Shown: positions 1-64,000 of the stretch, one piece after another | Numbering within the stretch: the first letter of the stretch is position 1 | Layout: every line of letters begins with the position of its first letter | NCBI GenBank assembly: GCA_019239825.1 | Contig: JAFAZK010000341.1 | Span: 31,570 to 95,569 of the forward strand | Source: Verrucomicrobiota bacterium | Lineage (GTDB): Bacteria > Verrucomicrobiota > Verrucomicrobiia > Chthoniobacterales > JAFAMB01 | DNA: 64,000 nucleotides | Direction: 5' to 3' | Made by a program: the position numbers and the translations under genes | Notes under the pieces: generated by a model | The model's database searches: none | What the model was told of the DNA's origin: nothing | The model's input: only the letters and a program-made list of their open reading frames with translations

Positions 1-890
1 TCCGCTTCAGGCGAGGTTAAGACTCGCAAATGTTCAGGCCGTATACCTAGGCGAAGCGCGGTTCGATTTGAGCCAGGCACCGACTCGGGTTCCGCTATTT
101 TTACCGGGAACGGGAACAGGTCTGACTGTAACCGGCCCCCTTCGGCAGGATTAAATGGGTGCTCGAGAAAACTCATTCCTGGGCTACCCAAAAACCAACC
201 GCCGAAGCTTTGTTTGGGATGATTGTAAATCTGTCGCGGCGCGTCCTGCTGCAAAACCTCGCCGTCTTTCAGCAAAACAATCTGATCCGCCAGAGTCATC
301 GCCTCGTTCTGATCATGCGTGACATAAATGATGGTCTGGCGCACTCGCTCGGTGATTTTTTTCAGATCTTGTTTAAGACGAAATTTCGATTCCGGATCGA
401 CGTTGGTTATCGGCTCGTCGAAAAGGATGATTGACGATCGCCGCGCCACTGCTCTGGCGAAGGCTACTCTCTGCCGCGTTCCATTGTCGAACCGCTCAGG
501 ATCCATTTTCAGGCTCCGCTCCAATCCCAACAGACCGATCGCATTCTCGACCCGAGCGGTGAGTTCCTGCTTGGAGAGCTTTTGCTCGCGTAGCGGTAAA
601 GCAATGTTCTCGAACACGCTTAAACCTCGGTAAATTACCGGGTATTGAAACACCATTGCTATGTCCCTCCGACGCGCAGGCCATCCAGTTACGTCCCGAT
701 CCCCAATTGAAATCGTGCCCGAGGTAGGCGTTTCTAGTCCGGCGATGATTCGTAAGAGTGTCGTCTTTCCACACCCGGATGGACCCAGCAAACACGTCGT
801 GGTGTGTTCAGGAAAGTGTAAGGAGACATCCTTTACCGCATTGAAGCTGCCGAAAGATTTCGTGATACCCGCTAATTTGACCTCAGCCAT
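1..890 (-). CDS. ABC transporter ATP-binding protein (importer NBD, 3' end beyond window edge)
   Basis: Manual minus-strand translation from ATG at 890-888: MAEVKLAGITKSFGSFNAVKDVSLHF..LLGPSGCGKTTLLRIIAGLE (Walker A), IILFDEP (Walker B), IIYVTHDQ (H-loop). The signature position reads FDNGT instead of LSGGQ. The frame stays open to nt 1, so it is absent from the ORF track. Confidence 0.9.
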   Translation of the reverse strand, partial: MAEVKLAGITKSFGSFNAVKDVSLHFPEHTTTCLLGPSGCGKTTLLRIIAGLETPTSGTISIGDRDVTGWPARRRDIAMVFQYPVIYRGLSVFENIALPLREQKLSKQELTARVENAIGLLGLERSLKMDPERFDNGTRQRVAFARAVARRSSIILFDEPITNVDPESKFRLKQDLKKITERVRQTIIYVTHDQNEAMTLADQIVLLKDGEVLQQDAPRQIYNHPKQSFGGWFLGSPGMSFLEHPFNPAEGGRLQSDLFPFPVKIAEPESVPGSNRTALRLGIRPEHLRVLTSPEA

Positions 891-902
891 TCTTCATTGT
901 TC

Positions 903-1997
903 CTAAACTAAGGCTCCAGCCGATTTTATTCCCGTAACCCGGGTTCCGTTTGCAGCATCGAATACGTGCATCGAGTTCGGGTCTACGCCGAATTCAAATT
1001 GATCTTCTTGTATCGGCGCCGGTTCCCCGTTTGACCAAAATCCGACGAAGCGCGATCCGCCCGCTTCAAAATACAACAGAGTCTCGGCGCCAAGGTCCTC
1101 CCTCAATAACACCCGTCCATTGCCCAGCAGATAGGATGACCCAAAATCCTGAAATCGGATGTCTTCTGCCCTGATACCAATCCGCACCGGTCGTGTGGCT
1201 GTCGCTTCTTCAGTCACGTCGATTTCGCATTCACCTAGGGGCGTACGACAAATTCGACCAGTTAACTCAGCCTCAATGAAGTTCGCCGGCGGTGCGCCCA
1301 GAATCTGTAAGGTCCTTGCCTGCCGAGGCTCCTCATAAAGTTGATCGAGACTGCCTGACTCGATGATTCGGTGATCATCGAGCACGAACACATCATCCGC
1401 TAAAGCCAATGTCTCGAGTGGATCTGACGTGCTGTAAATCACACTTCCCTCGACCTCGGAAAGCATATCCCGGAGGTCGATAAATAGGCTTTCTCTGAGT
1501 TTAAAATCTAAGCCTACCAAAGGGTCATCGAGAATGAAAACAGACGAATCCTTTATCATCCCCCGGGCCAGGGCCACGCGTTGCTTTTCTCCGCCACTCA
1601 ACTGGTTCGGGTACTTCGAGAGCAGATGATCGATTCGCAGCTTTTTGGCTACCTTTTCAACCCGGGCTTGGAGATCCGTCTTCTTCTTCGCAAGGATCAG
1701 TGGATAGGCGATGTTATCGAAGACCCGATAATGCGGGTATAAAGCGAACGACTGGGGAACGTAACCGAAATTCCGGAGGCCGGCTGGCTGCGCCGTGACA
1801 TCTTGTCCCCGATAAATCACCCGGCCGTTATCCGGCGGTTCCAAGCCCATAATAAGGCGCATCAGAACGGACTTACCGGAAACCGGTGAGCCCAGAACAA
1901 CCGAGAATCGGCCTCGCTCAAATCGAAGATTCACTCCGTCGAGAACCGATTCCGAGCCGTAGCTTTTCCTTATGTTTTCCAGCTCTACTTCAAACAT
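903..1997 (-). CDS. ABC transporter ATP-binding protein, MalK/UgpC-like with C-terminal regulatory-type domain
   Basis: 364-aa ORF with GSPVSGKS Walker A, Q-loop YVPQSF and LSGGEKQRVALARG signature. Walker B is FILDDP (Asp for catalytic Glu) and the H-loop is YSTSDP (Ser for His). Confidence 0.92.
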   Translation of the reverse strand: MFEVELENIRKSYGSESVLDGVNLRFERGRFSVVLGSPVSGKSVLMRLIMGLEPPDNGRVIYRGQDVTAQPAGLRNFGYVPQSFALYPHYRVFDNIAYPLILAKKKTDLQARVEKVAKKLRIDHLLSKYPNQLSGGEKQRVALARGMIKDSSVFILDDPLVGLDFKLRESLFIDLRDMLSEVEGSVIYSTSDPLETLALADDVFVLDDHRIIESGSLDQLYEEPRQARTLQILGAPPANFIEAELTGRICRTPLGECEIDVTEEATATRPVRIGIRAEDIRFQDFGSSYLLGNGRVLLREDLGAETLLYFEAGGSRFVGFWSNGEPAPIQEDQFEFGVDPNSMHVFDAANGTRVTGIKSAGALV

Positions 1998-2015
1998 TCA
2001 CAGCCTTGCCTTTAC

Positions 2016-2309
2016 TCAATCACCGCGGCCCAATTGAGCCAGATACGGAACTAAAAGAATGCCGATTGCGAAGACAGCGGCAACGATGACTAGACCGAGC
2101 ACCAGACGGACCAGAGTACCGAACAGCCGAGTCTGAGGTGGAATATTCCCAGCAACCACCTGCAGCAGCGAAAACCCGATTAACAAAAGAAGGCCATACC
2201 CATAGACATCGACAGATTGGTTCTGGGCGATCAGTAGAAAAGCCAGAATCATCCCTACGAGCAGGACGATTTGAAGCTGGCTGGCAAATGGAAGGCGGAA
2301 AAATCCCAT
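2016..2309 (-). CDS. Small integral membrane protein (DUF2160-like, from memory) embedded in the ABC operon
   Basis: Hydrophobic 97-aa product from ATG 2309 (MGFFRLPFASQLQIVLLVGMILAF..). GAGGAGAGG lies 7-15 nt upstream. The start is 4 nt after the permease stop and the gene sits between the permease and ATPase genes. Confidence 0.6.
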   Translation of the reverse strand: MGFFRLPFASQLQIVLLVGMILAFLLIAQNQSVDVYGYGLLLLIGFSLLQVVAGNIPPQTRLFGTLVRLVLGLVIVAAVFAIGILLVPYLAQLGRGD

Positions 2310-2313
2310 AGAC

Positions 2314-3165
2314 CTAAACCTCTCCTCGAACAGTGCCAAACGTCATGCCAACCAAAAGATATTTTTGGAAGAAATAAAGGGCAACCACGGGCGGCACCAG
2401 GTAGATGGCGCCAAGCGACGCCACGAAAGTCCAATCAACCCCACCTTCGTGCACCGAATCGGATACCAACAAGGTCGGTATCATGGTTGTCTGCTTGCCG
2501 CCGAGAATGAAATTAAAGAGGAATTCGTTCCAAACGAAAATCATGTTGAAGACGAAGGCGGCGATTAAGCCAGGTTTCACCTGCGGTAGAATGACTTTGA
2601 AAATGATATGAAAGCGGGAAGCGTTGTTCGCCAGACCGGTTTCATCAAAACGGACGGAAACGCCGTCCATGAATCCCTTCAAGATCCAAAGCGAAAACGG
2701 GATACTGAACATCGCGTAGAAAAACGTCATCGGCCAAAAGGAATCCTTCCATCCCAGAGCCGCGTACATGAGGTAGACCGGCACCACCACGGCCGCCCCC
2801 GGCACCATGCGGATCGATAGAATCAAAAACAGAATGAAATCACTTCCGACGATCTTGAATCGAGATAAGGCGTAGGCCGCCAAGAACGAGACGACGATGG
2901 CGATCCCAACCGATGACAAAGAAATGGTTAAACTGTTAAAGAAGGTGGGCCAGAAATTGTCGCGATGAAACAAGCCGATGAAGTTTTCCAGCGTGGGCCG
3001 GAAAAACCAGACCGGCGGCGTCGCCAATAACTCGTTCTTCGTCTTAAAAGCCGATAGAATGATCCAGAGGACCGGGAAAAAATAGATCAGAACGATTATC
3101 CAAAGAACCGTGTAATAAAGAGTGCTTTTCCAGTGGCGGTTGGCCACAGCCTTTTGCCCGTTCAT
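2314..3165 (-). CDS. ABC transporter permease (MalG/UgpE-like)
   Basis: Start taken at MNGQKAVANRHWKSTLYYTVLWIIVLIYFFPVLWIIL. Its ATG overlaps the upstream stop as ATGA (3162-3165). Multi-TM protein with an EAA-type loop region. Confidence 0.88.
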   Translation of the reverse strand: MNGQKAVANRHWKSTLYYTVLWIIVLIYFFPVLWIILSAFKTKNELLATPPVWFFRPTLENFIGLFHRDNFWPTFFNSLTISLSSVGIAIVVSFLAAYALSRFKIVGSDFILFLILSIRMVPGAAVVVPVYLMYAALGWKDSFWPMTFFYAMFSIPFSLWILKGFMDGVSVRFDETGLANNASRFHIIFKVILPQVKPGLIAAFVFNMIFVWNEFLFNFILGGKQTTMIPTLLVSDSVHEGGVDWTFVASLGAIYLVPPVVALYFFQKYLLVGMTFGTVRGEV

Positions 3166-4058
3166 TTGAGAGCTCTCCTGCGCTTTTGCAGATTGAGGAT
3201 GTAAAGAAAGATCGCAGTGAAAGCGATGGCGGTTAGCAAGGTGATCACCGCCAAACCGGAGGTCCATCCCATGGTAAGCGCGTCGAACGCTTTTCGGTAG
3301 ATCATAACGCCGATCACTTCTGTGGTTCCGCCTGGACCGCCTCGAGTGAGCTGATAGACCAGATCGGTCACCTTGAACGCATCAATGGTCCGGAGGATGA
3401 TGCCCAGCATGATGATGAACCGGGCATGGGGTAGAATCACATAACGAAACCGCCGCCAAATGCTGAGGCGGTCTACCTCAGCCGCTTCTAATTCCGCGGA
3501 AGGAACTGACCCCAGCGCGGCTAACGTGATCAAGAGCATGAAGGGCGTCCACATCCACACATCCACCGCCAATAAAGCGACAAAAGCCCATCCTTCGGTA
3601 CCCAGATAATCGAGGGTGTGTCCGGTAAATAGTCGCGTGAAATAGCCAAAGATCCCAAAGGTCGGATCGTAATTGAGTCGAAAAAAAGTGCCGATCGCAG
3701 CCGGGGTCAAAATCATTGGCGAGAAAAGCAGGGTCAAGGCCAGCCGGCGGCCGGGCATCTTGCTGCTGCGCCAAAACAATACCCCCAAGATCCCCCCAAA
3801 CAGCGTCGTCAAACCGACGCTGAAGATGACAAACGTGAAGGTCCGGCTCATGGCCAGCCATACATCCACGCTATCCAGATAGTCGGTGTAGTTATCGAAT
3901 CCGACGAAACGCGGCGGCCGGCCAAGATTCAACGAGTAGTTGTAAAAGCTCATTCCCACCATCCAGAACAACGGCATGATGTTCCAGATAGCGAAAAAGA
4001 TGAGCGTCGGCGTCAGCAGTAACCAGGGATAAAGCTTTGAGTTCTCGATCCTACGCAT
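3162..4058 (-). CDS. ABC transporter permease (MalF/UgpA-like)
   Basis: 298-aa ORF, six predicted TM segments, typical carbohydrate-importer permease sequence (..SAELEAAEVDRLSIWRRFRYVILP..). Confidence 0.9.
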   Translation of the reverse strand: MRRIENSKLYPWLLLTPTLIFFAIWNIMPLFWMVGMSFYNYSLNLGRPPRFVGFDNYTDYLDSVDVWLAMSRTFTFVIFSVGLTTLFGGILGVLFWRSSKMPGRRLALTLLFSPMILTPAAIGTFFRLNYDPTFGIFGYFTRLFTGHTLDYLGTEGWAFVALLAVDVWMWTPFMLLITLAALGSVPSAELEAAEVDRLSIWRRFRYVILPHARFIIMLGIILRTIDAFKVTDLVYQLTRGGPGGTTEVIGVMIYRKAFDALTMGWTSGLAVITLLTAIAFTAIFLYILNLQKRRRALK

Positions 4059-4076
4059 GTCATACCCAAATCTTTC

Positions 4077-4104
4077 GTAGGGATGAGCTCCTGCTCATCC
4101 CTAC
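4077..4104 (-). promoter_or_regulatory. Intercistronic perfect 12-bp stem-loop between the binding-protein and permease genes
   Basis: GTAGGGATGAGC-tcct-GCTCATCCCTAC. No U-tract follows on the transcribed strand, so a processing or stability element is more likely than a full terminator. Confidence 0.45.
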
Positions 4105-4114
4105 CACATCGTTC

Positions 4115-5545
4115 CTAGTTCAACTGCAACTTCAAGTAAGCAGGATTCGCTTTCTTCTTGGTATCGCCCAACTCGTGAAAGACTTGCTGTTGCCGGGCCG
4201 CCGCCCAATGCAACGCTTTCATCGGATCATTCATTGCCCCGGTGACATAGCTGCAGAACGCTTCCTGCTGAATGGCTAGCAGCTCGGCATACTTGGGTGA
4301 ATGATAGAAGTCGCGATTGAATGGGATCATATACTTCATGGCCCGGTTCCACGGATTGATCGCGTCAAAGCTCGGATCTTCCAACACTTCTTTAACCGCC
4401 GGGTTTCCCCCCTTCTTCGCAAACTCCAATTGGGTCTCCGGTAGATACCACAATTTCAGAAAGTCGAAGATGGCCAGCTTCTGCTCTGGCGTGGCCTAGT
4501 TGTTAACGACCCAGGCTTGACCCCCGATGCAGTAAAGGCGTTTGATCGTTCCGTCGGCTTGTTTGATGCCGGGCGGCGGGACCACCATGACCTTGTCCCG
4601 GTTCTGATCGGTGATCATCGCCAATCCAACTGCCGCCCACATGATGGAGGTAGCGGTTTTGCCCTGCGTAAACGCGTCGATGTTTTCTGCGATGCCGTAA
4701 TTGAGCGCTCCTGGTGGCTCATACTGCACGAAGGTCTTTTGGTACTCCATCGCTTTGGCGTTTATATCGGTATCCAGATAGCCCTCGGTATCATGCGTCT
4801 TGGGATCCCAGAACTCGCCTCCCATGGACCACATGAATGGGTACACGTACATGCTTTGGAAATCGTACTCCTTGGAGTGTTGGAACACGGTTCCGTACAG
4901 ATTCTTGTCCGGCCGCGTGAAAAACTTAGAAATCTTAGCGAATTCGTCGAAATCGACCTTCTCCCAATCTTCAAAGGTCTGGGGTAGATCGTTTCCAGTC
5001 AGCTGTTTGTAGGCCTCGCGTTCTTTAGGATCTTGGAAGAGGTCTTTTCTCACGAACAACGCTTCGACATCGGTCTCCTGCGGCAAAGCCACGTGTTGCC
5101 CGGAGTTGTCCGGGTATTCCATGTACGACGTCTCTAAAACCGGGTTGTACCATTGCAGCTTGCTCAGAACCGGATCGCTCTTGATGATCGGATCGAGTTT
5201 GACGATCCACCCGGGCTCTGTGAATGCGCCTAGCCATTGGCTGTCACTCACAATCAAGCTGTACTCGTTCGATTTGGTAGCCAGAGAAGCCGCCGCTTTT
5301 TGGAATAAGGCGCCAAAGGGAGCATCCGCGTACGTGCAAGTAACATCGTAGCCATACTTTTCTTTGGCGTACCTGGCGAACTCGGGAAACATATCAGAGG
5401 GCAGCTTACTGGGAAGCCAGCCGGCGACGCCCAAGATGGCGAGTTTAATTTGTTTGCCTTTTAAATCGAGGTGGTTGGTCTGGGCTGGCAAAGAGCCAGC
5501 CGTCATTAAGCCAAGCGACAGGAGAGAAACGAAAACGCGCCTCAT
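4115..5545 (-). pseudogene. Extracellular solute-binding protein of the ABC importer, interrupted by one in-frame TAG (4496-4498)
   Basis: The 349-aa ORF (signal peptide MRRVFVSLLSLGLMTAGSLPAQ) ends ..GGQAWVVNN-TAG. The same frame continues ATPEQKLAIFDFLKLWYLPETQLEFAKKGG.. into the 112-aa ORF. The two parts together make about 475 aa, a normal length for this protein type. Confidence 0.6.
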
Positions 5546-5756
5546 AGGTTCTGGGGATTAAATTAAATTTGGTACGATTTAAACGGCTTACTACAACGTT
5601 TTAGTAAAACTAGTCAAACAAATCATTTATTTTGATTGAAACTCGTAAACTGGAAATTTTGACAACCCCGTCGGACCGGTGTTTAAGGTCTCGACTGGAT
5701 TTATCCCAAGGCGGTTAACGCCTCCTCTCAGAGTTCCGCAAACCCGTTTCTATTTT

Positions 5757-6767
5757 ATGCAGCGCATCATTAATGACCCAACGCTTGTCGTCGAAGACAT
5801 GCTCCAAGGCTTTACTAAAGCCTATCCGCATTTGGTGGCGAAAACCGAGAACCCGCGTGTCCTTAAATTTGCCGGTGCTCCGGTCGCAAACAAGGTCGGT
5901 ATTGTGACCGGCGGCGGTTCGGGACATAAACCGGCGTTTATCGGTTACGTCGGGAAAAATCTTTGCGACGCCGTTGCGGTCGGCGAAATTTTCACTTCAC
6001 CCTCCGCTCAAGCATTTCTGGATGCGTTCAAGGCCGCCGACAGCGGCAAAGGCGTTGCCTGTCTTTATGGAAATTATGCCGGAGACAACTTGAATGTAAA
6101 AATGGCGAAACAACTCGCTGAACTTGATGGCATCCAAGTTAAGACCGTGATCGCGAACGACGATGTGCCTTCAGCCCCCAAAGCGGAGCGGGAGAAACGC
6201 CGGGGTGTCGCTGGCGAAGTGCTGATGTGGAAAGTTGGCGGAGCAAAAGCTGCGCTCGGGGGATCCCTCGATGAGGTCATCGCGGCCGCTCAAAAGGCAA
6301 TCGACAACTGCCGGAGCATCGGCGTCGGACTCACCCCCTGTACCATTCCGGCAGTCGGCAAACCAAATTTTCAGATCGAACCAGGCAAAATGGAAGTCGG
6401 TATCGGTCATCACGGGGAACCCGGTGTCGAAGTGACCGACTTAAAGTCAGCCGACGAAATCGCTAAGCTCTCGCTCGATCATATTCTTCCCGACCTGCCA
6501 TTTTCATCAGGCGATGACGTGGTCGCCCTGGTCTCCGGATTGGGAGCTACTCCGGTCATGGAGTTGTACATCGCGTACAGCAAAATATTCGACGTGCTGA
6601 AAGGGTCCGGAATCAACGTTTATCGATCCTACGTTGGGAATTACTTCACCTCTCTCGAGATGATGGGCATCACCATTACTTTAATGAAGTTGGACGACGA
6701 ATTGAAGACATTGGTAGACGTGGAATGCGAGAGCATGGGACTCACCCAGTTACAACGAAATGGCTAG
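5757..6767 (+). CDS. dhaK: Dihydroxyacetone kinase subunit DhaK
   Basis: From ATG 5757: MQRIINDPTLVVEDMLQGFTKAYPHLV..GIVTGGGSGHKPAF..; typical Dak1 domain. Confidence 0.9.
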   Translation: MQRIINDPTLVVEDMLQGFTKAYPHLVAKTENPRVLKFAGAPVANKVGIVTGGGSGHKPAFIGYVGKNLCDAVAVGEIFTSPSAQAFLDAFKAADSGKGVACLYGNYAGDNLNVKMAKQLAELDGIQVKTVIANDDVPSAPKAEREKRRGVAGEVLMWKVGGAKAALGGSLDEVIAAAQKAIDNCRSIGVGLTPCTIPAVGKPNFQIEPGKMEVGIGHHGEPGVEVTDLKSADEIAKLSLDHILPDLPFSSGDDVVALVSGLGATPVMELYIAYSKIFDVLKGSGINVYRSYVGNYFTSLEMMGITITLMKLDDELKTLVDVECESMGLTQLQRNG

Positions 6768-7401
6768 CGAATCTTACCCTCCAGCAGATGGACGCCCACT
6801 GGTCTTAGCCCTGGTCGAGACCATCGAGACAAACCGCGCTTATCTCAGTGAGATTGATGGGGCAATCGGCGATGGCGATCACGGCATCAACATGAGCAAG
6901 GGGTTTGCTATCGCCAAAACCCGTCTTGGTGAGCAGAACATTTCCGTTTCCGACGGACTGGCCCTGATCGGCAAAACCTTGATGAGCGAGATCGGGGGCG
7001 CCATGGGCCCGATCTACGGTACTCTTTTCATTCAGATGAGCATTCAGGCCAAAAACCAGCCTGCTATCGATGCTGAAGTATTTGGCGCCATGCTGGCTGC
7101 GGCTCGGAAAGGCGTTGAAGATCTCGGCGGCGCAAAACCTGGGGACAAGACCATCATGGACACCCTGGTCCCCGCCCAAGAAAAATACCAAAGTGCAATC
7201 GGCGCCGGATCAGAGTTCGTTCAAGCGCTTCAGCAGATGGCTGACGCCGCAGAACAAGGAAAAGAATCTACCCGTGAGTTAGTTGCTAAAATCGGCCGAG
7301 CCAGCCGCCTGGGCGAGCGCTCGAAAGGTACGCTAGATGCCGGCGCGACCTCGTGCGCGTTGATTTTGGGGACCTTCGCGAAGGTATTCTCGGCCGCCTG
7401 A
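6760..7401 (+). CDS. dhaL: Dihydroxyacetone kinase subunit DhaL (ADP/ATP-binding)
   Basis: Dak2 domain motif DGAIGDGDHGINMSKGF. Its start overlaps the dhaK stop (ATGGCTAG). Confidence 0.9.
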   Translation: MASESYPPADGRPLVLALVETIETNRAYLSEIDGAIGDGDHGINMSKGFAIAKTRLGEQNISVSDGLALIGKTLMSEIGGAMGPIYGTLFIQMSIQAKNQPAIDAEVFGAMLAAARKGVEDLGGAKPGDKTIMDTLVPAQEKYQSAIGAGSEFVQALQQMADAAEQGKESTRELVAKIGRASRLGERSKGTLDAGATSCALILGTFAKVFSAA

Positions 7402-7456
7402 GAAATTGCGGTTTTTGTGACCACGTGTTGGGTAGCGCGCAAAGGCCGGATGGCTT

Positions 7457-7538
<82 letters not shown>

Positions 7539-7640
7539 TCGAAAATGATTGTGACCGAGCAAACTGGTTTGGCGTCCCTCTACAACCTTAGAAATGACTT
7601 AGCTCCCACTCTGTCCGTCGAGCACGAGCACGAAACGAGG

Positions 7641-8135
7641 TTACTGCCCGTTGATCACGTATTCGTAGCGCGAGAGATAATACGGGCCAACGTCGCGGTA
7701 GCTGTGAAGGCGGAAACCGAATCGTTCATAAACAGTGCGGAGCTCCCGGCGGTCAGCCTCGCAGTCCAGACGAAGGTAAGAACGGTCTAAACCGGCAGCA
7801 TGGCTCGCCGCCCACTCCAACATCCTGCTCGAAACGCCTTGGCCCGCGAATTGGCGTCGCACGGCGATTCGATGCACGTAAGCGGCATCGTTCTCTGGGA
7901 AGTCTGGCCAGAAACGTGGGTCTTCCAATTGGAACTTAATGGTTCCGGCGGGTTCGCCGTCGTGATGGGCGAGATTGAATAGACCGGCGGCAACGTCCTG
8001 ATGAATTTGATCCGGATGGAGTTCATCATCGCGCCACATCGCGCGGCCGGTCATTCGCAGCCAGTCAGCTGCTTCTTTTAGAATGCCCGAAACAGTCGCG
8101 AGATCGGCCAGAGTCGCTTGCTTTATTACGATCAT
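7641..8135 (-). CDS. GNAT family N-acetyltransferase
   Basis: 164 aa with acetyl-CoA-binding type motif HRIAVRRQFAGQGVSSRML. Confidence 0.85.
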   Translation of the reverse strand: MIVIKQATLADLATVSGILKEAADWLRMTGRAMWRDDELHPDQIHQDVAAGLFNLAHHDGEPAGTIKFQLEDPRFWPDFPENDAAYVHRIAVRRQFAGQGVSSRMLEWAASHAAGLDRSYLRLDCEADRRELRTVYERFGFRLHSYRDVGPYYLSRYEYVINGQ

Positions 8136-8494
8136 CGTGGGTGCAGGATCAAAAAAATCTCACGCAAAGCGGACTTCCTCTGTCCTCCCATATCCCTTTA
8201 CCATGGCGGACAGGTCGCCCCATCTCCCCTCCAGCTACGTCAGCCAAGGGGCGCAAAGACGCAAAGGAATTTCGGATTGATGCGGCCGTGGACTCTTCAA
8301 TAACTAGTGGTCGGCTAGTAAGCGTTGGGACCAACACCGGGATGGGAGCCACCTTCATCCAACCTACGGTGTGACAAGACCTTATGGGACAAATAGGACT
8401 TATTAAAGCGCTCCGCAGATGACATGGCAACCGGATTTGAAACGATTTCATCGTTGCGCAGCGCCGATCCTCGTGTGAAGGGAAAGACGGGAAC

Positions 8495-8788
8495 ATGGAA
8501 GCTAAACAACAAGATAAAACTCAATCACCGGTTATCAGCTCGGGACGTCGCAGAAAAAAAGATCCAGCAGAAAATCTGTTGGCCCATCTTTCTCACGATA
8601 CCGGAGGGGTGCTTAAACTCTTGTGGTTCGCGGTCGGGTCGTTTTTGTCGTTCTTCGGAGCGGTGATGACGACCATGATACCGATGAACTCTCAGACGCG
8701 CTACCTCTGGCTCGCTTTCTGCCTAGTCACAGCCGCGGTCTCACTGGTCTTGATGATCAAGGCGCTATCGAAGCCGGTCGAAGAATAA
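8495..8788 (+). CDS. Hypothetical small membrane protein
   Basis: 97-aa ORF with two hydrophobic segments (LLWFAVGSFLSFFGAVMTTMI, LWLAFCLVTAAVSLVLMI). Weak RBS and no recognised family. Confidence 0.45.
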   Translation: MEAKQQDKTQSPVISSGRRRKKDPAENLLAHLSHDTGGVLKLLWFAVGSFLSFFGAVMTTMIPMNSQTRYLWLAFCLVTAAVSLVLMIKALSKPVEE

Positions 8789-8860
8789 ACAACTGCTTCC
8801 CCCCAGAAACTCTTTCTTTTTGCCGCTAGGCACTTAGCGGTCTAATCCTTCGGTTGTCAT

Positions 8861-8984
8861 CTTGGCCTGATCGTAGGAGTAATCAGTAATCAGTCGGTCA
8901 GTAATCAGTATTTTTGTCTTCTTCCGGATTTCAGAACTGATTACTGACACACTGATTACTGATTACTTCTACGATCAGGCCAAG
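8861..8984. repeat. Word-array palindrome (GTAATCAGT words), 49-nt arms, 26-nt loop
   Basis: The left arm 8861-8909 matches the reverse complement of 8936-8984 at 46 of 49 positions. The right arm ends 5 nt before the GNAT start codon. Confidence 0.95.
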
Positions 8985-8989
8985 ACGCA

Positions 8990-9484
8990 ATGAATACCCT
9001 CATCAACGAGTCCGGCCTGCAAATCCGCGAGGCCGGCGCCCGCGATACGGCGGCGATTCTTCGATTGTATCGCCAGCTAGTGGGGCCGGTTGCTCCGGAT
9101 GTTACGGTTGACGTGCGTGCCGATCGTATCGAACAAATCCGGAGCGATCTTCACAATTTTCTATGGATACTGGAATCACCAGAGGGTGTAGTCGGCACGG
9201 CGTTCGTTACGCTTTGTCTGGATCCGATGCACAACCGGCAACCTTACGCCGTCTTGGAGAATTTTGTTATCGATGAACGCTGTCGCGCCAAAGGGTACGG
9301 AGCCCAGCTGATGCGTTACGCGGTGGACTTCTGCTATCGAGCCGACTGCTCGAAAATCATGGTGCAAAGTCACAGCTCTCGATGGCAAGCGCACGCGTTC
9401 TTTGAAGCCCAAGGATTCTCCGCCGTGAACAAGAAAGCATTCGTGAAGTACCGAAGGGATATGAAGGTGAGAAGTGAGAAGTGA
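8990..9484 (+). CDS. GNAT family N-acetyltransferase
   Basis: 164 aa; ..VLENFVIDERCRAKGYGAQLMRYAV.. acetyltransferase core. Confidence 0.85.
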   Translation: MNTLINESGLQIREAGARDTAAILRLYRQLVGPVAPDVTVDVRADRIEQIRSDLHNFLWILESPEGVVGTAFVTLCLDPMHNRQPYAVLENFVIDERCRAKGYGAQLMRYAVDFCYRADCSKIMVQSHSSRWQAHAFFEAQGFSAVNKKAFVKYRRDMKVRSEK

Positions 9485-9610
9485 TTGATGGGCGAAAAAC
9501 TCGGCGCGTCGAGTTTTCGCCCCACCCGTGTCGCCCTCCGGGGACAAGCGACGTTGACGGCGTTGCCCCCCTGTGCCAGTCTCTGCACTTATTCTCTCAC
9601 AGAACAACGA

Positions 9611-10375
9611 ATGCGTCGCTGCATCCCTTTTCTCCTCGCTATTCTTCTTCTCGCCAGTTGCCAGCATCATCGCCGTCAGCGCGAAGGACAACAACCAGCG
9701 CACCCGATTGGGCCGCGACAAGTCACGATCCAGTATCTCGGGCACACGTGTTTCCTGATCACGTCGTCTCTCGGGCTCAATATTTTAACCGACCCATTTA
9801 ATCCCGCGGTCCTAAGTTATCCTGTAAAGCCGGGCTCGGTACCGGCCGATATTATCCTGATTACGCATGAGGATGAGACCGCAAATTTCACGGACTTAGC
9901 GTCCGGGTCGCCGGTAATCCTGAGAAGCTCGATGGCAAGCGGCGTTAATCGCGCTAATGGCGTTAAAATTAACGGGGTCAAAACCAGTTCAGAAAGTTAT
10001 TCCACTTCGACTAAGCTGAATGTTGCTTACGTTTGGTCGAACGATGGGATCCGCTTCTGTGACCTCGGCGCAATCGAAGACGCCATCACGCCAACGGAGG
10101 CGATCGATATCGGGCACGTGGATGTCTTGTTCTTACCGGTTGGCGGCCCACCGAATTTCACCGACCAGATGCGCAAGACTACCGTCGATCGGATTCAGCC
10201 GAAGATCATCATTCCAATGATGTATTCGACGGAACATTCATCAAAAGTACCGCTCCGCGGCTTAGGAGAATGGTTATCACGCCAGTCCCATGTGGAGCGG
10301 GTTCCTAACCAGTTCATCCTAAAGCCCAAGGAGTTGCCGGACGAGACCACAGTTTTTGTACCTGCTGTTCGTTAG
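9611..10375 (+). CDS. MBL-fold (UPF0173-like) lipoprotein, metal-binding motif apparently degenerate
   Basis: Start taken at MRRCIPFLLAILLLASC (lipobox). VTIQYLGHTCFLITSS..ILTDPF resembles MBL-fold hydrolases, but the HxHxDH position reads THEDET. Confidence 0.7.
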   Translation: MRRCIPFLLAILLLASCQHHRRQREGQQPAHPIGPRQVTIQYLGHTCFLITSSLGLNILTDPFNPAVLSYPVKPGSVPADIILITHEDETANFTDLASGSPVILRSSMASGVNRANGVKINGVKTSSESYSTSTKLNVAYVWSNDGIRFCDLGAIEDAITPTEAIDIGHVDVLFLPVGGPPNFTDQMRKTTVDRIQPKIIIPMMYSTEHSSKVPLRGLGEWLSRQSHVERVPNQFILKPKELPDETTVFVPAVR

Positions 10376-10378
10376 ACA

Positions 10379-11638
10379 ATGAAAGTCTTAGTTGTTGGGG
10401 GCGGTGGCCGTGAACACGCTCTCGCCTGGAAGCTCCAGCAGTCCGAGAGCGTGACCGGTGTCTACGTCGCTCCCGGCAACGCGGGGATTAAGGAGTTCGC
10501 GACCGCCGTTGCGATCCCGGCGGATGATATCTCGCAACTCAAACAGTTCGCGGTAGATAAGGCGATCGATCTAACCGTGGTTGGACCGGACAACCCGCTG
10601 GCTAACGGGATCGTCGATAAGTTTCAACAAGCTGGTCTGAAGATTTTCGGTCCGACTAAAGCGGCTGCTCGACTCGAATCATCGAAGAGTTTTGCCAAGG
10701 AATTCATGGCTCGATACGGGATCGCCAGTCCAGGTTTTGCGATTTGCGATTCTGCCAACGAAGCAATTCGGACGGTGGAAAGGTTCGGTTTTCCGACGGT
10801 GATAAAGGCGGACGGACTGGCTCTGGGCAAAGGGGTGGTCATCGCCCACAATCTACAAGAAGCCGAACAAGCCATCCGCCGGATGATGGAAGAGCGGCTA
10901 TTTGGCGACGCGGGTAGCCGGGTCGTAGTCGAAGAATTTCTACAGGGAACCGAGTGTTCGGTGCATGCGCTGGTCGATGGCCAGAACTACTGCTTGTTCC
11001 CGACAGCGCAGGACCATAAGGCGCTCTACGACGGTAACCACGGACCAAACACCGGCGGGATGGGCGCGTTTAGTCCTTCGCAAACGCTCTCTCCCCGAGA
11101 CCTCGCCCTTATTGAACGGGATATACTTCAGCCCTTTTTGCGCGGTATCCAAGCGGAGGGAATCACTTACCAAGGTTTACTGTTCCCGGGGTTGATGCTC
11201 ACAAAGCGCGGGCCGGCAGTGTTAGAGTTTAATGCTCGGTTCGGTGACCCGGAGACTCAGGCTCTGCTTCCCAGGCTCTCGAGCGACCTGGTAGAATTGT
11301 TAGAAGCCACTATAGCCGGCCGGTTGCGCGAGGTCACCCCACAGTGGAGCTCTGCGGCGTCCGTTTGCATTGTCCTGGCGTCGAGGGGTTACCCGGATCG
11401 CGCCGAGACCGGCAAACCGATCGTCGGGTTGCCTGAAGTCGCTGCTTTGAAAGATGTGCTGGTCTTTCACGCCGGAACCCGAGAACAAGAAGGTCGGGTT
11501 GTGACTTCTGGGGGCCGGGTCTTAGGAATTACCGCGGTAGGCGATTCCATTCTCAGCGCACGCCGAAAAGCTTACGATGCCGCCGGCATGATTGAATTCG
11601 ATGGCTGCTATTTCCGGCGGGATATTGGGGAAAGGTAG
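10379..11638 (+). CDS. purD: Phosphoribosylamine--glycine ligase
   Basis: MKVLVVGGGGREHALAWKL.. with an ATP-grasp core; full length, 419 aa. Confidence 0.95.
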   Translation: MKVLVVGGGGREHALAWKLQQSESVTGVYVAPGNAGIKEFATAVAIPADDISQLKQFAVDKAIDLTVVGPDNPLANGIVDKFQQAGLKIFGPTKAAARLESSKSFAKEFMARYGIASPGFAICDSANEAIRTVERFGFPTVIKADGLALGKGVVIAHNLQEAEQAIRRMMEERLFGDAGSRVVVEEFLQGTECSVHALVDGQNYCLFPTAQDHKALYDGNHGPNTGGMGAFSPSQTLSPRDLALIERDILQPFLRGIQAEGITYQGLLFPGLMLTKRGPAVLEFNARFGDPETQALLPRLSSDLVELLEATIAGRLREVTPQWSSAASVCIVLASRGYPDRAETGKPIVGLPEVAALKDVLVFHAGTREQEGRVVTSGGRVLGITAVGDSILSARRKAYDAAGMIEFDGCYFRRDIGER

Positions 11639-11644
11639 GCAATC

Positions 11645-12025
11645 GTGGAGCGCCGCCTTCCCGCGGCCGCGAAACGACGCCGAGTCGGTCGGAGCCTTGG
11701 AGGGGAGCCGCTTTTACCCATTCGCTGTAACCTGATCTATTCGCGCAAACAATCGTCGTATTTCTGAGAAGTTGTTTAGCAGGCGGCTCCCGGAAACGTC
11801 CCACGATGCGGTTCGTTCTTAACGCGTTGCATTGATACAGAACGAAGTGAATCACCGCGGGTTGTAGGGGCGTCAGGAAACGTTCGCGGGAGCCGCCCGC
11901 TCTCACAAGCCCAATCGGTAAGCGCGAGGTTTCGAGAACGTGCGAGCAAACGGGGTTTGGCTAAAAGCGGCTCCCCTCCAGGGGCGCCGGCTTCGTCTCG
12001 GGGCGGTGGGGAGTCGGCGCTCCAC
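11645..12025. repeat. GGGAGCCGC nested-palindrome element, copy A (+ orientation)
   Basis: Motif starts are 11703(+), 11783(-), 11888(+) and 11967(-). Outermost arms are GTGGAGCGCCG (11645) and CGGCGCTCCAC (12015). The 18-mer ACGTTCGCGGGAGCCGCC is at 11880. Confidence 0.9.
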
Positions 12026-12093
12026 GAGGAGGAAAACACGTCCACATTGGACTAAGTGCAAAATGCGGCTATTGCTTCCTACAATTTAAAGAG

Positions 12094-13173
12094 ATGAAGT
12101 ACGTTGTTACCGTTTCTGTATTGCTAGCCGGACTAGCTTCCGCAGCCCTGGCAGTGGAAACTCCCTCGCCCACACCGGCCGCCTCGCCGGCAAGCGACGC
12201 GGCTCAATCTGGGTCATCCCGCCTGATCGATCAGCTGGATGTGAACCAGCTAAAAGAGATCCTCGACAAATTGCGGACCAACTATGTCGATACTCGAGCG
12301 TTAACGAACGACGAACTAAACCAGGCCGCTATCAAATTGTTGCTTGCAAAGTTGGGCCCTGGCGTTCGAGTGCAGACCGAATCTGAGTTCGCCCGAGCTA
12401 CCCCAGTGCGTCCGTTTCGCTACGACGTTGTATCGAATCGGTTCAGCTATATCCGATTGGGGACATTAAAGGATAGCAGTTTGACGCAACTGGATAATGC
12501 GATCGGTGAATCACGATCGAGAAACGTGGAAGGTTTGATTATCGATCTTCGCACCGTCTCTGAAGATTCCGATTATGATTTAGCAAATAGCATTGTCAGT
12601 CGGTTCGTCGGCAACGGTGAACCAACCTTCAGTCTGATCACAAAGGGAGCTGAACCAAAGAGCTTTACAAGCCAATCAACCCCGCTCTACCACGGACCGA
12701 TCGCGGTGCTGATCGATCGGCAAACCGCCGGTGCAGCCGAGGTCATTGCCGGCGTGCTGAAAACAAAGGATCGGGCGTTATTGATAGGCCAAACCACCGC
12801 GGGTCGCGCTGTAAAATATAAGACCGAACCATTAGGGAACCTGCAGGTTTCTGTCGCAGAAAGCGAAGTTCAGATCGCGGGTCTGCCTTTAATTTTCCCG
12901 GGTGGATTGGTCCCGGACATCGCGGTGAACGAACCTCAAGAGGTTGAAAATCAGGTTTTAGCCCAGAGCGACTCCGGGCCACTCGATCCATTCATTACCG
13001 ACGAAGAACGGCCTCGGTTAAATGAAGCGGCCTTGGTTAACGGCACTAACCCCGAGCTCGATGCTTACGAAGAGCAGGAAGCCGTCAAAACCACCAAGGC
13101 GCAACTAAAGGATGAATCTCTGCAACACGCGATCGATTTCCTGATCACGCTGAGTCTGTACAAGAAGTCCTAA
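12094..13173 (+). CDS. S41 (C-terminal processing) peptidase family protein, predicted catalytically inactive
   Basis: Signal peptide, then GLIIDLR..AVLIDRQTAGAAEVIAG..LLIGQTTAGRAV. Gly213 and Arg238 occupy the positions of the Ser/Lys dyad, with the same 25-residue spacing as Prc S430/K455 from memory. Confidence 0.8.
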   Translation: MKYVVTVSVLLAGLASAALAVETPSPTPAASPASDAAQSGSSRLIDQLDVNQLKEILDKLRTNYVDTRALTNDELNQAAIKLLLAKLGPGVRVQTESEFARATPVRPFRYDVVSNRFSYIRLGTLKDSSLTQLDNAIGESRSRNVEGLIIDLRTVSEDSDYDLANSIVSRFVGNGEPTFSLITKGAEPKSFTSQSTPLYHGPIAVLIDRQTAGAAEVIAGVLKTKDRALLIGQTTAGRAVKYKTEPLGNLQVSVAESEVQIAGLPLIFPGGLVPDIAVNEPQEVENQVLAQSDSGPLDPFITDEERPRLNEAALVNGTNPELDAYEEQEAVKTTKAQLKDESLQHAIDFLITLSLYKKS

Positions 13174-13245
13174 GTTTTAAGTTATAAGTTCCAGGTTCGA
13201 AGTCGCTGCGCGACCTGCAACCTCTAACTTAGAACTTTAAACTTA
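13171..13245. repeat. Word-array palindrome (AAGTTNTAAGTT words) spanning both stop codons of convergent genes
   Basis: 13171-13206 matches the reverse complement of 13210-13245 at 29 of 36 positions. The arms begin at the TAA of the + gene and end at the TAA of the - gene. Confidence 0.85.
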
Positions 13246-14193
13246 CAATTTAGAGCCTAGAACCAGTTTGTCGCAGCCGGGGACGACGGCGATCAGCAGG
13301 GAGAGCACCATTAACCAATAAACCCGACCCCGAGAGACTTTTATCTTTTGCCCGAACGGAGGGATGGTTTTCATTTTGCCGAGCGTTTCTATCCCAATCA
13401 GGACCGGTAACGCGCAAGCGAATCGCACCCGGATTGGGCGGATCGCTTGGACATATAGAGCTGCGGACTCAAGGTAGCGCCGGGCAACATCACGCCACTC
13501 CTGAAACACCGGCTCAGCCATTTTTATATCTTCGGACAGGGCTCCGGTAACCGGCAAATAAGAACGTCCAAGTTGGACGTCCTGAGGATAATCGCGAAGG
13601 ACGTTAACGAGTTGCAGCCCTTTGCCATATTCCGTACCCAAGGTAACGATTTTTTTGTGGTCTACGCGCGCATAGGGCGTCCAGGCCTGCAAACAAAGCT
13701 TGGTCCAAAACTCGCCGACAGAGCCCGCAACAAGGTAAATGTACTCGTCGAGCTCTTCGGGTGATTGGAGGGCACGCAGTGAAGACGCGAGATCGAATCG
13801 TTCTATGTCCAGAATTTGCCCCCGCATGATGCGTCCGAGGACTTCCAGCAACAGGTCTTGATCGATCTGAGGCAATTGGCGAGCAAATGCTAAGATCTCT
13901 TCAACTCGCTCCAGCAATTGCCGTTCTGCACCATCCGGTTGCTGCTGAGCGCATTCTTTAAGACCACGCTGTAGACTCGGGTCCACCATGAAAAGTTGTG
14001 TTCGGAGCTGGTTGAGGATTTTTAAGCGATCAACCGCTGCCAGCGAGTTGGCATCTGCAATCGTATCACTGGCCCTAGCCAACAAATATCCCAAAGCAAT
14101 GGCCGGCCGAATGCGACTCGGAAGAAAACGAACACTGAGGTAGAACGAACGCGAAACGCCCTTGAGCAGGCGCCAAAGTTCGGGATCAATCAT
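13243..14193 (-). CDS. Squalene/phytoene synthase family protein with C-terminal TM segment
   Basis: SRSFYLS, ARASDTIAD (first Asp-rich motif) and NVLRDYPQDVQLGRSYLP (second motif). Confidence 0.8.
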   Translation of the reverse strand: MIDPELWRLLKGVSRSFYLSVRFLPSRIRPAIALGYLLARASDTIADANSLAAVDRLKILNQLRTQLFMVDPSLQRGLKECAQQQPDGAERQLLERVEEILAFARQLPQIDQDLLLEVLGRIMRGQILDIERFDLASSLRALQSPEELDEYIYLVAGSVGEFWTKLCLQAWTPYARVDHKKIVTLGTEYGKGLQLVNVLRDYPQDVQLGRSYLPVTGALSEDIKMAEPVFQEWRDVARRYLESAALYVQAIRPIRVRFACALPVLIGIETLGKMKTIPPFGQKIKVSRGRVYWLMVLSLLIAVVPGCDKLVLGSKL

Positions 14194-14222
14194 TTCACAG
14201 CAAGATTCGAAGACGAAAACAA

Positions 14223-14410
14223 AATTTCACAGGAAGACCACAAAGAACACGAAGATCAGAAACAGAAGAACTTCCAATCAGTGGATTTAATTCACGGGCC
14301 CGGGATTTCGCAGGTGGAGGCAATATAAAAGATTTCACAACAAAGCCGTAAGGGAGACGAACAGGATTTTCTGTCTCTGATCTTTGTGTTCTTTGTGACC
14401 TTCTGTGATT
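14223..14410. repeat. Word-array palindrome (CACAAAGAACACGAAGATCAGA words)
   Basis: 14223-14267 matches the reverse complement of 14369-14410 at about 37 of 42 positions. The spacer is about 100 nt and contains GGGCCCGGG. Confidence 0.9.
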
Positions 14411-14414
14411 GATT

Positions 14415-15515
14415 TTATCTGACGTCTCGAATTTCGATCCGACTCAGCTCTGCGTTGCCTAACTGCATCGCAGCGGCGGTCTCGACGTATTTCGCCGTTT
14501 TAGAGACCGGATCCATTTTGGCGTCGACCCGCCATTTATCGAGTTGTTTAGAAGCGACCGCGTCGATTGAGACCGGGTCCTTGCTGGCATAAATGGTGCC
14601 GAAGTGGATGGCATAGTTCGCGTCTCCAAAGGGCGCACCGGCGTAGAGAGCAACCAGCCCGTCCATAATAGTGAGCACTATCTTTTGGCTGATCCTCGGG
14701 TCAGAATACATTTCCGGGATCGATTCGCCTTCATCAGGCGGTTGCACCAAACGGCGCCAATTGTCGACGTTTTGCACAGTCATGTTAAACATTGCCCCGG
14801 AAAGGCCACAATAGATGTTGTCGGCCAGGACCGGTACATTGATCACTTTAGTCACTACTTTGGTCAGGACTTTGCTGACATGACTCTCGTTGCTGATGTT
14901 GGCCGGCAGTCCCCTTTTTTTGTTATCTGCCTCCGCTTTGAGCTCCTCTTTGAAATTGGGGAGATTCTTTCCAACAAAAAACAAATCCCCATAGATCAAT
15001 TGGCCGGATACAGGGGAACTGAGGGCAACTTGAGGGTCATAATTGCCCTCGGACCATAGCACCCGGTAATCACCGACACGCGAATGGAATCCAGCTCTCT
15101 TAAGGAGTTCTTCTTCTCGATCCCAGACCACGATATTGTCCGCGGACACTCCGGCTTCTCTGAGACCATTGACGATCGCCTGGACTAAAGCCGGCCGGGT
15201 ACTGAAAAGCGGCGCTCCATTGGCGGAAACCTTGATTCCGACGATATCGTTCGGCTTTACCAAGGACGCCCAGGCAGCAGCGACGCTGCCTTCGCCGGTC
15301 ACAGACATCACTACGTCGTTCACCATTCTGGCGACGACAGAGTTATTCGTCTTGTAATCAAAAATCGCGTCCGGGCTTTCGGCCCGAACGACGATGGAGC
15401 GGGCCGGTACAGGGGTAGGGGTCGGCAAAGGCGCTGCCGGCGCTTCGTTCTCGGCGCCATAGCAGAACGTCGTCGCAAAAACGGCGGTTAGGGATACCTT
15501 GACGAGGACTCGCAA
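14415..15515 (-). CDS. Secreted hypothetical protein, DUF362-like
   Basis: TTG start with a signal-like N-terminus. SLVKPNDIVGIKVSANG..STRPALVQAIVNGLREAGVSADNIVVWDR resembles the DUF362 core, from memory. Confidence 0.65.
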   Translation of the reverse strand: MRVLVKVSLTAVFATTFCYGAENEAPAAPLPTPTPVPARSIVVRAESPDAIFDYKTNNSVVARMVNDVVMSVTGEGSVAAAWASLVKPNDIVGIKVSANGAPLFSTRPALVQAIVNGLREAGVSADNIVVWDREEELLKRAGFHSRVGDYRVLWSEGNYDPQVALSSPVSGQLIYGDLFFVGKNLPNFKEELKAEADNKKRGLPANISNESHVSKVLTKVVTKVINVPVLADNIYCGLSGAMFNMTVQNVDNWRRLVQPPDEGESIPEMYSDPRISQKIVLTIMDGLVALYAGAPFGDANYAIHFGTIYASKDPVSIDAVASKQLDKWRVDAKMDPVSKTAKYVETAAAMQLGNAELSRIEIRDVR

Positions 15516-15650
15516 GTTTTAAGTTCTAGGTTTTAAGTTTTGGGTTTTTGGGTTGAACCGGAACGTTGACAGAGCGTCTGTGTCGCCTCGCACCTATAAC
15601 TTAAAACCGAAAACGTAAAACTTATAACTTAAAACCGCCAACCTAGAACC
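15516..15650. repeat. Word-array palindrome (GTTTTAAGTT / AACTTAAAAC words) in a divergent promoter region
   Basis: The left array 15516-15554 is complementary in word content to the right array 15593-15650. Confidence 0.8.
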
Positions 15651-15651
15651 T

Positions 15652-16749
15652 GTGAGCCTGAGACATCTTTACGTTCATATTCCGTTTTGCCCCAAGGTTT
15701 GTCCGTATTGCAGTTTTTATAAAGAGGCGTCGGACCGGAACAAAACTCAGGACTTCCTTGATGCAGTCTTACTGGAGTTGGAAACCTTCGGATCTGATCG
15801 GGTTCAACCGCACACTATTTTTTTTGGCGGCGGAACGCCATCGGCATTGTCGACCCGGCAACTTGATTACTTGATCAGCGGGCTTCGGGAACGGCTTGAT
15901 CTGAGCGCCTTGCGTGAATGGACGCTCGAAATGAACCCGGCCACCGTCTCAGAAGAGAAAGCGGAACTCCTTTTGTCGCTGGGTGTGAACCGGATTAGCA
16001 TGGGGGTACAGGCTTGGCAGAGCGATTTACTGGCCCGGCTCGGGCGAGTCCATTCGGCTGCGCAAGCTCTCCGATCGTACCAGATTCTGCGCCGAGCCGG
16101 TTTCAAAAGAATCAATCTGGACCTGATCTTCGGTATCCCTGGGCAAACTCCCGCTCAGTGGCAAGAATCGCTTTTGCAGACCATCAATCTGGGCCCGGAA
16201 CATATCTCGGCCTACTGCTTAACCTACGAAGAAGACACCGAGTTTTTTCGACAACTCGCTATCGGGCAGCTTTCCCAGGACGAATTTCAAGATGCCGACC
16301 TGTTCGAGGTGACGATGGATACGCTGACCCGCGACGGCTATTCCCAATACGAAATTTCGAATTACGCATTGCTGGGCGAGGAATGCCTGCACAACCTGGC
16401 TTATTGGAGCGGCAACGATTATCTCGGACTCGGGCCCTCAGCGTTTTCCACGGTTTCGGGGCGTCGATGGCAGAACATTTCTAACACCAGCAGTTATGTT
16501 GAGAAAATTAAGCGTGGCGGGAATGCCCAGGCATTTTCGGAGTCACTAAGTTTGGAGACACAACTTAGTGAGAAAATCGTGTTCGGTCTGAGAATGAATC
16601 AGGGAATCGCCGAGGAACTATTGGCGCCGTGGTCGGCGAATGTTCAAGACCTTGAGGACGCCGGATACCTTCAACGCCGGGCCGGCACCATCAGCCTGAG
16701 CCGTTCAGGCCGGATGGTGGCGGATGCGATCGGCGAATTGTTTGTATGA
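15652..16749 (+). CDS. hemW: Radical SAM heme chaperone HemW (HemN-like, oxygen-independent coproporphyrinogen oxidase family)
   Basis: GTG start; YVHIPFCPKVCPYCSFY CxxxCxxC motif; 365 aa. Confidence 0.88.
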   Translation: MSLRHLYVHIPFCPKVCPYCSFYKEASDRNKTQDFLDAVLLELETFGSDRVQPHTIFFGGGTPSALSTRQLDYLISGLRERLDLSALREWTLEMNPATVSEEKAELLLSLGVNRISMGVQAWQSDLLARLGRVHSAAQALRSYQILRRAGFKRINLDLIFGIPGQTPAQWQESLLQTINLGPEHISAYCLTYEEDTEFFRQLAIGQLSQDEFQDADLFEVTMDTLTRDGYSQYEISNYALLGEECLHNLAYWSGNDYLGLGPSAFSTVSGRRWQNISNTSSYVEKIKRGGNAQAFSESLSLETQLSEKIVFGLRMNQGIAEELLAPWSANVQDLEDAGYLQRRAGTISLSRSGRMVADAIGELFV

Positions 16750-17837
16750 CAGATTGGGATGTGGCGGTGATCGGAGGTGGACCAGCCGGTTCAACCGCCG
16801 CTGCGTTCACCGCCAAAGCCGGGCTAAAGACTTTGTTGATCGATCGAGCGGTTTTCCCGAGGGAAAAAGTGTGCGGAGATTGCCTCAATCCGGGATGTTG
16901 GGAAGTATTCGATCAGCTCGGAGTCGCCGAGCAAATCGAGGGGCTACCTTCCGCTCGTTTACAATGGGTAGCTTTCACTAATATCGGCGGACGCCAGATC
17001 GAACACCGATTCCCAAACGCCGGTCCGCCCGAGACAGGCATCAGACGGAGTGTACTTGACCACGCGCTTCTCCTGAACGCAGAGAAAGCAGGCGCGGAAA
17101 TCTGGCAAGGTGAACCCGTCACCGGCGTCGAGCGCGGTTGGTTAGTTAAGACGGGTCGCCGGCAGCTCAGGACAAAATTCTTGGTGGCTGCCGACGGAAG
17201 AAATTCATCCGTAGCTCGATTCCTGGGCGCTTTCCCTCGAACCATAACTGACCGAGTCGCGTGCCAGACTTACTTTTCTGCGGACCGGCCGTCGCATGTT
17301 GCTCTAGAGCTCAACGACCTCGGATATATGGGTATAGGAACCGTAGGCGACGGAGCGGTAAATTTGTGCATCGTGGCGCGGCCTAAAAAGATCGAGGAAC
17401 TACGCTCACGAATATCAGAGCGTTTTGGACTTGCGCCCGAACAGCGTTGGAACACCGTGGCGCCCTTATTCCGCCGCCCTGTCGAAGCGGATGATCCCAC
17501 GCTCTTTTATGTTGGGGATGCTGCCCGTGTAGTCGAACCCTTCACCGGTGAAGGGATTTTTTACGCACTGAAATCGGGATCGCTAGCAGCGGAATCGATC
17601 ATCGATTCTCAAAGGAACGGCCCATCTTTCCGGCATCGGTACACAGAGCGTCATCGGCAGCTGTACGTAGGACGGCTGTGGATTAATCAGTTGGCGCGTC
17701 TGTCGGTCTTGCATCCGGGAATCAGTAGTAGGTGCCTGGAGATGTTGCGGTTTTGGCCATGGCCGCTCGAGGAGCTAACGCGACGAGTCGTGGGGATGAA
17801 CGGGGCGACGGTAGGGCGGGGCTCCCGAACAAGTTGA
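16746..17837 (+). CDS. FAD-dependent oxidoreductase (geranylgeranyl reductase family)
   Basis: DVAVIGGGPAGSTAAAFTAKAGLKTLLIDR dinucleotide-binding fold. ATGA overlap with hemW. Confidence 0.85.
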   Translation: MTDWDVAVIGGGPAGSTAAAFTAKAGLKTLLIDRAVFPREKVCGDCLNPGCWEVFDQLGVAEQIEGLPSARLQWVAFTNIGGRQIEHRFPNAGPPETGIRRSVLDHALLLNAEKAGAEIWQGEPVTGVERGWLVKTGRRQLRTKFLVAADGRNSSVARFLGAFPRTITDRVACQTYFSADRPSHVALELNDLGYMGIGTVGDGAVNLCIVARPKKIEELRSRISERFGLAPEQRWNTVAPLFRRPVEADDPTLFYVGDAARVVEPFTGEGIFYALKSGSLAAESIIDSQRNGPSFRHRYTERHRQLYVGRLWINQLARLSVLHPGISSRCLEMLRFWPWPLEELTRRVVGMNGATVGRGSRTS

Positions 17838-17856
17838 ACGTTCGGGAGCCTCGCCC
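17814..17856. terminator. Minimal GGGAGCC hairpin (REP-doublet-like) at a convergent junction
   Basis: GGCTCCCGAAC (17820-17830) pairs perfectly with GTTCGGGAGCC (17840-17850) and the stem extends to about 17 bp. The TGA of the oxidoreductase (17835-17837) lies in the loop. Confidence 0.6.
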
Positions 17857-17874
17857 TCCAATCAACGCAGGCGC

Positions 17875-18561
17875 TCATCCCCGCCGCCGTTCGCCGAAGA
17901 TCGCCGTACCTACACGAACCATCGTGGCCCCCTCTTCGATGGCGACTCGGAAGTCGTTGCTCATGCCCATTGAGAGTTGCGGTAACGGGAAACGACATTC
18001 TGTGGCCAATTTGTCGCGCAACTCGCGAAGCGCGACAAAATACCGGCGCGAATGCTCAGGGGCAGGCGCCAATGGCGGGATCGTCATCAGACCCTCAATC
18101 TGGACCCGGTCAAACTTCACAATCTCTTCAACAAACCCCAATAGCTTGCCCGGAGGGAAACCGAATTTCGACGCTTCACCGGCAACATTTACCTGTAACA
18201 GGACCCGCGGAAACAAACCAAGATCGCCCGCGACACGATCGATATGAGCCAAGAGCTCAAGCGAATCTACACCGTGGATCAGCTCAAATAGCGGAAGAGC
18301 CAAGCGAACTTTATTGCTCTGGAGATGGCCGATCAGATGCCAGCGCAGCTTCGCCGGCAGTGCCGTTATTTTGGGTTGAGCCTCTTGCACACGGTTCTCA
18401 CCAAAGATCAATTGTCCGGCATCCACGGCTTCCTGGACTACTTCAACTGGGTGCGTCTTGCTCACGGCAATCAGGGACACTGACTCGGCTGAACGACCGG
18501 CTTGACGAGCGGAATCATTTATTGCCGAAAGGACCTTCGAAAGATTTTGACTAGTCTGCAT
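17875..18561 (-). CDS. yggS: YggS family pyridoxal-phosphate homeostasis protein
   Basis: ..LIAVSKTHPVE.. PLP-lysine context; 228 aa, typical length. Confidence 0.9.
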   Translation of the reverse strand: MQTSQNLSKVLSAINDSARQAGRSAESVSLIAVSKTHPVEVVQEAVDAGQLIFGENRVQEAQPKITALPAKLRWHLIGHLQSNKVRLALPLFELIHGVDSLELLAHIDRVAGDLGLFPRVLLQVNVAGEASKFGFPPGKLLGFVEEIVKFDRVQIEGLMTIPPLAPAPEHSRRYFVALRELRDKLATECRFPLPQLSMGMSNDFRVAIEEGATMVRVGTAIFGERRRG

Positions 18562-18728
18562 CGTTCACCAATGCGCCTGCATTGCTGAGCGATGCAGACT
18601 ATGAGCCGTTAGAAAGAGGCTAAGCCTCTGTTTAACGGCTTGACGTAAAAGACTGTCTCCAAGCATCCTATTTACAAAGTTGTATCCGATAGCAGAATTA
18701 TTCGGCGTAAGCTGCATAATTCTGCCAT

Positions 18729-18777
18729 AGCCTGGATCGTTCACAAATCTCCTACAGATTTGTGAACGATCCAGGCT
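18729..18777. promoter_or_regulatory. Perfect 22-bp inverted repeat (5-nt centre) ending 1 nt before the LysR-type regulator start codon
   Basis: AGCCTGGATCGTTCACAAATCT-cctac-AGATTTGTGAACGATCCAGGCT, with no mismatches. It contains the only purine-rich stretch upstream of ATG 18779. Confidence 0.7.
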
Positions 18778-18778
18778 A

Positions 18779-19663
18779 ATGCAGATCGAAACCTTCAAAA
18801 TTTTCCGCGACTTGGTAGAAACCGCGAGCTTCTCTAAAGCGGCCGAACTGAACGCGATAACCCAGAGCGCCGTCAGCCAGCAAATCCGGGCATTAGAAAA
18901 AAGGTTCAAGACAGCGCTGATCCGGCGCCGGAAGAAAAACTTTTCTATCACACCAGAAGGGAAAGCTCTGCTGCAAGCGAGCCAAGAAATCCTCAGGACT
19001 TACGAGACCTTGGGGGATCGTTTGGAAGAGCTGAAGAACCACGTTTCTGGAAACCTGATCATTGCGACCGTACACAGCATCGGACTCCATGAATTGCCAC
19101 GGAGCTTGAAGCTTTTCCGGCGAACCTATCCCTCCGTCGATGTTAGTGTCGAGTATCTCCGATCGGCTCAAGTGTACCAAAGCGTAGCGGCAGGAAACAG
19201 CGATGTGGGGCTGGTGGCTTACCCCGCTAGGCATCGCGGGGTAACGGTTGAAAGTCACTGGAAGGATAAATTGGTGCTGATTTGTCCCCCAAATCACCGC
19301 TTGGCCAAACGCAGGAGCATTGAGATAAGCGCTCTCTCCGGCGAACACTTTATTTCATTCGCATTCGATCAGCCCACCAGGAAAGCGATTGATCGGATTT
19401 TCCGGGCTAACAGTGTCACGATTCGGCGATCCATGGAGTTCGACAATATTGAGACGGTAAAACGAGCGGTTGAGATCGAGAATGGGATTGCCATCGTGCC
19501 ACTAGCCTCGGTCGATGAGGAAACCGAAAACGAGAGTCTCTACGCGGTTGAGATCGAGTCAGTCGATATGTGGCGACCCATCGGACTAGTTCAACGCCGG
19601 GGCGAACCGAGCGCGGCCATCCGTGCCTTCGTCAGCCTATTGCGCAAACGAGATGTCTTGTAG
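18779..19663 (+). CDS. LysR family transcriptional regulator
   Basis: MQIETFKIFRDLVETASFSKAAELNAITQSAVSQQIRALE winged-HTH; 294 aa. Confidence 0.92.
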   Translation: MQIETFKIFRDLVETASFSKAAELNAITQSAVSQQIRALEKRFKTALIRRRKKNFSITPEGKALLQASQEILRTYETLGDRLEELKNHVSGNLIIATVHSIGLHELPRSLKLFRRTYPSVDVSVEYLRSAQVYQSVAAGNSDVGLVAYPARHRGVTVESHWKDKLVLICPPNHRLAKRRSIEISALSGEHFISFAFDQPTRKAIDRIFRANSVTIRRSMEFDNIETVKRAVEIENGIAIVPLASVDEETENESLYAVEIESVDMWRPIGLVQRRGEPSAAIRAFVSLLRKRDVL

Positions 19664-19801
19664 GGGTGATCGAATCGTGCTCGTGCGGATGTTGGGTGTG
19701 TCGTTGCTCGAGTGATCTGCGAGTCCGTTTAAAGAAACCAACCCCAGACCCTCCGAGCATGAGGACGAGCACGAGCGCGAGGACGATTCGATCACCCCTA
19801 C
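19660..19801. repeat. Palindrome with GCTCGT-type words at a convergent junction
   Basis: The reverse complement of 19660-19686 matches 19769-19801 at 27 of 27 positions, apart from a 6-nt insertion in the right arm. Confidence 0.9.
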
Positions 19802-19804
19802 ACC

Positions 19805-21442
19805 TCAATTCTCACTCTCCAAGCTCGTGAAGCCCACGGCGCCGGCCACCGCTAATAAGCTGACTTCGTACGCGGTGAGGGACCCTGTCGATTCGTCTAA
19901 AATACCATCCGTTAGCTGACGCCGAGTCAGCACAATCGGAGAGAGGTGACGGCTAATCTCCGGCGCATCGGGAAGCATTGTCGGATCCAGGTATCGCTCC
20001 AGATTCGGCACGAGCGCCGAACCAAACACCAGCACCGGCCGCAGCATTGAGTAACCGCGATCAAACAGGGTTGGCGCATCCACGTATAAACGGAGCCCGG
20101 AGATCCCCTGTCCGGCTTCATTTCCCCCGGTGCCTTCAATGTTCGGTAGAGCCACCTTTTGGTCGTTGAGTGCCTTTACTGCTGCGAGGAAAGCTGCCTC
20201 GTTGGTGGTAGCAATCAAATTCTGCCCCACCATGCCCAAAACCAAGGATGTACCCTCTCGGTTTCTTTGAAACGTGTAGACGGTAAAACCATTCAAGGTT
20301 TGTTGCCGGTAACGCTCGGAAAACTCTGCCTTCAGAATCATTCTGAGGAACTCGTTCGCACGAGCCCCATCCTTCGTTTCAACAAGGAATGCCCCGATGA
20401 TCGAGTCATCGGAAGGAGATCGATTAAGAACCAGTTCGACGCCCTTGACCATATCGCTGAGCTCCGCAAAATCGACCCCAGTTCGGCTGACCTCCTCGAA
20501 GTACTGTTTGGCAGTTTGGGCAATGCCCGATTCTTTGGATAGTGCGTCAGCGAGGCTGCGAAGCCGAAGCAGGTCCAAGCTTGTGGCAGCGTATAAAAGT
20601 GTTTTATCAGTGGTTAGGAATAACCCTCTGCGATCGAGGTCATCAGACGGCGGGGGATGCGAACAGTAGGCGAAGACGGTGTCATGGACGTTCGAACCAT
20701 CGAGTTTGGCCGTGAACATCAAGGCAGAAACATCCGCCCGTGGAAGAAACGGCTTGAGACCTCCCTCCATGAACTTCAGTCCTTCGCCGGTCGCAAACCC
20801 ATAAAAGTCGGCATCTTCCGACACTCGATTTCGGCATCTGACAAATAGCTCCGACGTATCGAGGCCGCTATTTACAGCGTCGGTTCGGCGAAGCGCATCC
20901 TGGAGATAGACCGGCTTCGGACTGAATAAGAGCCAGGAACCAGTTCTGATTCCGAAAAGCATACCCTTAGCCGGCTGCGTCTGGGTCAGGTCATTCGGAT
21001 TGGCTTCGGAGAATGATCTGAAGCTGGACGCAAACAATGCCGCCAAAGGGACACCGAGCTGGTTTTCCCAACTCCTCAGATCACCCGAACAATGGACTCC
21101 ACAAATCCATTCCTCTCGATTGAGGGTATAACTGGAAAAGAAGGCGGAATGCGGAGAAAGCCTTATGAGTCCTTGGGTTAGCGTCTTACAAGGAGCCGGC
21201 ACGTTGCTTGAAGAATAGTTGATAAACCGCCTTACCGATGGTTCATCCAGGATTCTAGCCAGGCTGGCTGTCGTAAATCGTTTCTGCGTCTCTCCAAAAT
21301 CGCGGCATTCCACAAAGAAAATGCTGTTGGCCGGCGCAAGCCGAGTGGCAGGTACTGCGCTGTGGTCCCTTCGCGAAAATGCAAACCAAATCACGCCCCC
21401 GACGAAAAGCACGAACACCAAGCACAAAAGGATTCGTTTCAT
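19805..21442 (-). CDS. Hypothetical membrane-anchored protein
   Basis: 545-aa ORF with N-terminal TM MKRILLCLVFVLFVGGVIWFAF. No motif recognised; possibly DUF3352-like (low confidence). Confidence 0.7.
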   Translation of the reverse strand: MKRILLCLVFVLFVGGVIWFAFSRRDHSAVPATRLAPANSIFFVECRDFGETQKRFTTASLARILDEPSVRRFINYSSSNVPAPCKTLTQGLIRLSPHSAFFSSYTLNREEWICGVHCSGDLRSWENQLGVPLAALFASSFRSFSEANPNDLTQTQPAKGMLFGIRTGSWLLFSPKPVYLQDALRRTDAVNSGLDTSELFVRCRNRVSEDADFYGFATGEGLKFMEGGLKPFLPRADVSALMFTAKLDGSNVHDTVFAYCSHPPPSDDLDRRGLFLTTDKTLLYAATSLDLLRLRSLADALSKESGIAQTAKQYFEEVSRTGVDFAELSDMVKGVELVLNRSPSDDSIIGAFLVETKDGARANEFLRMILKAEFSERYRQQTLNGFTVYTFQRNREGTSLVLGMVGQNLIATTNEAAFLAAVKALNDQKVALPNIEGTGGNEAGQGISGLRLYVDAPTLFDRGYSMLRPVLVFGSALVPNLERYLDPTMLPDAPEISRHLSPIVLTRRQLTDGILDESTGSLTAYEVSLLAVAGAVGFTSLESEN

Positions 21443-21472
21443 CCAGGGCGCTAGCTTCGCATTACCGATACC

Positions 21473-21555
21473 CGATAGCCAATAGCCAAACTTCGCATTA
21501 CCTACAGCCCATAATGCAGCATTATTGGCTAACGGCTATTGGCTATTGGCTATCG
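21473..21555. repeat. Word-array palindrome (ATAGCCAATAGCC words)
   Basis: CGATAGCCAATAGCCAA (21473-21489) is the perfect reverse complement of 21539-21555. Extra TTGGCTA words lie at 21525-21538. Confidence 0.9.
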
Positions 21556-21586
21556 ATAAGGCAAAGCGAGCCTAAGTCGAGCTTTG

Positions 21587-23659
21587 CTAGGCTGGAACCG
21601 GTATCTCGTTGCGATATGCACGCAACGCTTCGACCCAGAAAGGGTTCATTTTTTCAGCCGGAGTTTTCCAAACCAGCATGTGAAGTTTGGCCAAGGCAGG
21701 TCCGTCGCTAAGGAGCGCTCGTTTTTCTTCGACGGTCAAAGCCGGCGGCCCTTCACGGAACAGCTTATCCGCTAAACCTGCGGTGTGTTCACTTAGCTCC
21801 GGTGTACGCACCCGTCTCCGCTGCAGCGCGACGTGAATCGCGTTGTAGAACGGATCAAGAACAGCGTGAACAAATTGGTCACCTGCTCGCAATTGCAGTG
21901 GCTCGGATTTCGACAACTCCCTAGGCGGATCAATCTCTTCCGGTGTCAGGAACAGATTCCGCAGTATAGCGGATCGGCCGCTAAACTGAGCGATGGGGAT
22001 CGCGAGCCATAGACCTAAGAGTAGTGGGGTTATCCAAAGCAGATACAGAGGCGAAATCCACCAGGCCAGGATCCCGAAGAAAACGCCGGCAACTGGTACC
22101 GGCCAGTACTCGAGCAAAGTTTGAACCCATCCCGGGCCAGCTCCGGCTCCACGGGTTTGCGTATTCCAAACCACCTTTTGACCCGCGACATTCTTTAGGA
22201 CAAATCGGGTATGAAACCAGACCAGCAGCGGGGCGGTCAGGATTGAGAAGAGAGTTTCCATGACCACTCCGGCCAACACTCGCTTGGCTCCGCCGAAGCG
22301 CCGGAGTAAATCTGGTTGAGAAAACAAATGGAGCAGGCTCAGCCCCTTCGGACCGAACAACAAAAGCAAGGTCAATAGCGCCAGCACGATCGCTGAGGCG
22401 AGAGGAATCGACGAGGCATGTCCTCGGAAGTGGTCAATCGCGGCCTGGATGCCTCCTAAGAAGATAAAGAGAACCAATATGGGCGCTGACGAGTACGCTA
22501 GGATGCCCTGAATCAAGTGTAATCGGCTAATGGGTTGCACCCGATCCGCTAACAAGAACCAGACGTGCTGCAGGTTGCCTTGCGCCCATCGGCGGTCGCG
22601 TTTGATGTACTCGGTCAGATTTGGCGGCAACCCTTCGTAGCTGCCTTCCAGGTCGTAAGCGAACCAGACCTCCCAACCCGCATCTCTCATCAAGGCGGCT
22701 TCCACAAAATCGTGACTTAAGATTCTGCCACCCAACGGTTCACGCCCTGGTAAGACCGGCAAGCTACAGCTAGCCAGAAATGGCGACATCCGGATGATCG
22801 CATTGTGCCCCCAATAATTCCCAGCACCTTGTTGCCAGTAATTTAGACCCGCCGCAAAAAGCGGGCTGTACAGCCGAGAAGCAAATTGTTGGATCCGCCC
22901 AAACAGGGTTTCCGATCCGACCAGTTTCGGCATCGTCTGGATAATCCCCGCTCGCGGATTAACCTCCATGAGCCGCACCAAAGAGGCGACAGACTCGCCG
23001 GTCATGACGCTGTCCGCATCGAAGACAACCATGTAACGATGCCGGTGTCCCCAACGTCGGCAAAAATCAGCAATGTTACCGCTTTTACGATTCACCGGAA
23101 CTTTCCGGCGGCGATAGTGAATCCGGCCGAACCCGTTTGTTTGCCGGCACAGATCAGCCCAAGCCACCTCTTCCTCTACCAGCCTTTCCGGCAGGGTGGA
23201 GTCACTCAAGATATAAAACTCGAACATCTCCAGCTCGCCCCGGTTTTGGAGTGAACGGTAAAGGGTACGGATATTACCAAAAACCGTGCCGACGTCCTCG
23301 TTAAAGACCGGCATCACCACCGCGGTAGAAGCCAGCGGGGTTTTCTCGTCCAGAGTATTGGTTATCTTAAGTGGCTCATGTCCTTCGGCCAGAACCAGAA
23401 AACCGACAAAAGCTTGAGTAAAGCCAAAAGCCAGAGTTGTAAAAAGTACGCTGAAAACAACAAGCTCCAGGACTTTGATCGGGCTCCAGCCGGTGCTGCC
23501 AAGAATATCGGAAAAAAGCCAAAAGCCAATCGCTGCGACTCCGAGGGTCACTAGAGTAACTCCCCAACGTCGCTGACGCACTTTTCGCCTGAAGACTTCG
23601 CCTAGCCTAGTTGACTCAACGAGCTCGACGAGCCTAGCAGATCGACCTGGACCGCTCAT
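21587..23659 (-). CDS. opgH: Glucans biosynthesis glucosyltransferase H
   Basis: 690 aa. GT2 core VVMPVFNEDV..YILSDST..YRRRKVPVNRKSGNIADFCRRWG..VVFDADSVM, plus RWAQGNLQH and multiple TM segments. Confidence 0.92.
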   Translation of the reverse strand: MSGPGRSARLVELVESTRLGEVFRRKVRQRRWGVTLVTLGVAAIGFWLFSDILGSTGWSPIKVLELVVFSVLFTTLAFGFTQAFVGFLVLAEGHEPLKITNTLDEKTPLASTAVVMPVFNEDVGTVFGNIRTLYRSLQNRGELEMFEFYILSDSTLPERLVEEEVAWADLCRQTNGFGRIHYRRRKVPVNRKSGNIADFCRRWGHRHRYMVVFDADSVMTGESVASLVRLMEVNPRAGIIQTMPKLVGSETLFGRIQQFASRLYSPLFAAGLNYWQQGAGNYWGHNAIIRMSPFLASCSLPVLPGREPLGGRILSHDFVEAALMRDAGWEVWFAYDLEGSYEGLPPNLTEYIKRDRRWAQGNLQHVWFLLADRVQPISRLHLIQGILAYSSAPILVLFIFLGGIQAAIDHFRGHASSIPLASAIVLALLTLLLLFGPKGLSLLHLFSQPDLLRRFGGAKRVLAGVVMETLFSILTAPLLVWFHTRFVLKNVAGQKVVWNTQTRGAGAGPGWVQTLLEYWPVPVAGVFFGILAWWISPLYLLWITPLLLGLWLAIPIAQFSGRSAILRNLFLTPEEIDPPRELSKSEPLQLRAGDQFVHAVLDPFYNAIHVALQRRRVRTPELSEHTAGLADKLFREGPPALTVEEKRALLSDGPALAKLHMLVWKTPAEKMNPFWVEALRAYRNEIPVPA

Positions 23660-23723
23660 ATCCTTACACCGCTCACAGTTTTGAGACCCCTCAAAGTTTG
23701 TTCCTGAACCCTCTCTTCTTGTT

Positions 23724-24299
23724 CTACAGACTCATGTAGATTAGAAGACCAACCAAGCAGAGTCCCAGGAACCATGCAAGGATTCGATTAGAACCCAGGA
23801 AGGAAAACTTGCCTGCCAGGGCCGCAAGCCTTTCACCTGCCGTGTTCAAAGCGAACGGGCGAGGAGCAATCACCGCCTGTTGAAGACGTGGATGGGCTTC
23901 CAGCCGGACCTCTCGCAATGCTTCCAAAACGTCATCGGAAAGCCGATTCCGAGCGGAAAGTCTGCTGTTCTGCGCGGGTTGGATCAAATACAGACGCACC
24001 CGCTCCTCAACAGATCTGCGGTCGACGGGAACCTTTCCTGAAATAAGGTTGCCCAGGGTTGCGTCCAGAGCTTTTTGGGCCTCATCGAAGGCTAACTCAG
24101 TGGCGGATGTCGAGGGTTCCTTGCGCTTCCGAGCGATCGCCCGCTCGAAACTACTCAAAAGCATTAACTCCCGCTCCAGGTCGGCCGGAATCCGGAGCGC
24201 ATCCAAATAGTCATTGGTCCGCTCCCAAGCTTCTTTCCACTCGGGCGAGGAACTGATGCTTGACCGTAACAGGCCTAGGTATTCAGGAGATACTGCCAT
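23724..24299 (-). CDS. Hypothetical C-terminally anchored protein inserted between opgG and opgH
   Basis: 191-aa ORF that overlaps the opgG 3' end by 25 nt. Single C-terminal TM ILAWFLGLCLVGLLIYMSL. No known motif. Confidence 0.55.
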   Translation of the reverse strand: MAVSPEYLGLLRSSISSSPEWKEAWERTNDYLDALRIPADLERELMLLSSFERAIARKRKEPSTSATELAFDEAQKALDATLGNLISGKVPVDRRSVEERVRLYLIQPAQNSRLSARNRLSDDVLEALREVRLEAHPRLQQAVIAPRPFALNTAGERLAALAGKFSFLGSNRILAWFLGLCLVGLLIYMSL

Positions 24300-25819
24300 T
24301 TTTCAGAACAGAAGTTATCGCGCCGCAGAATTACGCAACTAATATCCATCGATGTCGGCCCTGGGTTCGGGTTGAAGATGGTGAAACTAACCAACCAGCC
24401 GCGATCCGTTGGGGTGAATTGGACGTCCTTTACCTGACCGTTCTGATTCGCCTGAACGTGAGGGCGTAGCTCGGCGACAGGGATCGTTTCTTGCTTTTCA
24501 GGCTTACCAAATTCGACAGTAAACCTGGTCTCGTTGGATTGTGGACTGGGGCGAATGGTCGTCGATAAAACGCGAAACTGGTCGAGGTCGGGTTCCAAGG
24601 TGCTCCAGACAAGGCGGTAAGCGAAGTCGAGCCGGCCGCCGGGGTCGGGCAAGTTCGGCACTTCCCAGGCTGCCACCATATTGTCCGTGTACTCGTCCTT
24701 GGATGGTATCTGGAGCAGCCTCACGTAACCGTTTTCGAAGCCGCTTTGCGGGATTACTTGAAGATTTGGCCTCCGCTCGTATTCGGCCTCTCGGTCCAGA
24801 TAGTGGCTAACGTCCCGGTCACGTTGCACAAGCGAATATGAAGTCACATCCGAGAACCTGCGGAGTTCGTTCGATTTCGGGTTATCTAACGGCGCCCAAA
24901 GTTTCTCCCCGGAAGTGGTGGTCATGAGAAGACCATCAGAATCATGCACTTGCGGTCGGGATTCCCGACGCATGAACTCAGTGCTGTTCATCGAAAGCTC
25001 GGTTCTAGTTTTACCCTGATAGTCGGGCCTCAGGGTCGGCTTATTCACCGTATTTTCCCCAAAATAGAACATGCTGGTCATTGGGGCGAGTGTGAGCACC
25101 TCCGGTTTCTTTCGTATAAAGAGGGTTGCCCGGATGTCCATTGTCGTGACATCTCCATAACGAACGGTGAATTCGTACCCACCACTCACGCTCGGGCCAT
25201 CCAACAGCGCGTAGAATTCCAGGCTGGTATCGTTCGGTTGCGGTTGGCGAACCCAAAACTCACGAAAGTCCGGAAACTCTTCCGGCGTGGAAACTCCATT
25301 ATTCACCGCGACACCGCGAGCGGACAAGCCCCAGTGCATACCGCGACCGATTGCCCGGAAATAGCTAGCGCCTAGAAACGACAGGAATTCATCCTGAATG
25401 CCAGTTCTGCCCGATGGTGAGAAGACCTTGAACCCGGCGAAGTCTTCATGCCCGCTGAAGACCAAAGGTCTATCGTAATGGAAATAAGCGGGAGAAAATG
25501 GAATATCCCGAATCCTGTCCGGCTCGATTGCGTGCATTGCGACGCGCCGTCTCAAATAAGAACCAGGATGGAAAAAGCCCAGGCGATATGGCAACCCTGG
25601 CCAAACCGCGTGCTCGGTCAGGAATCGGATCCGAAAAAACAGATCGTAATCCAGCTTCTGCAAGTCTTCGGATAGTTCCTGAACCTGAGGTGTAAAGGGC
25701 TGTTTCGCGAGGCCCTCGGCGCGGTTCACAACGTCTTGGTAATTGAAGACCGGCGATTCATCAGCGAAGCCGGACCCGACTAGGGCAAGGGAAAGGCTCA
25801 AGATCGTCCAAATCTTCAT
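24275..25819 (-). CDS. opgG: Periplasmic glucan biosynthesis protein OpgG/MdoG family
   Basis: Start taken at MKIWTILSLSLALVGSGFA (Sec signal). MdoG-like sequence throughout (..FRIRFL..YLSFLGASYFRAIG..). Confidence 0.9.
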   Translation of the reverse strand: MKIWTILSLSLALVGSGFADESPVFNYQDVVNRAEGLAKQPFTPQVQELSEDLQKLDYDLFFRIRFLTEHAVWPGLPYRLGFFHPGSYLRRRVAMHAIEPDRIRDIPFSPAYFHYDRPLVFSGHEDFAGFKVFSPSGRTGIQDEFLSFLGASYFRAIGRGMHWGLSARGVAVNNGVSTPEEFPDFREFWVRQPQPNDTSLEFYALLDGPSVSGGYEFTVRYGDVTTMDIRATLFIRKKPEVLTLAPMTSMFYFGENTVNKPTLRPDYQGKTRTELSMNSTEFMRRESRPQVHDSDGLLMTTTSGEKLWAPLDNPKSNELRRFSDVTSYSLVQRDRDVSHYLDREAEYERRPNLQVIPQSGFENGYVRLLQIPSKDEYTDNMVAAWEVPNLPDPGGRLDFAYRLVWSTLEPDLDQFRVLSTTIRPSPQSNETRFTVEFGKPEKQETIPVAELRPHVQANQNGQVKDVQFTPTDRGWLVSFTIFNPNPGPTSMDISCVILRRDNFCSEKWQYLLNT

Positions 25820-25860
25820 GGCGCCTGGACGATGGCAGTGGTTGTCTCGGGTCGTCAAAT

Positions 25861-25960
25861 CGAAGTAATTAGTAATCAGTGAACAGTAAGCAGTAATTGA
25901 TGCCACTCGGCTTTCTACGGGTACTTGCCCCGACTGCTTACTGCTTACTACTCACTTCGG
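25861..25960. repeat. Word-array palindrome (AGTAATCAGT / ACTGCTTACT words)
   Basis: Left array 25861-25896 and right array 25932-25960 are imperfectly complementary. Confidence 0.75.
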
Positions 25961-25992
25961 CGGAAATCGAGAACGAAGCAGCCAACCCTTCT

Positions 25993-26604
25993 CTAGCTCC
26001 AGCGCCGAACAAGGCCCACCATAACTCCTTGGATGATTAGTTCCTGGGCCGGGATTAAGTCTGGGTAAAGAGGGTTCTCGGCCTTTAGGTAAGGGCGCCC
26101 CCTTCTTACGGTGTAGCGTTTTAGAGAGACTTCGCCGTCGATCAATGCTGCTACGATGTCCTGATCTCGAGCGGGTCTTTTTACCAGGATGACAGTATCG
26201 CCGTCGGCAATCTGCGCTCCGACCATCGAATCTCCAGTTACCCGTAAAGCGAAGACGTCTGAGGATCCGTCCAGCCCAAAGAAACGGGAATCGACGCCCA
26301 GATCGTTGTCCGATTGTTGTTCTCCCTCTACGGGCATACCGGCTGGAATAGTCCCAAGGAGGGGAACCGATCTGAAATCCGCTCCCAGCTTGGCAGCGGG
26401 ATCGGTTAAGGCTCGAGCTTTTCCGGGGGTCCGCTGGATTGCCCCCTTTCGTTCCAATGCCCGCAAATGGTTCATCGCCGCCGTCTGGCTGCGAAAGCCG
26501 AATTGGGTTTGTATCTCACGGCTTGTGGGCGGGAACCCGGTTTTGCGTTGATGTTTGCGGATAAAATCGAGGACCTTCTGCTGACGGCCGGTCAAGGGTT
26601 CCAT
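25993..26604 (-). CDS. lexA: LexA repressor
   Basis: MEPLTGRQQKVLDFIRKHQRKTGFPPTSREI.. HTH, Ala-Gly-type cleavage region, and S24 peptidase motif VTGDSMVGAQIADGD with a downstream Lys. ATG 26604 is preferred over TTG 26613 because the operator lies between them. Confidence 0.9.
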   Translation of the reverse strand: MEPLTGRQQKVLDFIRKHQRKTGFPPTSREIQTQFGFRSQTAAMNHLRALERKGAIQRTPGKARALTDPAAKLGADFRSVPLLGTIPAGMPVEGEQQSDNDLGVDSRFFGLDGSSDVFALRVTGDSMVGAQIADGDTVILVKRPARDQDIVAALIDGEVSLKRYTVRRGRPYLKAENPLYPDLIPAQELIIQGVMVGLVRRWS

Positions 26605-26606
26605 AC

Positions 26607-26620
26607 TGTTCAAGGGAACA
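26607..26620. promoter_or_regulatory. Candidate LexA operator TGTTC-N4-GAACA
   Basis: Perfect palindrome TGTTCAAGGGAACA, 3 nt upstream of the lexA ATG. Confidence 0.65.
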
Positions 26621-26804
26621 CTTTACATGAAAACAGGTGATTCGGCAAACGCAGTACGAGAGTGAAATTTGAAATGGGACCTATGGGACACTTAGGACTT
26701 ATGGGTCAATCGCCCGGAAACCATCTTTTGCTCACTCTTCCCAAATATGGTAATGAGCATGCCTGATTTCTGACGGGGCTTCGGTGACCCCGCCGAATAA
26801 ACTT

Positions 26805-27581
26805 ATGCGGTTGCCCTTATCATCTGCTGTGGCTTGCGTGATCGCAGCCGGTGCATTGCTCTTCTCAGACCGGCTTCAGGCTCAAGTTTTTGCTGATCCG
26901 AACGAAATCATCCTCCAGGTGATCCAGACGATGCCCCAAGGAGGCGGGTACTCCGCTTCGAACGAGGCGACTAGTCGATTGGCCGAGGCCGCCCGGGATG
27001 TGAGAGGCACGCTGACGCTTGAGCCCGCTATCGCGAAGCCGAGTTATTGTTCTGGCGCCACCTACTTGGTCTTTCTGAAGACGCTGGAAAACCTGAACCA
27101 TCACTCGCCGATTACTGGTCCGCTGGCCGACAAGCTGGCAATCAGCAGCCAACCGGACGGCGTCGGTATCTGGGGACGATGGAACGCGAACGGCCCCGGC
27201 ACAGCCTGTCTCTTCCGCGAGCTGCAGCTCGGAGAGAATTTCACAGACTGGAATTCTGCCCGCCCAGGAGACTTCATGAAAATCTTCTGGAATTTGAATG
27301 TCGGACGTCGTGAACACGGTCACTCGGCGATCTATCTTGGCACTGTGGAAGAGAACGGGGTACCATATGTGAGGTTCTGGTCGAGCAATCAGCCTAACGG
27401 GTTTGGACAAAAGCAGGTGCCGAAAACAAAAATGGCTTATGTTATCTTTTCGCGTTTGAAGCATCCGGAAATGCTCCAGCGAAACTACGCGACCCTACCC
27501 AGAAAGAACACCTATCTGGCTGGGCTCACTAGCAAGGAATCCTCCCTGACCGAAGCCAAGGTCAATTCAGGGGTTGAGTGA
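26805..27581 (+). CDS. Secreted hypothetical protein (possible Cys/His hydrolase fold, very tentative)
   Basis: Signal peptide MRLPLSSAVACVIAAGALLFS. Contains SYCSGATYLVF and, about 110 aa later, HGHSAIYLG. No family recognised. Confidence 0.7.
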   Translation: MRLPLSSAVACVIAAGALLFSDRLQAQVFADPNEIILQVIQTMPQGGGYSASNEATSRLAEAARDVRGTLTLEPAIAKPSYCSGATYLVFLKTLENLNHHSPITGPLADKLAISSQPDGVGIWGRWNANGPGTACLFRELQLGENFTDWNSARPGDFMKIFWNLNVGRREHGHSAIYLGTVEENGVPYVRFWSSNQPNGFGQKQVPKTKMAYVIFSRLKHPEMLQRNYATLPRKNTYLAGLTSKESSLTEAKVNSGVE

Positions 27582-27749
27582 CAAACGCGCTTGGCGTTCA
27601 ACGTTTTTGGCGTTCGCGGTTAACCATTCCGGATGAGCTAAAGCACATCCCTACCGGTGAACGGATTTCCGTTTGCATCGATGCAGGTTCTCCTCGACTC
27701 TTCACCCCGGTAAACTGAACTGAAACTGCTAGCCGAACTACACTAAATA

Positions 27750-29330
27750 ATGAGTCAGGAGCCGAACAAGACAAACCCGACGTTTCAAAACGCTTCCGCC
27801 GAAGGTACCGCCCGTTCCAACCAGAGCCAGGCTGACTTCAAACCGGAGCCGGAACAGCTGGGCGAATTGCCTTCCGGTTACGGAGACATGTTCGTGGTCG
27901 CACGTGATCCTCATTGGCTCTACACCTACTGGGATTTCGACTATTCGAAGTTTCCCGAGCAACGTCAGCTTGGTTTGAAGGTATTCCGGGATAACGCGCT
28001 CGAAACGACGGTTGATATCAATGAGGTGGCCCGGAATTGGTACCTACCAGTACAAGCCGCAAACGCGAGCTACCGGGTTGTATTTGGGTACAAGGATAAC
28101 CAGGGCATGTGGCACTTTGTGGGCGAGGCTGGACCGGCACATACGCCACCGGAGGCGGTCAGTACGGAGTGGGATACGTTGTTTGCCACCGTCCCAATTC
28201 ATTTGACCTTTAATTTGCTGGTCGACGTCGTGGAAGCGGCGAAGAACCGGGGTGAACCCCTCGCTGAAGCGTTAGCGCGGTTGCAGCAGGCGGCGTTCAA
28301 TGGCGGCAGCCGTTCTCCCAACTGGGGTCCGGCGCAGCTGCAAATGTTGGAAACCTTGTTCGGAAAAGAACTTCTGACCCGATTGTCCTCGATGAACTCG
28401 TCCGAACTATCGACGTTTCTTCGAGCGGATCTTTCTGCTCCGAGCAGCTCAGAGTCGGCAAGCGAACTTGTCGCTAAGAGCCGGCTAGCCCAACTATTAG
28501 TCCCGGCGGAATCAAGCCTGTTCAGCGGCGGTATATTCGGAGCTGCTTTATCCAGCGAAGTGTTTCAAAGTGGCGGAGCACTAAATTCAGCGGCTCTAAG
28601 TTCTTTTGGGCTAAGCTCCGGGGAACTCGTCTCTCGTCTCAGTAGCATGGGTTTAAGCTCGGCCGAGATCGCAACTTTTTTGAGTAGTGCAACTCTCAGT
28701 AGTGAAACTCTCAGCAGCGCTGGCCTCAGCAGTGCGGAGCTCAGTTCGGGGTTGTTCTCTCAATTACAAATCAATCTGGCCGAGTTAAGTTCGCTCGGCC
28801 TAAGTTCATTTGAGCTCAGCTCGGCCGCGTTAAGTTCCGAACGATTCGGCGCGTTACAACTGGCTGCAATAGAAATGGGAGCGTTAAGCTCCGAGCAACT
28901 TAGCTCAGCTTGGTCAAGTAGCTGGAGCGGTCTGGAGTTCGGGCTCTCGAGTTGGGGCGAGTTAGTCTCCGAAAGCAGCTTATTCAGCGCGGCGGGCGCA
29001 AGTTGGGGCGGTGAATCGTTCGGGTTGACCCAGCGTGAGTTCTTCATGCACGTCAACGCCGAAGTGATTTTCTACGGTGGAACTCATCCGGAGGCGAAAG
29101 TCACGGTTGCCGGTCAGCCGATCCAACTTCAGCCAGATGGAACTTTCCGTTACCATTTCATTTTCCCGGATCGCGATTTCGAAATCCCAATCGTGGCGAT
29201 TTCTCCCGACGGAAAAGAGACCCGCTCGGCTACGTTATTCTTCCGAAGAGAAACGACTCGGCAAGGCGATGTCGGTCACACCGCTCAACCACCCTATCTG
29301 GCGGAACCGATGGGAGCTACTCATCAGTGA
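27750..29330 (+). CDS. DUF4912-like protein with central LSS-repeat region
   Basis: N-terminal LPSGYGDMFVVARDPHWLYTYWDF, remembered as the DUF4912 signature. The central region has at least 18 LSS tripeptides. C-terminal beta-rich domain FFMHVNAEVIFYGGTHPEAKVTVAGQPIQLQPDGTFRYHF. Confidence 0.85.
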   Translation: MSQEPNKTNPTFQNASAEGTARSNQSQADFKPEPEQLGELPSGYGDMFVVARDPHWLYTYWDFDYSKFPEQRQLGLKVFRDNALETTVDINEVARNWYLPVQAANASYRVVFGYKDNQGMWHFVGEAGPAHTPPEAVSTEWDTLFATVPIHLTFNLLVDVVEAAKNRGEPLAEALARLQQAAFNGGSRSPNWGPAQLQMLETLFGKELLTRLSSMNSSELSTFLRADLSAPSSSESASELVAKSRLAQLLVPAESSLFSGGIFGAALSSEVFQSGGALNSAALSSFGLSSGELVSRLSSMGLSSAEIATFLSSATLSSETLSSAGLSSAELSSGLFSQLQINLAELSSLGLSSFELSSAALSSERFGALQLAAIEMGALSSEQLSSAWSSSWSGLEFGLSSWGELVSESSLFSAAGASWGGESFGLTQREFFMHVNAEVIFYGGTHPEAKVTVAGQPIQLQPDGTFRYHFIFPDRDFEIPIVAISPDGKETRSATLFFRRETTRQGDVGHTAQPPYLAEPMGATHQ

Positions 29331-29814
29331 GACGTGAGAAGTGATTGGTGAGAAGTGAGAGGTGCAGCGAGGCCTGAGTCCCGATAAAGTCCTCCGTCCG
29401 CGGATCAGCCGCGAAGCGGCTTAAGAATGCAGCCCAGGGCTGTCATTCCTCGGTCAATCGCGCAATAGGAGTCGGCCTGAAAGTGGCGGCCGAAGCTTGG
29501 CTTTGCGGCATGGACGTGTTGATCTAACCGATCGCACCAAGGCCCCGAACTAACACATCAAATCCGAGTCCGACATCCGCGGGCGCCACTTTCAGGGGGC
29601 TGACCGGCGCCGACAAAACCAGGGCTGAAGCCCGGGCTGTACTCTTCAGCCGCTTCGCGGCTCGCCCGGCCACCTCACACCCTTCGACACGCTCAAGGCT
29701 TGCCTTTTTCGAGCTTGTCGACCCGCCCAGGGCAGGCCTTTCACCTCTCACCTTTCACCTCTCACCTCTCACCTCTCACCTTTCACTTCTCACTTCTCAC
29801 TTCTCACATCTCAG
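29327..29814. repeat. Composite nested palindrome: GTGAGAAGTGAGA word arrays enclosing two further inverted-repeat pairs
   Basis: Outer arrays are 29327-29364 and 29737-29814. The middle pair is 29404-29441 with 29621-29663 (CAGCCGCGAAGCGGCT..). The inner pair is 29472-29492 with 29579-29602 (CCTGAAAGTGGCG / CGCCACTTTCAGG). Confidence 0.9.
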
Positions 29815-29853
29815 ATTGTCCGCAGAGGCGATCCTTAGTACACTTCATGGCAC

Positions 29854-30747
29854 ATGGGGTTTCCTAAAAAGGATCGTTTGCTAGAGCGGTTCATTCAGTA
29901 TCAAGAAGTCGAACGCTCAGCATCGCCTCGGACGATCACGGCTTATCGGCATGCGCTCCTGCGGTTTAAACAATTTCGCGATGTAAGCTGGGATACCGCA
30001 ACCGCAGCCGACTTTCGATTGTTCCTGCTTGAGTGCATGAAATCCGGGATGGCTCGCAGCTATGTCCGGTTAACGTTCGCTGCGCTCAGGAGCTTTTACC
30101 GTTTCCTGACAGAACGAGCGGGATTCAGCGAAAATCCCTTAAAGGAGGTACAGTTGCCCAAGCTGGAGAAAAAGTTGCCCGTTGTCCTTTCGCTCAATCA
30201 GGTAGACGAATTGTTGAGCCAGCCAGCACGAACCGAGAGGAAAAACCAGGCTCCGGCTTGGTCAGCGTCTCGGGATGCGGCCATTCTAGAGCTGTTTTAT
30301 AGCAGCGGACTGCGGTTAAGCGAACTGGTCTCTCTCAATGTCGGTGACGTGGATCTTTACACAGAATCGGTTCGTGTGATCGGCAAAGGGAGAAAGGAAC
30401 GGGTCGTTCCCGTAGGTGCACCAGCGTTGGAAGCGATTCAGAAGTACCGTTCTCAGGCAACGGTTCATACTGGGCCACTTTTTATTAGCAAGCTCCGCAA
30501 ACGGATTACGGCTCGCTCCGTCTGGATGATTCTGAAGAAACATTTGGGCGAGACCTCGATCCAATTGCCCGCGACTCCCCACAAGCTCAGGCATAGCTTC
30601 GCCACGCATCTGTTAGAGAACGGCGCCGATCTTCGCAGCGTTCAAACCTTGCTTGGCCACGAGAGCCTTTCGACGACGCAGATTTATACGCATGTCACGG
30701 TTGAGCGGCTGAAGAAGGCGTACGATGAGGCCCATCCACGGGCGTAA
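29854..30747 (+). CDS. Tyrosine recombinase XerC/XerD family
   Basis: 297 aa. N-terminal SAM-like domain (SPRTITAYRHAL) and catalytic residues in ..LRLSEL.., HKLRHSFATHLL, LGHESLSTTQIYTHV. Confidence 0.88.
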   Translation: MGFPKKDRLLERFIQYQEVERSASPRTITAYRHALLRFKQFRDVSWDTATAADFRLFLLECMKSGMARSYVRLTFAALRSFYRFLTERAGFSENPLKEVQLPKLEKKLPVVLSLNQVDELLSQPARTERKNQAPAWSASRDAAILELFYSSGLRLSELVSLNVGDVDLYTESVRVIGKGRKERVVPVGAPALEAIQKYRSQATVHTGPLFISKLRKRITARSVWMILKKHLGETSIQLPATPHKLRHSFATHLLENGADLRSVQTLLGHESLSTTQIYTHVTVERLKKAYDEAHPRA

Positions 30748-30860
30748 AAGTAGAAGATACAACCGCGAATGAACACGAATTAAGCCTCCAACCGCAAACA
30801 GGCGTTGATTCGCTCGAAACCTGCTAACGGTAGGGTTGATCTCCCGACGAAGCGCGTAGC

Positions 30861-31134
30861 GGTTAAACAGGCGGCTCCCGGGAATTACCGCACATAATGT
30901 TTTGCCCATCGCTCGGTTCGGACGGCTATTGTCTGCTTAACGGGCCGACAGAACTAACAAGCGTCGAGACGTTCGCGGGAGCCGCCTGTTTAATGCGGTT
31001 TGCGTTGTGCAACGCAGCGACACAAATAGCGCGGGGTCTTAGGATGCGATCCAAAGCGGCTCCCCTCCAAGCGGCGCTCCGAAAAGAATCTCGCCAGATC
31101 TTTTGGGTACGTTCAAGAGCGGCTCGCCTCCAGC
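30861..31134. repeat. GGGAGCCGC nested-palindrome element, copy B (+ orientation, left outer arm missing)
   Basis: Motif starts are 30871(-), 30977(+) and 31056(-), plus a degenerate extra arm AGAGCGGCTCGCCTCCAG at 31117-31134. The 18-mer is at 30969. Confidence 0.9.
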
Positions 31135-31224
31135 CGCACTCGTGTGTCAAACCGGAGCTCATCGCTGCCGTCACTCTTGCGCTCGGGCACGAGAGGTGTC
31201 AGGTACAGGTTTCTCGTTTTACTC

Positions 31225-33033
31225 ATGCCCTCTCAAACTATCCCGACCAGAAGTGAAATTGCGGAAGCCGACACCTGGGATCTGAAGAAGCTGTATCAAA
31301 CTGAGCAAGATTATCAGCAAGATCTCGAGAAGCTGAAAAAGGAGTACCCTCAGTACGCCTCATACAAAGGGAAGGTTGGCCAGTCAGCCCAGGATTTACT
31401 CGACGTCCTCGAATTCGATAAAGCGGTTGATCTTTTGGCGGAGAGACTTGGGCACTATGTGTCTTTGAAAGCATCTGAGGATAGCTCCGATCGGGAGAAT
31501 CTTGCACGAAAGGCGGAGTTCTCGAACTTGGGTACGAAGATCAGAGAGGTAGCCTCATTCCTTACCCCGGAAATTCAGGCTATCCCGGATGAACGTTTCG
31601 CGATTCTGACGGCCGATCCGCTACTTAAAGATTGGCGAAATTCGTTGGAACGCCTCAGGCGTTACCGGCCGCACACGCTTTTGGAAGGAGAAGAAAAAAT
31701 CTTAGCTGCGGGCGCTTCCGCCGTTCGAGGACATCGCGAGACGTTCTCTCAACTCACTAACGTCGATATGATCTTCGGTGTTGTCCCGGATGATAAGGGT
31801 CAAGAGGTTGCGCTCTCGCAAAGCAGCTACATCTCTCTTTTGCATAATCGAGATCGCAAAGTCCGGCGACGCGCATTCGATCAATTTTACCGGGAATTCT
31901 CGGATCACCGCTATACGCTGGCCTCTTCCTTGTCGGCTTCAGTTCGAGCCGATGTCTTTTATGCCAGGGTCCGCAATTACCCGAGCGCATTGGAATCTGC
32001 TCTCTTCGGAGATCACGTCCCAGTCGCGGTGTATGATAATCTGATCGCGACGGTCAGAAACAATCTGTCGGCGCTGCACGATTACTATGACCTGAGAAGA
32101 GAGCTCTTGGACCTGGAGAATATTCACCAGTATGACACGTTCGTTCCGTTGTTTCCGGAGGTCGCCAAAACGGTCGACTTCGATGAAGCCATGGAACTAG
32201 TGACGACTTCATTAGAACCTTTGGGAGAAGAATATGTCGCAACCCTGCGAGGGGGCCTGAAATCGCGCTGGGTGGATCGGTATGAAACGAAGGGTAAACG
32301 CAGCGGCGCTTTTTCTTCTTCCAGCTACAAGAACCCGCCCTTCATTTTGATGAATTATCGAGCGGATGTTCTGTCTGATGTCTTTACCCTGGCACATGAA
32401 GCGGGTCATTCGATGCACAGCTGGTTCGCCCAGGAGAACCAGCTATTTCAGGACTACGGTTATCCTATTTTTCTGGCCGAGGTCGCCTCTACTTTTAATG
32501 AGGAGCTTTTGACTCACCATCTATTGCAGCACGCGGATGACGACCGGCTACGCGCTTTTCTAATCGATCGCCAGATCGAAGACATTCGGTCCGTCTTGTT
32601 TAGACAGACGATGTTTGCCGAATTCGAAAAACAAATTCACGCGATCGAAGAGGGAGGCGGACCTCTGACCTTAGATGTTTTCCAGGAGCGGTATCGCGAG
32701 TTATTGGCGGCCTACTTTGGACCACGGTTTACGCTGGATGAAGCGCTCAATCTCGAGTGTCTCAGGATCCCCCATTTTTACTCGGCGTTCTATGTCTACA
32801 AATATGCGACTGGTATCTCTGCGGCAGTGGCTTTAGCGCAGCGAGTTCTCCACCAAGGAGCACCTGCAGTTCAGGATTATCTCGGATTTCTGAAATCGGG
32901 AGGGTCGCGATATCCCATTGAGACCCTGCAAGCTGCCGGGGTGGATATGCTGACGCCCAGTCCGATTCAAGAGACCATTGAACTGTTTAAGCGGAGGCTG
33001 CAGGAGCTGCGGGGATTGGTGAAGAAAGGGTGA
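31225..33033 (+). CDS. pepF: Oligoendopeptidase F (M3B)
   Basis: Start taken at MPSQTIPTRSEIAEADTWDLKKLY. HEAGH zinc motif (LAHEAGHSMH). Confidence 0.9.
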   Translation: MPSQTIPTRSEIAEADTWDLKKLYQTEQDYQQDLEKLKKEYPQYASYKGKVGQSAQDLLDVLEFDKAVDLLAERLGHYVSLKASEDSSDRENLARKAEFSNLGTKIREVASFLTPEIQAIPDERFAILTADPLLKDWRNSLERLRRYRPHTLLEGEEKILAAGASAVRGHRETFSQLTNVDMIFGVVPDDKGQEVALSQSSYISLLHNRDRKVRRRAFDQFYREFSDHRYTLASSLSASVRADVFYARVRNYPSALESALFGDHVPVAVYDNLIATVRNNLSALHDYYDLRRELLDLENIHQYDTFVPLFPEVAKTVDFDEAMELVTTSLEPLGEEYVATLRGGLKSRWVDRYETKGKRSGAFSSSSYKNPPFILMNYRADVLSDVFTLAHEAGHSMHSWFAQENQLFQDYGYPIFLAEVASTFNEELLTHHLLQHADDDRLRAFLIDRQIEDIRSVLFRQTMFAEFEKQIHAIEEGGGPLTLDVFQERYRELLAAYFGPRFTLDEALNLECLRIPHFYSAFYVYKYATGISAAVALAQRVLHQGAPAVQDYLGFLKSGGSRYPIETLQAAGVDMLTPSPIQETIELFKRRLQELRGLVKKG

Positions 33034-33282
33034 GCGTTCCGTAGGACAAAAGCGCTGAGTGTCTTCCTATTTTTTTGGCCATCACGAGGAACAAATACAT
33101 GAAAGTATCAGCCCTTTTGCGATCGATTCTAAAAAAGCCATATCTGCCATAATTATCATGTATTCGAAGGTTGAAATTCGAACTTCAAACTTTATCTTCC
33201 GCAGTGGCCCGGGCGGCCCGATGGAAACAGGTCCATCAGGTTCCCGGTTCTGACGCAGTATCCAACAAGAGAGGGCAAAGCT

Positions 33283-33471
33283 ATGGTAACTGATGGAAAA
33301 GCGGCGGAAGAGACCGTCAACACGCTCGTGGCAGACGGACTAAACGTATCAAAGCTATCGGCAATGAATCCCAGTGAGCTTTTTAGGCTCGCGGCAGACC
33401 TCGGCTTAGCGCTTGAACCGGTGCCGAGTTCTACCCTCGAAGACCTTCGGCTCAACCGGTACATTGAGTAA
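33283..33471 (+). CDS. Hypothetical 62-aa protein with Rho_N/SAP-like helix-extended-helix motif
   Basis: GAGAGGG lies 7 nt upstream of the ATG. LNVSKLSAMNPSELFRLAADLGL resembles the Rho N-terminal motif. Two hairpins follow the gene. Confidence 0.45.
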   Translation: MVTDGKAAEETVNTLVADGLNVSKLSAMNPSELFRLAADLGLALEPVPSSTLEDLRLNRYIE

Positions 33472-33482
33472 CAGAACGTTAG

Positions 33483-33564
33483 GGATGAGCTACCGCTCAT
33501 CCGCATTCCGTTCGAGAGTTATAACGCCAGCACCAATATAGGGATGAGCAGGGGCACATCCCTA
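33483..33564. terminator. Two short hairpins built from the GGGATGAGC word at a convergent junction
   Basis: GGATGAGC-tacc-GCTCATCC (33483-33502) and TAGGGATG-N10-CATCCCTA (33539-33564). Confidence 0.5.
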
Positions 33565-33571
33565 ACGGATC

Positions 33572-34597
33572 CTAGTACGCCGCTTGTGCGCCTTTGATAT
33601 TCTTCTTCTGAATCCAGGGCATCAATGAGCGAAGCTTTTGCCCGACCTTCTCAACCGGGTGTTTCTGGCCTGCGGCTAGCAAGTCTTTGTAGGTTGAGAG
33701 ACCGCTTTTGTATTCGTCGATCCAACCTTGAGCAAATTTGCCATTTTGGATCTCTTTCAACGCCCGTTGCATCTTCTTCTTCACGCTAGCGTCGATGATC
33801 TTCGGGCCGACCGATACATCACCCCATTTCGCGGTCTCAGAGATCGAGAATCGCATGCCGGCAATACCGGACTCGTACATCAGATCTACGATCAACTTCA
33901 GTTCATGAAGACATTCGAAATAGGCCATCTCGGGCTGGTAGCCAGCCTCGACCAAGGTCTCAAAACCATTCTGAACCAGGGCGGTGAGGCCGCCACAAAG
34001 GACGGTCTGCTCGCCAAAAAGATCGGTCTCGGTTTCCTCTTTAAACGAGGTTTCTAAGACTCCGGCGCGCGTGGCTCCAATCCCTTTTGCCCAAGCCAAA
34101 GCGAGCTTTTTAGCCTTCTTTGATGGGTTCTGGTAAACCGCGATCAACGCCGGTACGCCCTTACCTTCAAGGTACTGACGTCTGACGATATGCCCGGGAC
34201 CTTTCGGCGCAACCATGATCACGTCGACGTTCTCAGGAGGAACGACCGTCTTAAAGTGAATGGCAAAACCGTGACTGAAAAGCAGTGCCTTACCATCAGT
34301 GAGATTCGGTTTAACCTCTTGTTCGTAAATCGCCGCAGTTTTCAGGTCAGGCGTCGCGAAGAAAATGATATCGGCCTTCTTTACCGCGTCAGCCACGTCG
34401 AACGTCTCGAACCCATGTTCTTTTGCTACCGGAATCGACTTGCTGCCTTTGTAAAGCCCCACGATCACATTGATCCCACTATCCTTGAGGTTGAGGGCAT
34501 GGGCATGCCCCTGAGAACCGAACCCAATCACCGCGCAGGTCTTTCCCTGCAGGTTTTTCAAGTCGGCGTCCTTATCGGTATACACTTTTGCTGGCAT
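33572..34597 (-). CDS. ilvC: Ketol-acid reductoisomerase
   Basis: MPAKVYTDKDADLKNLQGKTCAVIGFGSQGHAHALNLKDSG..; class I KARI, 341 aa. Confidence 0.95.
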   Translation of the reverse strand: MPAKVYTDKDADLKNLQGKTCAVIGFGSQGHAHALNLKDSGINVIVGLYKGSKSIPVAKEHGFETFDVADAVKKADIIFFATPDLKTAAIYEQEVKPNLTDGKALLFSHGFAIHFKTVVPPENVDVIMVAPKGPGHIVRRQYLEGKGVPALIAVYQNPSKKAKKLALAWAKGIGATRAGVLETSFKEETETDLFGEQTVLCGGLTALVQNGFETLVEAGYQPEMAYFECLHELKLIVDLMYESGIAGMRFSISETAKWGDVSVGPKIIDASVKKKMQRALKEIQNGKFAQGWIDEYKSGLSTYKDLLAAGQKHPVEKVGQKLRSLMPWIQKKNIKGAQAAY

Positions 34598-34618
34598 AAA
34601 GCTTGGCGCGAGAAAGAG

Positions 34619-35095
34619 TTATTCGACTCTGGCCATAGCGACACGGCCTGTCCGAGTCAGATCGCTGATCCCAAAATTCTCCATCAAACGCAGGAACTTA
34701 GTGATTTTGCTTTCGTTCCCGGTGATTTCGATGGCGAGACGCTTTGGCTGAACATCTACGATCTTAGCGCGAAAAATATCGCAGATTTGCATGACCTCGG
34801 ACCGATTTTCGGAATCGGCATTCACACGGAGCATGACCAACTCCCGGTCCACGTAGCCGCCATCTCTAAAGTCCTGTATTTCGATGACGTCGATCAGCTT
34901 ATGTAATTGCTTTGTGACCTGCTCGAGGACGGTGTCATCACCGCGTACTACGATCGTCATACGGGAAGTCGAAGGATCGTTGGTCGGCGCGACATTCAAG
35001 CTGTCAATATTGAATCCGCGCCCACTAAACATGCCCGCAACGCGTGTGAGCACGCCGAAGCGGTTCTCAACTAGAATCGAGATTGTGTGGCGCAT
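34619..35095 (-). CDS. ilvN: Acetolactate synthase small (regulatory) subunit
   Basis: MRHTISILVENRFGVLTRVAGMFSGRGFNIDSL ACT domain; 158 aa. Confidence 0.92.
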   Translation of the reverse strand: MRHTISILVENRFGVLTRVAGMFSGRGFNIDSLNVAPTNDPSTSRMTIVVRGDDTVLEQVTKQLHKLIDVIEIQDFRDGGYVDRELVMLRVNADSENRSEVMQICDIFRAKIVDVQPKRLAIEITGNESKITKFLRLMENFGISDLTRTGRVAMARVE

Positions 35096-35312
35096 AGGGA
35101 AAAGACCTGAACCATCCCGCGAACATAAATAAAATCAATCCAATTCTGGTATTCCTGGGCAGATATGCGTGAGGAACACGCGGTTCCGATTACGGGAAAC
35201 CCGGATAGGACCTATACGACTAATGGGACTTATATAACTGGGTGACGGGCTATCGCTGAGTGAACGAAATGCTAGAAACGTCGGCATGCCCATGGCATTC
35301 TGCGGCGCCGTT

Positions 35313-35897
35313 ATGACAATTTTTACTCCGCCTGAGAAACTGTACAAAGGGTATATTTTTGACTGTGACGGGACGCTGGCGCATTCGATGCCGGTCCATT
35401 ATGCAGCCTGGCGACAGACCGCGGAAGAGAATGGGGTGGCGATGTCGGAAGAGCTTTTTTACAGCCTGGGTGGAGTCCCGACGACCAGGATCGTGGAGAT
35501 TCTGAACGAGAAATTCGGGGCCAAGATGGATCCGGAACAGGTCGCTAAACGCAAAGAAGAGGTTTACGTCCAGAACATGGCCGAGACGAAGCCGATTGAG
35601 GAAGTGACCACATTTGCTCGGAAGGTGGCTGCGTTCGCCAAAGTGTCGGTTGCTTCCGGTGGATATCTCCCGGTGGTCGAGAAAACCTTGGAGGTGATCG
35701 GGTTTAAAGACTTTTTCCCTGTCATCGTGACAACTGAACAGGTCACCCGGGGTAAGCCTTTTCCGGACATGTTCCTGGAAGCTGCTAAGCGCATGGGCGT
35801 GGCGCCGAATGAATGTTTGGTGCTTGAAGATAGCCCAGCGGGCATTGAGGCGGCCAAAGCCGCGGGGATGGATTACAGTTTCATCGGCAGGCCGTGA
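35313..35897 (+). CDS. HAD-superfamily hydrolase (beta-phosphoglucomutase-like subfamily IA)
   Basis: YIFDCDGTLA motif I, SGG motif II and EDSPAGIEAAKAAGM motif IV. The start is uncertain (35286 or 35313). Confidence 0.8.
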   Translation: MTIFTPPEKLYKGYIFDCDGTLAHSMPVHYAAWRQTAEENGVAMSEELFYSLGGVPTTRIVEILNEKFGAKMDPEQVAKRKEEVYVQNMAETKPIEEVTTFARKVAAFAKVSVASGGYLPVVEKTLEVIGFKDFFPVIVTTEQVTRGKPFPDMFLEAAKRMGVAPNECLVLEDSPAGIEAAKAAGMDYSFIGRP

Positions 35898-36257
35898 TTG
35901 CGAAACGGCGATGGGGCGATGGGCGCGAAAGCGCAGCCTGGAGGGGAGCCGCTTTAGAATGTGCCTAAGGATCCCGCGATTTAGTTCGAGCGCGACGAAG
36001 TCCGAAATCGGTGTTAAACAAGCGGCTCCCGCGAATTACCGCACGCGATGTTTTGTCCCAGCGTCGGGCTCGGAGATTATTCATCCGCTTAGCCGGCCGA
36101 CATACCCAACACGCGTTGAGACGTTCGCGGGAGCCGCCTGTTTAACGAGATCTGCGGTCAGGCAACGCTCCTGGAAGAAATATGGCGGGGTCTTTTTGTG
36201 CGATCCAAAGCGGCTCCCCTCCAGGCGCCGTTTCGCCCCTTCGCCGTTTCGCAAATC
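35896..36257. repeat. GGGAGCCGC nested-palindrome element, copy C (+ orientation, complete), flanked by GCGAAACGGCGATGGGG word arms
   Basis: Motif starts are 35944(+), 36022(-), 36129(+) and 36210(-). The 18-mer is at 36121. Outer word arms are 35896-35934 and 36226-36257. The element fills the whole convergent intergenic space. Confidence 0.92.
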
Positions 36258-37233
36258 ACTCCCGACTAGCAACCGCTCTACCGTCGCGGTCGAGACCCCA
36301 GATCAACATTCTCTGGGCATCGTCGAATAGGAAATGAAGCGTTCCTCCCAGTTGGACCAGGATCACATCGTGGCCACCGTAGCTCGCGCTGGAAACCAAA
36401 CAGCGGCCACTAGACTCCGTGAAACCGGTCTTCATACCGGTGAACATCGGAGAACGCGCAATCAGCCTGTTAGTGGCGTCAAAATAACGGTGGCGCCCTG
36501 AAGCGTAGGTAAAGCTAAATCCGGTTAACCGCATATACTGTCGTAAGACCGGCTCGTGATAAGCCGCGAAAGCAATCCTAGCCATATTTCGCGCTGTTGA
36601 ATATTGGCCGGGTACCGGTAATCCGTTCGGATTAACGAAATGGCTTTCGGTTGCGCCCAGCGAAAATGCCTTTGAGTTCATCCGTTCAGCGAATGCGGGA
36701 AGACTGCCGGCCTCGTTTCGAGCCAGACAGACCGCAGCATCATTACAACTATGCACCAGCAAAGCCGCCAGAAGTTGGCGTTTGGTATAAACATCGCCCG
36801 GCCGAAACCCGAGTTTCGTCGGTTCCACTTGGCAGTCCGAAGGAATTACCCGGTCCGCCGCATCAAGGTTTCCATCCTGAACCAGAATCAACGCGGTTAA
36901 TAATTTTTGCGTGCTTGCTACCGGCCGGCGAACATCCGGATTTTTCATGTACAGGACTGCGCCGGACTTAGCATCGATCATGATGGCTGAACTGGCTGCA
37001 GTTTGAGGCGCATCGGCTGGGTAAATCGACGCACCTGCAGCCCCGGCTGGATCCTCAGCCACCCCAGACGTTCGAAACAGCGGGAAAGTCGGTGATGCCG
37101 ACGGTTGCGGTGCAGGCAACGGCTGCACCGGAAGAGCCCGGCGTACAGTTCCGTCCGCGCCGGACATCGAAGCCGCAACAGCCAGCTCAACCAAGCAAAT
37201 GCAAATAAACCTCCAACTCAAGCCCATGGGCAT
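36256..37233 (-). CDS. D-alanyl-D-alanine carboxypeptidase (S11, PBP5/6-like)
   Basis: SxxK (ASTQK), SxN (HSCND) and KTG (MKTGFT) motifs; signal peptide. Confidence 0.85.
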   Translation of the reverse strand: MPMGLSWRFICICLVELAVAASMSGADGTVRRALPVQPLPAPQPSASPTFPLFRTSGVAEDPAGAAGASIYPADAPQTAASSAIMIDAKSGAVLYMKNPDVRRPVASTQKLLTALILVQDGNLDAADRVIPSDCQVEPTKLGFRPGDVYTKRQLLAALLVHSCNDAAVCLARNEAGSLPAFAERMNSKAFSLGATESHFVNPNGLPVPGQYSTARNMARIAFAAYHEPVLRQYMRLTGFSFTYASGRHRYFDATNRLIARSPMFTGMKTGFTESSGRCLVSSASYGGHDVILVQLGGTLHFLFDDAQRMLIWGLDRDGRAVASRE

Positions 37234-37328
37234 GAGATGGTTTATTACAAAAATTACTTTTGCGCAATTGAGAGAACTGAAAGGAAAAATGTTCTCAAGC
37301 CGGCGTTTTCCAGGTAAACTCGGGCCGG

Positions 37329-37937
37329 ATGATACGAAGAGTTGTCTGGTTAGCTATTATCGCCACTAGCTCACTTCTCTTCTTTGGCTGCAGCGCAGAG
37401 CGTGAGCTCCCACAATACGAGGCTCCTTTGTCACGGAGCGAGTACATGAAAGTCCGGACGACGGCGTACAACGATCATGAGAGTGATCACATAAAGTATG
37501 CGAACGCCAACGCATCTGGAACGACATTGCAATCGGGCCAGGTCCGAAGCGCGGCGGCTGATTGGTCTCGCTGGCCGATGGGAACCCAGTTCGTGATCGA
37601 GGCAACGGGCCAATTGTACGTCGTTGATGATTACGGCTGGGATCTGGCCGGTAGAAACACGATCGATCTTTACTGCCCGAGTCGAGCAGAGATGAACGAC
37701 TGGGGTGTACGCCGGGTCACGATTCACGTTCTGCATTGGGGCGATCCGTGGGCGAGTTATCGGATCCTAAGACCGAGGACTGCTTATGCCCACGTCCGAA
37801 GAATGGTAGACGAAATCCACCGATTCTATCGAGAACACGAAATCCAAGAAACGGCTCCAGTAAAAGTGGAACCCATTCCTGTAAAGGCCGAGCCGGCCGT
37901 TCCATTAAAGCCATTTTTGCAGGCGAACAACATGTGA
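37329..37937 (+). CDS. 3D-domain lipoprotein (MltA/YuiC-like)
   Basis: Lipobox LLFFGCS. VRTTAYNDHESD..VVDDYGWDLAGRNTIDLY 3D-domain pattern. Confidence 0.75.
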   Translation: MIRRVVWLAIIATSSLLFFGCSAERELPQYEAPLSRSEYMKVRTTAYNDHESDHIKYANANASGTTLQSGQVRSAAADWSRWPMGTQFVIEATGQLYVVDDYGWDLAGRNTIDLYCPSRAEMNDWGVRRVTIHVLHWGDPWASYRILRPRTAYAHVRRMVDEIHRFYREHEIQETAPVKVEPIPVKAEPAVPLKPFLQANNM

Positions 37938-37970
37938 GGTTCCGACGACTGGCCGGGAACATTCGCGCCC

Positions 37971-40256
37971 CTAGAACCACAGGAAATGGCGTTTCTGTTG
38001 GGGCGATCCGCCCGGGGCAGCAGGCTGTCTCTTGAAGATATCGAAGATGCTGTGACTCTGTGGCTTCTGCTGTTGTCGCTGAGCGGCTGCCCTCTGAGCG
38101 ACTGCGCGCTCACTATCTGGTTCCGGTCGGATATCTGGTTCTGCTTTTGCTCGAGACGATCTCCTGACTTGATCGTCACTATTATCGTCAGGCTGATGCG
38201 TATTCGCCTCGTTAGCGTCCGAAGCCGCTTGCAGTTCCTCGTCCTTTGCCGGATTGACGGAGTCGAACATTTTGAAATTGCCAACCGCTGGCGACAGCGA
38301 TTTCAGGCCAGGATTATACCCGTGGTCGAGAGCGAAGATTTTCTCCAAGATGGCCGAAGCCATGGGAGCAGCAACGCCGCCCCCGGATTTCCCGCCTTCA
38401 ATCATCACGGCCAGCGCGTATTTCGGATGGTCGTAAGGAGCAAAAGCCAGGAACCACACGTGGTCATCCTTAACACCAGAGCGCCAAAATTGAGCCGTCC
38501 CGGTTTTTCCCGCTACCTGAATGCCGGCAACTGCCCCTGCTTTTCCGGTACCGTCGTCTGCATTAACCACCTCATACATCCCTCTGCGAACCATTTCGAT
38601 CTGGTCTTTCGACAAGTTCAAGTCGCGGATCAACTCGCTGCGGATCCTGGGAGGTCGCGGAGTGATTTTACCATCGGGCCCTTTGATTTGATAAATCAGT
38701 GTCGGCTGGTAGCAGGTCCCTCCATTGGCAACGGTTGCCGCGACCGCCGCCATCTGTAGCGGGCTGGCCAGCACATAGCCTTGGCCAATCGAGGTGTTAG
38801 CGGTCTGGCCCTGGCTCCATTTTTCGGTCTTCGTGGTCTGCAACCAATCCGGCGAAGGCAACAAACCTGGGTCTTCATCGGTAAGCTCGACCCCGGTAGT
38901 CTCACCGAGACCTAAGGCACGGCCAACGCGGTCAATCGCATCGATGCCGGCGGCATTGCCGTACTGATAGAAATAAGCGTCGCAAGAATGTTTGATGGCT
39001 TCGACCAAGCTTTGTTCACCGTGAACCCCCCAACAATGCATGTAGGTGTTCCCATAAGAAACACCGCCGCTGCAATGGAATTTAGCTTTGGCCAAGCCCT
39101 TGGTTAGGCCGGCCAGAGAGGTTATGACTTTGTAGGTCGAGCCGGGCGCGTAAGTACTAGTTGCTCGATTCAGGAGTGGATCTGCTTCTCCATTCTTTAT
39201 CGTCGCCCAATCCCGCGCCGAGATTGAAGGCACGAATTTATTCGGATCAAAGGAAGGGACAGACGCCATCGCCAGAATCTGCCCATTGTTCGGATCAATC
39301 ACGACACAAGCCGCCCGGCCCACCAACCGCAACGTCGTCTCGACGATGTATTGAATCCGGGCATCGATAGTCAGGTAGACATCGGAGCCCGGCGTTGGCT
39401 CGACCCGGCTTTTTTCGTGCCCGATCTGGTTCTTTGCGCTTTTCTCCAGAATGCGTTTACCGGGCTTACCGCGGAGAACCTCGTCCATTGCGTATTCGAG
39501 ATTATTCCTGCCTTGTTCGTCGGGTTGATAGTAGTTGAAATCCCGGAGGTCCGGAAGCTGGCTGATATCTTTCGGAGCTCCAACGTATCCGAGGATCTGT
39601 CCGGCGAGCGCGCCATACGGGTAAAGACGCACGGGCGTTGAGTGTACTTGCAACCCGGGGAACTCTACGTCTCGTTCGGCGAACTCACTAAAAGTCAAAA
39701 AATCGAGATCCTGCCGGTAAACGAACGGTACCAACTGCTGATTCCGGAACTGCGTCTCAAGTCGTTCGGTGTTGTAAGGTTCCGCCAACCCAAACTTCTT
39801 GAGCTGGGGGATCACCGTTTGGTTCACGATTTGAACGATGTCCGGCTCACGCCGGTTGTGAAGCATTCCGCTCGAGTCCTTTTGGAGGTATTCCTTTTTG
39901 GGCACCTCGCCGTACTTCTCTCGATAGCCGTTCACTAAATCAGGAAAATAGAAATCGACATCGTAGGTGACTCGATTCGTTACCAAAGAGAGGCCGTTCC
40001 GATCCAGGATCTCCCCTCGAACCGCCGGTAACCGGACAGTGACTTGGGAGGCGCCCTTAATTTTGCTTCGATAGTAATCCGCCAGCCTCACCTGCACCCA
40101 CCAAAGCCTGACGCATACGGCTAGCATACAGATTAAAATGACCCCTCCCAGCACCCAGATCTCGACACCAATTTCGGGCCGCGGTATTCTTCTGCCTTCC
40201 ATTTTCTTACGACAGTTCTGACCGTTGAACATAGCCGGGAAAACCGTTTCTTGCAT
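37971..40256 (-). CDS. mrdA: Penicillin-binding protein 2 (elongasome transpeptidase) with about 110-aa low-complexity C-terminal tail
   Basis: N-terminal TM, then GSTYKV (SxxK), HSCDAYF (SxD/N) and KTGTAQ (KTG). Confidence 0.88.
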   Translation of the reverse strand: MQETVFPAMFNGQNCRKKMEGRRIPRPEIGVEIWVLGGVILICMLAVCVRLWWVQVRLADYYRSKIKGASQVTVRLPAVRGEILDRNGLSLVTNRVTYDVDFYFPDLVNGYREKYGEVPKKEYLQKDSSGMLHNRREPDIVQIVNQTVIPQLKKFGLAEPYNTERLETQFRNQQLVPFVYRQDLDFLTFSEFAERDVEFPGLQVHSTPVRLYPYGALAGQILGYVGAPKDISQLPDLRDFNYYQPDEQGRNNLEYAMDEVLRGKPGKRILEKSAKNQIGHEKSRVEPTPGSDVYLTIDARIQYIVETTLRLVGRAACVVIDPNNGQILAMASVPSFDPNKFVPSISARDWATIKNGEADPLLNRATSTYAPGSTYKVITSLAGLTKGLAKAKFHCSGGVSYGNTYMHCWGVHGEQSLVEAIKHSCDAYFYQYGNAAGIDAIDRVGRALGLGETTGVELTDEDPGLLPSPDWLQTTKTEKWSQGQTANTSIGQGYVLASPLQMAAVAATVANGGTCYQPTLIYQIKGPDGKITPRPPRIRSELIRDLNLSKDQIEMVRRGMYEVVNADDGTGKAGAVAGIQVAGKTGTAQFWRSGVKDDHVWFLAFAPYDHPKYALAVMIEGGKSGGGVAAPMASAILEKIFALDHGYNPGLKSLSPAVGNFKMFDSVNPAKDEELQAASDANEANTHQPDDNSDDQVRRSSRAKAEPDIRPEPDSERAVAQRAAAQRQQQKPQSHSIFDIFKRQPAAPGGSPQQKRHFLWF

Positions 40257-40285
40257 CCACAGCTTGTATCGTGGAGAGATGAGCC

Positions 40286-41506
40286 TTGATTAACGCCGCC
40301 AACGCCGGCTCGTCCGAAGAAGCTCGTGGAGTTTCAGACGACAGAGCGAAGTCAGAGAAAATCCCGACGGCTCATCGTCTGGCTCGCTTCACTGAATCCG
40401 TCATCAGAGAGATGACCCGGGTCGCAAACCGGTACGGCGCGATCAATCTGTCTCAAGGTTTCCCAGACTTCGACCCACCTCAGGAACTGGTGGAAGCCGC
40501 CGCGAAAGCATTACACGGCGAGTATCACCAATACGCAATCACCTGGGGCCAACCGGAGTTCCGCGAAGCGCTTGCTGCTAAACAATCGCGGTTTATGGGT
40601 CTGCCCCTGGACCCCGACGAACATTTCGTGGTGACCTGTGGCGGAACCGAAGCGATGCTCGTTGCCTTGATGACCGCTTGTAATCCAGGCGATTCGGTCA
40701 TCATTTTCTCCCCGTTCTATGAGAACTATGGAGCGGACACGATTCTAGCGGGCGCTCACCCGATCTACGTTCCGCTGCGGCCACCGCAATTCGATTTTGA
40801 CCCACATGAGTTACGCCGAGCGTTCGCGCAAAAGCCCAAAGCCATCGTCATCTGTAACCCTTCCAACCCAACCGGCAAGGTTTTCACTAAGGAAGAACTT
40901 ATCTTTATCGGAGAGCTGGCTGCGGAAGCTGGGACCTTCATTATCACAGATGAAGTGTACGAGCACATCGTCTATCCGCCGCATCGGCACACTTACGCCG
41001 CAGCCTTGCCTGGATTTTTTGACCGAACTCTAACTGTTGGTTCGTTGTCGAAGACGTATGCGATCACGGGATGGCGTTTAGGGTTCCTGCTGGCGGCTCC
41101 GGAGGCGATCTCGGCAGCCCGAAAAGTACACGACTTTCTCACCGTAGGAGCTGCTCACCCGCTGCAAAAGGCTGCAGTGACCGCTCTCCGTTTTCCGCAG
41201 CCGTACTATGACCAGCTGGCGCGCGATTATGCGGCGAGAAGAGAATTATTCACCGGGTACTTGCGAAAAGCCGACTTAACCTTCGTTGAACCGCAAGGTG
41301 CCTACTATGTGCTCGTGGATATTTCCGAGTTTGGCCATTCCGATGATACCGCCTTTTGTCATTGGCTGGCCAAAGAGATCGGGGTCGCAGCGGTGCCGGG
41401 CTCTAGTTTTTTTGCTGAACCGGTGAACCATTTGATCCGGTTCCACTTCGCTAAGCGCGACGATACATTGCACGAAGCCGGGCAGCGGTTATTGCGCCTC
41501 CGTTGA
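40286..41506 (+). CDS. Class I/II pyridoxal-phosphate aminotransferase
   Basis: TTG start 8 nt after GGAGAG. ..NPSNPTGKVF.., SLSKTYAITGWRLG (PLP lysine). Confidence 0.85.
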   Translation: MINAANAGSSEEARGVSDDRAKSEKIPTAHRLARFTESVIREMTRVANRYGAINLSQGFPDFDPPQELVEAAAKALHGEYHQYAITWGQPEFREALAAKQSRFMGLPLDPDEHFVVTCGGTEAMLVALMTACNPGDSVIIFSPFYENYGADTILAGAHPIYVPLRPPQFDFDPHELRRAFAQKPKAIVICNPSNPTGKVFTKEELIFIGELAAEAGTFIITDEVYEHIVYPPHRHTYAAALPGFFDRTLTVGSLSKTYAITGWRLGFLLAAPEAISAARKVHDFLTVGAAHPLQKAAVTALRFPQPYYDQLARDYAARRELFTGYLRKADLTFVEPQGAYYVLVDISEFGHSDDTAFCHWLAKEIGVAAVPGSSFFAEPVNHLIRFHFAKRDDTLHEAGQRLLRLR

Positions 41507-41533
41507 TCGCGTTTGGCGTTTGGGACGTTCGAG

Positions 41534-41820
41534 GCTGGAGGGGAGCCGTTTGGATCGTGCTCCCGGGAGACCCTCTATATTTGTCAAGGCGCGCCTGGGA
41601 CCGGAAACCTTGTTAAACAGGCGGCTCCCGCAAACGTTTCAACGCGTGCTAGGTCTATGGGATGGTTCACCGGAGGATAACAATCTCCGAGGCGAACGAT
41701 GGGCGGAACATTGCGTGCGGTAATTCGCGGGAGCCGCCTGTTTAACACTCTGTTTGGCCTTCCTCGCGCTCGAACAAATATCACGAGACCTTTAGGCACG
41801 ACCTAAAGCGGCTCCCCGCT
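41534..41820. repeat. GGGAGCCGC nested-palindrome element, copy D (reverse orientation)
   Basis: Motif starts are 41541(+), 41621(-), 41729(+) and 41808(-). The core 41632-41726 is the reverse complement of the cores of copies B and C. The 18-mer lies on the reverse strand at 41620-41637 with one mismatch. Confidence 0.92.
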
Positions 41821-41846
41821 ATGGCGCTTCGCGCATCCCTTTCCCC

Positions 41847-43109
41847 CTACGCCTTCACGTGTCCCTGACCGATCACCTGATATTTGTAAATCGTCAGCTC
41901 TTCGAGCGCCATCGGGCCGCGGGCGTGTAGACGATCCGTACTGATGCCTATCTCGGCTCCGAACCCAAATTCTCCCCCGTCGTTGAACCGAGTCGAAGCG
42001 TTCCAAAACACAGCCGCGGAATCGACCTTGTTCAAGAACTCGGTGGCCGCCTGTTCATCGTTCGTTACGATGGTGTCGCTATGGTGTGAACCGTAGGTTT
42101 CTACGTGCGCGATGGCATCGGCCAAGCTTGGCACTACACGCACAGAAAGAACGAGATCAAGGTGCTCGGTTCGCCAATCTTGATCGGTAGCAGGGCGAAC
42201 ACTGGAGCCGAGGATGGCTTGGGTTTCAGGATCTCCTCGCAGCTCAACGCCGCGATGTCGTAGCTCTGGGCCGCATCGCTCCAAGAATTCTTTAGCTATT
42301 GCAGCGTGCACCAAAAGCGTCTCGGCAGCGTTGCAAACACTAGGGCGTTGGCATTTCGCGTTAATGACGATTGACTGGGCCATCTCAAAATCCGCGGCTT
42401 TGTCCACATACACATGGCAAATCCCATCAAAGTGTTTGATTACCGGCATCCGAGCGGAAGCAGTCACCGCTTCAATCAGCTGCTTGCCGCCTCGAGGAAT
42501 AATAAGGTCGATAAGTTCAGCCATTTCGGCCATGGCTCGCACCGCCGATCGATCGGTCGAAGAAACAACCTGAACCGCGTCTTCGGGAATGCCAGCATGA
42601 CGGCACCCGGCGCGGAGAGCCGCACCCAACGCGATATTGGAGGCTAACGCTTCGGAGCCACCCCTCAAGATGACGGCGTTACCCGTCTTCAAGCACAGAG
42701 ACGCCGCATCACTCGTGACGTTCGGCCGCGACTCGAAAATGATGCCGATAACCCCAATCGGAACTCGGACTTTTTTGAAACGAAGTCCGTCGGGCCTGGA
42801 CCATTCCTTAATCACCTCTCCTACGGGATCCGGGAGCTGAGCCACCTCGCGCAGGCTCCGGCAAATGGCCGCCAATCGGACATGATCCAGTTTTAGCCGA
42901 TCTAAGAGAGCCGAAGAGAGTCCGTTGGTAGCACCTTGCTTTAAATCCGATTCATTCGCCGACAGAATTTCAGCTTCGGTCTTTTCTATCTGTTCAGCTG
43001 CGGCGACCAACGCCCCACTTTTCTCCTGGTCGGATCGAGTCGCTAGGTCTCTGGCTGCCCTGCGAGCGCGAGCGCCAGCCGCCAAGAGTTGTTCACGGAC
43101 ATCGCTCAT
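41847..43109 (-). CDS. proA: Glutamate-5-semialdehyde dehydrogenase
   Basis: 420 aa, ..VIGIIFESRPNVT.. and ..NAKCQRPSVCNAAETLLVH.. motifs. Confidence 0.95.
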   Translation of the reverse strand: MSDVREQLLAAGARARRAARDLATRSDQEKSGALVAAAEQIEKTEAEILSANESDLKQGATNGLSSALLDRLKLDHVRLAAICRSLREVAQLPDPVGEVIKEWSRPDGLRFKKVRVPIGVIGIIFESRPNVTSDAASLCLKTGNAVILRGGSEALASNIALGAALRAGCRHAGIPEDAVQVVSSTDRSAVRAMAEMAELIDLIIPRGGKQLIEAVTASARMPVIKHFDGICHVYVDKAADFEMAQSIVINAKCQRPSVCNAAETLLVHAAIAKEFLERCGPELRHRGVELRGDPETQAILGSSVRPATDQDWRTEHLDLVLSVRVVPSLADAIAHVETYGSHHSDTIVTNDEQAATEFLNKVDSAAVFWNASTRFNDGGEFGFGAEIGISTDRLHARGPMALEELTIYKYQVIGQGHVKA

Positions 43110-43867
43110 ACCGGAAAACGGGTGCCGACAGATTCTCCTTTGACTGCTCGCAGTAACACGCCCGGTCGGAGCCCGCTACCGATCACCGCTGGTATACCGG
43201 TCTGTCGCGCAAAGTTTGCGGCTTCGAGTTTGCTGATCATGCCGCCTCGCGAATAGACGCCCCCTTCCCTGGTCGCCAAGGTTTTAACGGACTCGATGTC
43301 GTTTACTTCGGTGATCCTGGTTCCGTCGTTTGCCAATAGTCCATCCACGCTAGTCAATATCACTAACAGCGTGGCCCGGCACAACATGGCGACTTCCGCA
43401 GAGAGCATATCGTTATCTCCGAAATTCAGCTCTTCCACGGCGACAGAATCATTTTCGTTAATGACTGGGATGACCCCACCGAATTGGAAGAGACGCTCGA
43501 GGGTGTTGCGGGCGTTCTCGTAGCGCATACGACTATCCAAGTCCTGGTGCGTCAGCAGCAGTTGTGCTACCCGCAGACCGTGCCGGCTGAAAAGCGTCTC
43601 GTAAAGGCGCATCAAACGCGATTGGCCGACCGCCGCACAAGCCTGGATTGATGGTAGATCGGTTGGCCGCTCGTGAATACCAAACTGCATCATTCCCGCA
43701 GCCACAGCGCCGCTACTGACCACAACACATTGGTAGCCAGACGCCGTCAGTTCTGCGACTTCGGCTGTCAACCGTCGGATCTGCGACACGTGAAGTCCGT
43801 CCCGGGTCGGTTTTGATAAAATCCCGCTTCCGAACTTTACGACGATTCTCTGCCGTTTGTCTGCCAT
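43106..43867 (-). CDS. proB: Glutamate 5-kinase (short form without PUA domain)
   Basis: RIVVKFGSGILS.., amino-acid-kinase fold, 253 aa. 4-nt overlap with proA. Confidence 0.92.
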   Translation of the reverse strand: MADKRQRIVVKFGSGILSKPTRDGLHVSQIRRLTAEVAELTASGYQCVVVSSGAVAAGMMQFGIHERPTDLPSIQACAAVGQSRLMRLYETLFSRHGLRVAQLLLTHQDLDSRMRYENARNTLERLFQFGGVIPVINENDSVAVEELNFGDNDMLSAEVAMLCRATLLVILTSVDGLLANDGTRITEVNDIESVKTLATREGGVYSRGGMISKLEAANFARQTGIPAVIGSGLRPGVLLRAVKGESVGTRFPV

Positions 43868-44143
43868 CAGCCGGGAATATAAAGCCGAGAAGCCCCAGGA
43901 GTCCAGATGGGGAGTAGTTCAAGGAGTTCAGGGGGTTCACGGAGCTGATAACAAAACCGTCGGGCAGACGCTGAATTGAGGTGTGGGGCGGATTTCCCAG
44001 CAATCCACTGGCCTGGCCCAAACGAACTTCTTGCATTCACCGACACCGCAAAGCGACTCGATTGAACTCTCCGAAGCCCTATGCGCGGCTGGCCTTGAAC
44101 ACCTTGACTGCTTTGCCAGGCTCAAAACGCATGTTATCTGAGG

Positions 44144-45526
44144 ATGAAGATGCAAGCTGCCAACATCATCGATCTCATCCGAAAACAGGCTGAACTGCAG
44201 CCAGACCACGTCGCGTTCGCTTGCGTCGACTCCAATGAGAGGATCACCTACGGGGACTTGCTGCAGCGAGTCAATGCTGTAGCTGATTGGCTACAGGCCC
44301 GCGGATGCCGGCGCTTTGACCGATGCGGCTTGTATTGTCCCGAAGGACCGGAATGTCTGATCAATGCGCTGGGTATCTTGGCGGCCGGGTTAGCCGTGGC
44401 TCCAATCAGCATCACCGTTCCACCAAAAGAACTCGATCGGGCCATCGGTGCTGCTGGGCTCCATTGGCTGCTAGGTGGCGATAAGAAGCTCGTGCGATTC
44501 CCTTTCGCTGGATTCGTAGATAATCAAGAGGACCGCGAGTATCGCGCGACAAATCCAGCCTATATCAGGTTCACCTCTGGGAGTACCGGCCCGAGAAAAG
44601 GAGTTTTGCTGGGGCATAACACCATCCTAGACCGCCTGGCGACAGCCGACGCGATTCTTCGGATTAACCCAAACGATCGAGTCTGGTTTCGTCTGCCGAT
44701 GGCCGATCATTTCGTGGTCTCTATTCTGCTATATCTTTCGCGGGGCGCGACCGTGCTGACCACTAGGAGCGAGGAGCCGGAGGTTTTGTCAGAGCTCGTC
44801 TCTGAGTTCAGACCCACAGTCATTTATGGATCACCGGAGTCTTATTCAGTCTTGGTAGAAAAGCTTTCCGGCGATTTGGCCACGGTCCGGCTGGCTATCT
44901 GCACTACCACCTTGCTCTCGCCCAAAACGAGAAATGCGTTTCAGAGCCGTTTTGGCAGGCCACTCAACCCCGCCTTGGGCATTATAGAAGTTGGTTTGGT
45001 CACGATCAATCAAACCGAAGATAAACCGGACTCAATTGGGACCGCCATGCCGGGCTACCAGGTAACGCTGCTGGATGAAAACGGCGCCAAGGTATTGCCG
45101 GGCAAACCCGGCGAATTGCACGTTAACGGTCTTGGTCTCTTAGACGCTTATCTGGCTCCTTGGCGGCCGCGTGGCGAGATTCTGGGGACTGACGGTTACG
45201 CCACAGGCGACTTCGCAACGACGGATGAGCACGGTTATCTCCGCTTGGTCGGACGAAGTAAAAACCAGTTGGAGGTCAAGGGCCTTCATTTCTTTTGCGA
45301 AGAGCTCGAACAAATCATCAATAGCTATCCGGGAGTACAGGAGAGCGTCGTTTTCATCGACCCAAGCACTCGCGCTTTATCGGCTGCAATAGTTTCACAG
45401 ACCGACTCGTTCGAGGATTTAACCGATTTCTTGCGGAAGCGACTGGATCCACGGCAGGTACCGGTTTCGTTTCGAAGAGTCGCGGAATTGCCCCGAACGC
45501 CAAACGGCAAACTGCTTCGGCATTAG
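44144..45526 (+). CDS. AMP-dependent synthetase/ligase (class I adenylate-forming enzyme)
   Basis: AMP-binding motif YIRFTSGSTGPRKGVLLGH, YATGD, C-terminal PRTPNGKLLR. Confidence 0.85.
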   Translation: MKMQAANIIDLIRKQAELQPDHVAFACVDSNERITYGDLLQRVNAVADWLQARGCRRFDRCGLYCPEGPECLINALGILAAGLAVAPISITVPPKELDRAIGAAGLHWLLGGDKKLVRFPFAGFVDNQEDREYRATNPAYIRFTSGSTGPRKGVLLGHNTILDRLATADAILRINPNDRVWFRLPMADHFVVSILLYLSRGATVLTTRSEEPEVLSELVSEFRPTVIYGSPESYSVLVEKLSGDLATVRLAICTTTLLSPKTRNAFQSRFGRPLNPALGIIEVGLVTINQTEDKPDSIGTAMPGYQVTLLDENGAKVLPGKPGELHVNGLGLLDAYLAPWRPRGEILGTDGYATGDFATTDEHGYLRLVGRSKNQLEVKGLHFFCEELEQIINSYPGVQESVVFIDPSTRALSAAIVSQTDSFEDLTDFLRKRLDPRQVPVSFRRVAELPRTPNGKLLRH

Positions 45527-45727
45527 GCGGACTCGAGCCCATGGAGGGCGCGCTGCCTATCCGACGTAGCCTTTGGCCAAAGAACGCTCTCCACTTCAGG
45601 TGGCGAAGTCGGATCCTCCCGCGCCGCGAACAGGTCTGCATCGTCTAGATAAGCCAAGGCACTCAATCTGGTCTGTACTGGGCTCCACGAATCACTGATC
45701 GCGAGGACGCGATCCCGCCAGGGGACC

Positions 45728-45813
45728 GGCAATAGCAAATAGAAAATAGCAAATCGAGCCATGGTACCTAAGGGTATCTTGCGGAAGCTTTGCTATTCTA
45801 TCTGCTATTCGCC
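45728..45813. repeat. Word-array palindrome (AATAGCAAATAG words)
   Basis: 45728-45753 matches the reverse complement of 45788-45813 at about 22 of 26 positions. It overlaps the 5' extension of the track ORF, which supports the start at 45854. Confidence 0.85.
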
Positions 45814-45853
45814 ATTCTGGACGAGCTTCGGGCGAGTCCAGGATCCCCGAAAA

Positions 45854-47926
45854 ATGCCGAACACACTAAAACCGCGGCAGACGATTGGGTTTCGAACCGC
45901 AATCTTGCAACTCGTTCTCGGCGCCCTTCTTTTCTCGGTAGGGACAATCGGGATTGTTGGTTACGTGAGCTCGGCACGGACCCTCGAGGAAATGCGGCAA
46001 CAGCACTTTAGCTTGGTTAGCCTCGCGCTGTCCCGGGAAGTAAGCCGGATCCTCGAACCGGCAGAACGGATCTTGCCGGAGCTAAAGAATTTTGCCCATC
46101 GCGGACTGCTTAACCCGCTAGACTCCGATAAGTTGGGAATCTTCCTGGCGGAGCAACTTCGACAGGAGGAGAACGTCAGTTGGCTCAGCTTTACGGATTC
46201 AGACACCGGCGCTTTCACCGGTGCGTGGCGAGATACCGACGGACAGATTGGAGTCAAGCATTTCGATCCAAATGTTGATAATGGCCGGCCAAAAGAATTC
46301 CTATTGGGCTTAGATGGTTCGCGCTCACAGCTGCCGCCTCGGAAGGCAAGCTCGTACGATGCGCGGATCCTATCCTGGTATCAACAAGCTATCGCAGGCG
46401 GCGGCTCGATCGTTTGGACTCAGCCTTACAACTTTAACGTGGGGACTACCGGTATCAGCGCTTGCCAGGCGCTCTATGAACAGGGCCGAGCGATCGGCGC
46501 GTTTGCGGCTGACTTTACTACTGGCGATATCAATGAGTTTCTGAGCCGAGTCATCCAAGACCGGAAACTGTTGCTCTTCGTTGACACCTTGTCCGGCGAC
46601 TCACTCGGGGTCGCCTCAGAAATGTCGCTTCCGCGCGATGCCCTGCTGGAGCAATCTCAGAAATTGTATAAGCTCGACCAAGCCAAGCTTGAAACCGGGC
46701 AGTTCAGTTCTCACTCCTTCCATCTTGCCGGGCAAAGTTACGTTTCGGTGGTTACGCCTTTCACCCTACCGAGCGGACTGACTTTCCTCACTGGTGTGGT
46801 AGGGCTTGAAAGTGATTTCATGGGCTCAGCCCAAAACAATCTAGCCATAGCCGCCATCGTCGGTTTAGTCGCGCTTACAGCAGGCACATTGTTTGCCATC
46901 TGGCTTTCGCACGAGCTGGCAACACCACTCACTAAGCTCAGTCGCGACCTCGAACAGGTTGGAAAATTTGAACTGACGAATTTGCCGCCGCCGAAATCGG
47001 CCGTACGCGAAATTGTGATTGTCGGCGACTCGTTTGACCGCATGAAATCGGGGTTGCGTTCCTTTATAAAATATGTTCCCCGGGATGTGGTTAGAGAATT
47101 AATTCTGCAAAAACAAGACGCCACGCGCGGGGGTGCGTTGCGGCGGCTTACTTTGTTTTTTTCCGACGTCGCCGGATTTACCAGGATCAGCGAGAATCTC
47201 GCCCCAACCGAAGTTTTTGCCGAATTAGGCGAGTATTTCGAGCTGGTTACCGATATCGTGGTAGAGAGATTCGGCGGGACGCTGGATAAATTCGTTGGGG
47301 ACGGGATCGTAGCGTTTTTTAATGCTCCTGCCACGATCGAAAAGCATGCGGAAATGGCCTGCCAAGCCGCGCTAGAAGTAGTGCAAAAACTTTCCGATAT
47401 AGAAGCTGAACGGCGAGCTGCGAACCGTCCCATATTTCGGACCCGGATTGGCTTGCATACGGGCGAAGTATTGGTCGGGAACATTGGGACCCAACAACGG
47501 CTGTCGTACTCAGCGATCGGCGACGCGGTCAATCTTTCAAGCCGGCTGGAGGGGCTAAACAAGCTCTATGGCACATCGATTTTGGCGAGCGGCCAAACCA
47601 AAACGGAGACTGGCGATCGGTTCGAGTGGCGCTATGTCGACCGCGTAGCGGTGCTCGGACGAAGCCGAGGCACTGACGTCTTCGAATTGCTAGGAAATCG
47701 AGATACGGTCTCACCGGAGAAACTGGAGCTTCGTGATGTGTATGAGGCCGGCCTCAAAAAATACTTCGATGGGAATTTCCACAGCGCCGCTGGTCACTTC
47801 TCGTCGGTACTGGCGATCCAGCCCGATGACAGAGCGAGCCAGCTACTGCTCGCGCGATGCAATCAGCTAGCCCTCCAGCCTGTCCCCAAGCTCTGGTCGG
47901 GTACTTATGAGATGCTCGAGAAATGA
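45854..47926 (+). CDS. Membrane sensor adenylate/guanylate cyclase (periplasmic Cache-like domain, HAMP, class III cyclase, C-terminal TPR-like)
   Basis: Two TM segments flank a periplasmic domain of about 300 aa. Cyclase core LTLFFSDVAGFTRISE..FVGDGIVAFF..RIGLHTGEVLVGNIG..SAIGDAVNLSSRLE. Confidence 0.88.
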   Translation: MPNTLKPRQTIGFRTAILQLVLGALLFSVGTIGIVGYVSSARTLEEMRQQHFSLVSLALSREVSRILEPAERILPELKNFAHRGLLNPLDSDKLGIFLAEQLRQEENVSWLSFTDSDTGAFTGAWRDTDGQIGVKHFDPNVDNGRPKEFLLGLDGSRSQLPPRKASSYDARILSWYQQAIAGGGSIVWTQPYNFNVGTTGISACQALYEQGRAIGAFAADFTTGDINEFLSRVIQDRKLLLFVDTLSGDSLGVASEMSLPRDALLEQSQKLYKLDQAKLETGQFSSHSFHLAGQSYVSVVTPFTLPSGLTFLTGVVGLESDFMGSAQNNLAIAAIVGLVALTAGTLFAIWLSHELATPLTKLSRDLEQVGKFELTNLPPPKSAVREIVIVGDSFDRMKSGLRSFIKYVPRDVVRELILQKQDATRGGALRRLTLFFSDVAGFTRISENLAPTEVFAELGEYFELVTDIVVERFGGTLDKFVGDGIVAFFNAPATIEKHAEMACQAALEVVQKLSDIEAERRAANRPIFRTRIGLHTGEVLVGNIGTQQRLSYSAIGDAVNLSSRLEGLNKLYGTSILASGQTKTETGDRFEWRYVDRVAVLGRSRGTDVFELLGNRDTVSPEKLELRDVYEAGLKKYFDGNFHSAAGHFSSVLAIQPDDRASQLLLARCNQLALQPVPKLWSGTYEMLEK

Positions 47927-47937
47927 AACCGTTCACA

Positions 47938-48129
47938 GTTTCGTCCTCGTACTCGTCTTTGTTGTCGTCCTCGAGTTCGGGCTGCGGGGCGCGGTTGGCG
48001 ATTACGGATTAGTAACCAGCCCTGAGGGTTGACACGAATGGGACCTATATGGCGGCGAACTGCTGGCCACGAACGCTCGATCGCAAACTACCCTACGACT
48101 CAAAATCGAAGTCGAGTGCGAGGACGAAC
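47938..48129. repeat. Inverted repeat of CGTCCTCG-type words with 146-nt spacer
   Basis: GTTTCGTCCTCGTACTCGTC (47938-47958) versus CGAAGTCGAGTGCGAGGACGAAC (48107-48129), imperfect. Confidence 0.55.
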
Positions 48130-48201
48130 CGCTAACTGCAAATCGCTAACCCTGATTCCGGGCTTGCTAACCGCGATGCTCTCCTCGAAGAATCCTCACC
48201 G

Positions 48202-49428
48202 ATGTCCATTGTCGTCCAAAAGTACGGCGGCAGCAGTGTGGCTGATGCCGGCAGGCTTCGTTTGGTGGCTGAACGCATTATGCGAACAAAGAAGGCGGGA
48301 CACGACGTGGTGGTCGTAGTCTCCGCCATGGGTGACACCACGGACGATCTGCTAGCGCTGGCCAAACAGATCTCGGCCAATCCCGAGCGGCGCGAGCTTG
48401 ATATGTTGCTATCGGCTGGCGAACGGATTTCTATGGCTTTGCTTTCGATGGCAATCCGCGAGTTGGGTGGAGACGCTATCAGTTTCACCGGAAGCCAGTC
48501 CGGCATTATTACCAATGACCGGCATATCGATGCTCGAATCATCGAAGTACGTCCGTTCCGCGTCCAGGATGAGTTAGCCCGAGGAAAGATCGTTGTGGTC
48601 GCCGGTTATCAGGGCGTCTCTTACCGCAAAGAGATTACAACTCTTGGCCGAGGCGGCAGCGATACAACCGCGGTGGCAATGGCGGCGGCCTTGGGAGCAG
48701 AATGGTGCGAGATTTGTTCTGACGTTGACGGAGTCTATACGGCGGATCCGCGCGTGGTTCCGGCATCCACCAGGATCGGCGTTCTCTCCTACGAGGAAAC
48801 CCAAGAGCTTGCCGAATCCGGCGCGAAAGTGCTAAACGCGCAGGCGGTCGAGTTTGCGAAGGAAAAAGGGATTGCGATTTATGCTCGCGCCACGGCCGGC
48901 GCTATTCCAGGTAAAGATCCTTCCCTCGATGGCACCATTGTCCGGAAGCTAGCTCCGAGATTGCCAGGTTCGGTAGTCGGCGTGGCGAGCGAAAAAGAGG
49001 TACTCTTGATCCAATCCCGAAAGGTTAGCGGTCTGCTGAGAATAATGGACGACTTTGGATGTCCTGGTAAGCAGCTTCACGTCTCCTCGACGGGCAGGGA
49101 GCAGGATGGTCTTACCTTGGTGATCTCGAAAGAGAATCTGCATCAGGGCTCGAAGCTGCAAGCGCAGTTAACCCAACACGACCCGGATGCCCTCTGGAAT
49201 GACGCTATTGGGGCCATCAGTATCGTCGGAGCCGGGATCAACGCTTCCCATGACAAGGTGCGCGCCGGCTCGCAGGCCCTGGAGCAAGCCGGCATTCGGT
49301 ACCACGGACTAGCGACGTCGTCCTTCCGGGTCACCTGGCTAGTTGACCGGGAAAAAGTCGAAGAGGCGGTCCGGTTGCTTCACGGCTTGTTCATCGAAGC
49401 GAAAGAGCCGGTTGTGCCGTTAGAGTAA
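48202..49428 (+). CDS. lysC: Aspartate kinase
   Basis: [42 protein letters not shown]-terminal ACT domains. Confidence 0.93.
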
Positions 49429-49535
49429 GAAAACGGTAGGGACGAACTCCTGTTCCCTCGAAGAATGCGACGGACAACCTACTTCAGGAATTAACTCCGG
49501 CTGAGCGGGCTCAACCCTAGCGAAGAAAAGAAAAA

Positions 49536-49584
49536 GCTGGCTCGATCAGAGGGGGAACGGGTTCTGGGGGCCAATCGAGCCAGC
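49536..49584. terminator. 11-bp perfect stem with 27-nt loop at a convergent junction
   Basis: GCTGGCTCGAT (49536-49546) pairs with ATCGAGCCAGC (49574-49584). Confidence 0.4.
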
Positions 49585-49636
49585 AGGTAAACGCTATGAA
49601 AAATTGATTCCTATTCAACAAGTTTTTTAGGGAATT

Positions 49637-50560
49637 TTACGGCGCCGCCAACCAAATCTCTACGACCCGGTTTTTGTCAGGGGTTCCGTGGCCGAAAAAC
49701 TCTGAGCCTCCCATACCAACGGCCCGAATGGTGTTTGCGATTTTGGCCTGGGTCTCCAAAATCTTAGCAACAACCTGAGCACGTTGCTTGGAGATTTCCA
49801 GGTTCTGCCCTTCGTTTCCCTGCTTATCCGCGTAGCCGGCCACCACAAAAACAACCGTCGGATCTTCGTAAAGCTTCTGATACTCGGGCTTCTGCAAGTA
49901 GCTTAGGAGATGGTCAATCTGGAACTGTTCCGGGCGCGTCTTGCCGGATGGAAACGGGATAACCGCGAGTTTCGTAAACCCCCGGGCCCGATCAACTTGG
50001 GCGTAGAGATAGTCGCGCTCCTTTTGGGAAATCTCCTTCAGCAAGTCGATCCGGGCCAATACTTCCTTTCGGACCTCTGCCTCCTCAGCGGCATTGTTTT
50101 GCACAGTGGGAAAAGCTTGAGGGCTAGCTGAACCTTGCGCCTCAGCATTTGACGACGCGCTGGGTGACGCCTCGGGCGTTTCAGATGGCTGAACCGGGGT
50201 GGCCGCCGGGGTCGCTGTCTCAGTCGCTGTCGCCTCAGGAGTAGCTGCCGGCGTCTCGGGTGTCGCCACGGGGGTCGGAGTCGCTGTCGGGACTGGTGTC
50301 GGCGTGGGGGTCGGGGTCGGAATCGGGGTCGCCGCCGGTGTCTCCAGTGGCGTCGGAGATGGAGTGCTAACAGGAGTAGTTTGCTCTTGGGTCAGATACG
50401 GACTTGCAGACGCGCTCGTCTTCTGAAGTCCTCTGCCGATCAGCTGAACGTAGGCGAAAATTCCACCCGCTAAAAAGAAAATAACTGCAGCAAGAGCAAA
50501 CAGGGCCGGTGGTGACAGCGCAATCTTCGGTTCAGTGTCCTTACGATTTGGGTCCGGCAT
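49637..50560 (-). CDS. OmpA/MotB-domain protein with N-terminal TM and Pro/Thr-rich linker
   Basis: TM ALFALAAVIFFLAGGIFAYV, then a (TPxP)n linker. The C-terminus VVAGYADKQGNEGQNLEISKQRAQVV..NRVVEIW is an OmpA-like peptidoglycan-binding pattern. Confidence 0.8.
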   Translation of the reverse strand: MPDPNRKDTEPKIALSPPALFALAAVIFFLAGGIFAYVQLIGRGLQKTSASASPYLTQEQTTPVSTPSPTPLETPAATPIPTPTPTPTPVPTATPTPVATPETPAATPEATATETATPAATPVQPSETPEASPSASSNAEAQGSASPQAFPTVQNNAAEEAEVRKEVLARIDLLKEISQKERDYLYAQVDRARGFTKLAVIPFPSGKTRPEQFQIDHLLSYLQKPEYQKLYEDPTVVFVVAGYADKQGNEGQNLEISKQRAQVVAKILETQAKIANTIRAVGMGGSEFFGHGTPDKNRVVEIWLAAP

Positions 50561-50657
50561 AAGTTAGAGCATCCATGTGACGGCGGGAACGACGAGCATA
50601 TCTAAATAGATACGTCCCGAGTGAGCAACGGGGAAAATTGCTCCCGTCCGATGAGAC

Positions 50658-50770
50658 GGTTCCAAGTTCTAAGTTGGATGCCGCGAGTACCCCGCAAACA
50701 TATCGACAGTGAGGCGCGAACCCAAGCCGCAAAGGCGCAACTTAAAACCGAAAACTTAGAACCTTGAACC
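50658..50770. repeat. Word palindrome (AAGTTCTAAGTT words) between the OmpA paralogues
   Basis: GGTTCCAAGTTCTAAGTT (50658-50675) versus AACTTAGAACCTTGAACC (50753-50770). Confidence 0.75.
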
Positions 50771-50777
50771 TAAAACG

Positions 50778-51623
50778 TCAGGGCTGGACCGCCCAAACTT
50801 CGACGACCCGGTTCTTTTCCCGGTTTTCTTTGTCGAAGAGCTCCTGACCTCCCATCCCCACCGAATGCATGAGATTCGACAGCTTCAATCGAGTCGAAAC
50901 CATTTTCTGCACAGATTCCGCGCGAGTCCGCGAGATCTCGAGGTTGGAGTCTTCGCTACCTTGAGTATCAGCGTATCCGACGAAGATCAGGACAACGGTT
51001 GGATCACTGAGCAGTTTTTGAGTGTCGGCATCTTGCAGACGCTTCACCAGATCATCGATCTGAGCTGAACCGGCCGCGGTGCGGCCACTTTGGAATGGGA
51101 TAAGCGCGATCTTAGTAAAACCATGAGCCCGTACTATCTGAGCGTAGAGCTGATCTTTCTCTTTCTGAGAGATGTTGTGCATCAGATCCACTCGAGTCAG
51201 CACTTGCTGGCGAGTATCCGCCTCTTCCTTCGAATCCGAGGTTTCGCTGGGCGAGTTTTCTGAAGCAGCAGTGGCGCTCGACTGAGCAACCGGCGATTCG
51301 GACTTTTTGGGTGTCTCTGCTAACGCAGTGGCGGTGGGGCCAACTTTCGCGGTAACCGACGGTGAAACACTCGCGGCCACAGGCGAGGCCTCTCCGCTGT
51401 GGTGTTTTGCCACTACGGCTTCTAATACGATAAAGCCCGCGATCCCAAACGCGATCAGGGCAAACAAAATCGCCAGCCCGACAATTACCCATACGCCCGA
51501 TGGCGTCTTCTTCTTCGGTTGAACTAACTTTTGAAAGCCATCACCGATGGACTGCTCGGCGGGATCAATGGGCTCTTTCGGCATTCTCTGGGCAAGTTTA
51601 GCCTTTCTCCCCGACAAATGCAC
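50778..51623 (-). CDS. OmpA/MotB-domain protein, paralogue of 49637-50560
   Basis: Same architecture as the neighbouring paralogue. IFVGYADTQGSEDSNLEISRTRAESV..NRVVEVW. Confidence 0.8.
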   Translation of the reverse strand: MHLSGRKAKLAQRMPKEPIDPAEQSIGDGFQKLVQPKKKTPSGVWVIVGLAILFALIAFGIAGFIVLEAVVAKHHSGEASPVAASVSPSVTAKVGPTATALAETPKKSESPVAQSSATAASENSPSETSDSKEEADTRQQVLTRVDLMHNISQKEKDQLYAQIVRAHGFTKIALIPFQSGRTAAGSAQIDDLVKRLQDADTQKLLSDPTVVLIFVGYADTQGSEDSNLEISRTRAESVQKMVSTRLKLSNLMHSVGMGGQELFDKENREKNRVVEVWAVQP

Positions 51624-51706
51624 CAGGCATTTGTCTGCGACTCAGGCTATTGCGAACGCCTATTGCATTTGCGGGAGGCGCAGGCTGTGTCATTTTCACC
51701 TCTCTT

Positions 51707-53071
51707 ATGAGCCAAAAGAAGGCCGCTTCAGATCGAATGGAAAAGATAGTGAGCTTGTGCAAGCGGCGAGGCTTTGTTTTTCAATCGAGCGAAATTTACG
51801 GTGGATTAAACGGTTGCTGGGATTACGGCCCGCTCGGGGTCGAGCTGAGAAGAAATCTCAAGGACTTTTGGTGGCGCCGGATGGTCAGGGAAAGAGACGA
51901 TGTCGTTGGCCTCGATGGGTCGATCCTAATGAATCGCCAAGTGTGGGTTGCCAGCGGCCATGAAACTACGTTCAGCGACCCGATGGTGGACTGCCGCAAC
52001 TGCAAGTCTCGGCTGAGGGCAGATCAATTGCCGGAGAAGAACGGTCAAAAGCAGTGTCCCGTTTGCGGCAGCCTCGATCTGACTGAACCCAGGGCGTTTA
52101 ACCTGATGTTTAAGACTTTCGTGGGCGCCACCGAGGATGATTCTGCTGTCACTTACCTCCGACCCGAAACGGCGCAGTCGATCTTCGTACAATTTCGAAA
52201 TGTACTCGAAGTGTCACGCAAGAAACTGCCGTTCGGTATCGCTCAGATTGGGAAGGCGTTTCGGAACGAAATCAACCCACGCAATTTCATCTTCAGATCG
52301 CGCGAGTTTGAGCAAATGGAACTCGAGTATTTTTGCTTTCCAAATCAAGGACTCGAGTTGCTGGAGTACTGGTTGAAGGAGCGTCTCCGGTTCTATGCAG
52401 ATATCGGCTTATCCAAGGACAAATTACACGTTCATGAGATTCCACCAGACGAGAGATCGCATTATTCAAAAGGCACTTATGATATCGAATTCGAATTTCC
52501 CTTCGGTGTGCAGGAACTCGAAGGTGTCGCTTATCGAACTGACTACGACTTAACGCAACACCAAAAGACGAGCGGTAAGCCATTAGAGTATTTCGACGAA
52601 GAGACCAAAACCCACTTCATTCCGCATGTGGTAGAGCCGAGCGCCGGTGTCGATCGCACTCTGTTGGCGTTGCTTTGTGCAGCCTATGACGAGGAGACCG
52701 TAACCGACGAAAAAGGCAAATCTGAGACTCGGACTGTCCTCCGGCTGCATCCTCGCATGGCGCCGATTAAGTGCGGTGTATTTCCGTTGCTGAAGAACAA
52801 TGAAGAGCTGGTGAAGAAGGCCAAAGAGATTGTAGCGATGTTGCGCGGCGGAATGTCGGTCTTCTACGATGAGACTGGTGCAATCGGCCGCCGTTATCGC
52901 AGGCAAGATGAGGCCGGCACACCCTTTGGGATCACCGTTGATTTCGACACGATTGGAGAAAACGGTCCCGCAAACCGGGACACCGTCACCGTCCGCTATC
53001 GCGACTCGATGGAGCAAAGGCGAATGGCAATCGCCGAGATACCGGCGTTTTTGCGCGAGCAGATCACCTAA
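51707..53071 (+). CDS. glyQS: Glycine--tRNA ligase (alpha2 type)
   Basis: ..MEKIVSLCKRRGFVFQSSEIYGGLNGCWDYGPLG.., class II motifs, CxxC..CPVC insertion. The start could be 51707 or the internal MEKIV. Confidence 0.93.
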   Translation: MSQKKAASDRMEKIVSLCKRRGFVFQSSEIYGGLNGCWDYGPLGVELRRNLKDFWWRRMVRERDDVVGLDGSILMNRQVWVASGHETTFSDPMVDCRNCKSRLRADQLPEKNGQKQCPVCGSLDLTEPRAFNLMFKTFVGATEDDSAVTYLRPETAQSIFVQFRNVLEVSRKKLPFGIAQIGKAFRNEINPRNFIFRSREFEQMELEYFCFPNQGLELLEYWLKERLRFYADIGLSKDKLHVHEIPPDERSHYSKGTYDIEFEFPFGVQELEGVAYRTDYDLTQHQKTSGKPLEYFDEETKTHFIPHVVEPSAGVDRTLLALLCAAYDEETVTDEKGKSETRTVLRLHPRMAPIKCGVFPLLKNNEELVKKAKEIVAMLRGGMSVFYDETGAIGRRYRRQDEAGTPFGITVDFDTIGENGPANRDTVTVRYRDSMEQRRMAIAEIPAFLREQIT

Positions 53072-53076
53072 AGGAA

Positions 53077-53171
53077 AGTAATCAGTGATCAGTAAACAGT
53101 AAGTCAATAATCGTTTCACTTCGCCCGGCACCGGCCTGCAAGGCACTGATTACTGTCATACTGATTACTGG
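53077..53171. repeat. Word-array palindrome (GTAATCAGT words), imperfect
   Basis: Left array 53077-53103, right array 53144-53171 (CACTGATTACTGTCATACTGATTACTGG). Confidence 0.7.
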
Positions 53172-53233
53172 TTCGCAGTCACAATCACCCCACTAGCGTC
53201 TCGTCAGCGAAATGGTACCTTCAGCGAGCGGCT

Positions 53234-54247
53234 ATGTCGTATTCTTTGGATGATAACGTAGCGGACAGCTCGGTTTCGCTAATGCGCTGGGTATTGCCGG
53301 CAGCGGCGCTCTCGCTGGTCTTGCACGGCGCCCTTTTCTTCGGTTTTAGCAGAAAGATTCTGCACAGTTTCGAAACGCCAAATACTCCTCGGCTGGTGCC
53401 AAGGGCCTTCAGTGTTAATCGAGTGCAAGTCGATGAGAAATTGCTGGAGCCGCAGGGTCAGCAGAGTAAATCGCTCACAAACGACGGCGCGGCTGCGGGA
53501 AACGCAAAAGGGGTTACGCAATTTGACGGATCTTTCGAGCAGGACATGAAAGAGATCCGGGTGGCGCCTCAAGTCAGCACGCCCCAAGCTCCGGACTTCA
53601 AGGAAAAACCGACCGTCGATACGCAAGCGGCCCGGAATGCCGCCACGAAAGCCGAAGCCGAGAGCGCCCTGGTCATGGACAAGGAGCTCAGCGATAGTAG
53701 GCAAAAGCTTATTAATGAAAAGCCGGGTGTTACCGGTCCAAGGCCTAAGATAGCGAGTGGCAACAAGAAAAACCTTGGGAGAGCTGCCAACGATGAATCG
53801 GGTGACGGCAATGTCTCGGGCGAGTCAGGTATTCCATCAGGGTTCAGCAACCTGGATGAGCTTTTGTCGGGATCCGGCCGGGTCGGCAACGGGACCGCTC
53901 CAATCTTGATGCCGACGGACCTGCTCTTCGACTATGACTCGGCCAATCTTCGCGAAGGCGCCACGGCTAGCCTGCAAAAACTCGGCCGACTAATTCAAAG
54001 GAACCCACAGGCGGTATTCAAAGTGGAAGGGCATACCGATTCCTTCGGCAGCGACGAATACAACATGGAATTGAGCGAACGACGCGCTGAGACGGTAAAG
54101 GATTGGCTGGTGCAGAACATGGGCATAGACGCTAGCCGGATTCAAACCCAAGGATACGGGAAGAGTCGGCTGTTAGTTCCAGGGGATCGCTCTGTCGAAG
54201 AACAGCAACTTAACCGCCGAGTCGAAATCGTTATCCGTAAGGGATAA
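53234..54247 (+). CDS. OmpA family protein (N-terminal TM, disordered linker, C-terminal OmpA domain)
   Basis: LLFDYDSANL..FKVEGHTDSFGSDEYNMELSERRAETV..NRRVEIVI. Confidence 0.88.
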   Translation: MSYSLDDNVADSSVSLMRWVLPAAALSLVLHGALFFGFSRKILHSFETPNTPRLVPRAFSVNRVQVDEKLLEPQGQQSKSLTNDGAAAGNAKGVTQFDGSFEQDMKEIRVAPQVSTPQAPDFKEKPTVDTQAARNAATKAEAESALVMDKELSDSRQKLINEKPGVTGPRPKIASGNKKNLGRAANDESGDGNVSGESGIPSGFSNLDELLSGSGRVGNGTAPILMPTDLLFDYDSANLREGATASLQKLGRLIQRNPQAVFKVEGHTDSFGSDEYNMELSERRAETVKDWLVQNMGIDASRIQTQGYGKSRLLVPGDRSVEEQQLNRRVEIVIRKG

Positions 54248-54253
54248 ATTCGG

Positions 54254-54460
54254 AAAATCTCACGCAAGGACGCAAAGGCGCAAAGGTTCGGACCGCTGAA
54301 AAAGTTCCTGCGTCTACGCGGAACGTCTTAGTCATTGAACCAGACCCGGCGTCGACGGTCTGCTGAGCTCACGAAACGGTACACTCCTTATATCTGTCGT
54401 AATCACCGATCACCTCTCTCCTCTGAACCTTTCCGCCTTTGCGGCTTTGCGTGACATTTT
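54254..54460. repeat. Word-array palindrome (CGCAAAGG words), 134-nt spacer
   Basis: 54254-54290 matches the reverse complement of 54425-54460 at 32 of 36 positions. The right arm covers the TTG at 54447, which argues against that start. Confidence 0.88.
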
Positions 54461-54530
54461 GTCTTTAATCCCCCGGTTTGGCCACCAACGCCGCTGTTTG
54501 ATTTTCGGCAGCCCGACTTCATATTCTCTG

Positions 54531-54899
54531 GTGAATCCGGGAGTCGAGGTTAGGTACAAAATAGGAAATGAGCGCCTGGTTAAGGTCACCCAAAAGGCGG
54601 CCGCCAAGTTAGCCCAGCTTCTGGAACGTCAGGGTCGACCTACGGGAGCGCTCAGGGTAGCGGTGATCGGAGGGGGCTGTTCAGGGTTGCAATATAAAAT
54701 GGACCTGGTCGACGGCCCAGTGAATCGTGACATTCTAGTGGAATCAAATCAGGTTCGAGTGGTCGTTGACCCAAAGAGCGCGTTGTTTGTCAGCGGTTCG
54801 CTTGTCGATTTCAGCGATGACCTACAGAAGGGAGGGTTCAAAGTGACCAATCCTAACGCTGTGGCTCATTGCTCTTGCGGCGAGAGTTTCTCGGCATGA
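54531..54899 (+). CDS. iscA: Iron-sulfur cluster insertion protein (IscA/ErpA/HesB family)
   Basis: ..LRVAVIGGGCSGLQYKM.. and C-terminal CSCGESF. The start is uncertain; GTG 54531 was chosen to give about 122 aa. Confidence 0.8.
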   Translation: MNPGVEVRYKIGNERLVKVTQKAAAKLAQLLERQGRPTGALRVAVIGGGCSGLQYKMDLVDGPVNRDILVESNQVRVVVDPKSALFVSGSLVDFSDDLQKGGFKVTNPNAVAHCSCGESFSA

Positions 54900-55462
54900 T
54901 CGATTTCTTTGCGGTGTTCGGTCTAGAACCGCGGCCGGTGCTTGATGTAGGTGTTCTGGGCGATCTATTTGCGAATAAAAGCAAAACCAGCCACCCAGAT
55001 CGCGCGGCCGATGGCGATTTTGCGACCTTGAACGAGGCGTTCAATACGCTGCGTGACCCGGCGTCGAGGATCTTGCATCTGTTAGCGCTCTCTGGTCAGG
55101 AGCCTCCGCCGAAAGCAGCCAGTGCCGGAGTCAGCACTTGGTTTGGGAAAATGGCGACGGGGTTGCAGCAATTTGATCGTATGTTTCAACCGCTCACCCA
55201 AGAAACCAGTTCACTGCTGCGGGCCATTAAGATCCGGGAAGTCCAATCTACTTTGGCAGATTTAGAGGAAATATCCGAAGGGCTTACCCGGGAAAAAGCA
55301 GGACTGCTTCAGGCGATGGGCGAGATCGACGCGAGGTGGCCGAGCGATCGCCCGGCGGACCGTGATTCATTGGCACAGATTGCGTGCGATTTACGATTTC
55401 TTGAAAAATGGCTTGCGCAAATTAGCGAAAGGCGACTTCGGTTAGCCAGCGTCGCCCCCTAA
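54896..55462 (+). CDS. hscB: Fe-S co-chaperone HscB-like J-domain protein
   Basis: ATGA overlap with iscA. MIDFFAVFGLEPRP..SHPDR (HPD motif). Lies immediately upstream of hscA. Confidence 0.72.
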   Translation: MIDFFAVFGLEPRPVLDVGVLGDLFANKSKTSHPDRAADGDFATLNEAFNTLRDPASRILHLLALSGQEPPPKAASAGVSTWFGKMATGLQQFDRMFQPLTQETSSLLRAIKIREVQSTLADLEEISEGLTREKAGLLQAMGEIDARWPSDRPADRDSLAQIACDLRFLEKWLAQISERRLRLASVAP

Positions 55463-55474
55463 AAGCGCAGTCTT

Positions 55475-57289
55475 ATGAGTCAAATCGTCGGTATCGATTT
55501 AGGCACAACGAATTCCTTGATCGGAGTCATGGACTCGGGATTTCCAATCCTGTTGGCCGATTCCGAGGGGTTCCGTTTGACGCCGTCAATCGTACACTTC
55601 CCAGTTTCGGGTGAACCACTGGTGGGACGACCAGCCGGCCGGATGAAAGCCATCTCGCCGGAGCGAACGGTTTTTTCAGTTAAGCGATTGATGGGGATTC
55701 GTCCGGGTGAGACTGGGAAAGACAATTTTCCGTTTCGAGTCGCCGATGCTCAGGGAAAGACCACCATCGTTATCGGAGACCAAACCGTCACCCCAGAGGA
55801 AGTTTCCACCATTATTCTCCGCAAGCTCAAGGCGGACGCGGAGAAATCTCTCGGCTCCGCGATCGACCGGGCTGTGATCACGGTCCCTGCGTACTTCAAT
55901 GATTTACAGCGCCAAGCCACCAAACGAGCCGGCGAAGCTGCCGGATTCACCGTAGAGCGGATCATCAATGAACCGACTGCGGCTGCTCTGGCTTACGGAC
56001 TCGACCGGTTAAAGGACCGGGCCAAGATTGCTGTGTACGATCTCGGCGGCGGCACTTTCGACATTTCGATCCTTGAACTCAATGAGGGCGTTTTCCGCGT
56101 TCTCTCGACTAATGGGAACACTCGCTTAGGAGGGGACGACATTGACCGGGATCTGGTTCGTCTCCTCGAAGAGCGAATCACTGCCCGCTACCCGGAGATC
56201 CGGCATGAGCTGAAAGACCCATTGTTTTCGGCCCGTCTCCGCGAGCTCGCGCATGATGCCAAGCTGAGGTTGTCCGACGAAAATGGAGTGCAAATCGAAA
56301 TCCCCTTTCTTTCCGGTAATCGGCGGTTCAACTACTTGCTTAGCCGGCAAGAATTAGACGCGATTACCCGGCCGATCGTCCGCCGGACACGGTCGCACTG
56401 TCTCCGGTCGATGGATGACGCAAAGGTTGCCCCTCGCGATCTGGATGAGGTTATCCTAGTCGGTGGAGTTACCCGGATGCCGATCGTCCGCCAGCTGGTC
56501 GCGGAGATCTTTCAACGGCTGCCGAACACCTCTCAAAATCCGGATGAAGCAGTCGCCGTCGGCGCGACGATTCAGGCCGGCATCATTTCTGGCGAGATTC
56601 AGAGTGTCGTTCTGCTCGATGTCACTCCTTTGTCACTGGGCGTCGAAACTTTTGGAGGGCTGATGAACGTGATCATCCCGCGAAACACGACCATCCCCTG
56701 CAAGGCCGGCGAGATGTTCACCAATGCGGTCGCCTACCAGAGGTCGATGCGAATCAAGGTCCTGCAGGGCGAGCGCGAATTAGCCAAAGATAACTGGGAG
56801 CTGGGAAGCTTTGAGATCGAATTCGCACCTGTTCCCAAGGGAGTTGCTCGTGTTGGCATCCAGTTTGAGATCGACGCTAACGGTATTCTGCACGTGTTGG
56901 CTCGCGACGTCAGCACAGGACAGCAAACGCTCCTGGATCTAGCCAGCGCCGTCGATGTCTCCGACGAAGCCGTCGAACAGATGATCGCCGAATCAGTGGA
57001 CCATGCGTTCGAGGATATGTCCGAGCGCGTCTGGACTGAGACGTCGATCAAGAGCAACGAACTCTTACCCGCCGTTAAAAGCGCGCTGACCTTGGTCGGA
57101 GATCAATTGACTGAGGCAGACAAACAAGAAATCGACGGCTTAGTAAAGGCGGTAAACGAGGCGTTGGACAGCAAAGACATCCAGCGCCTGAAATCGGCCA
57201 ACGCCGCGTTAGATCAAGGCACGCAACATCTCGCGACGTTGCTGATCGACCGCGCCATGTCGGAGGCAGAAAGACGACGAGCGGGATAA
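55475..57289 (+). CDS. hscA: Fe-S protein assembly chaperone HscA (Hsp70 family)
   Basis: [35 protein letters not shown]; 604 aa. Confidence 0.9.
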
Positions 57290-57290
57290 A

Positions 57291-57642
57291 GACGAAATCG
57301 CGAATGGGCGATTGGGCGAAACGGCGATGCGGCGAAAACTTGGTGGGGCGAGAGCCTGCCGCGCCGTAGGCCTTGCGAAGGCGGGCTCCCGAACGTTCAA
57401 AGCGCCTTGTCAGCGCCGCTGAGGTCCGTGACGGATGTGATGTCCTTGGGCCTTTACGCTTGTCGAGCCGTTCCGTGGGGGTGCTAATACGCTGAGTCGC
57501 GGCTCGGCACGCCACTCGGCCTAGCACCGTCACTCGGTTTAACTACATCGAGTCCTTCGTTTGAGCTTTTTGGCTTTTCGGGAGCCTCGCTCTACCAGTT
57601 CGAGCGCCCATCGCCGTGTCGCCCCATCGCCCATTCGCCGCG
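57291..57642. repeat. Degenerate GGGAGCC element (copy F, reverse orientation) inside GCGAATGGGCGATTGGGCGAAACGGCG word arms
   Basis: GGCGGGCTCCCGAACGTTC lies at 57381-57399 and TTTTCGGGAGCCTCGCTC at 57576-57593. The word arms are 57291-57338 and 57602-57642. Confidence 0.75.
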
Positions 57643-57648
57643 CCGCCA

Positions 57649-58932
57649 CTAACGCTCCTCGTCCACCCTCGGCAGCCGAATGATGAACGTCGCGCCCTCG
57701 CCCGGAGAACTCGCTAGCTCAACGTTTCCGCCATGGGATTGAGCCGTGTGCTTCACAATGGATAGGCCCAGGCCGGTGCCGCCGGCGTCTCGAGAGCGAT
57801 CCTTGTGGACCCGATAAAATCTCTCGAAGATATGAGGCTGATCGCTTAGCGGGATCCCTGGCCCATTATCCTTTACCTTCAGGACCACCTCCAAGGGCGT
57901 AAAATCGACCACAATCAACACCCTTGGCTCCGGTTTGCCGCCGTATTTCAAAGCGTTATCAAGCAGATTAAAAATAGCCTGCTCGATTTTGACTTGGTCT
58001 GCTTCAATAAAGGGTAGTCCCTGAGCGATTTCGGTTTGAACCACGGCGCCTGATGCCTGGATCATCGGCTCGGATTTTTCTAACACCTTCTCAATGCACG
58101 ATTGAAGCTGGAAGCGCTCCCAGTTCAGATGAGGCTCCCGAGACTCCAAGCGAGCGAGCTGCAGCAGGTCATCCACGAGTAGATTGAGCCGCTGTGCGTG
58201 TTTGTGCATGATCGCCAGAAAGCGCCGGCGGGTGGCTGCGTCCGGGCTGGACTCGATGAGCGTCTCCAGGTACCCCGTCAGAATGGAAAGTGGAGTGCGA
58301 AGTTCGTGGGAAACGTTGGCGACAAAATCCTTTCGCACGGCCTCCAGGGATCGAATCTGGGTTACGTCGTGAAAAACCACCAAGATGCCGGCTGAACCTT
58401 CTTGTTTCGGCCGGCGCAAACTAACGGAAGTGACCTGAAAATGCTTCGGAACAAACTTTTCGCCGTCTCGAATATCGACTGGGATCTCGTACTCTTGAGG
58501 TTGGTTCGTCTCGACGGTCCTCTGCGCCATTTGGTGCAGAAGATGATTGCGAAACACCTCTAAAATCGTTCGCCCCACCGGAACCCGTGAGAAGGAGAAC
58601 ATCCGCTGCAGGCGTTCGTTAACCAAGCGGACAGTAAGGTCCGAATTCGCGACCAGCACCCCTTCGCTCATGCTCCCCAAAATCGCCCGCAGGCTCAAAT
58701 CTTCGTCTGCCACCAACTGCGCCATTTCGCGTTGCCGGTGTTCGATCCGGCGGAGTTGATGATAGATTTCGCGAACCACCGCAGGCCCTTTGCCGCCCGT
58801 GCTGATGCGCGTCTCTTCAGCCAGCCGGCGGGTATCGTTGCGGATGCGGAATAGCTCACGCCACAGGATCCAGGTTGTAACCATGGATCCGCAAAGGAGG
58901 ACAGACAGAGCGATTAGCCAAGTTGAAGTCAC
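57649..58932 (-). CDS. Sensor histidine kinase (TM, PAS, HisKA, HATPase; PhoR-like)
   Basis: H-box FVANVSHELRTPL, N-box LLDNALKY, G-boxes DNGPGI and GTGLGLSIV. Confidence 0.88.
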   Translation of the reverse strand: MTSTWLIALSVLLCGSMVTTWILWRELFRIRNDTRRLAEETRISTGGKGPAVVREIYHQLRRIEHRQREMAQLVADEDLSLRAILGSMSEGVLVANSDLTVRLVNERLQRMFSFSRVPVGRTILEVFRNHLLHQMAQRTVETNQPQEYEIPVDIRDGEKFVPKHFQVTSVSLRRPKQEGSAGILVVFHDVTQIRSLEAVRKDFVANVSHELRTPLSILTGYLETLIESSPDAATRRRFLAIMHKHAQRLNLLVDDLLQLARLESREPHLNWERFQLQSCIEKVLEKSEPMIQASGAVVQTEIAQGLPFIEADQVKIEQAIFNLLDNALKYGGKPEPRVLIVVDFTPLEVVLKVKDNGPGIPLSDQPHIFERFYRVHKDRSRDAGGTGLGLSIVKHTAQSHGGNVELASSPGEGATFIIRLPRVDEER

Positions 58933-59618
58933 GGCGCCCGATTCGCCAAGAAACGATACCCTTCACCGCGGATCGTGACAATCCTATCTGCGGCTTCCCC
59001 GAGTTTTTCCCGGAGTCGCCTAATGTGGGTGTCCACCGTCCGCGTATCGATAACGTTCTCGTAGCCCCAAACATCTTGTAGCAGAGTCTGGCGTGACAGC
59101 GTGCGCCCTCGCCTTTCCAACAGGGCCACCAGCAACTTAAACTCTGTTGTGGTTAGCTCGAGGCGTTTACCGCTAACGCTGATCTCGAAGTTGTTTTTAT
59201 CGAGGCGGAATTCATCCACGGTGAGAACAGAGGCTGACTCGACCATTCGGAGTCGCCTCAATAGATTCTGGACTCGTAGAACCAATTCTCTAGGGCTGAA
59301 CGGTTTAGTAAGGTAATCATCGACCCCCAGCTCGAGACCCAGAATGCGATCGGAGATTTCCGCTTTGGCAGTAAGAATCACGACAGGGATTGTTGAGGTC
59401 TCCGTTGAGGCTCTGAGTGCTTTAAGCACTTCAATCCCCGTCATATGGGGGAGCATAATATCGAGAATGATGGCGTCAGGACGCCGCTCTTTCGCTGCGT
59501 TCAGCCCGCCCGCCCCAGTCAATGCGACGTGGACTTCAAAGCCGGAACGGTGCAAATGATAGCGTACAAGATCGACTACATCCGGCTCGTCATCTACCAC
59601 AAGGACGGTATTTCGCAT
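58929..59618 (-). CDS. OmpR/PhoB-family response regulator
   Basis: Start taken at MRNTVLVVDDEPDVV. Receiver Asp in IILDIMLP; winged-helix C-terminus ..TVDTHIRRLREKL..RGEGYRF. Confidence 0.9.
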   Translation of the reverse strand: MRNTVLVVDDEPDVVDLVRYHLHRSGFEVHVALTGAGGLNAAKERRPDAIILDIMLPHMTGIEVLKALRASTETSTIPVVILTAKAEISDRILGLELGVDDYLTKPFSPRELVLRVQNLLRRLRMVESASVLTVDEFRLDKNNFEISVSGKRLELTTTEFKLLVALLERRGRTLSRQTLLQDVWGYENVIDTRTVDTHIRRLREKLGEAADRIVTIRGEGYRFLANRAP

Positions 59619-59836
59619 GCTCGGCGGCGAGCGTAGCTCAATGGGACAAGCGCCATCAAGAAATCGTCCTAAAAAATGATCCGGGCTGCGCACGCCAAGG
59701 AGTAGAAGTCGAGAGAAATCGTGCGCAGACCCGAATCGCCTTAACCAATGATGTAGACAGGGTCCAGCGAGGAGCGTTCAAAGGTTTCTCCTTTTTTCTT
59801 GCCTTCGGGGCGATTTTTCCCTTAGCAGGCCGTTTT

Positions 59837-59920
<84 letters not shown>

Positions 59921-60167
59921 CCACGCCGAACCGCCTGGAGGGGAGCCGCTTTATACGGTGGCAAGGTCTATCGGTTGGCAGCAGGCGGCTCCCGAAAACT
60001 ACACAGCGCGTGGAATTTACCCACGATGTTAGGGGCTTGCGGCCAGGAACATCCGAAAAGGCGTTAGAACAAACACCTGATAGAAACGTTCGCGGGAGCC
60101 GCCTGCAGCCACCTTATAGAGCTGCCACATCGCGAAGCGGCTCCCCTCCGGGCGCGGTTCGGCGTGG
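59921..60167. repeat. GGGAGCCGC nested-palindrome element, copy E (+ orientation, short outer spacers)
   Basis: Motif starts are 59941(+), 59985(-), 60094(+) and 60137(-). The 18-mer is at 60086. Flanks are CCACGCCGAACCGCC and GGCGCGGTTCGGCGTGG. Confidence 0.92.
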
Positions 60168-60223
60168 CACGTGACGGCTCGAATTGAGGACGACGACGAG
60201 TACGAGAAGCAATACACCGCATA

Positions 60224-60676
60224 TTATTTCAAACTAACCAACAGATACGCCGTCTCGGATCGCCAGTTTAACGGAATAGCGTAGTTTCGGCCTCCGGTAC
60301 GAAGATCCGCGCTCACTCGTGGACCAACAATAACGTTAGGGACAGAAATCCGGAAGTCACTACCGAACTCCTCGCGCGCGTTCCCGCTGAGAGTGTTGGC
60401 GATTTCGCCGACCAGGTCCCGCTTCGCAGCGTCGTCGCGTCGTTCGTCTTTGAGCAGCGCTAGAATTGTTTCCAGCATGCCGCCATTCGCAGTAAAGCAA
60501 ACGGCGCCCTCACAGCGCCCGCTTACTGGGATGATGCCAGTGTACTCTAGCAAAGGGCCCAGTTCGTCTCGCAAAAACGGCGGCTCAATGACCAAAGTCG
60601 GTTTCGGCTCCAAAGCCTCGAAATAGCGACGCGCCATCGTAATGAAAATCCGGATATCCTGGTCGGTCATTTTCAT
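60224..60676 (-). CDS. cheX: CheX/CheC-like chemotaxis phosphatase
   Basis: 150 aa. DLVGEIANTLSGNA matches the D/S-x3-E-x2-N CheC/CheX active-site pattern. Adjacent to a CheY-like gene. Confidence 0.68.
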   Translation of the reverse strand: MKMTDQDIRIFITMARRYFEALEPKPTLVIEPPFLRDELGPLLEYTGIIPVSGRCEGAVCFTANGGMLETILALLKDERRDDAAKRDLVGEIANTLSGNAREEFGSDFRISVPNVIVGPRVSADLRTGGRNYAIPLNWRSETAYLLVSLK

Positions 60677-60678
60677 GA

Positions 60679-61038
60679 TTAATCCGTCAGCAGGAGCTCG
60701 AAAGCTTCTCGTAACTCGTCGGGGTTGACTGGCTTACATAAAAAGCCCCGAGCACCCCTTTTCAACGCGATCAGCGCCGTCGCCCGGTCGCGCAGTGCGG
60801 AAATGATCAAGATCTTGGCCTCCGGATTGATATTGAGGAGGCTCTCGAGGCAGGTCAACCCGTCCATTCTCGGCATGGTGATATCGAGCGTAATCACGTC
60901 ATGCAGCTTCTCCTGATAGAGTCGAAGCGCTTCTTCACCGTCGGCCGCCTGATCCACCTGAGTAATATGACCATTCTCGAGGTCCCGTTGGATAGCAAGC
61001 CGGACCACACTCGAGTCGTCAACAATCAACAGTTTCAT
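60679..61038 (-). CDS. Single-domain response regulator (CheY-like)
   Basis: MKLLIVDDSSVVR..ITLDITMPRMDG..ILIISA..KRGARGFLCKP; 119 aa. Confidence 0.88.
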   Translation of the reverse strand: MKLLIVDDSSVVRLAIQRDLENGHITQVDQAADGEEALRLYQEKLHDVITLDITMPRMDGLTCLESLLNINPEAKILIISALRDRATALIALKRGARGFLCKPVNPDELREAFELLLTD

Positions 61039-64000
61039 TCATCGAAATCCTGACGCGAAACTCAGTAAAACTTCCCACCTTAGAGGAAACCTTAATCTCG
61101 CCGCCGAATCGTTTAGCCAGATCTTGCACCGCGTCCAGTCCAACACCGCGGCCAGCGTCCCGAGTCGAATGTTCAAGCGTAGTAAATCCCGGTTTAAACA
61201 ACAGATCAGTGAGCTCAGCCTCACCCCACCGTCCGATCGCATCCTTGTCCGCATACCCGGCTTCTACAGCCCGTTTGCGAAGGATCGAGAAGTCTAACCC
61301 TTTTCCATCGTCTCGCACACCAAATTCAAAACAATGCGCGTCCGGTCGACAAGAGAAAATATGAATATCACCCACAGGATGCTTACCGCTGTTTACTCGC
61401 TGAAACGGTAGCTCTACGCCATGGGCAGCGGCATTACGGACGAATTGAGTTAAGATGGTGTGAACTGTTTCTGATAACGATTTAGGCTCAGGCGGAACTG
61501 GCGCGGCAAAATCAAACGTTACATGCACCTTCTTGCCGCTCCTCTGGGCGACCTCTTCTGCCAGTTCGGCTAACCCATCAAACTCACCATTCTGCGTAGA
61601 CGATTTGTGACTGAAGACCTTTTGCATCTCGAGCAATCGATCAATCAGCTCCCGCGTCATGGTGATCCGGTCCCTCATTTGCCCTAGACCAGTGGTGATA
61701 GGGAGAAAATGTTCTCCGGAAATAACCCCGGCTTGCTGGACGGCAACAACCTCCTCCTCGAGCTGATTGGCCAGGTTCTCAAAATAGGAAAGATGGATCA
61801 CAGTCGCGTTTCCTTTAATAAGATGGAGCGATCGCGAGATCGTCTGTAACAAGCGTGTATACCGATCGGAGCGTTGTTCCTCTGTTTCCGGGGTTTTACT
61901 TACGAATTGTCCTGCTTCGAGCGCCTGTACCATACTGTCGGTCTGCGTCTCTGTATGGGTCAGGAATTCCTGCAAGGTGCTCGGATCGACGTGCATTATC
62001 CCGAACAGCATTTCGATCTGGGTTTGGGCTCTGGCCTCGCTTTCACGAATTTGCCGCTTAAGTGACACACTTGTGGTGACGTCCAATACGGTAACCATGA
62101 TCTGCGTGGGCTTCCCGGGAGCGAGAACGCGATTAAACCGAAACTCTAAATAGCGGGTTCGGTTGAATCCTTTCGGATCGCGCTGACGAAATTCGACTTC
62201 AAGCAACGGATTGGTCTGGGCAATCAGTTTGTCCTTGATCTTAGGGTTCTGAAGTAACTCCAAATATAACGTCGTTGCCTCTAGGATCGCCGGCGCGATG
62301 ACTGGCTCTAAGACTTGGCCGGTTGGCCGGAGCAAATCCAAGAAGTGAAGGCCCACTATCTCTCGATGGAAAATCTCGGAAGTAGCCCTCGAGTAACCAG
62401 GTTGAATTATGAGGTCAGGCCCAATCAGAAACAATCCCTCGTTGACCGTCTCCAAGATCTTCCGGATCTGATTGGTCCCCGATACGACTTGGTCAACCAT
62501 GGTATTAAATCGGGAAGCCAGAAACCCGACCTCGTCCGACGTCATTACCGGTGCTCGCGCCGATAGATCTCCGCCACCGATCTTTTCAGCTGTAGTCACC
62601 AGTTGCCCAATGGGGCCAAGGAGGAAATGAGAAAAGACGATGATACCGCCGATTGCAAAAACGAGAATCACCAAGCCGCCAACCGCGACCAAGCGAGCAA
62701 GATCTTGTGCCGGCTTAAAGGCTTCGTCGGTATCGATCCTGATGACCAGGCCCCAATTGAGCTCCGGAAGCGGTAACATACCGAAAACTCCCAGCGATTC
62801 TCGGCCCCGTTGATCGACAAAGGTTACCTCCCCACTCCGTGACTTGTTCGAAAAGAGCTGATCAACGGCCTGATTGTGTAATGGGAAAGCAAGAATCGAA
62901 GTCCGCCCGTCCGGCAAACCCTTTTCATTGTAGCTCGGAATGGTCAGCTCCTTCGGCAGCTCTTGCAGAAATCGGGATTCGGTTCGCAAGCGCCGATCAG
63001 GCCCCACAATATAAGCTTCCCCGGAGCTTCCCAAGCCGACCTGGGTCCAGTGTTCGTCGAATGTGATGATGCTGGTTATCTGGCGACTATCGATCTCATG
63101 AACCAGAACCCCCTGCTGTTCGCCCAGGCGGTCACTGATTGCGCAGCCGAGAAACATCACCGGCCGGTTGCTCTTTACCGGATAGTCCTCCAAATCCGTG
63201 ACCATCACATGATCCGCCTCCGGCGAAGCACTCGACCCGGGAGGGCCATACCAGGCGCCCACAAAGACTTTTTTGAGGTTAGTGTTGGATAACCACCCGT
63301 TCACCACGTTCGTGCCGAGATCCCAGCTTTTCCCAAACGAGTAAACGACGTTGCCCCGGTTATCGATAAACAGCAGGTCGTTATACCGGTTTCTTCCGAC
63401 CACAGCCTCAATTGATGGCTGATAGCGTTCGACCGCTCTGGCATAGGTCGTCTTTGAAAATGCATTTCGGACCTTTGATGCCAGCGAATCGGTACCGTCG
63501 TTTTCTCTAACCGGCTCAGCCTGAACTTCCGCGCCGGAACCCGCTGCGTTTCCAAGGATGTAAACATATTGAACGATCACCCCTTCCCGGCTCAGATCCG
63601 CAACTTGAGAGACGGCATTTTTAGAAACATCAAGGGCGGACATGGGCGCGAAATACTTTTCGTACCCAAGCCGGAGCCGGTCGCGAAGAGTAGCGATCAG
63701 CGCGGCGTCCACCGGCAACCCGGCGTCCTCCAGATCGTCAATCAACTCCTGGTAGCCAGCGGACAATTCCGAGGCCGCGTATCGGAAAGTCTGACTCTCG
63801 GCCTGAGTGGCGATACCGCGGCGATGATCGGCGAAGAATCGGGAAATAACCTCTGAAAAAGACTCGCGCAACGACCTGAACCCATCGAGCCTAGCCCTTC
63901 GCAAAGCGCTGGAAGAGAGGAAAAAGGCGGCCGATGACAGCCCGAGGATCGCAATGCTCAACAGCGTGAGCGTGAAGAGCAATAACTTGTCGCGGATAGA
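61019..64000 (-). CDS. Membrane sensor kinase: periplasmic double-Cache-like domain, HAMP, PAS-like region, HPt (CheA P1-like) and CheA-type ATPase (P4-like); no CheW-like domain
   Basis: HAMP GGGDLSARAPVMTSDEVGFLASRFNTMV. HPt SRSLHLIKGNATV. CheA-type N/G1/F/G2 boxes FVRNAAAHGVE, DDGKGLD, KPGFTT, GRGVGLDAV. The frame is open upstream of TTG 63982 to the window edge, so the true start may lie outside. 20-nt overlap with the CheY-like gene. Confidence 0.85.
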   Translation of the reverse strand, partial: SIRDKLLLFTLTLLSIAILGLSSAAFFLSSSALRRARLDGFRSLRESFSEVISRFFADHRRGIATQAESQTFRYAASELSAGYQELIDDLEDAGLPVDAALIATLRDRLRLGYEKYFAPMSALDVSKNAVSQVADLSREGVIVQYVYILGNAAGSGAEVQAEPVRENDGTDSLASKVRNAFSKTTYARAVERYQPSIEAVVGRNRYNDLLFIDNRGNVVYSFGKSWDLGTNVVNGWLSNTNLKKVFVGAWYGPPGSSASPEADHVMVTDLEDYPVKSNRPVMFLGCAISDRLGEQQGVLVHEIDSRQITSIITFDEHWTQVGLGSSGEAYIVGPDRRLRTESRFLQELPKELTIPSYNEKGLPDGRTSILAFPLHNQAVDQLFSNKSRSGEVTFVDQRGRESLGVFGMLPLPELNWGLVIRIDTDEAFKPAQDLARLVAVGGLVILVFAIGGIIVFSHFLLGPIGQLVTTAEKIGGGDLSARAPVMTSDEVGFLASRFNTMVDQVVSGTNQIRKILETVNEGLFLIGPDLIIQPGYSRATSEIFHREIVGLHFLDLLRPTGQVLEPVIAPAILEATTLYLELLQNPKIKDKLIAQTNPLLEVEFRQRDPKGFNRTRYLEFRFNRVLAPGKPTQIMVTVLDVTTSVSLKRQIRESEARAQTQIEMLFGIMHVDPSTLQEFLTHTETQTDSMVQALEAGQFVSKTPETEEQRSDRYTRLLQTISRSLHLIKGNATVIHLSYFENLANQLEEEVVAVQQAGVISGEHFLPITTGLGQMRDRITMTRELIDRLLEMQKVFSHKSSTQNGEFDGLAELAEEVAQRSGKKVHVTFDFAAPVPPEPKSLSETVHTILTQFVRNAAAHGVELPFQRVNSGKHPVGDIHIFSCRPDAHCFEFGVRDDGKGLDFSILRKRAVEAGYADKDAIGRWGEAELTDLLFKPGFTTLEHSTRDAGRGVGLDAVQDLAKRFGGEIKVSSKVGSFTEFRVRISMNETVDC

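Follow-up and report, generated by a model that had tools for sequence, protein, structure and literature searches.

Four-box nested palindromes of Chthoniobacterales: a probable mobile-derived DNA repeat with layered build and turnover at fixed intergenic sites

What kind of element is the nested palindrome at positions 11645-12025 of this contig, and why do similar palindromes stand in other spacers around it? The window analysed here, a single stretch of 64 kb, had been proposed in an earlier note to hold a true dispersed family resembling REP/BIME/REPIN clusters or a MITE, and the recurrence of subfamilies at non-orthologous loci supports that proposal. We consider it reasonably probable that the family consists of non-autonomous palindromic DNA repeats of mobile origin, peculiar to a lineage of Chthoniobacterales and working like the REP/BIME/REPIN and MITE classes. 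The palindromes of the family measure 210-380 bases and lie between genes; if this reading is right, they are described by no database, and our literature search found no paper connecting this lineage or motif to such repeats.

The box on which the family is built, GGGAGCCGC, has 18 exact matches in the window against 0.97 expected, a count reached in none of 100 shuffles, and all 18 fall within five elements, in which boxes follow one another in the order + - + - at fixed spacing. Start-to-start spacings are 80/105/79 in copy A, -/106/79 in copy B, 78/107/81 in copy C, 80/108/79 in copy D and 44/109/43 in copy E. The longer 18-mer ACGTTCGCGGGAGCCGCC is exact at 11880, 30969, 36121 and 60086, and has one mismatch at 41620 on the minus strand. 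An exact-match count reproduced the box positions and spacings first given for copies A-E, and the 18-mer positions, four exact sites and the one-mismatch minus-strand site, were recovered as well. The claim that some 26 GGGAGCC cores all lie between genes or in last codons needs correction, as we count 25, of which two are intragenic, one (58133) inside a histidine-kinase gene and the other (8344) inside a 115-aa ORF without a Pfam match; both look like chance matches.

A census of the window by nhmmer, with profiles derived solely from copies of other genomes, found exactly five elements, A to E. The first of these, copy A, is a composite (11643-12027, plus strand; nhmmer E = 7e-45), in which a long-class four-box unit at 11697-11982 stands inside the arms of a degenerate REP-like palindrome termed family 3. 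These outer arms (11643-11696 and 11983-12027) are inverted repeats, GTGGAGCGC...GCGCTCCAC, and the alignment of the copy A subfamily reaches out to the GTGGAGCGC ends; copy A is thus a four-box unit nested in another REP-like palindrome. Its boxes are the outer-left GGGAGCCGC (11703-11711, plus, within CTTGGAGGGGAGCCGCTTTT), the inner-left (11783-11791, minus, reading GCGGCTCCC on the plus strand), the inner-right (11888-11896, plus, within the 18-mer) and the outer-right (11967-11975, minus, within AAAGCGGCTCCCCTCCAGG). Copy B (30859-31071, plus) is of the long class without the outer-left arm, matching profile positions 76-285 only, and beside it lies a degenerate outer-arm remnant, AGAGCGGCTCGCCTCCAGC (31075-31133, plus; nhmmer profile 227-284, E = 2e-6). 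Copy C (35936-36225, plus; nhmmer E = 3e-58) is a complete long-class four-box unit, 98% identical to its L135 ortholog and with a mirrored GGCGAWW-type array on either side (35898-35935 and 36226-36262). Copy D (41535-41817, minus) is likewise complete and of the long class; the polarity of its core is reversed, and its outer boxes, GGGAGCCGT (the first box) and CCCCGC, are degenerate. The L016 ortholog of copy D is oriented alike. Copies B, C and reversed D had been said to align through spacers and core, and our alignment bears this out. Copy E (59934-60152, plus; short-class HMM E = 1e-37) belongs to the short class, with 38/38-nt spacers, and is found inside a copy-specific palindrome, TGCCACGCCGAACCGC (59919-59934) and GCGGTTCGGCGTGGCA (60154-60169), with a (TGCTCG)11 array on its left.

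The earlier note had counted six long copies and one minimal hairpin. Five four-box copies stand, and the sixth together with the minimal hairpin belongs to a second family, related to and distinct from the first. This family 2 is represented at 57340-57597 by a nested palindrome with boxes in the order - + - +, whose ends are TTGGTGGGGCGAG..GCTCCCGAACG and TCGGGAGCCTCGCTCTACCA, whose inner pair is GAGCCG / CGGCTC, and which has a 32-nt insertion at 57353-57384. The minimal hairpin, GGTAGGGCGGGGCTCCCGAAC...GTTCGGGAGCCTCGCCCTCC (17810-17859), has only the terminal arms of the family-2 type and overlaps the last codons of the ORF at 16746-17837. Family 2 also occupies the orthologous sites C, D and X of other genomes. 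All four-box copies are intergenic, five of them in 64 kb and at least 64 in five MAG species. By spacer type, an element is present in 4 of the 11 convergent spacers and 3 of the 34 tandem ones, and in none of the 11 divergent ones.

In the long class the conserved unit measures some 275 nt, in the short class some 205 nt (205-290 nt for profile-matched units), and it extends from (CCCAGCG)CCTGGAGGGGAGCCGCTTT through to the mirror sequence. Each unit has four boxes, an outer pair and the inner pair (GTTAAA)CAGGCGGCTCCCG / CGGGAGCCGCCTG(TTTAAC). The two size classes are discrete, with spacers of either 74/74 or 38/38 nt, and the core measures 87-103 nt. Spacer and core sequences vary between subfamilies, the spacers diverging to near-random, and arm variants are combined as mosaics; the unit contains no ORF. 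Outer arms of 18-26 nt are 92-100% complementary, whereas self-complementarity is only weak in the spacers and absent between the core halves, so that the element amounts to four pairing boxes with fixed-length spacers and no continuous stem. Positions 11645-12025 fold as a nested hairpin (DNA z = -7.4, RNA z = -8.6), which is the minimum-free-energy fold. The polarity formerly ascribed to the family proved weak, since both strands score nearly equally against the family profile; the family itself was upheld. Between orthologs, differences number 13/155 in boxes and 72/520 in spacers, so the boxes are not significantly slower-evolving and box-specific purifying selection is not significant. 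We also considered whether the mobile unit might be a single arm (outer box-spacer-inner box) with a 7-nt duplication, CCCAGCG, and rejected this: the motif, which stands on the outer side of the outer boxes and the inner side of the inner boxes, belongs to the consensus of the family, occurs in about 25% of arms and is not copy-specific. What look like solo arms are truncated halves, or four-box units in which a box has mutated.

In the wider comparison the architecture is confined to Verrucomicrobiota/Chthoniobacterales MAGs of 53-58% GC. Of the 64 inner-pair matches listed from Verrucomicrobiota MAGs in that GC range, 62 have an outer box at the expected place, and none of 48 chance matches to the inner pair in other phyla had an outer box. 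Within the lineage, members of one subfamily turn up at several non-orthologous loci, in at least five related MAG species, with 78-88% similarity over 280-380 nt. Subfamily A is present at three loci of one MAG (L075, L099, L106), where the common sequence runs to the GTGGAGCGC ends and the junctions between family-3 arms and four-box unit are identical at the different loci. The B/C/D subfamily is known from 12 loci, and its similarity begins and stops exactly at the outer boxes; tandem pairs are also present (L045). Non-orthologous copies in one genome reach an identity of 88% at best, and hence our sample gives no sign of a recent burst. No target-site duplication was found at the ends of B/C/D or A subfamily copies, where flanks are often inverted instead, and annotated plasmid and phage records gave no match.

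Orthologous sites hold different palindrome families, no element, or the same element inverted, and almost every one of them holds a long palindrome of some family. The occupants of site A are the four-box unit in family-3 arms (the window, L013 and L030), family 3 alone (L142-L144; flank identity 93-94%), an unrelated palindrome (L147-L149), another four-box subfamily (L150-L157) and a short-class unit (L158). Occupants of sites C, D and X turn over in the same way, and a 33-nt site that is unoccupied in the window (37938-37970) is filled in close relatives by four-box units (L135, L114), by family 2 (L113) or by other palindromes. The comparison of filled with empty sites that had been proposed as a check reveals presence/absence variation, L114 being filled and L116 and L128 empty. 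The filled sites in L114 and L135 exceed the empty ones by more than the conserved unit, and the insertion is therefore not clean; insertion with an inverted target duplication was rejected as well, as the additional flanking sequences of L114 and L135 show no mutual complementarity (chance-level scores). Compared with its L013 and L030 orthologs, copy A stands inverted at the same site, with colinear flanks at 86-92% and the element matching the opposite strand at 85-87%; such inversion was observed between species only.

Ortholog identity is 80-98% inside the unit, and just outside the outer boxes the difference rises to 39-55%. The flanks there are in many cases specific to a copy and still palindromic, 43% of them above the 95th percentile of mismatched controls. 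They do not form a covarying outer stem, and are mostly further common layers that evolve very fast, namely family 3, a CGTCCTCGAAAG-type layer and heptamer arrays.

Is there a gene that could mobilise the unit? Pfam searches of the approximately 58 ORFs in the window found housekeeping genes and one XerC/D-like recombinase, with no Y1 or DDE transposase, no invertase and no integron integrase, in agreement with the earlier statement that the window holds no RAYT gene. With E. coli RayT as sole probe, phmmer reached a best E of 0.83 across 815 kb of related loci, which represent small fractions of their genomes. Clustering of ORFs near elements returned ABC transporters, SDRs and binding proteins only, with no recurrent transposase-like ORF. 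In about 1 Mb of DNA there was no long element with outer-box ends, a search for outer-box pairs separated by 0.5-5 kb and lacking inner boxes having returned none.

Several other explanations deserve consideration. The earlier note had left open a structured RNA, that is, a 3'-UTR hairpin under selection (a U-tract-less terminator, RNase III/E substrate, mRNA stabiliser or sRNA) with the boxes as RNA motifs. The very stable RNA fold would suit such a role, as would the position of elements at gene 3' ends, their absence from divergent spacers, the lack of enrichment of canonical intrinsic terminators (21 against 19 +/- 4.4 expected) and the presence of a long palindrome at nearly all orthologous sites irrespective of family. 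However, Rfam gave no match at the gathering threshold and only miRNA-precursor noise at an E-value threshold (26 bits against a cut-off of 168), and RNAalifold on 10 copies returned an unfavourable covariation term (+2.06), so that neither a curated match nor compensatory change places the element in an RNA family. Paired spacer columns are often broken, pairing is consistent in the invariant boxes only, core and spacers are not complementary, and the element works in either orientation relative to its neighbours. Arm mismatches in 49 elements are symmetric (175 G:T and 189 A:C) and unrelated to core orientation; a run of six wobble pairs seen in the B/C/D consensus was not upheld across copies. 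Judged by its symmetric mismatches and lack of covariation, the element behaves like one that acts at the DNA level, and we regard the RNA explanation as unlikely. Somewhat less likely again, in our view, are site-specific recombination sites like attC/dif, whose boxes would bind a tyrosine recombinase on the folded strand, with units swapped as cassettes at fixed intergenic sites. The box order is that of attC, two nested inverted pairs with outer and inner duplexes opposite in polarity along the stem, and the attC R-box consensus, GTTRRRY / RYYYAAC, fits GTTAAAC / GTTTAAC beside the inner boxes. The variable centre, the proposed recognition of a folded strand, the lack of target-site duplication and the different occupants of one site among genomes 90-95% identical are also reminiscent of attC (R''-L''...L'-R'), and the XerC/D-like recombinase is encoded at 29854-30747. 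On the other hand, 38 or 74 nt separate the boxes, a spacing about ten times that of attC/dif core sites (5-8 nt), and the two heptamers are in reverse order. The elements stand singly between housekeeping genes rather than in cassette arrays, the recombinase scores as an ordinary XerC/XerD and is syntenic in relatives, and no integron integrase occurs among the window ORFs.

It is conceivable that the palindromes are not mobile at all and form and lengthen where they stand, through template switching or slippage of hairpins at gene ends, with similarity between loci due to convergent motifs or occasional gene conversion. Flanks that are copy-specific yet palindromic, mirrored tandem-heptamer palindromes in many other spacers of the window, and paralogous copies at most 88% identical are consistent with such growth. 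Against it, similarity of 78-88% over 280-380 nt with sharp common boundaries rules out convergence, and the two discrete length classes count against growth in situ as well, as do the identical junctions of family-3 arms and four-box unit across loci; we hold such an origin improbable. The least credible alternative is an inverton, in which the unit would flip often between its inverted arms and switch expression of neighbouring genes. Nested inverted repeats surround an asymmetric core, and copy A, over its full length, runs the other way round from its L013 and L030 orthologs; but all eight contigs of one lineage, from eight samples, share one orientation, which lends no support to frequent inversion, and the D/L016 and C/L135 orthologs are co-oriented. 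The window ORFs include no invertase, a scan of 16 kb (28000-44000) detected no promoter-like site inside copies B, C and D, and the elements lie at 3' ends rather than upstream of genes. We think it very improbable that the family switches in this way.

Under the preferred reading of a non-autonomous mobile-derived repeat, the boxes would be the sequences needed by an enzyme encoded elsewhere to copy or recombine the unit, most plausibly on an extruded hairpin or cruciform. A Y1 HUH enzyme (RAYT/IS200-like) is our leading guess, and a tyrosine recombinase the alternative. Units are found at gene 3' ends in intergenic sites, usually centred in other resident palindromes, and this centring yields onion-like composites, such as copy A in its family-3 arms, that can themselves spread. 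The nested inverted arms would then permit in-place inversion, replacement of the centre and deletion, and through these the occupant of a given site turns over between close relatives. For the host, the co-transcribed long hairpin may serve, despite having no U-tract, to terminate transcripts or to protect RNA ends. It is also possible that spread occurs by gene conversion between resident palindromes, without a transposase. It is tempting to speculate, although we hold it doubtful, that four-box units are one layer of self-nesting palindromic replicators, each family homing into the centre of a resident palindrome or swapping as a cassette through GGGAGCC-type boxes by means of an enzyme not yet tied to such repeats, while the host retains the gene-end hairpin as a substitute for intrinsic terminators and mirrored heptamer arrays result as a by-product of hairpin-templated slippage.

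If the preferred reading is true, most long intergenic spacers of uncultured Chthoniobacterales are taken up by palindromic repeats in layers. Annotating the family would avert spurious ORF calls, for example at 59836-60174 or 35809-36330, and would help explain contig breaks in metagenome assemblies. One intergenic site with five occupants among genomes 90-95% identical offers a natural test system for the gain, replacement and inversion of REP-like elements, and could show whether such elements replace terminators in a lineage without canonical ones. The family by itself reveals no new biochemical mechanism, and its chief points of note are the layered architecture and the change of occupants at fixed intergenic sites.

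How does it compare with known repeats? It is not a REP/REPIN or MITE family in the strict sense, and the resemblance is functional and architectural. BIMEs, known from Enterobacteria and Pseudomonas, are clusters of REPs in alternating orientation. They are made of regularly spaced motifs (Nunvar 2010, PMC2817692), and the four-box family shares with them the + - + - order with discrete spacing classes, the mosaic combination of arm variants and an extragenic, high-copy presence at gene 3' ends. REPs are targeted by IS1397 and IS621 (Delihas 2011, PMC3184786), and both kinds of repeat serve as landing sites for other elements. In contrast to the Y and Z building blocks of BIMEs, the repeated box (9-18 nt) is not a hairpin, the boxes are 38-105 nt apart with sequence-variable spacers in place of short conserved linkers, and four boxes, no more and no fewer, make up the array as a single nested palindrome. 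The REP unit itself is an imperfect palindrome of 20-40 nt with a terminal GTAG or CGTC tag (PMC3733652), whereas GGGAGCCGC, CCTGGAGGGGAGCCGCTTT and CAGGCGGCTCCCG have neither an internal hairpin nor such a tag; the family-3 arms (GTGGAGCG and a GCCTCGC-TT-GCGAGGC hairpin) look more REP-like than the four-box unit does. REPINs are mobilised by single-copy RAYTs, Y1 HUH transposases whose genes the repeats typically flank. As in REPINs, box pairs are inverted, hairpin-forming and conserved in spacing, the repeats are extragenic, of high copy number and restricted to a lineage, target-site duplication is lacking, orthologous sites show long vertical persistence, and the enzyme would be expected to be single-copy and encoded elsewhere. 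Unlike REPINs, which have one pair and usually many identical master copies, the four-box unit has two nested pairs and a best paralog identity of 88%, and neither the window ORFs (Pfam) nor the 815 kb of related loci (phmmer) yielded a RAYT.

Among MITEs, ERIC also comes in size variants, which stem from internal insertions at fixed points. MITEs in general are non-coding, 100-400 bp long, located at 3' ends, and form a long hairpin from terminal inverted repeats (Delihas 2011, PMC3184786). The four-box family agrees with ERIC/IRU, Correia and Nezha elements in its terminal inverted repeats, its fold into a long hairpin, its location at 3' ends, its length below about 400 bp and its lack of an ORF. 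It differs in lacking target-site duplications, in having a second, internal inverted pair of the same 9-mer and in its habit of nesting in other palindromes, and the roughly 1 Mb searched contained no parent insertion sequence with the same ends.

The heptamer arrays invite a last comparison. Intergenic (GGGAATC)n facing (GATTCCC)n has been described from Xanthomonas, as convergent heptamers with potential to form stem-loops (Rehm 2015, PMC4692102), and the same arrangement of mirrored tandem heptamers occupies window spacers at 8860-8985, 15514-15635, 29326-29813 and 57300-57638. The arrays found here are the outermost layer round some elements, separate from the four-box unit: a clean array lies within 200 nt of 7 of 49 units, and is mirrored in only 2.

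Five nested palindromes of the window belong to a lineage-specific repeat family that has conserved boxes, two size classes, and copies at non-orthologous loci. The box motif GGGAGCCGC matches 18 times in the window vs 0.97 expected, a count reached by no shuffle, and all 18 matches fall into five clusters in + - + - orientation. HMMs built from non-window copies alone recover exactly five elements in the window: copy A (11697-11982, long class), copy B (30859-31071, with an arm remnant at 31075-31133), copy C (35936-36225, long class), copy D (41535-41817, core polarity reversed), and copy E (59934-60152, short class). Aligned with MAFFT, the five regions have an architecture in common, and copies B, C, and D (the last one reversed) can be aligned along their whole length, as the earlier note had described. 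The sequence of the nested palindrome at 11645-12025 is likewise as described there, the box spacings were recovered in all five clusters, and the 18-mer ACGTTCGCGGGAGCCGCC has the four exact matches and the one-mismatch match (minus strand, 41620) reported. The proposed six long copies and one minimal hairpin, however, include only five four-box elements; a related family, in which the box order is opposite, accounts for the long palindrome counted sixth (57340-57597) and for the mini hairpin (17810-17859). Similarly, GGGAGCC cores had been placed only between genes or in last codons, but two of the 25 7-mers found (8344 and 58133) lie within ORFs and look like chance matches. The polarity attributed to the family is weak, because the family profile scores the two strands nearly alike.

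Mechanical ORFs at 35809-36330 (173 aa) and 59836-60174 (~112 aa) cross copies C and E, and are the type of spurious gene call that such GC-rich palindromes produce; in the related loci L155 and L156, a 109-residue 'gene' is annotated across the element. Perfect hexamer arrays were also observed, namely (TGCTCG)11.3 at 59837-59904, left of copy E, for which the right-hand mirror is degenerate only (GACGACGACGAGTACGAG), and (TCGTGC)8.5 at 7455-7541, adjoining (TTGGCGT)5.

Element anatomy was determined from the window's five inner-pair matches and a further 64 in related genomes; both outer boxes were locatable in 49 of the 69. The outer-inner spacers of these 49 elements are either 72-79/72-79 nt or 38-39/38-39 nt long, two discrete classes, and the core between the inner boxes spans 87-103 nt. 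Pooled over copies, outer boxes have the consensus ccCAgcGCCTGGAGGGGAGCCGC(TTT) and inner boxes CGcTGGGTcGTTCCCGGGAGCCGC(CTGTTTAAC). The spacer pair of one copy is weakly complementary (mean local score 24.8 vs 16.9 for mismatched pairs) and the core halves show no mutual complementarity; the element is therefore composed of four pairing boxes at fixed distances, not of an uninterrupted stem of 150 bp. A nearly continuous stem is seen in short-class copies, e.g., E. The nested hairpin fold of 11645-12025 has z = -7.4 as DNA and z = -8.6 as RNA.

A scan of one genome per species with the inner-pair pattern GCGGCTCCCG-N85-115-CGGGAGCCGC detected at least 109 loci, including at least 64 inner-pair matches in Verrucomicrobiota MAGs of 53-58% GC (source assemblies CAVXLD01, JAFAHI01, JAFAIO01, JAFAVN01, and DASUWQ01; Chthoniobacterales). 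At least one outer box lies at the expected place in 62 of the 64 Verrucomicrobiota matches listed, and both in 45, whereas none was found beside the other 48 matches listed, from Streptomyces and other GC-rich genomes. The four-box architecture is lineage-specific, and the non-Verrucomicrobiota matches serve as a clean control. The window's purD product is 91% identical to a protein labelled Chthoniobacterales by NCBI.

Copies are nested in other palindromes and, at orthologous sites, show turnover, loss, and one inversion. Syntenic metagenome loci, 30 identified via the neighbouring PBP2-like protein and 18 via purD homologs, made five sites comparable across relatives, and a comparison of empty and filled sites shows that occupant, presence, and absence vary. 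For example, in the window, site A (the spacer of copy A, between purD and an S41 peptidase gene) combines family 3, a REP-like palindrome, with the four-box unit. Loci L013 and L030 have this composite in inverted form: their flanks are colinear at 86-92% identity, and the element is 85-87% identical when aligned on the opposite strand. In other loci, site A holds family 3 with a different centre (L142-L144, whose flanks share 93-94% identity with those of the window), an unrelated palindrome of a fifth family with arms GGTAGCCTGGCATGRAATGCCTGG... and mirror sequence (L147-L149), a different long-class subfamily (L150-L157), or a short-class unit (L158/L159). Site D, the spacer of copy D, carries the four-box unit in the window and L016, and an element of family 2, a related nested palindrome with - + - + boxes, in L117, L125 (flank identity 95%), L137, L120, and L111. 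At site C, the spacer of copy C, both the window and L135 have a four-box unit (98% identity between the L135 element and copy C); L113 and L126 have a family-2 element there, L112 has family 3, and L120 has a simple hairpin. Site X (37938-37970) consists of only 33 nt in the window; L135 and L114 have a four-box unit there, and further loci have other palindromes. Comparison of filled L114 with empty L116/L128 shows the L114 unit to be centred in a resident (AACGAAGG)n palindrome and bordered on either side by ~63 additional nt, two stretches that match in length and are not complementary. Across orthologs, the unit is 80-98% identical and the DNA just beyond the outer boxes differs by 39-55%. 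One lineage, represented by eight contigs from as many samples, has a single orientation throughout, which argues against inversion as a switch; inversion is, therefore, an occasional evolutionary event.

Four-box subfamilies are present at non-orthologous loci. The B/C/D-type subfamily occupies 12 loci, with similarity from CTGGAGGGG to CCCCTCCAG, and the A-type occurs at three different loci in one MAG, its similarity reaching ~50 nt further per side, to CGTGGAGCGCTGCCTCGCTTGCGAGGCCG... and mirror sequence. This A-type outer layer is family 3, an independent palindrome with a tag and then a GCCTCGC-TT-GCGAGGC hairpin, found alone in L112 (site C) and L142/L143 (site A). Thus, copy A consists of a family-3 element with a four-box unit nested at its centre, a composite that has itself spread. 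Layers around other copies include the CGTCCTCGAAAG type, heptamer arrays of GGCGAWW, TAAGCAG, or GTGAGAA, and copy-specific palindromes, and 43% of flanks are significantly palindromic because copies sit inside such further layers. The best paralog identity within one genome is 88%, so either the family is old or young copies were missed by the sample. A ~30-nt hairpin module, CCTG(Y)CCGCCATAGCTTTAGCGACGGAGGA in other genomes (L030, L010, L120, L088) and AGCCTGCCGCGCCGTAGGCCTTGCGAAGGCGG in the window (57353-57384), sits inserted in other palindromic elements, within the arms or loops, and is therefore another nesting layer. In locus L045 (2789-3288), two short-class units lie in direct tandem with ~110 nt between them, which indicates that four-box units are also able to cluster.

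A structured RNA, left open in the earlier note, finds no signature of RNA-level selection in mismatch symmetry, covariation, or Rfam. Arm-to-arm mismatches (G:T 175, A:C 189, other 350) are balanced between G:T and A:C and unrelated to core polarity; RNAalifold on ten copies detected no covariation (unfavourable term, +2.06), with invariant boxes and spacer pairs that are often broken; and Rfam, which gave zero matches at its gathering thresholds, yielded nothing but miRNA-hairpin noise below these. Together, the three tests point to a symmetric element at the DNA level, and are also compatible with a non-specific hairpin role in transcripts. Elements occupy 4/11 convergent, 3/34 tandem, and 0/11 divergent spacers. 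Between 28000 and 44000 (16 kb), terminator-like sites are not enriched (21 vs 19 +/- 4.4 in shuffled sequence), and gene ends adjoining elements have no canonical ones.

No target-site duplication was detected at element ends. The boxes are probably recognition sites of a trans-acting enzyme that works on the folded form, with the centres of resident palindromes as preferred targets. A single-strand-specific HUH enzyme would account for the absent target-site duplication and hairpin dependence, and the attC-like box order would suit a tyrosine recombinase. Nested arms that recombine, or between which template switching takes place, probably account for the inversions, deletions, and replaced centres. 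A transposase-free route is also viable, in which resident palindromes undergo gene conversion anchored on the shared boxes. A RayT search of 815 kb, ORF clustering, and a search for a long outer-box-bounded element in ~1 Mb returned no mobilising-gene candidate, and the window has no detectable RAYT (the Y1 HUH transposase that mobilises REP/REPIN elements), in agreement with the earlier note. Window ORFs are housekeeping genes (e.g., purD, ilvC/N, PBP2-like, proA/B-like, lexA, and an Hsp70-family chaperone) with one exception of interest, a XerC/XerD-like tyrosine recombinase (29854-30747, + strand) that is syntenic in L113, L120, and L126. It scores 315 bits against XerC, just below the equivalog cut-off of 335, and its gene has a 490-nt nested palindrome (29326-29813) on one side and copy B on the other.

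The nearest known kinds of element are BIMEs/REPINs (PMC2817692) and MITEs such as ERIC (PMC3184786), and the outer layers resemble the mirrored heptamer arrays of Xanthomonas (PMC4692102). However, the four-box unit has neither the REP hairpin unit or tag nor a detected RAYT that define REP/BIME/REPIN elements, and neither the target-site duplication nor a detected parent insertion sequence that define MITEs. The likeness suggested earlier holds as one of function and architecture, not strict membership, and we file the element as working like these kinds and belonging to none. Plasmid and phage records contain no match to it, and a targeted search of full-text literature found neither motif nor lineage linked with such repeats. 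The family is useful for annotating this uncultured Chthoniobacterales lineage, and offers a natural system in which to study palindromic-repeat turnover.

Palindromes also occupy many other spacers of the window (8860-8985, 14233-14403, 15509-15656, 19659-19802, 21450-21571, 29326-29813, 54254-54460, and 57300-57638). Several of these carry tandem 7-8-mers in one arm and the reverse complement in the other, such as (AGTAATC)n/(ACTGATT)n and (AGTGAGA)n/(CCTCTCA)11, and similar mirrored (GGGAATC)n pairs have been reported in Xanthomonas (PMC4692102).
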